Position numbers and translations under genes: made by a program. A DNA stretch of 36,800 bases from Acutalibacteraceae bacterium (lineage in GTDB: Bacteria > Bacillota > Clostridia > Oscillospirales > Acutalibacteraceae): the NCBI GenBank assembly GCA_045660705.1, contig JAZREH010000070.1, forward strand, positions 1 to 36,800. The letters run 5' to 3'. Under the pieces are notes generated by a model, which ran no database searches, had not been told where the DNA came from, and saw only the letters and a list, made by a program, of their open reading frames with translations. Shown in pieces: positions 1 to 36,800 of the stretch; within the stretch, counting starts at the first letter, position 1, and the number at the start of each line of letters is the position of its first letter.

Positions 1-39
1 TATGTTTTTAACCTCATAATCACATAAATTATTTTTCAT
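1..39 (-). CDS. 5' end (13 codons, MKNNLCDYEVKNI) of a gene that leaves the window on the left; product unknown
   Basis: ATG at 39..37 with GGGGGA (53..48 read on minus) 8 nt upstream; frame open to position 1. Too short to identify. Confidence 0.3.
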   Translation of the reverse strand, partial: MKNNLCDYEVKNI

Positions 40-270
40 GGCAAATATCCCCCAATGAATGCTCGCTTACAAAATAATTATGCGAATTAAATGCTCTTAA
101 TGTTTCTAAAAGCCTAGAATCCTTTCAGCCATCGGCATCACTTCCCTTAATGCTCGCCAGATATATCCGTGTTACCTCTATTGTAATATTTCACCGACGC
201 TTTGTATGGCAAATTTTCGCTAAATATTAAAACAGAAATCACTATTATTGAATTTTGAAGAAACTAATTC

Positions 271-319
271 CAAAAAAATCAAAACCTCTATCATTCGCCA
301 AAAAGACCAATGATAGAGG
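271..319 (-). terminator. intrinsic terminator of the DUF5107/TPR gene
   Basis: Perfect 11-bp stem CCTCTATCATT (285..295) / AATGATAGAGG (309..319) with a 13-nt loop, followed on the minus strand by TTTTGATTTTTTT (284..271). It starts 24 nt after the stop at 343. Confidence 0.8.
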
Positions 320-342
320 CAGCGTAATAATTGTTATTTTAA

Positions 343-3300
343 TCAAATAAATTTACTGAAGAAAAACGCCAACATATTTTCATTATTAAGGCTTACGCTT
401 TCTTTAAGATTTTCTTTTGCAGTTTTGGAATTTTCCATATACGCTTCACAAAGTCCTGTTAAATACAGGTACTGTGCTTTGCGAAGTCTTGCAGGTTCAT
501 CAACAAACGGAATAAAGAACGGCGTTGTACCGAAATATCCGTTATCCTTAATATCTTTAATCTTACTCCATTCTCTAAAATATTTGGTAATAAGGTGTTG
601 TCCTTTGAGTTCCTCGCCTAAGCGGTTGAAAGAAAGTGCTTGGAAATAAGGCAGTTCTTTAAGATGCATATTGCTGAAATATTCGATTTGTGTGGTTGCA
701 ATATAACGGAAAATCTCGTCTGCCTTTGCCTTTTGTCCGATATTTTCAAGACAAATTGCTTCATGGAATTTAAGCGGAATAAGCTTACAATGATTCCATA
801 TTCCCGCACCAAGACTTTGCGGCAACACCTGACCTTCGCGAAAATATTCTATTGCTTTTTTATAATTTCCGTTATCAAGTTCGGTTTTGCCCTTCACAAG
901 GTAAGCAAACATATACTGGTCGGCAATAGCGTGCTCGCCCCCCTCGCAAGGAACAAAGTTGTGTGACATAAGGGTTTCTATCGCCTTATCGGGCATAAAG
1001 GCTTGATTATACGCCTTTGCAAGCTCGGTTAAAACATCGTCGCGGGCAACTTTATTTGATGTTATCAAAGCAATTTTTTCCTCGGGTGCTACACCCATTT
1101 TATCCATAAGGCAAACGGTTTCGTAAAGCAATTCTTCATCATCTTTACGCTCTTTTACAAGCGCATTCATTATATCAAGCGCCTGTTGCGCCCTATTCAG
1201 ATGACTGAAATATGCAACCGCAAGATTTCTTCTACCGATATAATCATCGCACTGCTCCCAAAGTTCTACCGCCTCATTATAATGAAGTTTATTATACAAA
1301 AGACAGCCAAGTAACATTTTTGCGGTTTTGCTATCGGTTTTAGAAATAACATCCTCTAAAATCTTTTGCTCCTCAATGCGAACAGGATAAGCCGCGCCAA
1401 GTATTGCGGTTTCGGCTTTTTTATATTCATCGCTACCGTCAACGCCTACAAGGAATTTATAATATCCCAAAGCAAAATAAGCCATTTTGTTTCCGCCGGT
1501 TTTAGAAATTACACCCTCAAGCAGTAAAACAATGTCCTCATATCTTCCCATGGCAGACAAATCAAACGCAATATCAAGGCAGGTCTGCACCGCATCGGAA
1601 TCCATAATATCATAAAAATCCTTATCGCCCGAAAGATATCTTGCAAGGTGGTCAAGACTATCCTTTTTAAGTTGCTCTTTAAGAATGGTGTTAGCCTTTT
1701 CGTTTTCACCGATTTCTCTTAAAGCGATAACCAAAACAGAGATTGCAAGATTGTTATTTCTGCCATAATCAAGAGCATTTTCGGCGTGACGGATAGCCTC
1801 ATTATAATCTTTGCGTTTAATATCAATAAGCGCTATTCTTGTCATCGCTTTTGCAACGCTGTCTGCCGCCCAATAAGCCTTATAATAGTAATCATAAGCC
1901 TTGTCGGTTTCACCCTTTGCCTCAAGAATTCTGCCATATGTATAGTAAACATCACCGCTTTGCACACGCTCGTTATAAATGCTAATAGCATCAATAGCCC
2001 TCTTTATATAACTTTCAGCAGAGTCGAGCGCATATCTTGAAAGCTCATATTTCGCCATAGCGATAAGCGACGGAATATGATTGATTTTACGCTTTACTGC
2101 CTCTTTCCAGAAACTGTCAGGATTAGTATGCGGGTCGCGGTATTGGTCAACATGAACTCCTGCAAGATACAACTCATCAGGGTCATTCATACCTGCCGCA
2201 GACGGCATATCCGTAATTACATCGGGCATTGTGAATTTATTAAATTTCTTTTCGGTATACATTCCGATGATTTTACCGTCCGCAATAATCTGCACAGTAA
2301 CATATTGCGGCAAATCATTTATTTCAAACGCAAGCGCCTCATTCGGAATTAAATCGCAGGTTTCCTCAAAATAAACATTACCGTTATCAAAAATCTTTAC
2401 ATTTGCATTTTTATAAACCTTAGTTGATTGCAATTTAAACGAATTGTTTTCCTTGTCTAATTTAAAAGCACAGTTAAGGTTTGCAAATGTCGGTGTGCCA
2501 ATTTTAGAAATCGGGTACCAATGCTGTGAAAACTCTTTAGTTTCGTAAGGTGCAAGCCACGAGAAATTTGGTTGATTATCCGAATATGAACCTGCCATAA
2601 GTTCCGCATATTCGCCATCCGTATCGGTAAGAGCATTTTCCCAAGATTTTGAAAGTTGACAGTACGCCCAGGTAAACATCTTTTTACCTGTGGAAATATG
2701 ATGGTCACCGATATGGACTACACCGCACTCTTTAGAGTGGTCATAGCCGCCAAAGAAATCATAATCAGATGCGCAGGCAAAATATGAAGTTGCCTGACGG
2801 GTATTCTTATGCCAAGATATATCGCGTTCTTCATTCATAGGAATACCGTTAAAAACACCGTTGCCGGCAATCGGATATGTAGTTCTTGACTTTAAATAGT
2901 GGAAATTAACATAAGAAACATCTTGTGGGAAGAAAATCTGATAACTCTCATTCACAGGCACCGCCGCATTTTCCCACCAAAGGAAAGACTTATCGGCAGA
3001 TGTTCTGTTATAAAGTCGCATTCTGGTTTCAAGTGAGGTTTCCCCTGCTCTTAAAATAATGCTGACCATACCCTTCATACGGTCAATCGGGTCGTGTTCG
3101 GACAAGTGGCAAGCCGCACTGCCGTCGGGTAATTCCTCTATGGTAAAATCGCAAGGCATAAAGCCCGATGCTCTGTGGTGGAAAGGCCAGTTAAATTCGA
3201 CACCGCCCGAAATCCAAGAGCCAAGCACACCGATAAGTGCCGGCTTTATTACGTGTTGTTTATAAAAATAATCATAACCTGTGGTTTTATCGTATGCCGA

Positions 3301-3555
3301 ATAAATTCTACCGCCAATTTCGGGCAGAATTTCAATTTTAACATACTCGTTTTCGAGGGTTACAAGTTTGTATTCCTTATCCTGCTTTTTTGTGCGGTCA
3401 ACTTCCATTACAACCTTATTGGGATAAGGTCTTCCGCTTGAACGCTGGTGCACGCGGTTTTCACCAAACATCGGCATTTCTTCTGCCGCCGGTTCGGGAT
3501 AGGTAGGAATTATTATTTTGCTTTCATAAATTTTTACTTTTTCCAAAAAAATCAA
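343..3555 (-). CDS. DUF5107 domain + TPR-repeat protein (cytoplasmic, function unknown)
   Basis: 1070-aa ORF with no signal peptide. The N-terminal ~330 aa (IIIPTYPEP..MPMFGENRVHQRSSGRPYPNKVV..EILPEIGGRIYSAYDK..GGVEFNWPFHHR) match my memory of the DUF5107 family. The remaining ~700 aa are TPR-like helical repeats (e.g. YYTYGRILEAKGETDKAYDYYYKAYWA). The start is a TTG at 3555 with poor SD spacing; TTG at 3546 is an alternative. Confidence 0.7.
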   Translation of the reverse strand: MIFLEKVKIYESKIIIPTYPEPAAEEMPMFGENRVHQRSSGRPYPNKVVMEVDRTKKQDKEYKLVTLENEYVKIEILPEIGGRIYSAYDKTTGYDYFYKQHVIKPALIGVLGSWISGGVEFNWPFHHRASGFMPCDFTIEELPDGSAACHLSEHDPIDRMKGMVSIILRAGETSLETRMRLYNRTSADKSFLWWENAAVPVNESYQIFFPQDVSYVNFHYLKSRTTYPIAGNGVFNGIPMNEERDISWHKNTRQATSYFACASDYDFFGGYDHSKECGVVHIGDHHISTGKKMFTWAYCQLSKSWENALTDTDGEYAELMAGSYSDNQPNFSWLAPYETKEFSQHWYPISKIGTPTFANLNCAFKLDKENNSFKLQSTKVYKNANVKIFDNGNVYFEETCDLIPNEALAFEINDLPQYVTVQIIADGKIIGMYTEKKFNKFTMPDVITDMPSAAGMNDPDELYLAGVHVDQYRDPHTNPDSFWKEAVKRKINHIPSLIAMAKYELSRYALDSAESYIKRAIDAISIYNERVQSGDVYYTYGRILEAKGETDKAYDYYYKAYWAADSVAKAMTRIALIDIKRKDYNEAIRHAENALDYGRNNNLAISVLVIALREIGENEKANTILKEQLKKDSLDHLARYLSGDKDFYDIMDSDAVQTCLDIAFDLSAMGRYEDIVLLLEGVISKTGGNKMAYFALGYYKFLVGVDGSDEYKKAETAILGAAYPVRIEEQKILEDVISKTDSKTAKMLLGCLLYNKLHYNEAVELWEQCDDYIGRRNLAVAYFSHLNRAQQALDIMNALVKERKDDEELLYETVCLMDKMGVAPEEKIALITSNKVARDDVLTELAKAYNQAFMPDKAIETLMSHNFVPCEGGEHAIADQYMFAYLVKGKTELDNGNYKKAIEYFREGQVLPQSLGAGIWNHCKLIPLKFHEAICLENIGQKAKADEIFRYIATTQIEYFSNMHLKELPYFQALSFNRLGEELKGQHLITKYFREWSKIKDIKDNGYFGTTPFFIPFVDEPARLRKAQYLYLTGLCEAYMENSKTAKENLKESVSLNNENMLAFFFSKFI

Positions 3556-3657
3556 CTCTTTACAATTATTATATTTTATTGTATTATAATTGTAAAATTA
3601 CATATTTAAAAGCGATAATATTACTTTGTTTTTAACTTTTCTTACTGAGAGGTTCTT
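3556..3657. promoter_or_regulatory. divergent AT-rich control region between the DUF5107/TPR gene and the AraC gene
   Basis: 102-bp gap between divergent starts. TATAAT is readable on both strands around 3583..3590. There are four copies of the TTACA/TGTAA core (TTACAAT 3560..3566, ATTGTA 3578..3583, ATTGTAA 3589..3595, TTACA 3598..3602), two of them 11 bp apart. The region is AT-rich, so these copies may be chance; I found no well-spaced -35. Confidence 0.35.
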
Positions 3658-4449
3658 ATGATTACTCTGCCTTATGATATTTCCTGCGGCTATTGTGACT
3701 GCAGTGAATTTGGGAATTTAAGTGTTTCTCCAAAACGAAAAACCGAAAAATTCGAAATAGAATTCTATCTTGAAAACGGGGAATCCACCTATACAAACGA
3801 TAACGAATATATAATTAAAAAGCACCATATTCAAATAGCCAAACCAAATCAGGTGCGCTATAGTAAACTTCCGTTTAAAACAATGTTTCTTAAATTCAAA
3901 GCAGATGAGGAACTTGCAAAACTACTAACAAATGCTCCAGAATATTTTATTTGCAGTCACCCTCAAAAAATATCAGAAAAATTAGAGGAGATTATCCTTT
4001 TAAACGAAAGCGGCGATAATCAACTTCTGCTTTACAGCCGTTTACTTTCTTTCATCAATCTTGTATTATACGATTCAGAAATTCCGAAGTTGCAAAGTGG
4101 CCAAAACTATGAGATTATTACAAATGCAAAGCGGTATATGGAATCCAATTATAAAGAAGACATCTATCTTAAAGATATTGCAAACGCAGTAAATTTAAGT
4201 CCAATATATTTTCATAATATTTTTACTTCTGCTTGCGGTATTTCGCCTCACAATTATTTGATAAATTGCAGAATCGCAGAAGCAAAAAAACTGTTATGGA
4301 ATTCAACAATACCCCTTACTCTTATTGCTGAAAACTGCGGTTTCGGTTGTCAGCAACATTTTAATAAAGTATTTAAAAAACAAACCGGAACAACACCCGG
4401 CAGATACAGAAAAGAAATTCAGCAAAATTATTTGGAGGATTGGTTATGA
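3658..4449 (+). CDS. AraC/XylS-family transcriptional regulator
   Basis: 263-aa ORF. The C-terminal double HTH is typical of AraC (YLKDIANAVNLSPIYFHNIFTSACGISPHNYLINCRIAEAKKLL..IAENCGFGCQQHFNKVFKKQTGTTPGRYR) and the N-terminal region is cupin-like. GAGAGG lies 5 nt before the ATG. Confidence 0.9.
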   Translation: MITLPYDISCGYCDCSEFGNLSVSPKRKTEKFEIEFYLENGESTYTNDNEYIIKKHHIQIAKPNQVRYSKLPFKTMFLKFKADEELAKLLTNAPEYFICSHPQKISEKLEEIILLNESGDNQLLLYSRLLSFINLVLYDSEIPKLQSGQNYEIITNAKRYMESNYKEDIYLKDIANAVNLSPIYFHNIFTSACGISPHNYLINCRIAEAKKLLWNSTIPLTLIAENCGFGCQQHFNKVFKKQTGTTPGRYRKEIQQNYLEDWL

Positions 4450-5414
4450 TAAGATACGGTATTATAGGGGCAGGCTGGCGAGCAGAGTTTTATTTAAGGA
4501 TTGCCAATCTCGTTCCTGAAAAATTTTGTGTTTCTGGAATTTATATCAGAAACGAAATTAAAAGAAAAGAATTTTCAAAAAAATACAATGTGCCGATTTT
4601 CGATAATTTGGAAAATTTACTTAAAACAGATTTTGATTTCATTGTTTCGTGCGTAAATAAAGGTTCCATTAACGAAACTTCACAAATGCTCGCCGATAAA
4701 GGCATTGCCGTTCTAACCGAAACCCCTGTCGCAAGCGGTGCCTTAAAAGGCAGAATTCAGGTTGCAGAGCAATTTCATTTAATGCCACGCAATCAAGCCT
4801 ACAAAAAAATAATAGATAGCGGTATTTTAGGTGAGGTACATCAGGTACAACTCTCCTGCTGTCACGATTACCACGCCGCAAGCCTTATACGATTTTTTCT
4901 TAATATTAAGGACGTAACACCAACAAAAACCACAGTTACTCTGCCTGACAAAACGATGCGGTACAACAGCCGTAACGGTCTTATTAAACCCGAAGAAGTC
5001 ACCGCAGAACAAAAAATTATTGTACTTAACTTTGGCAACAAATCTGCAATTTATGATTTTAACTTTGAACAGTATTTTTCGGATATCAGGGCTTCAAGAA
5101 TAGTTATCCGCGGCACAAACGGTGAAATTGTAAACAACACCTGCACATATCTTATAGACGGTCTTCCCCATTCTTTTGAAATCAAACGCAACTGTTTTGG
5201 TGCACAAGAAAGTCTTGACGGTCTTTCGCTCTTGAACATCACTGCAAACGGTGAAATTCTTTATAACAATCCATTTAAAAATGCCCGTCTTTCAGATGAA
5301 GAAATTGCAATTGCAACCTGCCTTTTAAAAATGAAAGATTATATACAAAACGGTATAGAGTTTTACAGTCCGCAAAATGCCTTTGTTGATTATAGTATGA
5401 TGGATATTGTATAA
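4446..5414 (+). CDS. Gfo/Idh/MocA-family oxidoreductase
   Basis: N-terminal Rossmann motif IRYGIIGAGWRAEFYLRIA. I place the start at ATG 4446 (GGAGGA 4434..4439, 6-nt spacer) rather than the TTG at 4440 in the ORF track. This ATG overlaps the AraC stop codon (ATGA). Confidence 0.65.
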   Translation: MIRYGIIGAGWRAEFYLRIANLVPEKFCVSGIYIRNEIKRKEFSKKYNVPIFDNLENLLKTDFDFIVSCVNKGSINETSQMLADKGIAVLTETPVASGALKGRIQVAEQFHLMPRNQAYKKIIDSGILGEVHQVQLSCCHDYHAASLIRFFLNIKDVTPTKTTVTLPDKTMRYNSRNGLIKPEEVTAEQKIIVLNFGNKSAIYDFNFEQYFSDIRASRIVIRGTNGEIVNNTCTYLIDGLPHSFEIKRNCFGAQESLDGLSLLNITANGEILYNNPFKNARLSDEEIAIATCLLKMKDYIQNGIEFYSPQNAFVDYSMMDIV

Positions 5415-5437
5415 TAATCTTTAAGTATAACAAAAAA

Positions 5438-5472
5438 CTTCTCACGTCAATTTGACTGAGAAGTTTTTTATT
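5438..5472 (+). terminator. intrinsic terminator after the AraC-oxidoreductase pair
   Basis: Stem CTTCTCACGTCAA (5438..5450) / TTGACTGAGAAG (5452..5463) with one bulge, followed by TTTTTT (5464..5469). It starts 24 nt after the stop. Confidence 0.8.
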
Positions 5473-5611
5473 TGTACCGCGGCGGCTCCCACAAATGGTG
5501 ATATGTGCAGAACAATACATGAAAGTGCATCTTGCAAAGCTTATTATCGATCTTCGCATATTGAGAAAGCATAATGTGAATAATAAATTAAAGTATATGT
5601 GAGGTGATATA

Positions 5612-7567
5612 TTGAGCAACCGATTACAATATGAAACAAGTCCTTATCTTTTGCAGCACAAAGAGAATCCTGTGGATTGGTATCCTTGGTGCGATGAGGC
5701 TTTTAAGCGTGCAAAAACTGAGGATAAGCCTATATTTTTAAGCATTGGATACAGCGCTTGCCATTGGTGCCATGTGCTTGCTCACGAAAGTTTTGAGGAT
5801 AATGAAATAGCCGAAATTTTAAACCGCCATTTTATATCTATAAAGGTTGATAAGGAAGAACGCCCTGATATTGACAGCGTTTATATGTCGGTATGTCAGG
5901 CATTTACGGGTGGCGGCGGATGGCCCACAAGTATTTTTATGACCGCTGACCAAAAGCGGTGTTTTACAGGCAGATATTTCCCAAAAACATCGCGTGGCAA
6001 AATGATTGGTTTTAAGGAACTGCTTATTGCTATAAACGAGGCTTGGAAGAGTGACAGGGCATCACTACTTGAGCAATCAGATAAGATTATAAATCATTTA
6101 AATCATACCGATAAAAATGCAGGCAATGCTGAAATAGACTTAACACACTCTGCTGTGTCAGTATATAGCAAAATTTACGATAAAAAATATGGCGGTTTCG
6201 GTCGTGCACCAAAATTTCCGACACCGCATAACCTTTTGTTTTTGCTTTCTTATTATGAAAGGTATAATAAAAAAGAATGTTTGCAAATGGCGGAACACAC
6301 ACTTTTGGGGATGTACCGTGGCGGTATGTTTGACCATATCGGTTTTGGCTTTTGCCGATATTCTACCGATAAAAAGTTTCTTGTTCCCCACTTTGAAAAA
6401 ATGCTTTATGATAACGCATTGCTTATACTCGCTTACTGCAAGGCTTATTCTATAACAAATAACGGTTTATACCTTGAAATTGCCGAGAAAACAGCGGATT
6501 GCATTTTGCGTGAAATGACATCGGAAAACGGCGGTTTTTTCAGCGCTCAGGATGCCGACAGCGAGGGCGAGGAAGGAAAATATTATCTGTTTACTCCCGA
6601 TGAAATTATTAGTGTTTTAGGTGAAGTGGACGGAGAAAAATTTAATCGCCATTTTGATATAACAACTACAGGAAATTTCGAGGGTAAAAGTATTCCAAAC
6701 TTACTGCACAGCGACCCTGCCGACAAATCATTTGAAGAATTTTTGCCAAAGTTACAATACTTTAGAAAAAACAGGTATTCGCTACACTTAGATGATAAGA
6801 TCTTAACATCTTGGAACTCACTTATGATAGCCGCAATGTGTGAATTATATCTTGTAAGCAAAAAGGATATTTATCTAAACGCGGCGCAAAAGTCAGATGA
6901 ATTTATACAAAAATATCTTTGTGAAAACAATACACTATTTGTTAGTTTCCGTGACAAAAAGCGCGGAGTTAAAGGCTTTTTAGATGATTATGCAAGTTAT
7001 ATTTTTGCCGAACTTTGCCTATATAGAGCCACTTTAGATACCAAATATTTAGACCGTGCAAAGCAGATGAGTGATAAAGTTATAGAAGATTTTAGTGATA
7101 ACACAAGCGGATTTTATTTGTACGGCACTCAAAGTGAAGAACTAATACTGCGACCAAAAGAGACCTATGACGGCGCAATTCCAAGCGGCAATTCCCTTAT
7201 GGCGTATAACTTTGTAAAACTATATCTTTTAACATCGGATGACAAATATAAGCGCTTAGCAGAAAGGCAATTAGATTTTATTTCTGCCGAGGCTGATTCT
7301 TACCCCACTAACCACGCAATGTTTTTAACGGCACTTTTAGAATTTAACGAGCCACCGATAAAGGTTACGGTTGTGAAAGATGATAAAACCAATATAAAAA
7401 GTTTATCTTTTGCTTTTCCAACAAACGCAGTAATCAATGTTTTATGTGCACCTACCGAGGAATATCTGCTTAAAGACGGAAAAACCACCTATTATGTATG
7501 TAAGGGTCACAGTTGTATGCCACCTACCAATGATTTGAATGAAATAATAAATACAGGCAAATACTAA
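5612..7567 (+). CDS. yyaL: thioredoxin-domain (DUF255) protein with six-hairpin C-terminal domain, YyaL family
   Basis: 651-aa ORF. The N-terminus [37 protein letters not shown] is the DUF255 thioredoxin-like signature, and the long C-terminal region is N-acylglucosamine-2-epimerase-like. TTG start 5 nt after GAGGTG. Confidence 0.85.
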
Positions 7568-7589
7568 AAGCAGAAAGGAGTTAATATCA

Positions 7590-7727
7590 ATGACTGACGA
7601 TAAAAAAATCGAGCCAAAGAAAGAACCTGAGAAACAAGAGAAAAAGCATATCAAACCGAGTGAAATAATCGGTAAAATTGATGTTCACGATACCCGTGAC
7701 CGCAGGGATGGCCCCGGCGGTAATTAA
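7590..7727 (+). CDS. small highly charged hypothetical protein (45 aa), absent from the ORF track
   Basis: ATG at 7590 preceded by AAAGGAG (7574..7580). Translation is MTDDKKIEPKKEPEKQEKKHIKPSEIIGKIDVHDTRDRRDGPGGN, ending in TAA at 7725..7727. It starts 22 nt after the yyaL stop and a terminator follows ~60 nt downstream. Confidence 0.5.
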   Translation: MTDDKKIEPKKEPEKQEKKHIKPSEIIGKIDVHDTRDRRDGPGGN

Positions 7728-7786
7728 AAGATTACACTTATCCAAATCAAACTCACAACAAGTCAATAAAAATGCGAAAAAACGCT

Positions 7787-7813
7787 GAAAACCCGCTAAT
7801 AAAGCGGGTTTTC
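7787..7813. terminator. bidirectional-looking intrinsic terminator
   Basis: AAAACCCGC (7788..7796) / GCGGGTTTT (7804..7812) with a 7-nt loop and A/T tracts on both sides. It sits after the 45-codon ORF (plus) and after the truncated amidase remnant (minus). Confidence 0.7.
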
Positions 7814-7854
7814 GGGTGTTTACATTTTGGGCGATAGCTTTAAAATCTATAGTA

Positions 7855-8016
7855 TTAACCGAATCCCCCGTGACCTGCATCAATTATAATAACAGGGCGG
7901 GGGTCGTTGTCGGCTTTGGCGTTTATAACAGCATCGCGGATAATTCCTACACAAACAAGCGAAAAAATCATTATAACTGTTATAATTTGTGAAGCGAATC
8001 GCCTTAAAAAGCGCAT
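7855..8016 (-). pseudogene. 5' remnant (53 codons) of a CwlD-like N-acetylmuramoyl-L-alanine amidase
   Basis: ATG at 8016..8014. Translation is MRFLRRFASQIITVIMIFSLVCVGIIRDAVINAKADNDPRPVIIIDAGHGGFG then TAA. The TM helix plus IIIDAGHGG is the N-terminal signature of Amidase_3/CwlD enzymes, but the reading frame stops right after it and no other frame continues the family. Confidence 0.6.
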
Positions 8017-8038
8017 ATATTGCACCGCCATATCTTTT

Positions 8039-8067
8039 ATTATACAATACTAAAACCCCGTTTTCAA
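8039..8067 (-). promoter_or_regulatory. consensus sigma-A-type promoter in front of the amidase remnant
   Basis: On the minus strand: TTGAAA (8067..8062), 17-nt spacer, TATAAT (8044..8039), about 25 nt before the ATG. Confidence 0.6.
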
Positions 8068-8182
8068 GGTTTACCTTTAATTATATGAACGATATGGGCG
8101 TCAAAATAACCAATATTCCCAAACCTTATTTTGCCTTAAAATCAAGACCTCCGATTAAAGGGCGGTCCTTTCTCAAAACAAA

Positions 8183-8413
8183 TTAACTTAAAGACATTAT
8201 TTCTGCACTACCCTTAAAAAGAAGACCCTTAATGCCAACGCTTTCGGCACCTGTAACATTACCCGCATTATCATCGATAAAAACGCTTTCCTCTGCTTTA
8301 AGGTTATATTTATCAAGAAGATATTCGAATATTTCTTTGCTGGGTTTTGTTATTCCTAACGGTCCCGAAAATACAAGACCGTCAAACAAATCAAAAACAC
8401 AACAAGCAGCCAC
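8183..8413 (-). pseudogene. 3' remnant (~76 codons) of a HAD-superfamily hydrolase
   Basis: The translation FDLFDGLVFSGPLGITKPSKEIFEYLLDKYNLKAEESVFIDDNAGNVTGAESVGIKGLLF contains HAD motif III (K) and motif IV (DD). The N-terminal DxD motif I and the cap are missing, and an in-frame TGA lies 30 nt upstream of the first codon. Confidence 0.65.
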
Positions 8414-8430
8414 CTGACGGCGACTGCTTG
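8391..8430 (-). terminator. probable intrinsic terminator of the GH36 gene
   Basis: On the minus strand: CAAGCAG(UCGCC) GUCA (GGUGG)CUGCUUG, a 12-bp stem including 2 G-U pairs (8430..8403), followed by TTGTGTTTTTG. It lies 61 nt after the stop and overlaps the first codons of the HAD remnant. Confidence 0.5.
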
Positions 8431-8491
8431 CATAAAACTTCCTTCATTTTAACTCTTTACCCCGACTATTGACAAAGAGCCATTTTTTTAA

Positions 8492-10654
8492 TTACTGTCT
8501 AATTAAATACCACATCTGTGAATTCCAACCGCTATCATCGGTCGAAACGGTTATACCGTCGCGAAGTTGTGCGCCCGTATAGGTCTTTTGACCGATTTCG
8601 TCGAAGTATGTAGCATTTTCAAGTGCCTGTGCGACCTTGAGTGTTACACTTCGTGAATCCTCCTCGGCATTTCGCTGCAAGAACGAAAGCAGGATTCTAT
8701 CCCTTTCGTCGTCGGTATAGTAATACGCGCTGATATTGGTTTCATAGGGGTTCATTATACTGTAATATTCGCCCCTTAAAATCAAATCTTCATACTTACG
8801 GTAGTTTTCAATCTGTACCTTTACTGCCGCGCGTAATTCATCGCTTGCATTGGGCAGATGCAGTTCATAACCGAGCGCGCCGCCCAGCGCAACCTCATAG
8901 ATATGTTTAAGGTGTTCGGGAATCTCACAATCGTTTATGTGCGCTACATGGCAACTCATTGTCGAAGCAGGATATGCCAACATTGATGAATACTGTATCA
9001 TAATACGCTTGTGGCAGTTGGTATTGTCGCTGGTCCAAATCATTGTGCTGTACTTCATCATACCGAGGTCGTAACGGCCGCCGCCGCCCGAACAGTTTTC
9101 AATCATTGCGTTCGGGAACTTTTTCCTGAACCATCTGAACAGGTCATAAACGCCAAGCATATAGCGGTATGCCGCCTCGCCCTGACGGTCGGCAGGAAGT
9201 ACGGTAGAACCGACCTGTGACATATGACGGTTCATATCCCACTTAAAGTAGTCGATTGAAACACCGTCAAAGGTTTTTGAGAAGATATCTTTAAGATAAT
9301 CGAGCACATCGGGATTGCCCATATCAAGCACCAACTGTGCGCGTGACAGCATTCCCTCCCTGCCCTTACATTGAACACACCATTCGGGGTGAGCACGGTA
9401 AAGGTCAGAGTCGGGATTAACCATTTCGGGTTCAACCCAGATACCGAACTTTATACCGTAAGATTTCATCTTGTCAACAAAGGGTTTAAGTCCGTCCTTG
9501 AACTTATCCCTGTTTTCGTACCAGTCACCAAGTCCTGCTCTATCATGGTTACGCGCGCCAAACCAACCGTCGTCCATAACCACCATATCAATGCCGCAGT
9601 CTGCCGCAGTTTCGGCAAAGCGCAACAGTTCGTTTTCATCGATATCGAAATAGCAGGCCTCCCAAGTGTTAAGAACAACAGGGCGCTTTTCAAACGGTTC
9701 GGGCGGAAGAATGTGACCGCGTGTAAACTTATGAAAATTTCTGGACATCTTGCCGATTCCCGAATCGGAATATGTCATAACCGCCTCAGGAGTTACAAAG
9801 GTTTCACCCGCGTTAAGGCACCACTCAAAATTCTCGCTGCCAAGACCTATCTGAACGCGTGCACAGCCCGTCTGGTCAACCTCGACCTCGTCAAGGAAGT
9901 TTCCGCTGTAAACAAAGTTAAATCCGTAGACATCGCCGCTTGCCTCGTCGGCATCCTTGCCACAAAGCGCAATAAACGGGTTGAACTGATGGCTTGATGC
10001 ACCGCGGCGGCTTCCAACACTTTGGTTACCGAAAAACAGCGGTACACGCTGATAGTTACGTTCATTAACGTGGGCGCCGTAAAGACTTATCATATCAAAG
10101 TTATGGTCGGGCAAATCAAGTGTCAAACTCATAATCTTCTTAATCGAAACCCTGTCGTCACCGTTATTTGTAACCGTAACATAGCGTGAAATAACATCAC
10201 AATCGGCAAAAACCGTATAGTAAAGTTTTACCTCAACCTTTGTCAGTTCATCCACAAGTGTCAGTTCAAGTGTTTCGGTATTTTCATCGGCATCGGCAAA
10301 CGGCAATCCCTCAAGTTCAAGTCGACCGCTGAAAATGCGATAATCTTTATATGTAAGAAATGTTGCACAGTCGCCGTTTGCATTTTGAATTTTAATAGAC
10401 GGGGTGCGGAAATCACCGCTGTCAAATCCGGAATATTCAGACAGACAGGTATCAGCAAGATAACCACTACCCTCATCCGCTGAATAAGGAGAAAAAGACC
10501 TGAATTTGCACTCAAAATCTGCAATTTCTGCGCTGGCTTTTTTTCCATAATACAAATGTACGGGATGCTTTCCGTTAACTATCTGAAAAGCGTATTTTGT
10601 ATTAAGGGTTTCTATAGTAAATATACCCTTTTCAGAACTATAAAAAATAGACAT
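8492..10654 (-). CDS. GH36 alpha-galactosidase (cytoplasmic)
   Basis: 720-aa ORF with no signal peptide. GH36 hallmarks present: DYFKWDMNR (KWD nucleophile motif), CSGGGGRYD, MIWTSDNT. AAGGTGG lies 5 nt before the ATG. Confidence 0.9.
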   Translation of the reverse strand: MSIFYSSEKGIFTIETLNTKYAFQIVNGKHPVHLYYGKKASAEIADFECKFRSFSPYSADEGSGYLADTCLSEYSGFDSGDFRTPSIKIQNANGDCATFLTYKDYRIFSGRLELEGLPFADADENTETLELTLVDELTKVEVKLYYTVFADCDVISRYVTVTNNGDDRVSIKKIMSLTLDLPDHNFDMISLYGAHVNERNYQRVPLFFGNQSVGSRRGASSHQFNPFIALCGKDADEASGDVYGFNFVYSGNFLDEVEVDQTGCARVQIGLGSENFEWCLNAGETFVTPEAVMTYSDSGIGKMSRNFHKFTRGHILPPEPFEKRPVVLNTWEACYFDIDENELLRFAETAADCGIDMVVMDDGWFGARNHDRAGLGDWYENRDKFKDGLKPFVDKMKSYGIKFGIWVEPEMVNPDSDLYRAHPEWCVQCKGREGMLSRAQLVLDMGNPDVLDYLKDIFSKTFDGVSIDYFKWDMNRHMSQVGSTVLPADRQGEAAYRYMLGVYDLFRWFRKKFPNAMIENCSGGGGRYDLGMMKYSTMIWTSDNTNCHKRIMIQYSSMLAYPASTMSCHVAHINDCEIPEHLKHIYEVALGGALGYELHLPNASDELRAAVKVQIENYRKYEDLILRGEYYSIMNPYETNISAYYYTDDERDRILLSFLQRNAEEDSRSVTLKVAQALENATYFDEIGQKTYTGAQLRDGITVSTDDSGWNSQMWYLIRQ

Positions 10655-10693
10655 ATCAAAACCACCTTGATTCGGGTTATTACAATTAAAATA

Positions 10694-10723
10694 ATTATAT
10701 CATAAACCCGCTTGTTTTAGCAA
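10694..10723 (-). promoter_or_regulatory. promoter of the GH36 gene
   Basis: On the minus strand: TTGCTA (10723..10718), 18-nt spacer, TGaTATAAT with TATAAT at 10699..10694 (extended -10). It sits ~40 nt upstream of the ATG and directly downstream of the terminator at 10776..10803. Confidence 0.6.
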
Positions 10724-10775
10724 CCCCAAAAGAAAAAATTGTATAATTTTTAAAACTTTACCCAACTTTTTTAGC

Positions 10776-10803
10776 AAAAAAACCGCCTTTTCGGGCGGTT
10801 TTT
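10776..10803 (-). terminator. intrinsic (bidirectional-type) terminator ending the GH43-Doc/GH35 transcription unit
   Basis: AAAAAAACCGCC (10776..10787) / GGCGGTTTTT (10794..10803) with loop TTTTCG. Read on the minus strand the hairpin is followed by a T7 run. Confidence 0.8.
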
Positions 10804-10858
10804 AATTTAAATTTAATTTTTTTCAAGCATTTTAATGTAAAAGCCTTCGCTGTCACCG

Positions 10859-11026
10859 TCAGCGGCGCACTGCATAATCAGGTAGCAAATACCTGTCGGG
10901 CACTATCATCACATCGCGGCGCGAGTCACTAAGCAGCGTTGCAACAACAGGCGCACAAATATGCTTTAAAATGTCCTTTTGGTCGCCGTTTAATCGGTTT
11001 TTAAGAATTTTAAGGTAAGAATGCAT
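10859..11026 (-). CDS. small hypothetical ORF (55 aa), possibly frameshifted
   Basis: ATG at 11026..11024, 22 nt after the GH35 stop. Translation is MHSYLKILKNRLNGDQKDILKHICAPVVATLLSDSRRDVMIVPDRYLLPDYAVRR. A +1 frame continues with AADGDSEGFYIKMLEKN, ending ~20 nt before the terminator. I recognise no family. Confidence 0.25.
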   Translation of the reverse strand: MHSYLKILKNRLNGDQKDILKHICAPVVATLLSDSRRDVMIVPDRYLLPDYAVRR

Positions 11027-11047
11027 AATTAAATTCTTCGCTCTTAA

Positions 11048-13141
11048 TTAAAATTTCAGTTGGTGCACCTGCCTTACCCTTACATCAAAGCCGAGCAGTT
11101 CACAGGCATCCTTTCCGTCTTTGCGCGGATCGTACTGAAGATAAAGGTCCTTATCTGACTTTAGTTTATCAATCACAACCTCAATCTGACGCGGGAAACC
11201 GTAGCGGGCAAGCCCCACAGTAAACGGCACGCTGTTATAGTAGTTATCGGTAGCGCAAAGACCGTCTACAAACGTGGTTATATAGTTACCCTCAAACTCA
11301 ATGCCAAGATAAATATCCTCGGGCAGTACGCCGTCGTATGAGAGTGCTACCCCATACCGCTTGTTATCTTCTGCCGTTTCAATAAGACTAAATGAAGCGT
11401 CAACCTTACAGTCAAGGTATTCATCCTTTTTGTATACGGCAAAGTCGCCGTCGTCGTCAAATCTTGTATAACCGACAGGCGCCTTATCAAAAGCGGGATA
11501 AACCTTTAAAACAGGTCTTTCGGTACTGTAAACCTTAACGCCGTCGGGCATCGAAAGTACCGTTGCTTTTGAAATTATGCAGTAATCTTTACCGCCGATA
11601 TTAACCTTTTGGGCGTGTTCGGCATCATCGCGCGAAATCCACAGACAGTTTGCGTTTGTGGGTTTCTTTTTATATTCAAAAACGGGAATATGTTCGCCAT
11701 AGAAGATATAATCAGTACCGTTAAGCACGCAAAGTGGGGTTGCCGTCGCAAACTTCAGCACACCGTCACCCACAGGCATATTAACAGGCCACATAAAATA
11801 CTGACCGTCTTTTACGTCAATTGCGGGGAAAGTAACCGTTTCGTTATCAAGTTCAACCGACAATATAACGTCCTTATGCTCCTTCATCTGATAGTGACGC
11901 TGATAGTTGTTTACAAAAAGGAATCCCCTATCCGCATCGCGCCTTACGGTGGTGCGGAGTGTTTCAAAATCAGAAGCCTCCTGTGGAACATTATCGGGCA
12001 GGAAAACATGCATCGGGCATATATCCTTGCCAAAATCGTTAAGCATACGGCATATCATACGTAGCTCACGGTAGCGGCTGTTGGTCTGACCAAACTCACC
12101 AATTGGTGCCTGAAAATCATAACCGTATTTAGGAAGTGTTGAAAGACAACCTGTAACCCCTTTACGGTTAGGCGTTTCTTCGAGGGTTGTAAGTATTCCG
12201 CGCGGATTGGTGCCGCCGTGATACATATAATAACCCAAAAGATTTGCACCGCTGCCAAGTCGGCAGAGTGTAATCGCACCGACATCCTTACCCTCAATTA
12301 TCGGGCGGCGGCGGTCGGTTATCTGACAACCTCCGCCAAGTTCTGCCGTCATATAGGGCTGACCCGCTGTACCGCCTATTACTTTGTTTCCGAAATTGGC
12401 ATTATTTGCGGCAATGCCCTCGTCGTTTCGGTTAAGACCGAACAGATATCCACTGCTTGGCGGAAGTTCATCAGAGGACGGTATCCACGGTTCGGCAGGG
12501 TATCCGCCCCAGACTTCAAGCAGACCTCCTGTTGCGGCATCACCCCAGCCTGTTGCGGTATATATTGGCACATCAAAACCGATTTCACGTGCCATATTAT
12601 AAAGACCCTTTATGTACGGGTTACCCGCTTCACCGCTTATGCCACCGCAAATGGTGTTATATTCATTGCCTATTTGAACACCGATAATGGGTCCGCCGTC
12701 CTTAAAGAAAAGTCCCTCGACCTGTTCATAAAGTTTCTGATAATACTTTCTTGCCTCGGCAAAGTAGGGTTCATTATAACGCCTTAGTTCAAATCCCTCC
12801 CTTTCGGCTTTATCAAAAAGCCAATCGGGGAATCCGCCGTTTCGCACCTCACCGTGTACCCAAGGTCCGATACGCAAAAACATATACATCCCCGCATCCT
12901 TAACCTCGTTTGCAAAGGCGCGCAAATCTTTATTGCCCGTAAAGTCGTAACGACCCTCGATTTCCTCGTGGTGTATCCAGATGTTATAGCAGGCAACAAT
13001 CTCTACACCGCCCGCTTTCATCGTATAAAGCGAGCGTTTCCAATGCCGTCTTTCGGTACGGGAATAGTGCATTTCACCCATAATCGGGAGCCACGGCTTG
13101 CCGTCCTTTTCAAAATAATAATCGTTATAACCTATATTCAT
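11048..13141 (-). CDS. GH35 beta-galactosidase (cytoplasmic)
   Basis: No signal peptide. The GH35 N-terminal TIM-barrel pattern is present: DGKPWLPIMGEMHYSR..GVEIVACYNIWIHHEEIEGRYDF..FLRIGPWVHGEVRNGGFPDWL..GGPIIGVQIGNEY. I place the start at ATG 13141 (AAGGGTGG upstream) rather than the GTG at 13150 in the ORF track. Confidence 0.85.
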   Translation of the reverse strand: MNIGYNDYYFEKDGKPWLPIMGEMHYSRTERRHWKRSLYTMKAGGVEIVACYNIWIHHEEIEGRYDFTGNKDLRAFANEVKDAGMYMFLRIGPWVHGEVRNGGFPDWLFDKAEREGFELRRYNEPYFAEARKYYQKLYEQVEGLFFKDGGPIIGVQIGNEYNTICGGISGEAGNPYIKGLYNMAREIGFDVPIYTATGWGDAATGGLLEVWGGYPAEPWIPSSDELPPSSGYLFGLNRNDEGIAANNANFGNKVIGGTAGQPYMTAELGGGCQITDRRRPIIEGKDVGAITLCRLGSGANLLGYYMYHGGTNPRGILTTLEETPNRKGVTGCLSTLPKYGYDFQAPIGEFGQTNSRYRELRMICRMLNDFGKDICPMHVFLPDNVPQEASDFETLRTTVRRDADRGFLFVNNYQRHYQMKEHKDVILSVELDNETVTFPAIDVKDGQYFMWPVNMPVGDGVLKFATATPLCVLNGTDYIFYGEHIPVFEYKKKPTNANCLWISRDDAEHAQKVNIGGKDYCIISKATVLSMPDGVKVYSTERPVLKVYPAFDKAPVGYTRFDDDGDFAVYKKDEYLDCKVDASFSLIETAEDNKRYGVALSYDGVLPEDIYLGIEFEGNYITTFVDGLCATDNYYNSVPFTVGLARYGFPRQIEVVIDKLKSDKDLYLQYDPRKDGKDACELLGFDVRVRQVHQLKF

Positions 13142-13152
13142 AAAAACCACCC

Positions 13153-14022
13153 TTATTTAAGTATGTTAAAATAATGTTCCAAAAATGAATCTCTATCAGC
13201 CGATACAGCAACCCTGCAACGCGATTCTGCGGTGGGGTCGCCCTCACGAAGCACCGTAAATCCCCTTGCAGGACCCTCTCCAAGAATTACCTGCGGAATA
13301 CCGTTTACATATTTGCATATGCTGTCGTCAAGCGCAACCGCACCCGCAAGCGGGTCGTGGAAGATAACCTGATTACGCCATGCATCAAGCAGGTCATATA
13401 CAGGCAGAAGATTCTTCTTTTTAGTGCAACGCTCTTTCATTTCCTCGTGAGGAATAGACACCGTAAGGGTAACATCAAGCGGCACAACCGTAAGCCTTTT
13501 ATAACGCGCCCTGAAAACCGCCTCGGCGGCTTCGGGATCGCATTTTATATTCCATTCATCGTGACATTTTGTACGGAAATCGCCGCCCATTATAACCACT
13601 TCATCAAGCAGTTCAGCATCATCGGGATACTGCGCAAAAAGCAGTGCAATATTGGTAAGCGGTCCAATACAAAGCAGGGTAATCTCATTTGGATTTGCAT
13701 TTATTTTCTGATGCAAAAACTCGACCGCCGAGATATCGGCAAAGTCCTCGCTGTACTTCCACTTGCCGATTTTTTCGCTCTGTCCGGCAAGTTGCTGTGG
13801 TGAACTTGCCATACACAGCGGCTTTTCATTACCGACACAAATCGGTATATCCTTGCCGGCCTGTGTGCATAAAACGCTTGCAATCTTGGCGCGCTCGTAC
13901 GGCTTGCCCGTAACGGTGGTTATGCCAAGCAGGTCACACTCATCATTAGAAAGCAGATAGGACAGGCAGAGTGCATCGTCGATATCATAGCCGATATCGG
14001 TATCAAGCAATACTTTTTTCAT
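13153..14022 (-). CDS. inosine-uridine-preferring nucleoside hydrolase family protein (cytoplasmic)
   Basis: 289-aa ORF. The N-terminal aspartate cluster VLLDTDIGYDIDDA (DxDxxxDD) and CIGPLTNIA are typical of the IUNH family. Its ATG overlaps the stop of the upstream GH43 gene (TGATG). Confidence 0.85.
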   Translation of the reverse strand: MKKVLLDTDIGYDIDDALCLSYLLSNDECDLLGITTVTGKPYERAKIASVLCTQAGKDIPICVGNEKPLCMASSPQQLAGQSEKIGKWKYSEDFADISAVEFLHQKINANPNEITLLCIGPLTNIALLFAQYPDDAELLDEVVIMGGDFRTKCHDEWNIKCDPEAAEAVFRARYKRLTVVPLDVTLTVSIPHEEMKERCTKKKNLLPVYDLLDAWRNQVIFHDPLAGAVALDDSICKYVNGIPQVILGEGPARGFTVLREGDPTAESRCRVAVSADRDSFLEHYFNILK

Positions 14023-17000
14023 CAGAAAACCCCCAAAAGATGTTTTTTAAGTTTAGTCATATCGGCAACATCGACCGAATAGTTTCCGTCGATATCCGCC
14101 GCCTCAACTGTGATTTTCGTACCCTGTACAGCAAGATGTTTTTTAACCCTTACAAGGTCACGTATATCAATATCGCCGTCATCGTTGGCATCGTAAAGGT
14201 CGACACCCTGCGGCATATAATAATACGCGGCGGTAACAGAAGGTGAAGGCCCTGCATTTTTGACGGTATAGGATAATTCCTCGCTTACGCGCGCACCGTC
14301 AATTAAAAAGCCAACAAAACGGTAGTTTTCACCCGCGGGCGAAATATTCTTCTTCACCGATACCGTTATATCCTCGCCGCGTGTGGCAAGCGCCTTTTCG
14401 GGATAAAGCACAACACCGCCGTAATTTACGGTAAGATAGTTTGGTGTGCCCACGCGCATAATACGAAGATTTTTTAATGTCACAGGACAGTCCACAGTCG
14501 AATAATCAAGCCGCAGATAGAGTCTGCCGTCGGTTACATTTATCCCGTTTACGGTAAGTCGGCGGGTATAGGTAGCACCGCCCGAAAGCAGACTGCTACG
14601 CATCTCGCCCGATGGACTTGCAGTCGGGTTTGCCTTTAGTATACAACTGCCGATACCGTCACATGCCGAAACATCTACACTTACGCAGTATGTGCCGTTT
14701 GCAAGGCCTGTAAACTGCTTGTGAACATACCCCGACACTCCGTTATTTAGTGTGACGGTTTCATTTTCGTCACCTGTTACATGTGACGGCTCACTAAACG
14801 ACATGGCATCAAACCCAATATTGGTTACCTTGTCAAAATCATACTCGTTTTTAAGCACAGGCGATGCAACATCGCCCTGCTTGCCCGAAAACGCCATACG
14901 CAACAACTCAATACCGTCAACTTCGATTTTAGCGTTACTGTCGGTATTTGAATACCACATCATAACCGTGATACTGTTATTTGTAACCGCGATATTGTCA
15001 ATCGTTCTGACAGTCCAATCCTCAAAAACCGACTGTGCAAGTTGGTCGTAATACTCCTTACCTCCGACATTTGCCATAAATTTGGCACTTTTCTGACCCG
15101 CAGTATTCTTTACATAAAAACGCAGAGAATAAACGCCGTTTGGAACGGTAATCGGACCGGTAGAGATTGCGGTGCCGCTTGTCGTACCGCTTATGCGTAT
15201 GTGACTGTTACTCTTAATCCCGCCATAGCGAAGCGACAGATTTGCGTGTGCGGCAAACTTTTCGTTGGGGACTTCAATCGACATATCACATAGCGTATCC
15301 TGTTCGGGTATAAACATAATATCCGAAAATTCCATACGCCTGTCATCCGTCGCCGTTGGTGCCCAGTTTTCAATATCAATCCTTGCGTTGCCGTCGGTCA
15401 ATATAATATCTTTTATCTCAACTGTTGTTTCATCGGTAAAGTTATTACTTGGCGTCAGTTTAATCTGCTGTTTTTGACCCGATGGCGTAACAACGCGGAT
15501 ATATGTGTCATTATTAAGTCTGCCCTTTAGTGTCGCCTTAAGGGTATAGGTACCCTCGGTTACAGGAACGGTTGCCGAAATAAGGGTGTTTAAAAACGGA
15601 TTGTTCGGGTTTTCGTACCGTCCGCGCGCATCAACCGTCATAACAAGTTTTTTACCGAATATATTTTCGGGTGACTCAACACACTCGACAAACCCGTATT
15701 TAAAGCCATTTCCCGAGAATCGGGCAGGGTCAACCTCAATCTTGTGTGTGTGGTCGCTGACCGTTACAAGTTCGGGTGTTGCCGTTTCTTCAAGCCCCGT
15801 TTCTGGGGTGATGTTTATACCTTCAAACACGCTGTTTGCGTAGACACTTCTGACACCGACACTGCCGAGTGTATACGGGTCGCGTTTGTCAGCATAACGA
15901 AGCACCTGCACCCCGTCAAGATAGACCGTAATAACATTTCCAACCGCCGACACCTTAAGTTTTGCCGACCTGCCCGCCGTCACATTACATTTAGCAGTAG
16001 CAAGTGTAGTATACTCGGTAATTCGGTGTTTTTCGAGGATAATCTGTCCGTCCTCGATACCGACATAGTAGGCACGCTGGAAATACGCATCGCAAAGGTA
16101 CGGACTTTCACGAAGACCCGTTAAAACAGAGGTCGCGCGGAAAATAAAGCCCGCACTGTCGCCCTTGTTTAATGTTACATTGCCCTCTATTGAGTAATCG
16201 CCCCAACCGCTGTCGCCGACCAGCGCTTTACCGAAAGACTCGGCATTGCTGTATACCATTTTGCCGTCAGTTACCTGCGGTTCGGTTTCATATACCGTCC
16301 ACGCATCGGTATTGTTCGCGGCGTTTGTATATGCAGAAGATTTGCTGTCGGCAAGGACATTAACCTCGTAAAGTTCACCCGAACCCTTTGCAAAAAAGAT
16401 ACCAAGTGTCTGTTTACCTGCCGAAAGTTTTATATTTCGTATCGAATATGTGTTATATCCGTCGAATGAGTTACCGTCGGCGGGGATAACGACGCTCTTT
16501 ACAGCCTTGCCGTCCTGCATTACACAGACGGTTAAATCCTCAGCCAGTCGGTTAAGTTTCAAATCAACGGTGTATGTGCCGCTTTGACGGGCATTTATTT
16601 TGTAACTGAGCATCTGACCCGCATTTACCGAAACAGCGTTTCCGAGTTCTTCACCCGATGCATCGCATACCATAAAGCCGTCATTTATATTATTTGCCTG
16701 AACGGCTGGAATCTTTGACGGTACGGGTTTTACGCTTTCATATTCGCAACTGCCGTATGTTTTTCCGCTGAACGCAGTAAAGCCGCACTCGGCACCGCTT
16801 TTGCCGATAAAGTAACCGATTTTTCCGCCGTTTACGGTGTCATTGTGGGTTATGCGCTCTACCCCGTCCAAAAGACCGTAAATGTTGTCGGCATCCTGCT
16901 TTATAACGATACTGTGAAGTGATTCATACGCAAAGGTATCATTTAGTGCGGATGTTTTTGTCCAGACCGCCTTGCCGTCAACAAATTTCTGTATAACAAA

Positions 17001-18200
17001 GACCTTGTTTGCCTTGTCGATATATGCGCGACCGTAATTCATTGAGTCAACATAGCCAAATGTTACATATGAAACATCGGTTTTGTTCTTTAAATTAAAT
17101 TCTGCGCTGAATATATCGCCCGTCGTTTGTTTAGTCAGCAAGGTTGCACCCGCCGAAAGGGACAAAAGCCCGTCCTTTGCGGTGGCGTTACCGCTGTTTG
17201 TCCAACTGTTAAGCGTAGCATCCTCAAAATAATCGTAAAAATCGGGCAGTTGGGGACCGTCAATTTCGTGGGTAGTAGGACCCTGAACGCAAAGTTTTTC
17301 ACCGTTAAAGGTAAGTTTATCAAGGTTTATACGGCGCGAGAAAGACGCACCCCTTACATTGTATGAATTATGATAAACAATATAGTATGTATCAAGGTCG
17401 GGGCCGACAACGATACCGTTATGACCAAGACCGACATTGTCATCACCCTCGGTATTAAGCAGTACTATATTGTCGTTTTCCTCGGTAAAATTGTCGTCAA
17501 GATTGTGGGAATATGCGTATTCAACGCGGTAATTCTTTTCCCACACCTGATTACCTGTATAGGTAAGGTAGTATACACCCTTACGCTTGAACATCGTGGG
17601 ACCCTCGGTCCAGCGCATTTCGGGGCGGGAGTTTGCAATACCCGCATTATACTTATAATACGGTTGCGAATAGTCGGTGGGACCCGACATTTTCTTGACC
17701 CTTACACCGTTAAATTCACCGCATAAGAAGTAAAGGGTGTTATCGCCGTCCATAAAAACTGTGCCGTCGATATAGTTTTCATCAAGTTTTTCGCTGATAA
17801 CGGTAAATGGGCCTGTGGGCGAATCACTGACATAGAAATAGTGACCCAATCCCATGGGCGAGCCATACATATAAAACTTACCGTCTATGTAGTATACTTC
17901 GGGCGCATACAGATTGTCGTATGCGGGGTTGTCGGCGGGTTTGCCCGCCATAACATCGCCGTAAAAATCCCAGTTTATAAGGTCGCGCGATGACCAGCAG
18001 TATGTAATAGAATAACTTACCGCATAAAGGTAGTAAACACCGTTGTACTTCATTATATACGGGTCGCCGATTTGATTGCCGACCTTGTTCGGTTCGGTGT
18101 TTGTCGGTGGCACAATCGAGTTTTTATACGCCCCGACAGGAATACCGCACACAATCAGCATTGTAAATGACAGGAACAATGCGTACATTTTTTTTAACAT
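14022..18200 (-). CDS. secreted multi-modular GH43 glycoside hydrolase with CBM-like modules and a C-terminal type-I dockerin
   Basis: Signal peptide MLKKMYALFLSFTMLIVCGIPVGA. The GH43 propeller has the three catalytic-residue contexts GDPYIMKY, YIDGTVF and WTEGPTMF. It is followed by a LamG/ConA-like module, a CBM6/35-like module (SGTYTVDLKL), a second LamG/DUF1080-like module (WGDYSIEGNVTL..GFIFR), three beta-sandwich modules with the NG-Y signature (TEGTYTLKATLKG, PNGVYSLRFYVKNTAGQ, ANGTYCVSVDVSACDG), an InlB-B-repeat-like segment, and the dockerin. Confidence 0.85.
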   Translation of the reverse strand: MLKKMYALFLSFTMLIVCGIPVGAYKNSIVPPTNTEPNKVGNQIGDPYIMKYNGVYYLYAVSYSITYCWSSRDLINWDFYGDVMAGKPADNPAYDNLYAPEVYYIDGKFYMYGSPMGLGHYFYVSDSPTGPFTVISEKLDENYIDGTVFMDGDNTLYFLCGEFNGVRVKKMSGPTDYSQPYYKYNAGIANSRPEMRWTEGPTMFKRKGVYYLTYTGNQVWEKNYRVEYAYSHNLDDNFTEENDNIVLLNTEGDDNVGLGHNGIVVGPDLDTYYIVYHNSYNVRGASFSRRINLDKLTFNGEKLCVQGPTTHEIDGPQLPDFYDYFEDATLNSWTNSGNATAKDGLLSLSAGATLLTKQTTGDIFSAEFNLKNKTDVSYVTFGYVDSMNYGRAYIDKANKVFVIQKFVDGKAVWTKTSALNDTFAYESLHSIVIKQDADNIYGLLDGVERITHNDTVNGGKIGYFIGKSGAECGFTAFSGKTYGSCEYESVKPVPSKIPAVQANNINDGFMVCDASGEELGNAVSVNAGQMLSYKINARQSGTYTVDLKLNRLAEDLTVCVMQDGKAVKSVVIPADGNSFDGYNTYSIRNIKLSAGKQTLGIFFAKGSGELYEVNVLADSKSSAYTNAANNTDAWTVYETEPQVTDGKMVYSNAESFGKALVGDSGWGDYSIEGNVTLNKGDSAGFIFRATSVLTGLRESPYLCDAYFQRAYYVGIEDGQIILEKHRITEYTTLATAKCNVTAGRSAKLKVSAVGNVITVYLDGVQVLRYADKRDPYTLGSVGVRSVYANSVFEGINITPETGLEETATPELVTVSDHTHKIEVDPARFSGNGFKYGFVECVESPENIFGKKLVMTVDARGRYENPNNPFLNTLISATVPVTEGTYTLKATLKGRLNNDTYIRVVTPSGQKQQIKLTPSNNFTDETTVEIKDIILTDGNARIDIENWAPTATDDRRMEFSDIMFIPEQDTLCDMSIEVPNEKFAAHANLSLRYGGIKSNSHIRISGTTSGTAISTGPITVPNGVYSLRFYVKNTAGQKSAKFMANVGGKEYYDQLAQSVFEDWTVRTIDNIAVTNNSITVMMWYSNTDSNAKIEVDGIELLRMAFSGKQGDVASPVLKNEYDFDKVTNIGFDAMSFSEPSHVTGDENETVTLNNGVSGYVHKQFTGLANGTYCVSVDVSACDGIGSCILKANPTASPSGEMRSSLLSGGATYTRRLTVNGINVTDGRLYLRLDYSTVDCPVTLKNLRIMRVGTPNYLTVNYGGVVLYPEKALATRGEDITVSVKKNISPAGENYRFVGFLIDGARVSEELSYTVKNAGPSPSVTAAYYYMPQGVDLYDANDDGDIDIRDLVRVKKHLAVQGTKITVEAADIDGNYSVDVADMTKLKKHLLGVF
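14025..14198 (-). other. type-I dockerin module of the GH43 enzyme
   Basis: Two Ca-binding F-hand repeats: DANDDGDIDIRDLVRVKKHL and DIDGNYSVDVADMTKLKKHLLG. Confidence 0.85.
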
Positions 18201-18219
18201 AGGAAAACCCCTTTTCTTT

Positions 18220-18320
18220 TTATGTTAAAATACAGTCAGCCCGTACAAGAAAAGAATATTGCTGTGGAAGGAATACAATATAAACATAGACCTGTACAGG
18301 CTGTCTGTATTTTAACATAA
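18220..18320 (-). repeat. 101-nt element made of 30-nt imperfect inverted repeats around a 41-nt spacer, in the leader of the GH43-dockerin gene
   Basis: Left arm 18220..18249 is TTATGTTAAAATACAGTCAGCCCGTACAAG. The reverse complement of the right arm 18291..18320 is TTATGTTAAAATACAGACAGCCTGTACAGG. Of the 3 differences, 2 become G-U pairs only in the minus-strand RNA. The element ends 19 nt upstream of the start codon at 18200. Confidence 0.8.
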
Positions 18321-18352
18321 CTTCTTAACTTTTACTTCTTACCTCTTACTTC

Positions 18353-18390
18353 AAAAACCCCCGTCCCCCTCCGGGGAGGGAGGCGGGGGC
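18353..18390 (-). terminator. GC-rich intrinsic terminator ending the long upstream operon
   Basis: On the minus strand: GCCCCCGCCTCCCTCCCCGGAGGGGGACGGGGG followed by TTTTT (18357..18353). It starts ~38 nt after the stop at 18428. Confidence 0.75.
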
Positions 18391-18427
18391 GCCGATTAAA
18401 TTTTGTCGGTCAAGACCGCATTTTAAA

Positions 18428-20509
18428 TCAGATAAGTCCTGCCATACGCTTTTTAGCGTTGATAAGGTCAAGGATATCGACACTACCGTCGCCGTTTACA
18501 TCGGCAAATTTATCGGTAAGTTCGCCCGCACCGATAAGACGCTTGCGAAGTTTAATAAGGTCGTCTACATCAACCTTGCCGTCGCCTGTTGCATCACCGC
18601 GAACAAGTGCGGCAGTTATAATATCCTCAACGATACCGGTTACAGGGTTGGTTAACCACTGCTCACCCTTTACGCCGAAATCGGCAACCGAAAGGGTCTT
18701 GTCGACGGTTGCCTCAGTAACCTTGCGATAAGCAAAACCGTCGAAGTGGTGTTCAACACCCGAACCGCCAAACCAAATAAATATCTTTGTTGCGCCTGTG
18801 CTATCGGTCTTGAATCTAACCTGTTCTGTAACCCAACCGTTACTTGCGGTATAACCGAGTTTAGAACTTGACGCCGTACCGCTGCTGATTGTTATATCGC
18901 CGATTGCGGTAGTTTTGCGGTTAAAATACATAATATATTCGGTATTGGGTTCAAGTGTTATATTACCGGTTGTGCTACCGCCACCCGCGTGTTTTATTTC
19001 GCTGTTGCTCATAATTGCGGAATTGCGAGTAAAACGGGTTGGCGTAGATTTGCACCAAGGGAATGATGTATTGTCGATTGAAACCTCATTGAGTTTTTCA
19101 ATCTTGAAACCGTCAAAGGTAAATGTAGTATCCTGTGCTACCGCAGGTATCCACCAACCGTAGTGACCGGCGGTACCCGTTACATAGAACTGTGAGGAAA
19201 TGTACTGCCAACCCTCGTCTGCTTTAAGATTGAATTTATTGGTGTATCTGCCGGCATTTACATCACTGCCGTTGCCGCCCCACCACTCAAAGTTATTTAC
19301 ATCGTGAGAAACCTTTACATAAGCACTTATTACATAGAAACCGGGGTCAATGTTTTTAATGGCAGGGGCGAAGAAATTGGCTTTGCCGGCTGCCAATGTC
19401 ATTTCTGCCTCTTTGCCACTTACAAAACCGCCGTTTTTAACCGTAAAACGGGCATCGTTTTGTGTGAAGGTGGAAAATTCTGCATAACCCGTGGGATTGT
19501 CACTGCGCTTAATAACCGAAAGACCGTCGAAACGAATCCAAGTGTCATTTACAGAAGCGTCAACCGAAAGCCACGATTTAATCCAGATAACTCCCGAAAG
19601 ACCTGTTGTAAACTCAACTTCCTTTAAATACCAACCGTTTGCATCGTTAACAATACTTACGCCGGGTTTTGAGGTGTTTTCACCGTTATGCTCACTAAAG
19701 GTTAACTGCTCATTATTATAGGTGAAAACATTTAAATTACCGTTAACCGTACCCTGAGTAGTGCGGTTATATGCATAAAAATACATTGTATATGTGGTAA
19801 GGGGTTCAAGAACAAATCGCTTGGTAAGAAGTTTACCTGTGCCCCATTTTGTTCCCAAGTTAGCACCGAATGACGAAGATGTAACGGTCTTTACATTTGT
19901 ATCCGTAAGAGCGCCGGCAACACCAGACTGATCAAGCATTTGAAGTTTTTTAAGTTTAAGGTTGTCAAGGCGTATCCAGGTGTTCTTTGTTACACCTGTG
20001 GTTTCATCGGTATATACATTCGCATTAGAAGCACCAAACCAGACAAGACCAACATAAACATAACCATTAGTTACATTACATACGATTCTAACGCCCTTGT
20101 TCCAACCGTTTGTATAGTTGAAACCGTTAACCGTAATCTCTGTTGCAGAGGTAGTGCCGGTGTTAACACCAATCTTAGCAGAAGGTGCCAAATCATCAGC
20201 GGTATTGATATCGCCCGAAGTCATAATATCAAACGAAAATTCATACAAACCGTTTTCAAGTTCATCTATTTTAGAAGTATTACCAAAACCAGCTGTTGCA
20301 CTTCCGTTAAATACAATACTGGTTGTGTCTTCGGGATTCGGACCAGGCAGTGTTGAACAGGCACCACCAAAGAGTTTATTGTCGATTTCGATGTTATGCG
20401 CGCCACCTGATAAAATCGCATCAGCAGCCGAAGCGGGGATCATAGTCATCGGCACAAAAAGTGCCACAACCATAAGAATGCTAATAAAAATACTAATTAA
20501 CTTTTTCAT
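18428..20509 (-). CDS. secreted non-catalytic protein: four CBM-like beta-sandwich modules (A-B-A-B) + type-I dockerin
   Basis: Signal peptide MKKLISIFISILMVVALFVPMTMIPASA. The modules end in WIRLDNLKLKKL, WIRFDGLSVIKR, FTFDGFKIEKL and HHFDGFAYRKV. I recognise no hydrolase motifs. It is a paralogue of residues 1-530 of the upstream 1544-aa protein. Its ATG overlaps the upstream stop (ATGA). Confidence 0.8.
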   Translation of the reverse strand: MKKLISIFISILMVVALFVPMTMIPASAADAILSGGAHNIEIDNKLFGGACSTLPGPNPEDTTSIVFNGSATAGFGNTSKIDELENGLYEFSFDIMTSGDINTADDLAPSAKIGVNTGTTSATEITVNGFNYTNGWNKGVRIVCNVTNGYVYVGLVWFGASNANVYTDETTGVTKNTWIRLDNLKLKKLQMLDQSGVAGALTDTNVKTVTSSSFGANLGTKWGTGKLLTKRFVLEPLTTYTMYFYAYNRTTQGTVNGNLNVFTYNNEQLTFSEHNGENTSKPGVSIVNDANGWYLKEVEFTTGLSGVIWIKSWLSVDASVNDTWIRFDGLSVIKRSDNPTGYAEFSTFTQNDARFTVKNGGFVSGKEAEMTLAAGKANFFAPAIKNIDPGFYVISAYVKVSHDVNNFEWWGGNGSDVNAGRYTNKFNLKADEGWQYISSQFYVTGTAGHYGWWIPAVAQDTTFTFDGFKIEKLNEVSIDNTSFPWCKSTPTRFTRNSAIMSNSEIKHAGGGSTTGNITLEPNTEYIMYFNRKTTAIGDITISSGTASSSKLGYTASNGWVTEQVRFKTDSTGATKIFIWFGGSGVEHHFDGFAYRKVTEATVDKTLSVADFGVKGEQWLTNPVTGIVEDIITAALVRGDATGDGKVDVDDLIKLRKRLIGAGELTDKFADVNGDGSVDILDLINAKKRMAGLI
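18431..18601 (-). other. type-I dockerin module of the 693-aa protein
   Basis: DATGDGKVDVDDLIKLRKRLIG and DVNGDGSVDILDLINAKKRMAG. Confidence 0.85.
19562..19813 (-). repeat. DNA-level paralogous segment (B module), copy 1; partner at 24280..24513
   Basis: It encodes VLEPLTTYTMY..NVFTYNNEQLTFSEHNGE..PGVSIVNDANGW..FTTGLSGVIWIKSWLS. Long identical nucleotide runs are shared with copy 2, e.g. ATACAT[T/C]GTATATGTGGTAAGGGG[T/C]TCAAG. Even the antisense shadow ORFs share ESHDL.QITPE.PVV. Confidence 0.8.
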
Positions 20510-23500
20510 AATGCATTTTTTCCTTTCTTCTTTTTATTCAAGAAAATTATTACTAAAACGGTTAAACCTGCTACAACAAGTACGCCGCCCGCAATTGCTA
20601 TCCAAGTAATCGGACTTGACACTATGTTGCCCTTTTTCTCTACCGTTAAGGTATCAAGTTCGGGTGATTTGGGTCGGTTTTCGGACGGTTTTATTAGTTC
20701 GATTACCTCCTCAACGGGTGCATCGTACTTGGGTCCTTCCCCGCCCTTATAATCCATAATCTTCATATCTCCCTGATACTCCAGTTTGATATCGTCGATA
20801 TATGCCCATTCGCCGGGTTCTACACCTGCCCAGATGCCGACAAGTATCTTACCTTCAGAAACATAGATATCCCGTGTTTCGATTCGCGACCATGTGTCGA
20901 TACTGTACTTAAACTGAGTGTTGATTCCTTTTTCGGCAATTGATGTTGTGTTTACGAAGATATGACCTGACGAAAGACCGCCGCTTGATTTAACCATTGC
21001 AGAAATGGTGTAGTATCCGTTGGGCAGGTCGGTCATATTAAAGCTCGTGCCGCCGCCTACAGACTTGTCTGCAACACCCACAACCAATTTAGTAGCGCTG
21101 TTATATCCACCCGATGTGAGCGTGATCGCACCCTGTTTGATAAGTTTTCCCTTAGGAACCACAAACTCGGCGGCGTAGGGGAATTTAATTTCGCCCCCTT
21201 GTTTACCATTGGTACTTACCTTTCGTATCTCAAAGTCGGTGACTTCAAGCCACTGTTCTGCCGATGTAGACGCATAGAAAATACCGAAGAATAGGTAGCC
21301 GTTTTTAACCGTAATATTTTTTATATATACCTCCTTCCATTCTTTAATGGGCTGTGACAAATCAAGAACTTCCTGCGTTTTAACCTCGGGTCCCGCATTT
21401 ATGCGGATCGAGGCATTACTCTGACCGCCCGAACTTCTTACCTTGGCGGCGACGGTATACTGACCGTCTTCAAGTGTACCCTCTACAAACGACTTATAGA
21501 AGGTAACACTTCTGTCAGGTTCACCCTTGATTACCAATTTATTACCGTCATCTCCGTATGCTGAAAGATGATAATAATTGTAGTTATCGTAGTCTTTGTT
21601 ATATGTAAGATTCCAAGTTGAGTTATTGATGCGGTAGAAATATTCGTACTTTTCGCTATCTATACCGATATCTCCCGTACCCTCACGCAAAAGTTCAATC
21701 CCGCACATTTCAAGTTTTTGTCCCGCGTCTGCACCGCCATACCAAAAACCAATATCAAGTTTACCGTTTGTAACCTTGATATCACTAAGTTCGACAAGTA
21801 CCCAATCGGGTATATTGTACTGCATCTGGATATTTTCCTCTTTGCCGTTATTGGCAATGATTTTTGCAGCAAGTTGACCGCCCGTACTTCTTGCATAACC
21901 GCGAAGTGTGTATGTACCGTCTTCAAGGTCGCCTTTGGCACCAAAGTACCAACTACCATTTGGCAGATTACCGTCAATAAGGATGGTGGTTTCACCCGCC
22001 CAACGACCCGTACCGCCCCTCACGTTTTTGGTGTCACGGGTAAACATTTCGGGATAAAGGGTCTTTTTCCACTCATACTGTTTTTCGGTTACAGCAGGAC
22101 CCTTACCAAGGCGTTTAATCTGAATACCGTCGATTTCAAAGGTTTTGCCTGCAACCGAATTTACCGAAAGCGAAACATAAAGTTTGCCATTTTTAACCTC
22201 AACCCCACGAAGTTCAACCATTTTCCAGTCGGAATATGCGCCGCTAAGGTTATTTGAAGTAACAATACAGTTGCCCGACGAAGCCTTTAGGTATGCGTGG
22301 TTATGACCGCCCGACGAACGAATCTTTGCCGTTACGGTATAGGTGCCGTTTTCAAGGTTTGCAAGACTTCTGTAAAGGGTTGCAGAAAAATCGCTGTCGC
22401 GTGTGATTGTCATACGAGAATCGGTAACCGCACCACCTGCATTAAGGGTAAGATAGTCATAAACCGAAGTGGCAGTAGGACGGAGCGTTGCATTATTTAC
22501 TGTGATAATCTCCGCATACTCCTCTGTGGGAAGTTTTTCTTCCGCTTTAGGCTCACCAACAAGGTGAAGTTGAACATTTTTAAGTTCAAATTTGTGGTCG
22601 AGGTTATTACTGTCATACCATACGCCGATAGCAAGTTTATTATCCGAAACCTTAATATTTGTGATTTCAACCTTTACCCAACCATTGATTTTGTGGAACA
22701 GTTGACGCGCAAGTTCAGTACCGTTATTGGCAATAAGTTTTGCCGAAGACTGACCGCCTGTATTCTTTACATATGCGGTAAGGGTGTAGGTACCGTTTTC
22801 AAGGTTATTTACACCGCCTGCATACCAGGTGCCGAATGCGCCACTATTAGAATTGGTTATAACCAGTTTTCTTGACTTACCGTCGTCCTCGTTATAAACA
22901 CATTTGGGCAGTTCCTTTGTAAAGTTATCAACAGGAACATCGATTGTTTCCTTGTACGTTACGGTAGGTGTCTGAGAATCGGTTTCACCAACCTTTTTAA
23001 CCTGAAAACCGTCGATTTCGATTTTTTGTCCCACATCCTGCGAAACGGTCAATGCAAAATAAAGATAATTGCGGTCAACAACAATATCCTGCTGCTGAAT
23101 AAGTATCCAGTCGGTATATTCAGCGTTATAGTTTCTACCCTTAACCTCGGTATACTGCTGAGGTGTGGTATTGGTTGTAAAACGAACCGCCGCCTGACCG
23201 CCCGTTGAACGGATATAGGCAGAAACGGTATATGTGCCGTTTTCTATTGTACCGTTCATAAGGTCATAAAAGGTAATTGTTGACGCGGTATCGGTAGTAT
23301 AAACAATCCGCGAATCGGTAATTTTACCGCCTTTTTCGTATGTGACCCTATCTTTGTTTGAACTATCCGAACCGGTAAAGCCCATACTGAAGTTATTATA
23401 GGTCTTAATCTTTTCGTATTTTTCCTTTTTGGGAGGATTTAAAAGCGGTGTTACCTCAAGAGCATAGATACCGCATTTATTTGCAGCAATCTGCAGCCCC

Positions 23501-25140
23501 TCTTTGATATCGGTTGCAGGGGTAATAACGATTGTTGGTTGTGCGCTTTGAAGTTTACGGTAACCGACCGAATCAATCTGAAGCGTACCGCCTATGTTTG
23601 TAGCAGTCAGTTTAATCTTACCTGAAGCGGGCGCCTTAACCTTTATCTGCGCTACCGCAAAATCGTTTGACGAAACATCAAGCGAAATACTGTCATTCTT
23701 TTCAGCCTCTGCTTTAAGTTCGCCCTCGCTGACACCGTCTGCCTTATAGCGTACAAAAACAATGTATTCCTTGCCCGCATCAAGTGTAAGTTCGGGGATA
23801 GTATTACCTGCACCGAGTGTCACCGCCTCAGCGTACTCAACCTTAAAGCCGTCAACCGAAAGCCAACCGTTTTGGTCACTGTTATACGAAAGACCAACAT
23901 TCAGCGTACCGTTTGTCACATTTACCGCGGTTGAGAAATATGTCCACTTATCAATGGGGGCATTCTCGGTGCCGTTTTCGATAACGGTATTTACATCATT
24001 TGCAAAAAGTTTTGTTGTGGCAGAGCCGCCCGAACTCTTAAAGTAGCCGCTGACGATATACATACCGTTTTTCACACTCTTATGGGTGGAGGATACGGTA
24101 TATTCGCTGCCAGTACCTGTAAGTTTAAGTTCGTTACTGCCGATAAATCCGCCTGCCTCAACCGCCGCGTTTACATTTGCGGTGGAATCAATCTTGTTAT
24201 TATCGACATAACCCTGTATTGAAGAACCTTCCTTTGCAATCGAAAGTCCGTTTATATAGAGTGTGGCCGACGGATTTGAAAGCCACGACTTAACCCAGAT
24301 AACACCCGAAAGTCCCGTTGTAAAGGTGAGTTTCTTTACAATCCAGTTGCCCGTAGAATCGGCAATCGAAACGCCTGGGTTTGCAACCTTTTCGCCGTTA
24401 TTTTCACTGAAAGTGGGTTGGTCGTTATTATATGTGAAAACATTGAAAGTACCGTTGAAACCTGTGTTTGAAACAGGAATATACATCGTATATGTGGTAA
24501 GGGGCTCAAGCACATAGCGACCTGTAAGCAGGAAATTTCCCGGAACGACAATAAGCGATTTCGGTGAAACATAGGTCTTTGCGGTGGTTTTACCCGCGTT
24601 TATGGCATTGATATCAAGTTCCGTTACCTTTTCGACGGTTATGTTATCAAGTTTAATCCAAGTACCCGCGGGACCTGTGTACCACATAACACCTACCCAG
24701 ACATAGCCGTCGGTAACATCCGCCATAACCTGAACGGTGGTCCATTCGGTATAGTTTGCGGCGTTCAAAAATCTTTCGCCTGTGTTTTGTCCGTTTACAT
24801 TGGCGCCGAGTTTTACACTTGACTGACCGCCCGAACTTTTAACATCGAAACTGATTGCATAAAGACCGTTTTCAAGTTCAATCTTGCGGGTCGCGCCGAA
24901 AGATTTGCCGTTAGGGTCGGCTTTTATCATAACGCTATCGTTTGAAACCGACCCAGGCTCATTCACACAGAAATTTGTAAAAAGCGAGTTGAAATAGTGC
25001 CTTTTTTCGGAAAAAGGCTCGGTTATATAACCGTCGTCTGCATCCGCTTTGACGATATTAGGGAGTTTAATTGCAAGCGGTGTGCAGATAATCAGCGCCG
25101 CCAAAAGAATGCTTAAAATTTTAACGGATGTTTTCTTCAT
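20506..25140 (-). CDS. secreted, C-terminally membrane-anchored non-catalytic protein built from ~10 CBM-like beta-sandwich modules
   Basis: 1544 aa with signal peptide MKKTSVKILSILLAALIICTPLAI. There are eight modules with the signature [EPK]-[ND]-G-x-Y-x-[VLI]-x-[AG]-x-x-[KR]-[SN]-[ST]-G-G (e.g. LENGTYTLTAYVKNTGGQSSAKL) plus two B-type modules (LEPLTTYTMY.., LDAGKEYIVFVRY..). The C-terminal TM helix ITWIAIAGGVLVVAGLTVLVIIFL (20539..20610) is followed by NKKKKGKNAL. No catalytic motif recognised. Confidence 0.8.
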   Translation of the reverse strand: MKKTSVKILSILLAALIICTPLAIKLPNIVKADADDGYITEPFSEKRHYFNSLFTNFCVNEPGSVSNDSVMIKADPNGKSFGATRKIELENGLYAISFDVKSSGGQSSVKLGANVNGQNTGERFLNAANYTEWTTVQVMADVTDGYVWVGVMWYTGPAGTWIKLDNITVEKVTELDINAINAGKTTAKTYVSPKSLIVVPGNFLLTGRYVLEPLTTYTMYIPVSNTGFNGTFNVFTYNNDQPTFSENNGEKVANPGVSIADSTGNWIVKKLTFTTGLSGVIWVKSWLSNPSATLYINGLSIAKEGSSIQGYVDNNKIDSTANVNAAVEAGGFIGSNELKLTGTGSEYTVSSTHKSVKNGMYIVSGYFKSSGGSATTKLFANDVNTVIENGTENAPIDKWTYFSTAVNVTNGTLNVGLSYNSDQNGWLSVDGFKVEYAEAVTLGAGNTIPELTLDAGKEYIVFVRYKADGVSEGELKAEAEKNDSISLDVSSNDFAVAQIKVKAPASGKIKLTATNIGGTLQIDSVGYRKLQSAQPTIVITPATDIKEGLQIAANKCGIYALEVTPLLNPPKKEKYEKIKTYNNFSMGFTGSDSSNKDRVTYEKGGKITDSRIVYTTDTASTITFYDLMNGTIENGTYTVSAYIRSTGGQAAVRFTTNTTPQQYTEVKGRNYNAEYTDWILIQQQDIVVDRNYLYFALTVSQDVGQKIEIDGFQVKKVGETDSQTPTVTYKETIDVPVDNFTKELPKCVYNEDDGKSRKLVITNSNSGAFGTWYAGGVNNLENGTYTLTAYVKNTGGQSSAKLIANNGTELARQLFHKINGWVKVEITNIKVSDNKLAIGVWYDSNNLDHKFELKNVQLHLVGEPKAEEKLPTEEYAEIITVNNATLRPTATSVYDYLTLNAGGAVTDSRMTITRDSDFSATLYRSLANLENGTYTVTAKIRSSGGHNHAYLKASSGNCIVTSNNLSGAYSDWKMVELRGVEVKNGKLYVSLSVNSVAGKTFEIDGIQIKRLGKGPAVTEKQYEWKKTLYPEMFTRDTKNVRGGTGRWAGETTILIDGNLPNGSWYFGAKGDLEDGTYTLRGYARSTGGQLAAKIIANNGKEENIQMQYNIPDWVLVELSDIKVTNGKLDIGFWYGGADAGQKLEMCGIELLREGTGDIGIDSEKYEYFYRINNSTWNLTYNKDYDNYNYYHLSAYGDDGNKLVIKGEPDRSVTFYKSFVEGTLEDGQYTVAAKVRSSGGQSNASIRINAGPEVKTQEVLDLSQPIKEWKEVYIKNITVKNGYLFFGIFYASTSAEQWLEVTDFEIRKVSTNGKQGGEIKFPYAAEFVVPKGKLIKQGAITLTSGGYNSATKLVVGVADKSVGGGTSFNMTDLPNGYYTISAMVKSSGGLSSGHIFVNTTSIAEKGINTQFKYSIDTWSRIETRDIYVSEGKILVGIWAGVEPGEWAYIDDIKLEYQGDMKIMDYKGGEGPKYDAPVEEVIELIKPSENRPKSPELDTLTVEKKGNIVSSPITWIAIAGGVLVVAGLTVLVIIFLNKKKKGKNAL
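20776..23418 (-). repeat. tandem array of six ~140-150-aa modules (protein-level repeat, period ~420-440 nt) arranged as (a-b)x3
   Basis: Approximate module borders are aa 575-716, 722-860, 870-1010, 1020-1152, 1160-1308 and 1315-1455 of the 1544-aa ORF. Odd modules share GG..TDSR..T...F/Y leaders and ..E(I/V)(D/T)(G/D)(F/I)(Q/E)(V/I)(K/R)(K/R) ends. Even modules share K(L/I)IANNG and (I/V)G(V/F/I)W(Y/A). Confidence 0.75.
24280..24513 (-). repeat. DNA-level paralogous segment (B module), copy 2; partner at 19562..19813
   Basis: It encodes VLEPLTTYTMYIPVSNTGFNGTFNVFTYNNDQPTFSENNGEKVANPGVSIADSTGNWIVKKLTFTTGLSGVIWVKSWLS. See copy 1. Confidence 0.8.
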
Positions 25141-25142
25141 AC

Positions 25143-27698
25143 TTATACTCCCTTTCTCTTTTTATTTATAAGTAATACCGCAAGTACACCGACCGCGATA
25201 ATCACCGCCGCGCCAAGTCCGATACCGACAAACGGAATAGCGTTTGAACCGCTGTTCCCTGCTACCGTTTCAAGTGTCATATCGGGAACCGAAACCGAAA
25301 CGGTTTTAAGGTCGCTTTCAAGCGGGGCGATATACAGATTATCAAACTCGGCAGAACCTGCCGCCGCGCGGAATCCCGCCGCACCCGACATATACGGGTT
25401 TGATGTATCGGTATAACTGAACAGTTCGGTGTCATCGACAAAGCAGGTTATGGTCGAACCGACACAGGTCACCTTAATATGGTATGTACCCATCTTTACA
25501 AGACCTTTGTTCAGTTTAAGAAGTGTCTTTTTCTCGGACTGGAAGTGCTTTTCAAGGAAAATTCCCTTGTTTGAAAAACCGATATAATATGCGTTATGCT
25601 CATACTGGTCGGTGGTTTTTTCGATATTGTCGAAGAACTGATTTGTGCGGACAATTATTCCGGCGGTTGAGCCGTCAAGGTAGGTCATATCCGCCTCAAT
25701 CGAATAGTCACCCCAAGAACTTTTACCGACAAGCACCTTACCGTAGTTTGAAAGTTTTTTAAGTCCCATTTTTCCGTCCTTAAACGATGGCGGGTTTTCA
25801 TAACTCTTGAAGAAAAATTTGCCTTCCTTATCGTAAAGACTGTCGCAACTGTTGGCAAGTTTAGTGGTTTCGGTGTAGTCATTTATATGCACCTGATACA
25901 CCTCGGCACCGCCCTTTTCAAGGTAAAGTTTTACGGTGTTTTTGCCCTTTTTCAGTGAAATATTTCTTACAGAATAGGTGTTATAGGCGTCCTCATTCTT
26001 TTTACTTTCGGGAATCTTTACGCCCGCCTTTATCACATTATCGGCGGTAACCGCAAGGGTTGTATCCTTTTCGACCTTGCCGAGTGTGATATCAAAACTG
26101 TATACGCCGTCTGCCTTTACATTTGCATCAAAGGTCATAAACTGACCCTTTTTAAAGGCAACCGCACTACCCGTTTTGCCGTAGGAAGCAGGTGTTACGG
26201 TGAGGTCTTTTACATTATTTGCGTGAACCGCATCGTTGTTACCCGGCACTACCTTTTCGGTATCGTAGTCGGCACTGCCCATAGCCTTGTCGGAAAATGC
26301 GGTGTAGCCAACCTTAATATCGGAATTTTCAGCGATATATCCGATTGCGCCGCCAACCGCCGGCATAGCGTGACGGCTCTTTTCGGTGCCGTCAAGATAA
26401 ATTATCGTGGTATCTTCGGTCTGCTGAACCTTTATCGCGTGGTTGGCGTTGTAGGCAAAACCGTCGTTAAGAGGACTGCTCTCACTCCACAAAACGGTGC
26501 CGTCTTTTATAAATTCGGTCTTAATTGATGCCGACTTCTGGTCAAGATATACCCTGCCGTAGTTCTTGTTATCGGTGTAAGCAAAGACCGCCGCCGCATA
26601 GCCAGAATTATCGGTGGTATAAAGATTCATTTCGGCAGAATAGACCTTTTCGGTCTTTTTCTTTGAAATAAGGGAAATTTTATCGCCCTTTTCAGCACTT
26701 ATAAAACCGTCGGCATATTCCCAACTCTGACCCGTTTCAAATTCAGAGGTATCATTCTTTTCAAACCAGACCGCGAAGTCGGGCATGTCGGGATCAGCAA
26801 CCTCGTGCGAGGACTGACCCTGTACATAAGGCTTTGTACCGTTAAATAGTATCTTGTCAAGGTCGATATGACGGTCAGCATTGGTTCCCGTAACCTTATA
26901 GGTATCGTGATAAATGATATAATAGGTATCAAGGTCGGGACCGACAAGTATACTGTTATGACCAAGTCCCTTTATTTCACCCTCGGTATTAAGGGTAAGC
27001 ACATTGTTTTCAGGCTCGGTAAATCCCTTTTGGAGGTCATCGGAAACGGCATATTCAACGCGGTAGTTGGGAAGTAAAACATTGTTACCCGTATATGTAA
27101 GATAGTATGTGCCGTTGCGCTTGAACATTGTCGGACCCTCGGTCCAAAGGTCGGCAACACTTACCTTGAAATAATCATTATTGCTTACGAATGTTGTGGG
27201 GCTGGTAAGGGTGGTATAGTTTACGCCGCCGCTTCCGCACCAGAGAAAGTAACGGGTGTTATCACCGTCGGTAAATACAGTGCCGTCGAACTGGCGGCCT
27301 GTATTTTCTGTGATAAGTTTAAACGGTCCTGTAGGTTTATCACTTTTATAAACATAGTGACCCTTACCAAACGGGGCACCGTACATATAGAAAGCACCGT
27401 CGAGGTAGTATACTTCGGGGGCGTACATTGCATAATGCACTTTTTTATCGAGTGATTCATCAAGAAGTTCGCCCTCGCTCTTCCAATTTACAAGGTCCTT
27501 CGATGACCAACTTTTAATATTGCCCTCCGACATATAAAGGTAGAAAATACCGTTGTACTTAAGAATGTACGGGTCGCCGCCCTCGAATATCTTTCCCTCG
27601 CTGTCTGCAAGCGGGTTTTGATATGCAGCTACACCAAGGGGTACTGCACACATAACAAGTACCATACAAAGAACAAGCGAAATCAGTCTTTTAATCAT
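25143..27698 (-). CDS. secreted GH43 glycoside hydrolase with LamG/CBM-like modules and a C-terminal membrane anchor
   Basis: I place the start at ATG 27698 (AAGAGGT 6 nt upstream, ATGA overlap with the upstream stop), not 27734. Signal peptide MIKRLISLVLCMVLVMCAVPLGVAA. The GH43 triad contexts GDPYILKY, QFDGTVF and WTEGPTMF are present. The LamG-like, CBM6/35-like (DGVYSFDITL) and DUF1080-like (WGDYSIEADMTY) order matches the dockerin paralogue. The protein ends in TM helix IPFVGIGLGAAVIIAVGVLAVLLI (25167..25238) + NKKRKGV. Confidence 0.85.
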   Translation of the reverse strand: MIKRLISLVLCMVLVMCAVPLGVAAYQNPLADSEGKIFEGGDPYILKYNGIFYLYMSEGNIKSWSSKDLVNWKSEGELLDESLDKKVHYAMYAPEVYYLDGAFYMYGAPFGKGHYVYKSDKPTGPFKLITENTGRQFDGTVFTDGDNTRYFLWCGSGGVNYTTLTSPTTFVSNNDYFKVSVADLWTEGPTMFKRNGTYYLTYTGNNVLLPNYRVEYAVSDDLQKGFTEPENNVLTLNTEGEIKGLGHNSILVGPDLDTYYIIYHDTYKVTGTNADRHIDLDKILFNGTKPYVQGQSSHEVADPDMPDFAVWFEKNDTSEFETGQSWEYADGFISAEKGDKISLISKKKTEKVYSAEMNLYTTDNSGYAAAVFAYTDNKNYGRVYLDQKSASIKTEFIKDGTVLWSESSPLNDGFAYNANHAIKVQQTEDTTIIYLDGTEKSRHAMPAVGGAIGYIAENSDIKVGYTAFSDKAMGSADYDTEKVVPGNNDAVHANNVKDLTVTPASYGKTGSAVAFKKGQFMTFDANVKADGVYSFDITLGKVEKDTTLAVTADNVIKAGVKIPESKKNEDAYNTYSVRNISLKKGKNTVKLYLEKGGAEVYQVHINDYTETTKLANSCDSLYDKEGKFFFKSYENPPSFKDGKMGLKKLSNYGKVLVGKSSWGDYSIEADMTYLDGSTAGIIVRTNQFFDNIEKTTDQYEHNAYYIGFSNKGIFLEKHFQSEKKTLLKLNKGLVKMGTYHIKVTCVGSTITCFVDDTELFSYTDTSNPYMSGAAGFRAAAGSAEFDNLYIAPLESDLKTVSVSVPDMTLETVAGNSGSNAIPFVGIGLGAAVIIAVGVLAVLLINKKRKGV

Positions 27699-28651
27699 TC
27701 TGTTACCTCTTTTCTTTCTATGATCGGTCCGCATACATTATTACGGTCACACACAAGTTTGCCATCTTCTATCAAAAGTTCAGCCAACTGAACATAAGAA
27801 CGGTGTTCCTTATAGGTAATATTATCGTTTTCTATTCTTCCGCTGTAACGGTCAAAGTTCAGTGTAAAGTAAACTATAAATGCGCGGTCGCCGCTTACAA
27901 ATATATCGGCATGGTGTCCGTTATTCTTGTCATACGCCCTTGTACCTGGGGTGTTTAAAATATGTGTTTCGTACTTCCAATCGGTGGCATCGTCCGAACT
28001 GTATACCGAAAGACCGTCCCAAGAATCGACAATCAGCCAATATTTTTCTTTCCAATAAAACACATTAGGACCCTCATTGGCGTAGTCGTGCATCGCATAA
28101 CCCTTTTCTTCCCATTTTATAAGGTCTGTACTGTCTGCATAATAACAGCCGCAACGATTATCGTTACAACGCTTATACCACATACGCCATCCGCCGTTAT
28201 AGGGTATGATTGCGGGATCAATAACACCGTCTTCCATATCAACCATAGTAACAAAATCCCAGTTCCACAAATCGCGCGATACATAATGTGCGGTGGTATA
28301 ATCCTTGCGCCACGTCTTTGAAACACCGCTTGAATAGGTTACAAACATGTGATACACATTGTCAGCCTTTATGATTTCGGGCGCCCAAAAGGTGTTAAGC
28401 CCCTCCTCAAAATTAAGCGATAGTTCACCTTTATAATTGAATGTCAAACCACCGTCACCTGAAACAGCGACACCAATCTGTGTGCCAAAATACCATTCGT
28501 TTTGTTCACACTCAAGGTCGCCGCGGCGTGCAGTATAAAACATCCACAATTCGTCAGTGACATCATTATATAACAGCATCGGGTCGGCAGGTGCGAAATG
28601 CACGGGGTCCTCGAAAAGCGGGGTATTTATTATATTTTTATTTTCTGTCAT
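27695..28651 (-). CDS. cytoplasmic five-bladed beta-propeller glycoside hydrolase, GH43-like
   Basis: No signal peptide. GH43-style motif contexts are present: APADPMLLY..WMFYT, FWAPEIIKADNVYHMFVTY, VIDPAIIPYNGGWRMWY and NEGPNVFYWKEKYWLIV. I prefer the start at ATG 28651 over the TTG at 28660 (better SD spacing). Confidence 0.6.
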   Translation of the reverse strand: MTENKNIINTPLFEDPVHFAPADPMLLYNDVTDELWMFYTARRGDLECEQNEWYFGTQIGVAVSGDGGLTFNYKGELSLNFEEGLNTFWAPEIIKADNVYHMFVTYSSGVSKTWRKDYTTAHYVSRDLWNWDFVTMVDMEDGVIDPAIIPYNGGWRMWYKRCNDNRCGCYYADSTDLIKWEEKGYAMHDYANEGPNVFYWKEKYWLIVDSWDGLSVYSSDDATDWKYETHILNTPGTRAYDKNNGHHADIFVSGDRAFIVYFTLNFDRYSGRIENDNITYKEHRSYVQLAELLIEDGKLVCDRNNVCGPIIERKEVTE

Positions 28652-28666
28652 TTTAATCAAACCTTT

Positions 28667-29659
28667 TTATCCGACAATGCCGGAATTTTCAAAATTCTGG
28701 ACCAGCTTTTTCTGAATTATAAAATAAAATATCAAAAGCGGTACCGCATACAAAAGTGCCGCCGCATGTTTAACGGCATCAAGAATAATATTGTCATCGC
28801 CCACAACACCAAGCAGTTTATTTGCAACATCGGAAATCATTTCGCGGTTTGCCCATTGGAAAAGACTGCCGATACGCTTGGCAAGGAAGGGACCGTCGGG
28901 ATAAAAATATCCCGTATAGTATGTATCACCGTAGTTCCACACAAACGAAAGGGTCAAAACCGTAATAATTATCGGCTTTGCATTGGGGAAAGCAATTCGG
29001 ATATAGGTCTTAAAATAACCGCAACCGTCGATGCGTGCCGCCTCCTCAAGAACGCTTGGGAATCCCTTAAACGACTGTCTGAACATAAAAGCAAATACAC
29101 TTTGCTTAACACCAAAGCCAAACAGATTTATAATCAGCAAAACCATTGGATTGTTTACAAGGTCGATGGTCTGACCTCCGTTTAAAAGCGGAATTATTCC
29201 AAAAAGGCTAAACTTTTTAAATGAAAGATACTGTGAAATAAGCGTTGCCTGCGGCGGAACAAGGATAACCAGCACTACAAAGAAGGTAAGCATCTTTGTG
29301 TACCAGAAATTATGCCGCGCAATGGCATAGCCAATCATTGCACTCATAAACATCTGTATCAGGGCAACAGCTGCGGCATACAGTATTGAAAATGCAACAT
29401 TCCTGACATTCCCGTACACCATATAGATAGCGACCCTGAAACTGCCCAAAGAAAACTTTTCGGGAATCCAGATTGAACCGCTTCCGCCAATCATTCCCAT
29501 ATCATTAAATACGGTGGGGAAAAGTTTAAGCACCGGATAAAGAATAATAAAACATATTCCAATAACAATCGAATAGAAAAGCAGGTTTCCTATCCCCTCA
29601 CGCCATATAGCACCCAAAGGTTTTTCGCGGCGGACTAACTTTTCAGGTTTTTTAAGCAT
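28667..29659 (-). CDS. carbohydrate ABC transporter permease (MalG/BPD_transp_1 type)
   Basis: 330 aa, polytopic, with EAA loop LEEAARIDGCGYFKTYIRIAFPNAKP. Overlaps the upstream permease gene by 8 nt. Confidence 0.85.
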   Translation of the reverse strand: MLKKPEKLVRREKPLGAIWREGIGNLLFYSIVIGICFIILYPVLKLFPTVFNDMGMIGGSGSIWIPEKFSLGSFRVAIYMVYGNVRNVAFSILYAAAVALIQMFMSAMIGYAIARHNFWYTKMLTFFVVLVILVPPQATLISQYLSFKKFSLFGIIPLLNGGQTIDLVNNPMVLLIINLFGFGVKQSVFAFMFRQSFKGFPSVLEEAARIDGCGYFKTYIRIAFPNAKPIIITVLTLSFVWNYGDTYYTGYFYPDGPFLAKRIGSLFQWANREMISDVANKLLGVVGDDNIILDAVKHAAALLYAVPLLIFYFIIQKKLVQNFENSGIVG

Positions 29660-30557
29660 TTGTTACCGCCACCACCTTTCTGAACACAAACAGCAGAATT
29701 CCCATATCAAGAAGTCCGTTTATCGTATATATAACCGACAGCGCCGAGCCTGCACCTATATTATTCTGGGTAAAGGCGAAATAGTATATCTCACCCGAAA
29801 GGGACGAGCCGACAAACAAATCGACGAAACTGTAAACCAATACGAAAATCATCATATTGCTTATCATCGGCAGGGTTATCTTCCAGAACACCTCATAACT
29901 GCCCGCACCCTCGATTTTAGCAACCTCGTAATGAGATTCACTTATTGACTGAAGACCCGCAAGGAAAAGAAGTATCTGCACACCGCAACTTGAAACAATA
30001 TTGAAAATATTGTCGTTAAGTTGTGCCATAAACTCAATAACCGATTCGGGCAACAACGAATTTTGAAGCAGAAATGCCATTATGCCATCATCACCCGTAA
30101 AGATAGGTTCTACCGAAGCATCGACAAAATTACCCTCAATAGACGATGACATCATAGTGCGCATAATATCAAGACCTAAAATTATCGGCAAGAAGAACAC
30201 CATACGGGCAAGCGCACGACCCTTGAATTTCTTGTTTATAAGAATCGCCGCAAAAAGACTGAAAATCATAAGAACGGGTGTGTTGGTGAAAATGCGTGCA
30301 TTTTCGGTGGCAAGCACCCTTAAAACTAATGAATTGTTTTTTGAGGTGAGTTTTGTAAAAAGGTCAACATAGTTGTTTATTCCGTTAAATACCATTGTCG
30401 ATTCACCCGTTGAACCGACTTGAAGGGTGTTAAAGGAATAGACAAAGGTGTAAAACAGCGGAACGGCAAAGAAAACCGCAAAGCCGATAAGCCACGGCAA
30501 GGACATTAAAAAAGCATTTCTGTGCAGTTTTTTCTCAAGTGTGCCGTACTTTTTCAC
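29652..30557 (-). CDS. carbohydrate ABC transporter permease (MalF type)
   Basis: 301 aa, polytopic, with EAA loop SESHYEVAKIEGAGSYEVFWKITLPMISN. GTG start with GGAGGA 6 nt upstream, 2 nt after the upstream stop. Confidence 0.85.
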   Translation of the reverse strand: MKKYGTLEKKLHRNAFLMSLPWLIGFAVFFAVPLFYTFVYSFNTLQVGSTGESTMVFNGINNYVDLFTKLTSKNNSLVLRVLATENARIFTNTPVLMIFSLFAAILINKKFKGRALARMVFFLPIILGLDIMRTMMSSSIEGNFVDASVEPIFTGDDGIMAFLLQNSLLPESVIEFMAQLNDNIFNIVSSCGVQILLFLAGLQSISESHYEVAKIEGAGSYEVFWKITLPMISNMMIFVLVYSFVDLFVGSSLSGEIYYFAFTQNNIGAGSALSVIYTINGLLDMGILLFVFRKVVAVTNA

Positions 30558-30559
30558 GC

Positions 30560-33160
30560 TTAATCCTCCTTTATTATCTTATAGCCCATCGCATCTACTG
30601 CAAACGAGCCTGTATCAACAGAATTATGATTATAGTTAACGATTACCGAAACGCCGTTTGCATAATCGGTTTTAAATACTCCGTCTGAAATAACGGTATG
30701 GTCGCTAATTTCTTTAGTACCAATCTGACCGAACGCCTCTTTATACGCATTATAAAGTTCTATCGCACCGTCTTTAAGGTCGTTATAGTAAACCGAGTAC
30801 AGATAGTCGATTCCGTATTCCATCATTGGCTGTATCGGTGTTGCCGAAAATGTATACATCGGCATGGCACCCGTTTCAAGTGCCTGAAGCAGATAATATG
30901 CCCTATCGTCCTTTGACATATTGACATTAAGGGTGGTATGCTCGCAAACGCCGTTCATAACAAGTTGTCTGAACGGAACCGAAAGACTGTATCCGCCGTA
31001 ACCCGAACTCTGCCTTGAAACACCGACAGCATAATCGGCATACATCATTCGGTCAGCATTAGGATTTTCGATTGCCACCGTCTTTTTGCCCGAGAGTTTT
31101 TTAAGGTTTTCCTTTAAAACCGTATTTGACGAAATCGGGTTAAGGTATCCGAAACCTGAATAATCGGCGTAGTATGTACTGCCCATATCGGGTAGGTAAA
31201 CGGCACCGAAATCATCGCTCTTTTTAAGGAACGAATCAATAATACCGCTAATCTGAGTGGGTTTTAAAAGCACCGATGACGAATAGTTTTTATCGGTACG
31301 AAGCGTGCCGTCCATATATCGGTTATCACTTAACTTAAATATATCGCCGCCCATATCACAAACAGCATTAAGGGTGGAATTAAAGACACCCGAAGTCTTG
31401 TAAACCCGCATAAACGAGGCTTCGACAAATATTTCGTTGCCCACTTTTGACTTGGAAACAAATTTTACAAGGTCCTTCTTCTTTCCTGCCGAAGCAACAG
31501 GCTTTACCTTGTTAAAAATACTATTGTTTCTGCCGCCGTTAAACACCCATCTATAGTTAAATACCATATCACCGTTTTGGGTCATTTCCCTGTAAATATC
31601 AGCGGCTTCGCTATAATCGGTAAGTGTTATTCCCTTGTCGTACTTGATGCCGAGTATCGTTTCCCTGACGTCAAGGGTTCCAAGCAGATTAACATACATC
31701 TTGGCGCGGTTATCAAACTTAAGTTTAGCACCGTCGGTCAGATATGTGCGGTAGGTCTTGGCAAATTCACTGTAATCTGCATTCTCACCGAACAGGAAAT
31801 ATCTTAATACTATGTCGTATTTATTTTTCTCTGTTTTAGAAAGGTATTTTGAAGACTTTTCGGCATAAGGACCAAGGATATTTACCGAAGCGTACTGTGA
31901 AATATCAAATGAACCGTACACCGAGTTATATCCCGAACCGCCGTCTTCTGCGTTTTTACCCTTAAGATTTAGATTGATATAGGCAAGTTCAGCACCCGAC
32001 TCAATTACGGTGAAATAACCGCTGTTTACCGAGTTTTCGGTGCTGTACATACCGAACACCGGCATCGTTATATTCTCGTTATATTCCGATGCAAAGGCAT
32101 AGTTCATATAAAAATTGTTATCGTATACAGGTCTTGCAAAGGCAGGTACTGATGCATTGTACGAATCAAGTGGTATCAGAAGTCCTGCACCGTCGGGAAC
32201 AAATATGTAACCTTGATTTGAGGTGCCCGCAAGACTGCCGAATGCGGGATACAGTTTTATATTCTGAACTGTAGCCCCGTCATCGCTTATCTGTGTTTCA
32301 TAGGTTGGCACCTTAACCACGAACTGCCCGTTATCAATATAGTTATCGACAACTACCGACAGGCGTACCGTACCTGTAAACTCAACATCTATACCAAATT
32401 CAGTATTGTCCTTGGCGACATCGTCCTGTGTGTATCCAAGCACCGACACCATCTGGACAATCATAGCCATAATACTCTTAATCGGGGTGCTTTTTGCGGT
32501 TGTTACATAGGACTTACCGTCCTCGCTCTTTTTATACAGTGTCTTAAGCACGCCGCGGTAACTGGAAAGTTGTTGCGGTGTTATCTTTGAGTCTTTTTCA
32601 AGTTTTTCAAGACCGTCGATAAAAAACTTCTCATACCTTTCAACAGATATCTGTTTGGGCATATAGTCGGTCAAAACATATGTATCGCCCGTACTGAATG
32701 TGAGTTCAAAACGGACACCGTTCTTTATCTTGTTGATTTTATAGTCCTGATGTGCAATACAGTAATCCTTTGCATTCCACTCGGTAACGGCATTTTCGCC
32801 GTTTAAAAAGGTAACGATGGCGGGCGAATAAGCATTGGAATTAAGTCCGCTTTCCTGTGCGATAGTATTAAACACCTTGCCCGTTGCGGTATCGACAATG
32901 CGTATGTTAAGCGACAGTGTATCAAGAAACATCTTTAGTCCGTCTTTTTCGGCTACAAGAAGTTCGGTTTCACCAATCTTTATGCTCTCGCCCGCCTTTT
33001 CAAAGGACACATCCACAGCAGGGAGTTTTTCGCTTTTTATAACCATACTGCAAACCGCAAAATCGCCGACAAGCACAATCGCCGCGACAAGAAAAACGCA
33101 AAGCGCCGCACGAAGCGGAGTTACAAATCTTAAAATTGAATGATTAAATCTTTTCTTCAT
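30560..33160 (-). CDS. large N-terminally membrane-anchored extracytoplasmic protein, DUF5696-like (function unknown)
   Basis: 866 aa. A basic N-terminus is followed by one TM helix (LRAALCVFLVAAIVLVGDFAVC) and a large soluble region with GH-like segments (GYIFVPDGAGLLIPL, MPVFGMY, VPFRQLVMNG). The DUF5696 assignment is from memory of similarly placed Firmicutes proteins and is not verified. Confidence 0.5.
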   Translation of the reverse strand: MKKRFNHSILRFVTPLRAALCVFLVAAIVLVGDFAVCSMVIKSEKLPAVDVSFEKAGESIKIGETELLVAEKDGLKMFLDTLSLNIRIVDTATGKVFNTIAQESGLNSNAYSPAIVTFLNGENAVTEWNAKDYCIAHQDYKINKIKNGVRFELTFSTGDTYVLTDYMPKQISVERYEKFFIDGLEKLEKDSKITPQQLSSYRGVLKTLYKKSEDGKSYVTTAKSTPIKSIMAMIVQMVSVLGYTQDDVAKDNTEFGIDVEFTGTVRLSVVVDNYIDNGQFVVKVPTYETQISDDGATVQNIKLYPAFGSLAGTSNQGYIFVPDGAGLLIPLDSYNASVPAFARPVYDNNFYMNYAFASEYNENITMPVFGMYSTENSVNSGYFTVIESGAELAYINLNLKGKNAEDGGSGYNSVYGSFDISQYASVNILGPYAEKSSKYLSKTEKNKYDIVLRYFLFGENADYSEFAKTYRTYLTDGAKLKFDNRAKMYVNLLGTLDVRETILGIKYDKGITLTDYSEAADIYREMTQNGDMVFNYRWVFNGGRNNSIFNKVKPVASAGKKKDLVKFVSKSKVGNEIFVEASFMRVYKTSGVFNSTLNAVCDMGGDIFKLSDNRYMDGTLRTDKNYSSSVLLKPTQISGIIDSFLKKSDDFGAVYLPDMGSTYYADYSGFGYLNPISSNTVLKENLKKLSGKKTVAIENPNADRMMYADYAVGVSRQSSGYGGYSLSVPFRQLVMNGVCEHTTLNVNMSKDDRAYYLLQALETGAMPMYTFSATPIQPMMEYGIDYLYSVYYNDLKDGAIELYNAYKEAFGQIGTKEISDHTVISDGVFKTDYANGVSVIVNYNHNSVDTGSFAVDAMGYKIIKED

Positions 33161-33167
33161 AACTACC

Positions 33168-33800
33168 TCACATACTGATGTGATTCAATACTTCGCGCAA
33201 AACGGTTGTAACAAAGGATAAAATCTTACCCATAACGCTGACATAAAACAGAAGTATAAATATCAAAATCAGCATAGCCAAAACTGTAGCAATCGCCATT
33301 CCTATTGTTTTTGACGCCGTATACTCATGAACAACGCAAAGTCCCACAAAGGTAATAAACACAAAGTAGACGGTACCAATCATAATAAATGCGTTTAAAA
33401 TGATTATCTCCTCACGGATGACAAAATTACTGATAAGCACACCCGCAAGGGTACAGAAAATTTTTGGCACCATAGCATACGCAAGGGTCATCAGAATATC
33501 AGATATCTTTCCGTTTCCGTCAAAAAGCGTCGTAACACTCCAGTTGCCGACGGCAAAGATTATATACGGAAAAATCGCCGCCGCAAAAACAAAAATGTTA
33601 TTTACATCTACCGTGTTCCAACTTCTTACCATAAAACCCGAATAGTTCATTCGGATAACCTCGGTAAAACCGCAAAGTGCGTATATCAGCGTTATCAGAA
33701 AATAGTTCTTACGCCGTATAAAACGCGCCTCATAAAATCCGTCAAACGGGTGCACAAGTATGTAGAAAATGAATTTTATATCGCTTACAAGACTTTTCAT
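33168..33800 (-). CDS. Yip1-family polytopic membrane protein
   Basis: 210 aa. The N-terminal HPFDGFYEARFIRRKN segment followed by ~5 TM helices is the usual bacterial Yip1-domain layout. Its ATG overlaps the upstream stop (ATGA). Confidence 0.65.
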   Translation of the reverse strand: MKSLVSDIKFIFYILVHPFDGFYEARFIRRKNYFLITLIYALCGFTEVIRMNYSGFMVRSWNTVDVNNIFVFAAAIFPYIIFAVGNWSVTTLFDGNGKISDILMTLAYAMVPKIFCTLAGVLISNFVIREEIIILNAFIMIGTVYFVFITFVGLCVVHEYTASKTIGMAIATVLAMLILIFILLFYVSVMGKILSFVTTVLREVLNHISM

Positions 33801-35245
33801 TTTTCTGCCACCTTTCGGGACGCTTTCTTAAAGTAACGCACCTCGCTGTAAACAATCAGCACTATGAACAGTACAACTGCAATAGCAAAGATATAAAAAT
33901 ACTTTTCAATAATTTGACCGCGGTAAAGGTTGTATGCTTTGCTATAACCTTCCTTGTTGTCAGACACCTTGAAGTATTCCATTGCCTCCTTATATTCGCC
34001 CTCCATAAGACGGCTATATCCGATACCCGTATAGGCGACATAATAGTTAGCGTTAAGCGTGAGTGCCTTTTCGTAATTTTCTGTTGCGGCACTCCACTGA
34101 CCGTTATAGTACTGTCTTTCGGCATCAAGCATAAGTTTGCCAAACTCTGTAGCAGTATAAACAAACGCCCTTGCGGGGTTGCGGTCAGTAATTATAAGGT
34201 CGGTACCGCTCCACTCAATACCGCTTGGAGTTTTAAGTTGACCGTAATTATCGCCAAGTGATGAAAAGACACTTAACAGATATCCGTTATAGTTATAAAT
34301 GAATACTCTGCCCGCCTTGCGGTCAAGTACGGCATAGGTGCCAAAGTCCGAAACCGCAACATCGACAAACTCACTTCCGCCGTCGGTGTTAACAAAATAC
34401 ATCTCATCATCGCCCGATATCTTCTGTCCGTCGGGCGTGCATATTATATTTTCACCCTTTGCATTAAAGCGAAAAACCTTATCCTCCGAGGTTGCATCGT
34501 GGGATACAGCATACACCAAATCGTCACCGTCAATGCTTATGTTACTGAAACCTGGGGCATAGGTTTTATACATCTGTGCAAGTTGTTCTTCGCTGGCAAA
34601 ATTTTTCCAGAAATAGTCGATCAGGTCATATTCGGGGGTATTAGCACCCATATAACGCGAAAACTTACCCTCTGTATCAAGTTCAACAAGACCCTCGGTA
34701 GTTCCGCTGACACTGAAATATATCTTACCCGACGATGAAACTGCAATCTTTGACGGCTCAAAGTCGGCATCGTCAGGATAATTTTCGGGTTGGTTAATTA
34801 CAAATGCGAGTTCAAGCGTCGAAAGATTCAAAACAACAATTCTTTCGGCACCTGTGTCGGCAATATATATAAGATTGTCACGGATAAACATACCCTCGGG
34901 CGCTTTAAGCGCAATAGCGTTGCCATCAGCCTCATAGACGGTGCTTACCGATGCCTTTAATGTAAAATCCTGTTTTGAAAAGACATACAGTGCTGCACCC
35001 TCGCTGTCAAGCAGATAGATATTATTACCTGACACCGCGACATCGCCTATACCGCCAAAACGCATACCGCCGTCTAATTTACTGTTATCAATTACAGCCT
35101 TTAAAATGTGTGACGGGGTGGACGCCACCATCTCGCCGTCGTGATATGTATAATTGTTTTCGGTGGTGTTCTGTGCAAAAGCGGTGATACCAAAAGTACA
35201 CGCACAAATCAGAACCGTACACAACAAAACAAATACCTTTTTCAC
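33797..35245 (-). CDS. secreted NHL-like beta-propeller + TPR protein with a C-terminal TM anchor
   Basis: I place the start at GTG 35245 (GGGAAG 7 nt upstream, 19 nt after the permease stop), not 35389. Signal peptide VKKVFVLLCTVLICACTFGITAFA. Repeated blades are visible (GDVAVSGNNIYLLDSEGAALYVF, PEGMFIRDNLIYIADTGAERIVVL, PSKIAVSSSGKIYF, VDVAVSDFGTYAVLDRKAGRVFIY, PSGIEWSGTDLIITDRNPARAFVY). TPR-like YYNGQWSAATENYEKALTLNANYYVAYTGIGYSRLMEGEYKEAMEYF follows, then a TM helix (33839..33901) + RYFKKASRKVAEK. Confidence 0.65.
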   Translation of the reverse strand: MKKVFVLLCTVLICACTFGITAFAQNTTENNYTYHDGEMVASTPSHILKAVIDNSKLDGGMRFGGIGDVAVSGNNIYLLDSEGAALYVFSKQDFTLKASVSTVYEADGNAIALKAPEGMFIRDNLIYIADTGAERIVVLNLSTLELAFVINQPENYPDDADFEPSKIAVSSSGKIYFSVSGTTEGLVELDTEGKFSRYMGANTPEYDLIDYFWKNFASEEQLAQMYKTYAPGFSNISIDGDDLVYAVSHDATSEDKVFRFNAKGENIICTPDGQKISGDDEMYFVNTDGGSEFVDVAVSDFGTYAVLDRKAGRVFIYNYNGYLLSVFSSLGDNYGQLKTPSGIEWSGTDLIITDRNPARAFVYTATEFGKLMLDAERQYYNGQWSAATENYEKALTLNANYYVAYTGIGYSRLMEGEYKEAMEYFKVSDNKEGYSKAYNLYRGQIIEKYFYIFAIAVVLFIVLIVYSEVRYFKKASRKVAEK

Positions 35246-35264
35246 ACAGTCACTTCCCTTAAAT

Positions 35265-36155
35265 TTATTCTTTGATGCCCGACGATGCCATCGTTTCGAT
35301 GACATTACTTTGTGAAAATACAAAAACGGTAATAGGAACAATAAGCATAAGAAGTGATACCGCAGATGCGACACCTGTACGCGCAACACCTGAATTTACT
35401 ATCTGTGCAATAGCAAAAGTAAGGGGTTTGCGGCTTTCGGTGTAGATATAACTTCCGCCCGTTTCGCCCCACAGTGTCTGGAACGAAAGGATAACAAGGG
35501 TTATCCACGCAGGCTTACTTACAGGCATTATTATCGACCAGTAAATCTTGAAATCGTGTGCACCGTCGATGGTAGCCGCCTCGATAAGCGCATCAGGAAT
35601 CTGCTCCATAAAACTCTTAAGCAAAAACACGCCAAGTGTTCCCGCAAAAACGGGCAACAGCACCGCAAAATATGTATCAAGCATATTGAGATACGACATA
35701 ATTATGTATACGGGTGTTGCAAGTATCGTGGCGTTAAACATAAGTGCATACTGTACCGTCTGGAATATACCCTTTGAGCCAGGGAAACGGAACTTTGCCA
35801 GCGGATATGCCGCCAAAGAACTGATTATAACGGTGCCGAATGTTCCGAACAGCGTGATAAACAAGGTATTGAAAATGTAGCGTGAAAGAGGTACCCACGA
35901 ATTTGAAATAATTACCTTTAAATCGACAAAGTTGTCGATAGTGGGATTCATAACAAACAGGCGCGGCGGAAAAAGGAATATTTCGTTAAGCGGTTTAAAC
36001 GCGTTATTGGCAATCAGAACAAGCGGCCAGACGCTGAAAACCGCAAACAATCCCAAAAACGCAAACAAGCAGATATCAACCGACAGGCTTCTGTTTTTCC
36101 GTTTGAATTTGAACCTTCTGTATCTTTGTACCAGATTTAATTTCTTCAAATCCAA
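35265..36155 (-). CDS. carbohydrate ABC transporter permease (MalG type)
   Basis: 296 aa with EAA loop PDALIEAATIDGAHDFKIYWSIIMPVSKP. TTG start 5 nt after GGAGG. Confidence 0.85.
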   Translation of the reverse strand: MDLKKLNLVQRYRRFKFKRKNRSLSVDICLFAFLGLFAVFSVWPLVLIANNAFKPLNEIFLFPPRLFVMNPTIDNFVDLKVIISNSWVPLSRYIFNTLFITLFGTFGTVIISSLAAYPLAKFRFPGSKGIFQTVQYALMFNATILATPVYIIMSYLNMLDTYFAVLLPVFAGTLGVFLLKSFMEQIPDALIEAATIDGAHDFKIYWSIIMPVSKPAWITLVILSFQTLWGETGGSYIYTESRKPLTFAIAQIVNSGVARTGVASAVSLLMLIVPITVFVFSQSNVIETMASSGIKE

Positions 36156-36190
36156 ATACGCCTCCTTTCAAGATTTTAACAAAACAATTA

Positions 36191-36800
36191 TTACAGTTTA
36201 CGCAACAGTTTCTGAACAATTAGGTTTGACATCATCATTATAAAGAAAAGTGTAACGGCGATTGCCGATGCGTAACCCATTTCAAGCCTTAATGTACCGT
36301 AGTCCTGCAGGTGGGTAAGTATTGTATGACCCGCATAATTGACCGACGGGAAACCTGCAAGTTGTGTCGATATTGTAGATACAGAAAATGACGACGATAT
36401 CTGCATTACCGCACCGAACAGCAACTGCCCTTTCATTGCGGGCAGGGTCAGATACCACAGTTCCTGCCAACGATTGCGTATACCGTCAACGCTCCCTGCC
36501 TCGTAAAGTGAACGGTCGACATTCTGGAAACCTGCGATAAACGACAGGAAACTGACACCAAGGCTCATCCACAACTGAACGACTATAAGAACGGGCAGAA
36601 CATAGTCAGCATTTTCAAACCACAAAATCGGCTCGTCAACAATGCCCATACTCAAAAGCAGTGCGTTTGCGTAACCGTACATATCCGAAGAAAATATAAG
36701 TTTCCAGATAAGGAACGCACTACCCGAGATTGACGGCGCATAAAACACAAGTGTTAAAAAGGCACGCATGCGCGGTTTAAAGTTATTTATTATCCACGCA
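36191..36800 (-). CDS. carbohydrate ABC transporter permease (MalF/LplB type), 5'-truncated by the window edge
   Basis: EAA loop DRSLYEAGSVDGIRNRWQELWYLTLPAMKG. The frame stays open upstream of the Met at 36769 (..AWIINNFKPRMRAFLTLVFYAP), so the gene starts beyond 36800. Confidence 0.8.
   Translation of the reverse strand, partial: AWIINNFKPRMRAFLTLVFYAPSISGSAFLIWKLIFSSDMYGYANALLLSMGIVDEPILWFENADYVLPVLIVVQLWMSLGVSFLSFIAGFQNVDRSLYEAGSVDGIRNRWQELWYLTLPAMKGQLLFGAVMQISSSFSVSTISTQLAGFPSVNYAGHTILTHLQDYGTLRLEMGYASAIAVTLFFIMMMSNLIVQKLLRKL

Follow-up and report, generated by a model that had tools for sequence, protein, structure and literature searches.

Paired membrane-anchored and dockerin-bearing copies of a GH43 enzyme and a CBM61-like array protein in a polysaccharide-utilization locus of an uncultured Clostridia bacterium

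Introduction

C. thermocellum holds the same catalytic families in two forms in one organism, the dockerin-bearing Cel48S and Cel9R and the free Cel48Y and Cel9I. To our knowledge, no operon there pairs the two forms, and no parallel duplication of a binding protein accompanies them. R. flavefaciens CttA is a secreted, non-catalytic, multi-CBM protein attached by a dockerin; we know of no adjacent transmembrane (TM)-anchored paralogue described for it or for Sas6 of the R. bromii amylosome. Sas6 is a dockerin-bearing non-catalytic CBM protein (bioRxiv 10.1101/2022.11.20.514607). In Bifidobacterium longum, a signal peptide together with a C-terminal TM region is the accepted surface anchor of the GH43 enzymes BlArafA, BlArafB, and BlArafE, which act with neighboring enzymes on arabinogalactan-type glycans (PMC8939339).

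Here we describe a locus in a 36,800-nucleotide stretch of DNA (the window), a complete contig, which we read as the outward-facing part of a polysaccharide-utilization locus (PUL) in a Gram-positive, uncultured Clostridia bacterium. It encodes two GH43 enzymes, GH43tm and GH43doc, and two non-catalytic array proteins, ARRtm and ARRdoc. Like C. thermocellum, it has dockerin-bearing and dockerin-less versions of one family, but the latter are TM-anchored here and free, CBM-carrying proteins there. GH43tm resembles the B. longum enzymes in being a multidomain Gram-positive protein with a C-terminal TM region; those enzymes belong to GH43_22 and GH43_34, whereas the best match here is GH43_33-like, and they lack the DUF1080 and CBM6/35 core, the dockerin paralogue, and the CBM-array partners that are present in the window. 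ARRdoc is like Sas6 and CttA in combining several non-catalytic CBMs with a dockerin, but those proteins have two modules from other CBM families (CBM26, CBM74, starch), against 4 to 10 modules in the arrays described here.

For the array modules themselves, the best profile and fold match is CBM61, the module of the Thermotoga maritima GH53 galactanase (2XOM/2XON), which binds beta-1,4-galactan. Identity to TmCBM61 is only about 17 to 18%, and the likeness is one of profile and predicted fold; unlike the T. maritima module, the array proteins string together 4 to 10 modules without a catalytic domain. The surface glycan-binding proteins (SGBPs) of Bacteroidota PULs are also non-catalytic beta-sandwich strings, tethered to the cell and encoded beside enzymes and a transporter, and SGBP-B of B. 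thetaiotaomicron is among the fold matches. SGBPs are outer membrane lipoproteins that work with SusC/D, whereas the proteins here carry a TM helix or a dockerin and accompany an ABC importer, and we treat the resemblance as an analogy rather than an established homology.

Results

Organization of the locus

All features described below lie on the minus strand. GH43tm, an 851-amino-acid (aa) secreted enzyme (positions 25143 to 27698), comprises a GH43 domain, a domain without a Pfam match, a CBM6/35-like domain, DUF1080, and a C-terminal TM anchor. Its ATG lies at 27698, in a 4-nucleotide (nt) overlap with the stop codon of the upstream gene; the longest open reading frame (ORF) begins at 27734. 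ARRtm (20506 to 25140) is a 1,544-aa non-catalytic array protein with a signal peptide, 10 CBM61-like beta-sandwich modules, and a C-terminal TM anchor. ARRdoc (18428 to 20509; 693 aa) has four modules, in the order A-B-A-B, and a C-terminal dockerin. Four-nucleotide overlaps join GH43tm to ARRtm and ARRtm to ARRdoc. About 35 nt past the ARRdoc stop codon, an intrinsic-terminator-like hairpin (18351 to 18395; a 14-bp G+C-rich stem followed by U5, free energy −28.6 kcal/mol) lies in the 227-nt gap that precedes the gene for GH43doc (14022 to 18200). GH43doc (1,392 aa) has a four-domain core like that of GH43tm (aa 1 to ∼800), followed by three A-type modules, a short module, and a dockerin. The ORF coordinates in the original prediction, and its gene order of TM-GH43, TM-array, Doc-array, terminator, and Doc-GH43, are thus both upheld by the ORFs and by the hairpin in the 227-nt gap. 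The same four-gene order is kept in the related lineages L001, L005, and L007.

Two GH43 enzymes with a common catalytic core

GH43tm and GH43doc align end to end over 834 aa with 40% identity. Glyco_hydro_43 was found in both 14022 to 18200 (E = 2.5e-36) and 25143 to 27698 (E = 2e-38), with PF04616 scores of 125.9 and 132.8 bits in the two copies against a cutoff of 32.2, and 3keto-disac_hyd/DUF1080 was found in both. The architecture first proposed for the shared core, GH43, LamG-like, CBM6/35-like, and DUF1080, holds for GH43, for DUF1080, and for the alignment as a whole. The CBM35-like match in the long copy falls below the cutoff, with CBM6/CBM35 matches present in relatives, and for the LamG-like label a Pfam search of that stretch (aa ∼310 to 490) returned nothing significant. 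Similarity at the DNA level was also as described: a motif present in both GH43 genes occurs exactly twice (17586 to 17612 and 27120 to 27146; 0 expected by chance), and 17361 to 17470 and 26901 to 27010 align with 84% mean column identity.

Both copies retain the Asp/Asp/Glu catalytic triad; D17, D126, and E195 of 4QQS align with the motifs GDPY, (I/F)DGTVF, and WTEGP. The catalytic residues of 4QQS are those named previously (PMC9278983). The best PDB relative of both copies is 4QQS (GH43_33), with nearly equal E values (8e-28 and 1.2e-28). By their shared neighbor-joining (NJ) clade, triad, and best PDB relative, the two catalytic domains belong together, and the refuting condition first named, that they fall into different subfamilies, found no support.

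GH43doc has gained about 540 aa relative to GH43tm. As predicted, this extension holds further beta-sandwich modules and a dockerin, and the modules proved to be three CBM61-like A-type modules (14451 to 15689; aa 838 to 1250) homologous to those of the array proteins. The module that precedes the dockerin gave nothing significant in a Pfam search. A metagenome scan with the dockerin-GH43 extension returned one short 8.5-kb locus only, which was uninformative, and a genome-collection scan with GH43tm returned only two distant Planctomycete loci.

Array proteins built from CBM61-like modules

ARRtm and ARRdoc are 30% identical over about 600 aa (E = 5e-59), and both begin with the A-B-A-B half that the two proteins had been said to have in common. 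In ARRtm, A-B-A-B is followed by six A modules that ARRdoc does not have. The layout stands, but A and B are not separate kinds of module; because the B profile also matches A modules, we regard them as divergent members of one family. Single A and B modules gave nothing significant in a Pfam search. The A-module profile (A1) matched a GH53 galactanase, 9fli, in its C-terminal module (E = 9e-12) and also TmCBM61, 2xom (E = 0.0018). When one module was modeled with AF2 (pLDDT, 83.6), the top two Foldseek matches were TmCBM61 2xom and 2xon (E about 5e-6; TMq, 0.66 to 0.67). By this profile and predicted-fold similarity the modules appear CBM61-like, a description that stops short of asserting membership in CAZy family CBM61.

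An AF2 model of full-length ARRdoc was of low confidence (pLDDT, 56.6), and its fold matches were generic multi-CBM proteins; no cohesin was among the top 50 matches of this model, which is weak evidence. We considered the B modules as hidden cohesins and rejected this, as they are homologous to the A modules and gave no cohesin match.

An exact look-up of the 693-aa ARRdoc returned no record, and a word-indexed homologue search returned three matches only. An exhaustive search gave about six true relatives; the other matches were to the dockerin only, and the large TM arrays were not among the returns. In one relative, P0123, an SGNH esterase is fused to the same A-B-A-B array and a dockerin, a fusion that fits the expectation for a targeting or binding array.

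An old duplication with a change of anchor

In an NJ tree of the GH43 core (∼775 columns), the three dockerin forms make up one clade and the three TM forms its sister clade, with 96% bootstrap support. The sister clades lie inside a clade with 100% support, and the outgroup is formed by TM-only homologues of more distant Clostridia. The array-protein tree gave the same kind of old split (83 to 100% support). Since the TM-only relatives form the outgroup, the tree argues that the TM anchor is ancestral and that the dockerin-GH43 copy is an old derived duplicate. The original prediction of duplication followed by a swap of the anchoring module is therefore retained in part. Duplication with a change of anchor agrees with the sister clades and the TM-only outgroup, but a simple swap does not account for the ∼540 aa gained by GH43doc or for the six-module difference between the arrays. 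The pairing of a large anchored array with a small unanchored one may predate the dockerin, because a small array that lacks both a TM helix and a dockerin is already present in TM-only lineages; the C-terminal domain of these small arrays gave nothing in a Pfam search.

Because identity between paralogues is only about 40% for GH43 and 30% for the arrays, the copies may differ in specificity and not merely in location. Taken further, both copies would have been retained for their substrate or linkage specificity, the anchors being secondary, and GH43doc, with its three extra CBM61-like modules, would attack a different part of the glycan from GH43tm. We consider this unlikely. It gains from the additional binding modules on GH43doc, from the age of the duplication and the retention of both copies in three lineages, and from the distance between the GH43 paralogues relative to that between orthologues, which are 73 to 77% (window versus L001) or 44 to 52% (versus L005) identical. 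It loses ground to the common four-domain core, triad, and best PDB relative, and to the anchor type, which is strictly clade-specific. Divergent specificity is compatible with, and not exclusive of, our preferred explanation, in which one ancestral set of proteins came to be attached in two ways.

Dockerins and the search for a cohesin

The dockerins predicted on the 1,392-aa and 693-aa proteins are present. Dockerin_1 (PF00404) scored 35.2 and 28.9 bits, respectively, against a cutoff of 22.9, and each protein has the two calcium loop/helix repeats of a type I dockerin. In GH43doc the dockerin (14034 to 14195; aa 1336 to 1389) has the calcium-binding loops DANDDGDIDIRD and DIDGNYSVDVAD; in ARRdoc (18446 to 18598; aa 638 to 688) the two loops, GDATGDGKVDVDD and DVNGDGSVDILD, are canonical. 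The two dockerins are only 38% identical to one another. In five relatives, the small-array dockerin has a conserved non-canonical segment in place of the second calcium loop, and one sample has a split small-array gene, which casts doubt on how general or essential docking of the small array is.

No cohesin or scaffoldin was detected among the 19 proteins of the 36.8-kb contig or in ∼100 kb of flanks of related loci. A 37-kb contig with no scaffoldin gene is weak evidence, because these genes usually map to other parts of a genome. Cohesins may, moreover, be too divergent for detection by sequence (PMC13463774). It is possible, though unlikely, that there is no scaffold tier, and that the dockerins bind a single-cohesin surface anchor or a partner from the same locus, are orphans, or make some other protein-protein contact; all four proteins would then sit on the same surface through two attachment chemistries. 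The failure to detect a cohesin in the contig or related flanks would fit such an arrangement, subject to both points just made about scaffoldin position and cohesin divergence, as would the low identity between the two dockerins and the atypical small-array dockerin of the relatives. There are documented cases of TM-anchored proteins with a single cohesin and of organisms that have few dockerin proteins (PMC11557425). The original proposal that the locus makes up one cell-proximal and one scaffold-borne tier found no support in these searches and is an inference.

Neighboring genes and probable substrate

Upstream of GH43tm, a conserved block (27695 to 36769) encodes, in order, a small signal-less GH43/BNR-like protein, two ABC permeases, a DUF5696 protein, a Yip1 protein, an NHL/TPR membrane protein, and two more permeases; the order is the same in 5 of 5 related lineages. 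Named homologues of the DUF5696 protein are at most 36% identical and come from metagenome-assembled genomes labeled Firmicutes, Clostridiales, or Clostridia. Downstream of GH43doc (8492 to 14022) are three genes whose products have no signal peptide: an IU-nucleoside-hydrolase-like protein (13153 to 14022), a GH35 beta-galactosidase (11048 to 13150), and a GH36 alpha-galactosidase (8492 to 10654). Among the relatives, the GH35 and GH36 genes are replaced by GH35 in L007 and by GH2 in L002 and L006. The substrate is most likely a galactose- and arabinose-rich plant glycan of the galactan or arabinogalactan type, an assignment made from the distant CBM61 similarity and the neighboring GH families only; binding of beta-1,4-galactan by TmCBM61 agrees with the galactosidase genes of the locus.

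It is a long shot that the four genes together form an autonomous Gram-positive "capture and cut" device of a kind not described before. In it, a string of 10 CBM61-like modules that spans the wall and a GH43 enzyme would both be rooted in the membrane, and the dockerin copies would dock on a cohesin invisible at the sequence level, possibly one carried by the conserved DUF5696 or NHL/TPR protein, as a minimal, substrate-specific "galactanosome" independent of the classical cellulosome.

Predicted membrane anchors of GH43tm and ARRtm

A hydropathy scan found one C-terminal hydrophobic helix followed by a Lys/Arg tail in each of GH43tm and ARRtm, and none at the C terminus of GH43doc or ARRdoc. 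In GH43tm (25146 to 25238), the helix spans aa 821 to 844 (25167 to 25238) and the tail is NKKRKGV (25146 to 25166); in ARRtm (20509 to 20610), the helix spans aa 1511 to 1534 (20539 to 20610) and the tail is NKKKKGKNAL. Both protein ends are as first described. The two proteins thus have the signal peptide, the single C-terminal helix of ∼20 to 24 aa, and the short Lys/Arg tail of a type I anchor, which is conserved in orthologues and from which their location is predicted. Helix and basic tail occur in 8 of 8 members of the GH43 clade and in 0 of the other 112 top family members. A linker of only about 25 aa would connect GH43tm to the membrane, so the enzyme may sit beneath the wall rather than on the surface.

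We looked for a sortase (LPXTG) signal and rejected it, since no conserved motif, LPXTG or other, comes before the helix in 13 TM-type proteins (8 GH43 orthologues and 5 large arrays). A sortase- or exosortase-type signal, cleaved so that these proteins are covalently linked to the wall or released, is for that reason a very improbable reading of the helix and tail, even though an LPXTG signal likewise ends in a hydrophobic helix and a Lys/Arg tail at the extreme C terminus.

Discussion

We think it reasonably probable that the window holds two paralogue pairs of a Clostridia PUL in which an ancestral TM-anchored set was duplicated and dockerin copies were added, giving two modes of attachment. 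According to the phylogeny, the ancestral locus encoded a GH43 enzyme that was secreted, together with a large binding protein of several CBMs. Both had a signal peptide plus a C-terminal TM helix ending in a Lys/Arg tail, which would have tethered them to the cytoplasmic membrane, and both genes were duplicated in the common ancestor of three lineages. One GH43 copy lost its TM helix and gained three CBM61-like modules and a dockerin; the short array copy likewise bears a dockerin. The TM copies would act at or near the cell envelope, with the 10-module array extending outward to capture glycan, and the dockerin copies would be held non-covalently on a putative cohesin-bearing partner, so that the same cleavage and binding activities would be presented in two attachment modes. 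The adjacent ABC permeases would import the products, and the signal-less GH35, GH36, and small GH43-like enzymes would finish their breakdown.

The paired TM and dockerin copies are a tidy, not a revolutionary, variation on known Gram-positive enzyme display. Should the two anchor types indeed set the same activities at unequal distances from the cell, the locus would be a clean natural experiment, with both paralogue pairs encoded in a single operon that is conserved in different lineages. It could then show a division of labor between cell-bound and complex-borne enzymes in Gram-positive gut or rumen bacteria and the recruitment of dockerins onto an existing membrane-anchored system. The locus also delineates a family of surface proteins with multiple CBM61-like modules that is rare and lacks annotation; its members may be useful for probing glycans and as markers for the use of galactan or arabinogalactan by uncultured Clostridia.

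GH43tm and GH43doc are paralogous enzymes with different C termini

Two multidomain GH43 enzymes are encoded on the minus strand: GH43tm (25143-27698; 851 aa, counted from the ATG overlapping the upstream stop), which ends in a transmembrane (TM) anchor, and GH43doc (14022-18200; 1392 aa), which carries a dockerin. Glyco_hydro_43 and 3keto-disac_hyd (DUF1080) domains were identified by Pfam in both, and an alignment of the two proteins runs from signal peptide through DUF1080 (40% identity over 834 aa), bearing out the shared N-terminal architecture of the original prediction. The DNA motif on which that prediction drew occurs exactly twice, near 17585 and 27120, with 0 copies expected by chance, and the second stretch cited (17361-17470 and 26901-27010) shows 84% mean column identity in the alignment. 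The closest solved enzyme is 4QQS, a GH43_33 alpha-L-arabinofuranosidase whose catalytic residues are named in PMC9278983. Its catalytic Asp/Asp/Glu are kept in GH43tm and GH43doc, which look catalytically competent at the residue level. With the triad and this closest enzyme common to both, at near-identical E values, the copies give no sign of the different subfamilies that would have refuted the original prediction.

The same two anchors are found on a pair of noncatalytic array proteins, ARRtm (20506-25140, minus strand; 1544 aa) and ARRdoc (18428-20509, minus strand; 693 aa), which share 30% identity over their first ~600 residues (E 5e-59), a kinship also anticipated. In a hydropathy scan, each of the four proteins showed one signal-type segment at its N terminus, and only GH43tm (aa 821 to 844, then NKKRKGV) and ARRtm (aa 1511 to 1534, then NKKKKGKNAL) showed an extra C-terminal helix; Pfam placed Dockerin_1 in GH43doc and ARRdoc, as predicted. 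Each dockerin has two calcium-binding loops, and the two are only 38% identical.

The arrays are built from CBM61-like modules

Apart from the ARRdoc dockerin, Pfam gave no significant match in the arrays. An iterated profile seeded with one ARRtm module identified 13 A modules: eight belong to ARRtm, two to ARRdoc, and three to the GH43doc C-terminal extension. It also matched, weakly, the CBM6/35-like domain in each GH43 core. A profile seeded with a B module converges on A modules too, so A and B are divergent versions of one module family, strung ten to ARRtm and four to ARRdoc. Aligned as A1, the 13 A modules gave a profile that matched TmCBM61 (2xom, E 0.0018) and, at its C-terminal module, a GH53 endo-beta-1,4-galactanase (9fli, E 9e-12). 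In a Foldseek search with a single-module AlphaFold model (pLDDT 83.6), the two best matches were TmCBM61 (TMq 0.66 to 0.67), followed by other beta-sandwich CBMs; on this profile and predicted structure, the modules are CBM61-like. The whole-ARRdoc model was of low confidence, and its fold matches were all generic multi-CBM proteins; the top 50 contained no cohesin.

An exhaustive search returned ~6 nondockerin relatives of ARRdoc (18428-20509) among 1.84 billion representatives. The large TM arrays (1544 to 1598 aa) were not returned, although pairwise BLASTP gave 204 bits, probably owing to library content or filtering. One relative, P0123 (1002 aa, on a 3.8-kb Logan contig), fuses an N-terminal SGNH/GDSL esterase domain to the same A-B-A-B array with a variant dockerin, so the array also serves a catalytic protein as an appendage.

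Among the small arrays found, only that of the window has a canonical dockerin (18446-18598); it is atypical in all five relatives compared (L001 16034-18025, L005 17378-19453, P0123, P0179, and P0180), where a conserved noncanonical segment, K[AS]C.F..(E)(E)KG.E[IV].I, takes the place of the second calcium loop. The pattern points to a distinct single-loop dockerin type in the relatives, with the second half replaced in the window's lineage. In L007 (7800-9886; ENA assembly, L005 lineage), gene calling divides the small array between two ORFs of 272 and 408 aa; the break may mark a pseudogene or come from a frameshift or assembly error.

Gene order is conserved and the duplication is old

The genes are transcribed in the order small signal-less GH43/BNR-like gene (27695-28660, minus; 321 aa), GH43tm, ARRtm, ARRdoc, a 227-nt gap (18201-18427), GH43doc, inosine-uridine (IU) nucleoside-hydrolase-like gene (13153-14022, minus; 289 aa), GH35 (11048-13150, minus; 700 aa), and GH36 (8492-10654, minus; 720 aa). 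Overlaps of 4 nt join ARRtm to both GH43tm and ARRdoc, which would fit translational coupling. Within the gap lies a G+C-rich 14-bp hairpin followed by U5 (-28.6 kcal/mol). The nucleoside hydrolase gene (family match E 2.4e-56), whose start overlaps the GH43doc stop, is unusual in a glycan locus and is missing from the equivalent position in L007. Near 8 kb, G+C jumps from 0.37-0.38 (1-8000) to 0.41-0.48 (8000-36800); the low-G+C part encodes a DUF5107/TPR protein (343-3555), an AraC regulator (3658-4449), a GFO/IDH/MocA oxidoreductase (4440-5414), and a DUF255 thioredoxin-like protein with weak six-hairpin glycosidase-like matches (5612-7567).

The four-domain GH43 core (~820 aa) is widespread, with 525 matches in all, in hosts including Paenibacillus, Virgibacillus, and presumed Bacteroidota with a T9SS sorting domain (PF18962). 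Among the best 120 matches, a C-terminal TM helix is confined to an eight-protein clade from uncultured Clostridia, and only three proteins have a dockerin. The order TM-GH43, large TM array, small array, Doc-GH43 recurs in L001 (GH43tm orthologue with 72% BLASTP identity and 73% over the trimmed alignment) and L005/L007 (48% and 50%). The more distant L002 and L006 have TM-GH43, a small array lacking TM helix and dockerin, and a large TM array; no Doc-GH43 was found at either locus. Their small arrays (L002 12670-14787, 705 aa; L006 12672-14399, 575 aa) end in a conserved ~220-aa domain with no Pfam match, and tiny acidic ORFs (41 to 125 aa) lie between small and large array. Strictly conserved in all five lineages (L001, L002, L005, L006, and the window, 27695-36769) is an upstream cluster: large SBP (~960 to 980 aa, outside the window), two permeases, NHL/TPR membrane protein, Yip1, DUF5696 (866 aa), two permeases, and the small GH43/BNR-like gene. 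No ATPase gene was seen beside its two permease pairs in these lineages.

In a neighbor-joining tree of the GH43 core (200 bootstraps), dockerin and TM proteins formed sister clades (each 100%; sisters at 96%) with the TM-only lineages as outgroup (100%), so the TM anchor is ancestral. This topology places the duplication before the split of the three lineages, both copies having been retained since. The array tree gives a picture of the same kind: large-array N-terminal halves group at 83%, with small arrays on the opposite side. Duplication is thereby upheld for both pairs.

A model for membrane and dockerin copies

No cohesin was found among the window's proteins or in the flanks of the five related loci. 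The window is one complete 36.8-kb contig, where such an absence has little meaning, and ruminococcal cohesins can escape sequence searches (PMC13463774). The original prediction of two tiers, formed by duplication and anchor swap, is partly supported; its scaffold-borne tier is conjecture.

We know of no description of a parallel, operon-linked, evolutionarily conserved duplication giving TM and dockerin versions of both enzyme and binding protein, of an array's own modules recruited into the dockerin enzyme, or of this very rare array family as such. Every single element has a precedent. Cellulosome producers have dockerin-bearing and dockerin-less paralogues. C-terminal TM anchoring, as in GH43tm, occurs in Bifidobacterium GH43 enzymes, and Sas6, like ARRdoc, is a noncatalytic CBM protein with a dockerin (bioRxiv 10.1101/2022.11.20.514607).

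The TM copies would remain at the membrane, since the same signal peptide/C-terminal TM layout is accepted as an anchor in B. longum GH43 enzymes (PMC8939339). Only ~25 residues separate the last domain of GH43tm from its helix, so it probably acts close to or within the wall; ARRtm, with its ten modules, could span the wall and catch polymer. The dockerin copies would sit on a putative cohesin partner. From the resemblance to CBM61, the GH43_33-like catalytic domain, and the presence of galactosidase genes, our guess is a substrate of the galactan or arabinogalactan type. Released oligosaccharides would be taken up through the neighboring ABC permeases, with the final steps left to GH35, GH36, and the small GH43-like enzyme, all lacking a signal peptide.

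Follow-up and report, generated by a model that had tools for sequence, protein, structure and literature searches.

The question raised by this locus is what is encoded by two neighbouring genes whose products are built from a recurring beta-sandwich module and carry no enzyme: to which family does the module belong, and what might such proteins do among glycan-utilisation genes? The window (the whole stretch of DNA that was analysed, 36.8 kb) contains both ORFs as first described on the minus strand, 20506-25140 coding for 1544 aa (protein A) and 18428-20509 coding for 693 aa (protein B), the start of protein B overlapping the stop of protein A by 4 nt. No catalytic domain was detected in either protein with Pfam or NCBIfam, in agreement with the sequence-only reading, which had recognized no hydrolase.

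The recurring module, termed A-type, is a beta-sandwich of ~130 aa bearing NG-x-Y...[KR]-[SN]-[ST]-GG, with eight copies in protein A. Searching with the signature as a regular expression gave exactly eight matches in this protein (starting at aa 90, 357, 633, 781, 930, 1073, 1224 and 1373), with peptides identical to those quoted earlier, and one degenerate match in protein B. The terminal [IL]-[ED]-x-D-G strand that had been described was seen in most copies. An HMM of the eight copies recovered each of them at E 1e-40 to 1e-46 and also detected aa 61-166 (4e-10) and aa 354-476 (3e-9) of protein B, as well as three regions of the neighbouring GH43-dockerin protein (protein C), namely aa 875-943 (weak), aa 989-1101 (4e-24) and aa 1149-1252 (1.5e-8). 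Protein B has two degenerate copies and protein C three copies, where degenerate copies and three more, respectively, had been proposed. All 13 copies (8+2+3) were also found by an HMM made from non-window sequences only, and the count of at least 13 copies in ~11 kb was reproduced by both HMMs. Judged by these profiles, the 13 A-type copies in about 11 kb are homologous repeats and not chance resemblances. The figure of 14 modules for both ORFs together was likewise borne out, with eight A-type and two B-type modules in the long protein and two of each in the short one.

On profile and predicted-fold evidence, the A-type module is a divergent member of CBM61, the family founded on TmCBM61. 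Its prototype is this domain of the Thermotoga maritima GH53 endo-beta-1,4-galactanase (PDB 2XOM/2XON). A profile of 12 window modules, searched against the PDB sequences, matched the C-terminal domain of a GH53 galactanase (9fli, E 2.8e-10), TmCBM61 itself (2xom, 5.4e-4) and a GH31 enzyme with a CBM61 (5x7o, 7e-3); a literature search for PDB 9FLI found no paper. The AF2 model of the fifth copy, A5 (pLDDT 92), had 2xom and 2xon as the first two Foldseek matches in PDB (TM 0.80, rmsd 2.1-2.2 A, 124-125 columns, 22% identity by Foldseek), a predicted structure here being compared with a solved one, and the next-best PDB matches had TM <=0.72. The likeness to CBM6/35 and CBM4_9/22 pointed out earlier stands at the level of the fold but goes no further, as both rank lower in Foldseek.

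CAZy families are defined by sequence, and an exhaustive HMMER search returned 1572 cluster representatives at E<=1e-3. A family HMM made of 318 modules from 145 non-window matches gave 86.4 bits for TmCBM61 (E 8e-29, as a single comparison) and 50-82 bits for A1-A8. The CBM61 consensus hairpin reads LpNGtYtLsAWVkssGGq, of which NG-x-Y...K-S-S-G-G is a variant. Catalytic partners listed for CBM61 in CAZy are GH53, GH30, GH43, GH31, GH16 and GH66. The commonest partner of the module homologues was GH53 (12 of the 63 matches scanned with Pfam), and 28 of the 149 top matches sit in a BLAST cluster in which both members tested are GH53, with 8 and about 10 of the 149 in clusters with GH30- and GH43-tested members, respectively. 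Within the window, which contains no GH53, the catalytic partner of CBM61-like modules is GH43 (protein C).

The cassette of protein A has the order CBM61 / B-type / CBM61 / B'-type, and the protein is organized as follows.

20506..25140, minus strand: protein A, 1544 aa; signal peptide and four-module cassette, joined by a short linker to six CBM61 modules in tandem, then the C-terminal membrane anchor
25045..25140, minus strand: putative signal peptide, aa 1-32 (...NIVKA/DAD), by eye from the translation
24598..24993, minus strand: CBM61 module A1, aa 50-181; Trp154-equivalent Trp retained
24211..24597, minus strand: B-type module Ab1, aa 182-310; beta-sandwich of no assigned family, remotely related to the A-type module
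23803..24210, minus strand: CBM61 module A2, aa 311-446; Trp154-equivalent retained
23536..23802, minus strand: B'-type module Ab2, aa 447-535; weak relation to Ab1 and Bb2
22963..23388, minus strand: CBM61 module A3, aa 585-726; Lys/Glu in place of Trp154/Phe156
22531..22932, minus strand: CBM61 module A4, aa 737-870; Lys/Glu in place of Trp154/Phe156
22084..22494, minus strand: CBM61 module A5, aa 883-1019; the copy that was modelled (pLDDT 92), with TmCBM61 as closest fold
21655..22068, minus strand: CBM61 module A6, aa 1025-1162; Lys/Glu in place of Trp154/Phe156
21190..21624, minus strand: CBM61 module A7, aa 1173-1317; Trp154-equivalent retained
20749..21159, minus strand: CBM61 module A8, aa 1328-1464; Trp154-equivalent retained, Tyr at the Phe156 position
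20539..20610, minus strand: putative hydrophobic C-terminal anchor, aa 1511-1534, followed by NKKKKGKNAL; by eye

No LPXTG motif was seen at the C-terminus of protein A. The membrane anchor and the KKKKGK tail had been missed in the earlier description, as had the dockerin of protein B and the paralogy of the two proteins: aa 1-533 of protein A (~first 535 aa) are paralogous to aa 1-600 of protein B (30% identity, E 5e-59). Protein B carries the same cassette.

18428..20509, minus strand: protein B, 693 aa; signal peptide, same four-module cassette as protein A, C-terminal dockerin
19916..20377, minus strand: degenerate CBM61 module B1, aa 45-198; Trp154-equivalent retained
19484..19906, minus strand: B-type module Bb1, aa 202-342
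19064..19483, minus strand: degenerate CBM61 module B2, aa 343-482
18710..19048, minus strand: B'-type module Bb2, aa 488-600
18446..18598, minus strand: dockerin, aa 638-688; Pfam Dockerin_1 at 1.3e-6

The translation of protein B contains the two D-x-[DN]-x-D-G segments of a type I dockerin. The two genes are flanked by the following features.

25143..27734, minus strand: protein D, a GH43 of 863 aa; the next gene upstream of A, 2 nt away
18358..18377, minus strand: terminator-like hairpin and T-run after B, in the 227-nt gap between B and C; consensus match only
14022..18200, minus strand: protein C, 1392 aa; GH43, CBM35-like (weak), laminin-G-like, three CBM61-like modules, dockerin
15276-15626, 14874-15275 and 14427-14837, minus strand: CBM61-like modules of protein C, by the HMMs
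14034-14195, minus strand: dockerin of protein C

The same strand of the locus carries genes for GH36, GH35, three GH43-type proteins and ABC permeases. PDB comparison for the subfamily or substrate of the GH43 proteins gave distant matches only (4qqs, 3kst and others), and an exact look-up of the GH35 protein returned no record. The gene order GH43 / A / B / GH43-dockerin / IUNH / GH35 is identical in a metagenomic contig (L081), which encodes an orthologue of protein A (1549 aa, 67% identical) and one of protein B (P0011). A second metagenomic contig (L082) retains the order A / B / C, and the C-terminal anchor arrangement of protein A was also seen there.

Proteins A and B, with their CBM61 modules, are probably multivalent non-catalytic glycan binders at the cell surface and in an enzyme complex, feeding the enzymes and the importer of the locus. 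This is the best reading because the proteins are enzyme-free, built of CBM-type modules, exported, anchored or dockerin-borne, and encoded in a glycan-utilisation locus. Those same features agree with the sequence-only reading of the proteins as glycan binders; carbohydrate binding by these copies, the cell-surface location and the substrate class are what we infer from them. Protein A would be exported and held to the cell by its C-terminal membrane anchor, displaying eight CBM61 modules and two diverged derivatives. The cassette of protein B is fused to a dockerin, through which it would dock onto a scaffold with cohesins, and the neighbouring GH43-CBM61-dockerin enzyme would do likewise; the scanned proteins of the 36.8-kb window yielded no cohesin. 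Between them, A and B would keep a plant polysaccharide rich in galactose/arabinose bound to the cell surface and within the enzyme complex, where it could be processed by the GH43, GH35 and GH36 enzymes of the locus and taken up by the ABC importer.

The window modules share with TmCBM61 the fold, the sequence family, the consensus strand-hairpin, the core Trp, the terminal D-D/G strand and, through their relatives, the GH53/GH30/GH43 partners. Unlike TmCBM61, to which they are ~20% identical, they have lost most of the galactan platform, are not attached to GH53 and occur in up to eight copies per catalytic-domain-free protein. The ligand of TmCBM61 is reportedly beta-1,4-galactan, as Cid et al. 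are said to have found in 2010. The module thus falls in an existing CBM family with a known ligand, an outcome that goes largely against the new family suggested in the sequence-only reading, with the caveat that galactan is not transferable from TmCBM61 as the ligand because the contact residues are mostly not conserved.

These contacts are N56, N66, W68, W123, W154 and F156 (supplement of PMC12309604). The position of W68 is non-aromatic in all alignable window copies, versus 61% W/Y in the family. At W154, the one contact residue that survives, Trp was found in only 5 of the 13 copies (A1, A2, A7, A8 and B1) and Lys or Thr in A3-A6, B2 and C2, versus 88% aromatic residues in the family, while the F156 position holds E/K/S/T in the window copies except for Tyr in A8. 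The Trp154/Phe156 pair is replaced by Lys and Glu in A3, A4, A6 and C2; around W123 the alignment of the window copies is uncertain. The aromatic galactan platform (W68, W123, W154, with N66 and F156) is mostly replaced in the window copies, although it is a functional trait of the prototype and no formal criterion for CBM61. Because the contact residues are poorly kept, some copies, as far as their sequences tell, may fail to bind sugar or may bind something else.

These substitutions bear on the possibility that most copies, A3-A6 and the B-type modules above all, serve as spacers that do not bind, forming a stalk for A1, A2, A7 and A8 or an extension that spans the wall. Protein A, anchored in the membrane by its C-terminus, would need to cross a Gram-positive wall, A3-A6 have Lys/Thr and Glu at the Trp154 and Phe156 positions, Trp68 is not kept in the alignable copies, and the B-type modules are without the hairpin signature. 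However, the two B-type modules of protein A and seven of its A-type modules (all but A3, for which saturated dS precluded a value) are under similar purifying selection (dN/dS 0.11-0.26, rough values as dS is saturated), with values similar to those of the neighbouring GH43s. Lys-x-Glu is also conserved between the orthologues in A3 and A4 (the A6 orthologue has Lys-x-Gln), suggesting a maintained surface rather than drift, and more than one ligand and binding site are known for CBM61 (PMC10509167). On balance a spacer function for most copies is unlikely.

Loss of part of the aromatic platform makes the modules reasonable candidates for probing the diversity of CBM61 ligands. The family is not mono-specific, as the CBM61 of a GH31 6-alpha-glucosyltransferase binds maltooligosaccharides (PMC10509167). 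It is conceivable, but doubtful, that the Lys/Glu copies and the CBM61/B-type/CBM61/B'-type cassette recognise a ligand new to CBM61, for which an acidic or substituted pectic or arabinogalactan epitope, held by polar or charged contacts and not by aromatic stacking, would be a candidate. Such a finding would define a new specificity subgroup of CBM61, and the B-type module might then represent a new CBM family.

That the A-type module represents a CBM family not yet described, with no family-level relationship to the existing CAZy CBMs, is very unlikely and, by the profile and model comparisons, largely refuted. In favour of such a family stood the searches that returned little: Pfam on whole proteins and single modules gave sub-threshold noise only (Y_Y_Y, CopC, Big_13, Wzt_C), NCBIfam on the modules only a sub-threshold GTA_spike_fiber (27 bits versus a cut-off of 36), and single-module phmmer against PDB only spurious designed-repeat proteins. 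The word-based homology search found nothing with the module alignment and only protein A itself with protein A, a limit of the word index, and the B-type modules had no family-level match. However, the CBM61 modules of the tested GH53 enzymes and of other tested CBM61-bearing proteins likewise went unmatched by any Pfam or NCBIfam model, so that the silence of Pfam on the window modules is uninformative. Although Pfam annotation of the excised modules gave no confident match, profile and fold comparison led to CBM61 nonetheless. The profile matches to CBM61 structures, TmCBM61 as the best fold match, the transitive HMM (50-86 bits), the common consensus and the GH53/GH30/GH43 partners all argue against a new family. 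Divergent CBM61 arrays can thus pass for orphan repeats unless compared by profile or fold, and a tempting call is corrected.

Even the B-type module can be aligned over its whole length with the profile of the A-type module (hhalign 91%, E 9.5e-7), and it seems to be a diverged relative of the latter. The predicted model of the B-type module is a beta-sandwich of moderate confidence (pLDDT 72). The CBM61/B-type/CBM61/B'-type cassette was also found fused to a CE2 esterase in a relative. That A and B are scaffoldins, with B-type modules serving as cohesins for the dockerins of protein B and the GH43 enzyme, is highly improbable, for although a membrane-anchored protein adjoins two dockerin-bearing ones and the B-type modules are cohesin-sized beta-sandwiches of no assigned family, a cohesin identity was rejected on the absence of a Pfam cohesin match in A and B, the absence of cohesins from the Foldseek top 50 of the B-type model and the alignment of the B-type profile with the CBM61-like profile.

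The comparison of the binders with SusE/F-like proteins or SGBPs, made in the sequence-only reading, holds by function only. SGBPs (SusE/SusF-like) are outer-membrane lipoproteins of Bacteroidota that work with SusC/D, and surface glycan capture is much less understood in Gram-positive gut bacteria than in that phylum. Like SGBPs, proteins A and B would be non-catalytic, multi-domain surface glycan binders beside the enzymes and transporter of a locus. Unlike them, protein A would be anchored by a C-terminal transmembrane helix and protein B by a dockerin, and uptake would be by an ABC system, with ABC permeases in a locus that lacks SusC/D; no sequence relationship of A or B to SGBPs was seen.

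A closer parallel to protein B is Sas6 of Ruminococcus bromii (CBM26, CBM74 and a dockerin), a non-catalytic binding protein of the amylosome for which binding was demonstrated experimentally (bioRxiv 10.1101/2022.11.20.514607). Both come from an Oscillospiraceae/Ruminococcus-type host and are secreted CBM-only proteins with a dockerin that presumably deliver substrate to a cohesin-dockerin complex. Sas6 differs in its CBM families and its starch substrate. Other metagenomic poly-CBM61 proteins, such as P0003 (1590 aa, eight modules), P0004, P0005 and P0013, resemble protein A in having a signal peptide, 2-8 CBM61 modules and a hydrophobic C-terminal anchor that ends in basic residues, and in lacking a catalytic domain. 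They are not orthologues, do not have the CBM61/B-type cassette, and several end in an LPXTG-like motif, which is absent from protein A.

Nothing in proteins A-C is outside known principles. What they add is a conserved gene trio from uncultured gut Oscillospiraceae, made up of an anchored octa-CBM61 protein, a dockerin-borne cassette and a GH43-CBM61-dockerin enzyme. Its non-catalytic binders, as read from their domain architecture, seem to work at the cell surface as well as in a cellulosome-like complex. The trio is under purifying selection, with dN/dS of about 0.15 for protein A against its orthologue (a rough value, dS being saturated at about 1.5). A contig scan of GTDB representative genomes gave no relative of protein A. 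The GH36 gene of the locus was found at 80 loci, near which no CBM61-like ORF was present; these lie in uncultured Oscillospiraceae/Ruminococcus MAGs, with a best identity of 84%.

Modules of the recurring type lie in two adjacent ORFs and their neighbour, within a long run of minus-strand genes:

20506-25140, minus strand: protein A, ORF of 1544 aa
18428-20509, minus strand: protein B, ORF of 693 aa
14022-18200, minus strand: protein C, the neighbouring GH43-dockerin

A regular expression for the signature NG-x-Y...[KR]-[SN]-[ST]-GG matched A eight times (aa 90, 357, 633, 781, 930, 1073, 1224 and 1373) and B once, in degenerate form. An HMM of those eight copies recovered all of them (E 1e-40 to 1e-46) and in addition found that B holds two copies and C three, all in its C-terminal half, in agreement with the 13 copies of the sequence-only reading. 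The terminal D-G strand was also as described there, and the six tandem modules at the C-terminal end of A are spaced about 148 aa apart. Pairwise identity between copies was only 18–34%, indicating duplications that are old rather than DNA repeats of recent origin. Pfam and NCBIfam scans of A and B showed no catalytic domain, consistent with the sequence-only reading.

The same reading had proposed a possibly undescribed CBM family, to be checked with Pfam, a modelled module and an HMM search. The excised modules (A-type) had no Pfam match; however, the CBM61-bearing proteins tested, including those with GH53-attached modules, were matched by no Pfam model either, so this silence is uninformative. 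When a profile of 12 window modules was searched against all PDB sequences, it matched the C-terminal domain of a GH53 endo-beta-1,4-galactanase (9fli, E 2.8e-10), the CBM61 prototype TmCBM61 from a Thermotoga maritima GH53 galactanase (2xom, E 5.4e-4) and a GH31 enzyme (5x7o, E 7e-3). We take 5x7o to be the GH31 alpha-1,6-glucosyltransferase for which a CBM61 has been described. A CBM61 is borne by the published enzyme of that name (PMC10509167). In a Foldseek comparison of the AlphaFold2 model of module A5 (mean pLDDT 92) with the PDB, 2xom and 2xon, both TmCBM61, ranked first and second (TM 0.80, rmsd 2.1–2.2 Å, 22% identity), ahead of CBM16, CBM4, CBM6, CBM35, Cry toxin domain III and tailspike domains (TM <=0.72).

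Searched exhaustively with HMMER, 1.84 billion cluster representatives yielded 1572 proteins homologous to the module profile at E<=1e-3 (373 at E<=1e-10). A family HMM of 318 module instances from 145 homologues, with window sequences excluded, scored TmCBM61 at 86.4 bits (E 8e-29 as a single comparison; 126 of 152 chain residues scored) and A's eight modules at 50–82 bits; the copies in B and C scored significantly, below those of A. The PDB profile matches, TmCBM61 as best fold and the transitive HMM speak against a new family for the A-type module and, on sequence and modelling grounds, assign it to CBM61, of which the window copies are new, divergent members. The earlier proposal is therefore partly supported: it is kept for A and B as probable non-catalytic glycan binders, and dropped for the A-type module as an undescribed family.

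The family consensus (LpNGtYtLsAWVkssGGq ... Wtqv.I.nI.VTnGq.tiGf ... AG.W..fDDveL) contains the NG-Y...GG strand-hairpin, so the signature is one version of this CBM61 motif. Its strict form, [KR][SNT][ST]GG, occurred in 69 of the 318 outside modules, and looser SGGGQ-type forms were common among GH53-attached modules. GH53 was the commonest catalytic domain of the homologues (12 of 63 proteins by Pfam). Among the 149 top homologues, 28 fell in a BLAST cluster whose two tested members were GH53, 8 in clusters with GH30 tested members and about 10 in clusters with GH43. In published genome analyses, galactan loci encode GH53 and GH30 enzymes that carry CBM61 (PMC5320581, PMC3617157).

In A and B a second, B-type module alternates with CBM61 in a four-module cassette:

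A, aa 182-310: B-type module
A, aa 447-535: B-type module
B, aa 202-342: B-type module
B, aa 488-600: B-type module

These four are mutually related, and B-type modules recur, identically ordered, in further dockerin proteins (P0011, P0052, P0068 and P0015). In P0015 (1002 aa) the cassette and dockerin follow an N-terminal CE2-type acetyl esterase (CE2_N and GDSL), so the cassette is a portable unit that is used on enzymes too. The B-type module matched no PDB sequence or Pfam family, and no cohesin signal was found in it. Its AF2 model, of moderate confidence (pLDDT 72), matched generic jelly rolls at TM 0.55–0.62 (porphyran-binding CBM, CBM16, CBM22, Eph ligand-binding domains, Cry domain III). 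The B-type and A-type profiles aligned end to end (hhalign 91%, E 9.5e-7, 119 columns), and we read the B-type module as a strongly diverged derivative of the A-type that has lost the hairpin signature. For this module alone within the finding, a "new family" label might be arguable.

Several features had been missed by the sequence-only reading: a signal-peptide-like N-terminus of A, a hydrophobic helix followed by NKKKKGKNAL at its C-terminus, a type I dockerin at the C-terminus of B (Pfam 1.3e-6), and the paralogy of A(1-533) and B(1-600) across four modules (30% identity, E 5e-59). A would most likely be a type I membrane protein that presents ten CBM-type modules on its ectodomain, while B and C would be recruited to a cohesin scaffold via their dockerins; multivalency (8 + 2 modules) would provide avidity for a polymeric ligand. 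The database holds other catalytic-domain-free proteins with a signal peptide, up to eight CBM61 modules and a C-terminal anchor, so A's architecture is not unique. Ruminococcus bromii Sas6 is a parallel as a non-catalytic, CBM-only cellulosome/amylosome component (bioRxiv 10.1101/2022.11.20.514607), and SusE/F-type SGBPs are parallels to A and B in function only.

A 57-aa segment, TIVITPATDIKEGLQIAANKCGIYALEVTPLLNPPKKEKYEK... (aa 536-592; 23365-23535, minus strand), separates the cassette of A from its six tandem modules; it matched nothing, was 60% conserved in the orthologue and could be either a linker or some small novel element. At the start of A3 (aa 599-658, about 23167-23346), a sub-threshold match to GTA_spike_fiber, a phage head spike fibre domain (NCBIfam, 27 bits; cut-off 36), probably reflects shared jelly-roll features.

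P0011 is encoded on L081, a Logan contig of 25.5 kb whose gene order is that of the window: ABC permeases, GH43-like gene, GH43, 1549-aa protein, P0011, GH43-dockerin, nucleoside-hydrolase-family gene, GH35. The 1549-aa protein encoded there shares 67% identity with A along the full length, with every module in place. On a more distant third contig (L082, 46% identity), an A-like C-terminus carries two CBM61 modules and a transmembrane anchor; a B-like cassette again has its dockerin, and CBM61 modules plus a dockerin come after a GH43. As the trio recurs on both contigs, A, B and C form a conserved unit. Nei-Gojobori dN/dS between window and L081 orthologues was 0.15 for A, 0.26 for B, 0.13 for two large flanking GH43 enzymes, and 0.11–0.26 for seven of the eight A-type and both B-type modules, all rough values because dS was saturated at about 1.5 (in A3 beyond computation). 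No relative of A was found in GTDB representative genomes. For the window's GH36 gene, the top-ranked relatives (84% identity) were from uncultured Oscillospiraceae/Ruminococcus MAGs, and many lower-ranked ones from ruminant-gut MAGs.

TmCBM61 contacts galactotriose through N56, N66, W68, W123, W154 and F156 (PMC12309604 supplement); these positions were compared in the family HMM alignment, with PDB numbers taken as chain index + 14, an offset that holds for five of the six residues. At the W68 position, 61% of outside modules have W/Y, and none of the alignable window copies has an aromatic residue. The W154 position is aromatic in 88% of outside modules; in the window it is Trp only in A1, A2, A7, A8 and B1. 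In A3, A4, A6 and C2 the residues at the W154 and F156 positions are Lys and Glu, respectively. Of these, Lys is retained by the L081 orthologue in all three A modules and Glu in A3 and A4 (Gln in A6), and the C2 orthologue has Leu/Gln. Since these contacts are mostly replaced and the CBM61 of a GH31 enzyme binds maltooligosaccharides (PMC10509167), beta-1,4-galactan binding cannot be assumed here. Locus content suggests a galactose/arabinose-rich plant glycan. By model strand order, the signature hairpin would lie at the same sandwich end as the starts of the W123- and W154-equivalent strands. That the Lys/Glu-type copies or the B-type module have acquired a new ligand specificity appears rather unlikely.

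The genes around A and B encode GH36, GH35, three GH43-type proteins, DUF5696, Yip1 and ABC permeases. The GH43 gene D (25143-27734) is 2 nt from A, A and B overlap by 4 nt, and a terminator-like hairpin lies 3' of B. Other genes are:

13153-14022, minus strand: inosine-uridine nucleoside hydrolase family (Pfam 2.4e-56)
27695-28660, minus strand: 321-aa protein, sub-threshold GH43 and BNR_2 matches
30560-33160, minus strand: DUF5696 protein, 866 aa (E 9e-115)
33168-33800, minus strand: Yip1-domain membrane protein
33797-35389, minus strand: NHL/TPR protein
343-3555, minus strand: DUF5107 + TPR protein, 1070 aa, low-GC flank
5612-7567, plus strand: DUF255/thioredoxin-fused six-hairpin-like protein, 651 aa, low-GC flank

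The nucleoside hydrolase family gene lies between the GH43-dockerin gene, whose stop it overlaps by 1 nt, and GH35, and holds the same position in L081 (84% identity, dN/dS 0.065). It is an unusual, conserved gene for a glycan locus, and its product might act on a glycoside rather than a nucleoside. Sequence matches suggest that the 321-aa protein, kept in place in L081 (77% identity), is a five-bladed propeller of uncertain family. The DUF5696, Yip1 and NHL/TPR genes lie upstream of the GH43 genes, interspersed with those for ABC permeases.

G+C is 0.37–0.38 in 1-8000 and 0.41–0.48 in 8001-36800; the long minus-strand glycan locus starts at this rise, at about 8 kb. The step could be the edge of acquired DNA, or the two sides may just differ in the genes they hold. 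Between the DUF5107 + TPR and DUF255/thioredoxin genes lie those for an AraC regulator and a GFO/IDH/MocA oxidoreductase, and the low-GC flank genes may form a separate sugar-related unit.

Follow-up and report, generated by a model that had tools for sequence, protein, structure and literature searches.

Organization of the locus

The window, a stretch of 36,800 nucleotides from an Acutalibacteraceae bacterium, contains seven consecutive open reading frames (ORFs) on the minus strand, in the order pA1, pA2, a 482-residue protein, a 210-residue protein, an 866-residue protein, pB1 and pB2. By sequence comparison with related loci (see below), they make up the downstream part, seven genes long, of a nine-gene cassette that is conserved. 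The features of the cassette and of the region that follows it are:

36191..36800, minus strand: pA1, MalF/UgpA-type CUT1 permease of the first pair, running off the window edge (BPD_transp_1, E = 2.8e-9)
35265..36155, minus strand: pA2, MalG/UgpE-type CUT1 permease of the first pair (BPD_transp_1)
33797..35245, minus strand: NHL/TPR protein, 482 residues (Pfam NHL, 30 bits against a cutoff of 20; sub-threshold TPR)
33168..33800, minus strand: Yip1-family protein, 210 residues (Pfam Yip1, PF04893, E = 1.1e-11, 45.4 bits against a cutoff of 28.6)
30560..33160, minus strand: DUF5696 protein, 866 residues (PF18952, E = 9.3e-115, 384.9 bits against a cutoff of 25.6)
29652..30557, minus strand: pB1, MalF/UgpA-type CUT1 permease of the second pair (BPD_transp_1)
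28667..29659, minus strand: pB2, MalG/UgpE-type CUT1 permease of the second pair (BPD_transp_1, E = 1.2e-14; 8-nt overlap with pB1)
27695..28660, minus strand: GH43-like/BNR_2-like protein, 321 residues (weak Pfam GH43 and BNR_2 matches; 6 nt past pB2)
25143..27734, minus strand: secreted GH43 protein with a LamG-like (3keto-disac_hyd) domain and a C-terminal transmembrane (TM) anchor (Pfam GH43, E = 2e-38)
18358..18377, minus strand: intrinsic-terminator-like hairpin (6-bp stem with 5 GC pairs, then TTTTT)

The gaps between the seven ORFs are, in order, 35, 19, −4, 7, 2 and −8 nt. The start of the Yip1 gene overlaps the stop codon of the NHL/TPR gene (ATGA), and pB1 starts 2 nt past the DUF5696 stop. 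Across the family the median gaps range from −11 to +15 nt, and the short or overlapping gaps, here and family-wide, point to translational coupling. The gene order, junctions and domain calls had been put forward in a sequence-only reading of this DNA, and all of them agree with the ORF calls, Pfam and the hydropathy scan. The EAA-loop strings quoted there are found in the ORF translations, and the profile searches that it proposed matched BPD_transp_1 (four times), NHL, TPR (sub-threshold), Yip1 and DUF5696.

All four permeases score above the gathering score of PF00528 and have visible EAA motifs, and their NCBIfam similarity is to UgpA/MalF and UgpE/MalG, with UgpE and MalG being the best for pA2. 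Only the C-terminal 202 residues of pA1 are in the window, with about 103 N-terminal codons lying beyond the edge. This segment scores 388 bits with the HMM for pA1, and it is 84% identical to residues 104–305 of the 305-residue orthologue in L086, the closest relative with upstream DNA. Judged by sequence, each pair is a canonical heterodimer of a MalF-type and a MalG-type permease. In five relatives, pA1 and pB1 share 23–27% identity over their full length and pA2 and pB2 share 21–32%; the latter two fall in separate orthologous groups.

The 321-residue GH43-like protein has no signal peptide and its N-terminus is not hydrophobic, and it is probably a cytoplasmic enzyme working on imported sugar. 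The same gene comes after pB2 in two related loci (L001 and L002). The larger GH43 protein, with a signal-like N-terminus and a hydrophobic C-terminus, is also kept downstream of the cassette in these two loci, and we assign it as a surface enzyme of the same transcription unit. The hairpin is the only strong terminator-like one on the minus strand downstream of the cassette. It adjoins the 3′ side of the gene for a 693-residue dockerin protein (low-coordinate end at 18428), and is probably the end of the operon.

Structural features of the accessory trio

The match of the 866-residue protein to DUF5696, a family of about 6,600 clusters at 50% identity, covers the full length of the profile (positions 2–612 of 612). 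The hydropathy scan finds a single TM segment, at the N-terminus (residues 19–37). The AF2 model of the protein (pLDDT 87.9, pTM 0.85) is of a GH129/GH101-like fold, with a predicted N-terminal β-sandwich, a TIM barrel ((β/α)8) and a C-terminal β domain. The best Foldseek matches of the model are a GH129-like enzyme (5opq, E = 7.5e-28) and NagBb (5wzn, E = 2.8e-22), followed by members of GH101, GH36, GH31 and GH97. E values across the GH129/GH101 matches range from 7.5e-28 to 1e-12, and TMt against GH129 is 0.67–0.71. The DUF5696 sequence is also weakly and collinearly similar to GH129, and PF18952 matches are found on GH129 fragments themselves. By its fold, DUF5696 is a putative glycosidase. 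Because of this fold, the suggestion made earlier, that the trio could capture or process oligosaccharides, is plausible.

The nucleophile of GH129-type enzymes is an Asp (D435 in NagBb and D486 in ZGAL_3152), the position of the acid/base differs between these two enzymes, and relocation of catalytic acids is documented for the GH129-like fold (PMC5698469). The candidate catalytic residues of the window protein are D658 and E698. D658 is at the nucleophile-equivalent position by extrapolated register, with no direct alignment over this strand, and is found in 72 of 82 family members. E698 is at the acid/base-equivalent spacing, in a column that is Glu or Asp in only 32 of the 82 sequences; the conserved acid/base Glu of GH129 (E478 in NagBb) thus has no conserved equivalent in the DUF5696 family. 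D323, N747 and E762 are invariant, and E387 and H821 are 99% conserved; of these, D323 and E387 are not conserved in GH129.

The NHL/TPR protein has TM segments at residues 4–22 and 449–467 in the hydropathy scan, corresponding to an N-terminal signal and a C-terminal TM anchor. The anchor is kept in 121 of 122 unfused homologues. The protein is predicted to contain an extracytoplasmic six-bladed NHL β-propeller followed by TPR. The Yip1 match of the 210-residue protein spans profile positions 2–172 of 173, and the protein has five hydrophobic TM segments by the same scan. In many lineages the two are fused into one polypeptide. The model of such a fused homologue (41% identical) consists of propeller, TPR, TM helix and Yip1 bundle, with a pLDDT of 86. 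Its propeller matches the NHL domains of TRIM proteins (TMt ~0.8), and the structure comparison of this model gave no specific functional or enzyme-like match for the propeller.

A conserved nine-gene cassette and its binding proteins

Two independent surveys cover 160 loci, one anchored on DUF5696 in species-representative genomes (at least 579 loci, 80 examined) and the other on pA2 in metagenomes (80 loci). On contigs of sufficient length both surveys found the fixed order SBP2–giant SBP–pA1–pA2–NHL/TPR–Yip1–DUF5696–pB1–pB2, where SBP denotes a solute-binding protein. In the first survey 65 loci are complete, 50 with separate NHL/TPR and Yip1 genes and 15 with a fused gene; 12 are cut by contig ends and three are real variants. 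In the second survey 58 are complete, and the incomplete loci that were inspected are cut by contig ends. Carriers include Lachnospiraceae, Oscillospiraceae, Paenibacillus, Bacillus relatives and Treponema. The same order is present in more than 120 loci across Lachnospirales, Oscillospirales, Paenibacillaceae, Bacillaceae and Spirochaetes, at protein identities of 20–90%, and DUF5696 members with only 20–24% identity reside in the same cassette. Recurrence of this order in so many independent loci, drawn from several bacterial orders, is far more than chance would give.

The DUF5696 gene is always immediately upstream of pB1-pB2 (median gap to pB1 of −4 nt over 145 loci), and is genetically welded to this pair. 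One of the variants, from Treponema (L058), has DUF5696-pB1-pB2 alone with no SBP nearby, and its neighbours are housekeeping genes and a SPOR-domain protein, not CAZymes. Another (L044) has NHL-Yip1-DUF5696-pB1-pB2 and lacks the SBP-pA block, and in the third (L070) the two blocks are swapped. The flanks of the cassette carry AraC or LacI regulators and glycosidases whose families differ from genome to genome. All the extracytoplasmic parts of the cassette have a predicted membrane anchor.

The association of the trio with both permease pairs is solid. The sequence-only reading had argued that the trio is not three unrelated insertions, which this strict co-conservation and the NHL/TPR-Yip1 fusions uphold. 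It had also guessed, correctly according to the surveys, that Yip1 and DUF5696 genes occur beside sugar permeases in other Firmicutes. On the other hand, its headline that the locus has no binding protein is not borne out. The window edge cuts pA1 and leaves the upstream DNA outside, and no SBP gene is present elsewhere in the window; the apparent absence is an artefact of the position of this edge. A CBM-bearing SBP of about 965 residues is located directly upstream of pA1 in L086, together with the protein X672, and in almost every other locus. A second SBP-type gene, either an X672-type lipoprotein or an ordinary SBP of about 450 residues, is adjacent to the cassette in 124 of 129 testable loci, located beside the giant SBP or after pB2. 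From these relatives, the two SBP genes of this organism almost certainly lie just past the window edge. The sequence-only reading had named ordinary SBP genes immediately outside the window, combined with dispensability of the trio for transport, as evidence against an accessory role for the trio. SBP genes do occupy that position in relatives, so half of this objection stands; one of them is far from ordinary.

The giant SBP has an N-terminal anchor, CBM35-like modules, a helical linker and a family-1 sugar-binding domain. The sugar-binding assignment comes from a match between the C-terminal domain and family-1 sugar SBPs (5ysb, E = 5e-27), the CBM assignment from one between the N-terminal part and a CBM35 (E = 1.7e-7). 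X672 is only weakly assigned as an SBP (hhalign probability 31%), partly from its position and from the ordinary SBPs in the same slot elsewhere.

No ABC ATPase gene is found in the window or in the cassette, and an ATPase-like ORF is present in the flanks of only 7 of 86 loci. The ATPase of Firmicutes CUT1 importers is commonly not encoded at the locus, being a shared MsmX/MsmK protein.

Proposed function and comparison with known systems

On balance, and with modest confidence, we favor the cassette being a CUT1-type ABC importer of glycans that has two translocons and, built into it, the trio as accessory proteins, for which we infer the following mechanism. The surface and cellulosomal GH43/CBM enzymes encoded in this operon would free oligosaccharides, which the CBM-bearing SBP and the second SBP would capture at the membrane. 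DUF5696, positioned over the pB translocon, would trim them or hand them on. By analogy with the Yip1 protein YknW and its partner YknXYZ, the NHL/TPR-Yip1 unit may be a membrane scaffold or assembly factor, holding the enzyme, the receptors and the two translocons together. YknW, a Yip1-family protein, modulates the assembly of an ABC transporter (PMC4887032), which confirms the precedent named in the sequence-only reading. A shared MsmX/MsmK-type ATPase encoded elsewhere would drive both translocons, and the probably cytoplasmic GH43-like enzyme would complete the breakdown in the cell. A Gram-positive ‘utilisome’ is a tentative extension that we regard as doubtful. It would be a single membrane supercomplex, in which NHL/TPR-Yip1 bridges the two ABC translocons and DUF5696 is docked directly on pB1/pB2, feeding this pair either as a substitute for an SBP or alongside one. 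Such a complex would physically link the import of large glycan fragments to their cleavage (or capture).

DUF5696 could instead be a non-catalytic pseudo-glycosidase, tethered by NHL/TPR-Yip1 and acting as a membrane receptor on pB1/pB2 that replaces or assists an SBP. The gene fills the usual SBP slot directly upstream of pB1-pB2, at the median gap given above, and the Treponema block has no SBP nearby. In addition, 10 of 82 members lack the nucleophile-equivalent Asp, and conservation is absent at the acid/base-equivalent position. However, we know of no type I ABC importer with a glycosidase-fold receptor, and the second SBP found in 124 of 129 loci could serve pB1/pB2. Moreover, D658 is kept in most members, including the window protein, and the GH129-like fold is known for relocated catalytic acids (PMC5698469), so that poor conservation of one position is no sign of lost activity. 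We consider this receptor role rather unlikely. It is less probable still that the locus encodes two ordinary, independent SBP-dependent importers and that the trio is a biogenesis or quality-control factor for membrane assembly, not touching the substrate. Two SBPs would match two canonical permease pairs, the NHL propeller has no enzyme-like match, and YknW, which is the one bacterial Yip1 protein to have been characterised, modulates the assembly of a complex and does not bind substrate (PMC4887032). On the other hand, a glycosidase-fold extracytoplasmic protein of about 850 residues is improbable as a pure assembly factor, and its conserved polar residues (D323, N747 and E762 in all members, E387 and H821 in 99%) hint at a ligand site or active site kept across the family. 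To our knowledge, ordinary CUT1 importers assemble by the thousands without such factors.

A non-nutritional role, in recycling, remodelling or sensing of the cell's own envelope glycopolymers, would fit the membrane tethering of every part and the Treponema block beside a SPOR-domain protein and housekeeping genes, not CAZymes. We judge it very unlikely, as the cassette is surrounded in nearly all other loci by glycoside hydrolases, both secreted and cytoplasmic, and by sugar regulators; variation of the flanking families by genome is the pattern of diet or plant glycan utilization. EAA-loop permeases with family-1 SBPs are, moreover, importers. A chance or recent insertion of the trio between two unrelated transporter operons has next to no probability. 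It draws on the unusual look of a single window and nothing more, and is refuted by the same order in more than 120 loci at 20–90% protein identity.

ABC importers are the main route of plant and host glycan uptake in Gram-positive bacteria of the gut, rumen and soil, and are usually pictured as one SBP and two permeases. The cassette has a fixed, much larger architecture, in which four permeases and two SBPs are joined by a membrane protein of glycosidase fold and an NHL/TPR-Yip1 unit, and it occurs in at least 579 species-representative genomes. It is widespread in Gram-positive bacteria but undescribed, with no paper mentioning the nine-gene cassette found in a literature search. Three orphan families (DUF5696, bacterial Yip1 and NHL/TPR membrane proteins) gain from it a concrete setting in the genome and a role that can be tested, and the annotation of glycan-uptake loci gains a ready marker. 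The cassette further suggests that a single assembly in Firmicutes may link import to processing outside the cell, in the manner of the Sus-like systems of Bacteroidetes. If the ‘utilisome’ were real, it would be without precedent among type I ABC importers in relying on an enzyme-fold receptor, and would give bacterial NHL-Yip1 proteins their first assigned role.

Like the CUT1 importers (TC 3.A.1.1) MalEFGK2 and MsmEFGK, the cassette has MalF-type and MalG-type permeases with EAA loops and, in the giant SBP of relatives, a family-1 solute-binding domain. As in many Firmicutes CUT1 systems, its locus has no ATPase gene. It differs from MalEFGK2 and MsmEFGK in that a single fixed operon encodes two SBPs, one of about 965 residues with CBM35-like modules and a helical linker, as well as two permease heterodimers, with three additional conserved proteins (NHL/TPR, Yip1 and DUF5696) encoded between the pairs. 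DUF5696 shares its overall three-domain fold with the GH129 α-N-acetylgalactosaminidase NagBb, the GH129-like 3,6-anhydro-D-galactosidase ZGAL_3152 and the GH101 endo-α-N-acetylgalactosaminidases, and most of its members have an Asp near the GH129 nucleophile position. Unlike GH129 and GH101, it has an N-terminal membrane anchor and its gene is always inside an ABC transporter operon; unlike GH129, it lacks a conserved acid/base position and has acids of its own, D323 and E387.

Gram-positive polysaccharide utilisation loci and, in functional terms, the Sus-like ‘utilisome’ of Bacteroidetes likewise combine variable CAZymes with surface modules that bind glycans, with glycosidase-like proteins, and with a regulator and a transporter. 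The cassette, unlike Sus-like systems, has no SusC/D, its accessory proteins are unrelated to SGBPs, and the supercomplex is hypothetical here. In YknWXYZ of Bacillus, a Yip1-family membrane protein is also encoded with an ABC transporter and is needed for its assembly (PMC4887032). YknYZ, a MacB-type exporter that comes with a membrane-fusion protein (MFP), acts on a peptide toxin, whereas in the cassette the partners are permeases of type I importers. The neighbours are BPD_transp_1 importer permeases, with no MacB/FtsX or MFP gene among them, and the Yip1 protein of the cassette, unlike that of YknWXYZ, is coupled or fused to an extracytoplasmic NHL/TPR domain.

Layout of the cassette and its upstream binding proteins

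The seven minus-strand ORFs of the region (28667-36800) lie at the positions assigned in the sequence-only reading, and the measured intergenic junctions across them are 35, 19, -4, 7, 2 and -8 nt, as it had given. Its domain guesses are likewise borne out by Pfam. BPD_transp_1 is present in all four permeases (the first sugar-permease pair, pA1/pA2, and the second, pB1/pB2), which show distant UgpA/MalF-like and UgpE/MalG-like similarity in NCBIfam. Between the two pairs are a 482-aa NHL/TPR protein (NHL, 30 bits against a cutoff of 20; TPR matches sub-threshold), a 210-aa Yip1-family protein (E 1e-11) and an 866-aa protein matched over its full length by DUF5696 (E 9e-115). The Yip1 and DUF5696 proteins have no NCBIfam match. 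A hydropathy scan places a signal at the N-terminus and a TM helix at the C-terminus of the NHL protein, five hydrophobic segments in Yip1, and one anchor, N-terminal, in DUF5696. A GTG start at 35389 for the NHL gene (longest ORF, 33797-35389, minus strand) would overlap pA2 by 125 nt and was rejected; the real start is placed at 35245 (GTG, 482 aa), in agreement with the recorded gene call (P0081) and the homologues.

Close spacing extends beyond pB2: a GH43-like gene lacking a signal peptide lies 6 nt further on, and a membrane-anchored GH43 comes next. A sequence scan finds the following terminator.

18377-18358, minus strand: sole strong terminator on this strand

Because of the tight spacing past pB2 and the position of this single strong terminator, the transcription unit probably takes in the downstream surface and dockerin enzymes. 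A promoter scan of the window gives 44 sites, compared to 40.6 ± 7 in shuffled sequence, and hence no excess.

The sequence-only reading had described a transporter with no binding protein. This is rejected, as the window stops inside pA1 and relatives carry solute-binding protein (SBP) genes directly upstream; the absence is almost certainly an edge artefact. The region upstream of the window was deduced from these relatives: the missing ~310 nt of pA1 would be followed by an SBP gene of ~2.9 kb with CBM35-like modules and then by a ~2-kb lipoprotein gene. In the closest one with upstream DNA (L086), the pA1 orthologue aligns through residues 104-305 with the 202 residues in the window (84% identity), and pA2 and the NHL protein are 81% and 56% identical to those of the window. 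An exact-sequence look-up of the window pA2 and Yip1 proteins found no record. Directly upstream of pA1 in L086 are a 971-aa SBP (the giant SBP) and a 681-aa lipoprotein (X672), and the same two genes are found in L002 (DUF5696 41% identical) and Niameybacter massiliensis (36%).

The C-terminal ~400 residues of the giant SBP form a family-1 sugar-binding domain (SBP_bac_1 in 28/28 members), with Lin1841 (5ysb, E 5e-27) as the best PDB match. The N-terminal ~550 residues have repeated, sub-threshold matches to CBM35, CBM6 and Golvesin_C. Further matches of this part are to one particular CBM35, that of cycloisomaltooligosaccharide glucanotransferase (E 1.7e-7), and to a coiled-coil-like segment. 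A hydrophobic N-terminal segment is present in 132 of 133 loci and a lipobox in one. X672 has a lipobox in 51/63 cases and Ig-like domains at its C-terminus. Its likeness to SBPs is weak (Pfam SBP_bac_8, E 1.7e-4, in one member). Against PDB sequences it gives one Ig-like match and a marginal SBP match (4r2f, E 0.02), and hhalign to the binding domain of the giant SBP gives a probability of 31%, so that its assignment as an SBP-type protein is suggestive only. In Paenibacillus- and Bacillus-type loci this slot is filled by an ordinary SBP of 443-494 aa. Of 129 testable loci, 124 have a second SBP-type gene next to the cassette, either immediately ahead of the giant SBP or as the next gene after pB2; it follows pB2 in 17 loci, plus L166. 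No ABC ATPase gene adjoins the cassette, and one is found anywhere in the flanks in only 7/86 loci.

Conservation and variants of the nine-gene unit

The cassette is a conserved unit of nine genes, among them those for two SBPs and for two permease pairs of canonical type. HMMs were built for the nine components and run on six-frame ORFs. DUF5696 has at least 579 matches in species-representative genomes, and 65 of the 80 examined are in complete loci with the order giant SBP-pA1-pA2-NHL-Yip1-DUF5696-pB1-pB2 (NHL and Yip1 separate in 50, fused in 15). The remainder comprises 12 loci truncated at contig ends and 3 genuine variants. A metagenome survey anchored on pA2 found 415 relatives; of the 80 loci examined, 58 have the whole cassette, and those of the others that were inspected are cut short by contig ends. 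The same cassette surrounds each of three distant DUF5696 proteins (20-24% identity), with NHL and Yip1 fused in all three. Hosts in the DUF5696-anchored survey include Lachnospiraceae, Cellulosilyticaceae, Tissierellaceae and Oscillospiraceae, as well as many Paenibacillus, Cohnella, Bacillus/Lederbergia, Amphibacillus and Treponema. The DUF5696 family itself contains 6,597 clusters (50% identity) at E ≤ 1e-3 and 3,931 at E ≤ 1e-30. Chance juxtaposition of the trio and the permeases was considered and excluded.

Among five relatives, identity over the full length is 23-27% between pA1 and pB1, and it is 21-32% between pA2 and pB2. Because of these values and the separation of the four permeases into distinct orthologous groups, the two pairs are classified as ancient paralogues, each predicted to be a normal F-type plus G-type heterodimer.

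Broken-up forms of the cassette reveal which parts are most tightly linked. In a Treponema sp. MAG (L058, 9815-14267), DUF5696-pB1-pB2 stands alone amid housekeeping genes: the surrounding 10 kb lack NHL, Yip1, SBP and pA genes. Its neighbors are a SPOR-domain protein, a GyrB-like protein and an M16 peptidase. This minimal module hints that DUF5696 itself might serve the permease pair. In L044, an NHL-Yip1 fusion with DUF5696-pB1-pB2 is present without the SBP-pA block, and in L070 the two blocks are in swapped order with a GH10 gene in between. From these variants and the moving second SBP, linkage is therefore tightest for DUF5696 and pB1/pB2, followed by NHL-Yip1; giant SBP-pA1-pA2 forms a block that can be separated from the rest.

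Structural models of the trio

The AlphaFold2 model of the window DUF5696 protein (pLDDT 87.9, pTM 0.85) establishes a glycosidase fold for this family, based on a Foldseek search.

Foldseek matches of the DUF5696 model in the PDB
GH129-like 3,6-anhydro-D-galactosidase (5opq, 8rzk): E 7.5e-28
GH129 NagBb (5wzn), TMt ~0.7: E 2.8e-22
GH101 endo-alpha-N-acetylgalactosaminidases: E ~1e-12
GH36, GH31, GH97: weaker

The family profile has weak, collinear matches to GH129 chains, with an hhalign probability of 75% for a GH129 N-terminal fragment, and precomputed PF18952 matches are present on database GH129 fragments. A search with the NagBb fragment for full-length GH129 proteins yielded short fragments only. 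One of these GH129 database entries (P0058) covers the catalytic region, and residue counting places NagBb D435, the catalytic Asp435 (PMC5698469), in its ACLDVF motif and E478 in PSSEEV. The catalytic-residue mapping is an extrapolation, because the hhalign alignment of P0058 with the DUF5696 profile is confined to residues 522-606 (probability 14%). In this extrapolated register, D658 and E698 of the window protein would match D435 and E478. D658 is kept in 72 of 82 members, and only 32 have E or D in the E698 column. The residues D323 (in VPDGSGAL), P729, F730, N747 and E762 are invariant among the 82 members, and E387 and H821 are 99% conserved; for D323 and E387, sequence comparison shows that the conservation does not extend to GH129. 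NagBb and ZGAL_3152 have the nucleophile alone in common, and ZGAL_3152 relies on other acids, one supplied by a second monomer (PMC5698469). There is therefore a precedent for relocated catalytic residues in this fold.

Many DUF5696 members have 1000-2270 aa, and their profile match is spread over 1000-1500 residues or falls in two stretches, indicating large insertions or extra domains within the same framework.

In the window the separate NHL and Yip1 genes share 4 nt, and the median gap between such unfused genes over 130 loci is likewise -4 nt. Many of the 226 NHL homologues are ~704-aa fusions, and a 685-aa protein in L034 carries NHL, TPR and Yip1 domains in one chain. A confident model (pLDDT 86, pTM 0.74) was obtained for P0099, a fused homologue with 41% identity to the window NHL protein.

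Segments of the P0099 model
Residues 36-380: propeller
Residues 382-442: TPR helices
Residues 446-489: single long TM helix
Residues 505-703: Yip1 helical bundle

This predicted topology fits the separate NHL and Yip1 proteins of the window. The propeller resembles TRIM-type NHL domains (TMt ~0.8). The fold search returned only generic NHL propellers; none points to a specific function, and the Yip1 part has no match. YknW, a Yip1-family protein, modulates how the YknXYZ ABC exporter is assembled (PMC4887032).

Glycan partners and proposed function

Among 92 genes lying immediately 3' of the cassette in diverse genomes, GH30 is the most frequent family (12), then AraC (10), LacI (6), GH38 (4), GH35 (3) and GH8 (3), with GH2, GH5 and GH43 after them. 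The partners are GH43, GH35 and GH36 enzymes with dockerin proteins in the window, and GH20/GH84 enzymes with Leloir-pathway genes in Niameybacter. Because the flanking glycosidase families differ between genomes, the cassette behaves as a portable uptake module joined to differing glycan-degrading sets.

In 12 loci from Clostridia, the majority of them labelled Lachnospiraceae (L007, L011, L013, L015-L018, L023, L024, L026, L029, L037), the first gene after pB2 encodes a ~500-aa GH30-family enzyme (Glyco_hydr_30_2). These enzymes are about 50% identical between loci, which suggests a shared substrate class for this sub-clade.

Further genes in the window
27695-28660, minus strand: GH43-like/BNR_2-like protein, 321 aa, no signal peptide, directly after pB2
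20506-25140, minus strand: 1544-aa protein with faint Ig-like matches only
18428-20509, minus strand: 693-aa protein, C-terminal dockerin as sole recognised domain
13153-14022, minus strand: IU_nuc_hydro gene (inosine-uridine nucleoside hydrolase family, E 2e-56)
5612-7567, plus strand: 651-aa Thioredox_DsbH (DUF255) protein, faint six-hairpin glycosidase-like matches
4440-5414: GFO/IDH/MocA oxidoreductase
3658-4449: AraC regulator
343-3555, minus strand: 1070-aa DUF5107 + TPR protein

The 321-aa gene is also directly after pB2 in L001 and L002, and its product is probably a cytoplasmic enzyme for the imported sugar. The 1544-aa and 693-aa proteins are large surface proteins whose genes come after the GH43 genes, in one operon with them; L001 has a 1549-aa gene at the position equivalent to the former. 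The IU_nuc_hydro gene, within the glycan locus, has one boundary base in common with a 1392-aa GH43-CBM35-dockerin gene (14022-18200) and is just upstream of a GH35 gene. Among plant-glycan enzymes such a product is unexpected, and its substrate may be a furanoside instead of a nucleoside. The regulator and oxidoreductase genes lie between those for the DUF5107/TPR and Thioredox_DsbH proteins, and region 343-7567 may form one end of this utilisation locus, serving regulation and sugar oxidation.

The trio would organise and feed a two-translocon glycan importer. DUF5696, a membrane protein of glycosidase fold genetically welded to pB1-pB2, would trim oligosaccharides or pass them on; the NHL/TPR-Yip1 unit, frequently a single polypeptide, would be the scaffold; and a shared ATPase encoded elsewhere would power transport. 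Every external part bears a predicted membrane anchor. Among the rival explanations, DUF5696 could serve pB1/pB2 as a receptor without catalysis. The trio could also be purely an assembly factor. A third rival is a system for recycling envelope glycans.

A full-text literature search found no papers on DUF5696 or PF18952, and nothing relevant on Yip1 combined with ABC or glycan terms. Because no papers were found for DUF5696 or PF18952, the fixed architecture of the cassette and the roles of the trio appear to be undescribed. The domains are all from known families, and the transporter is of a known type.
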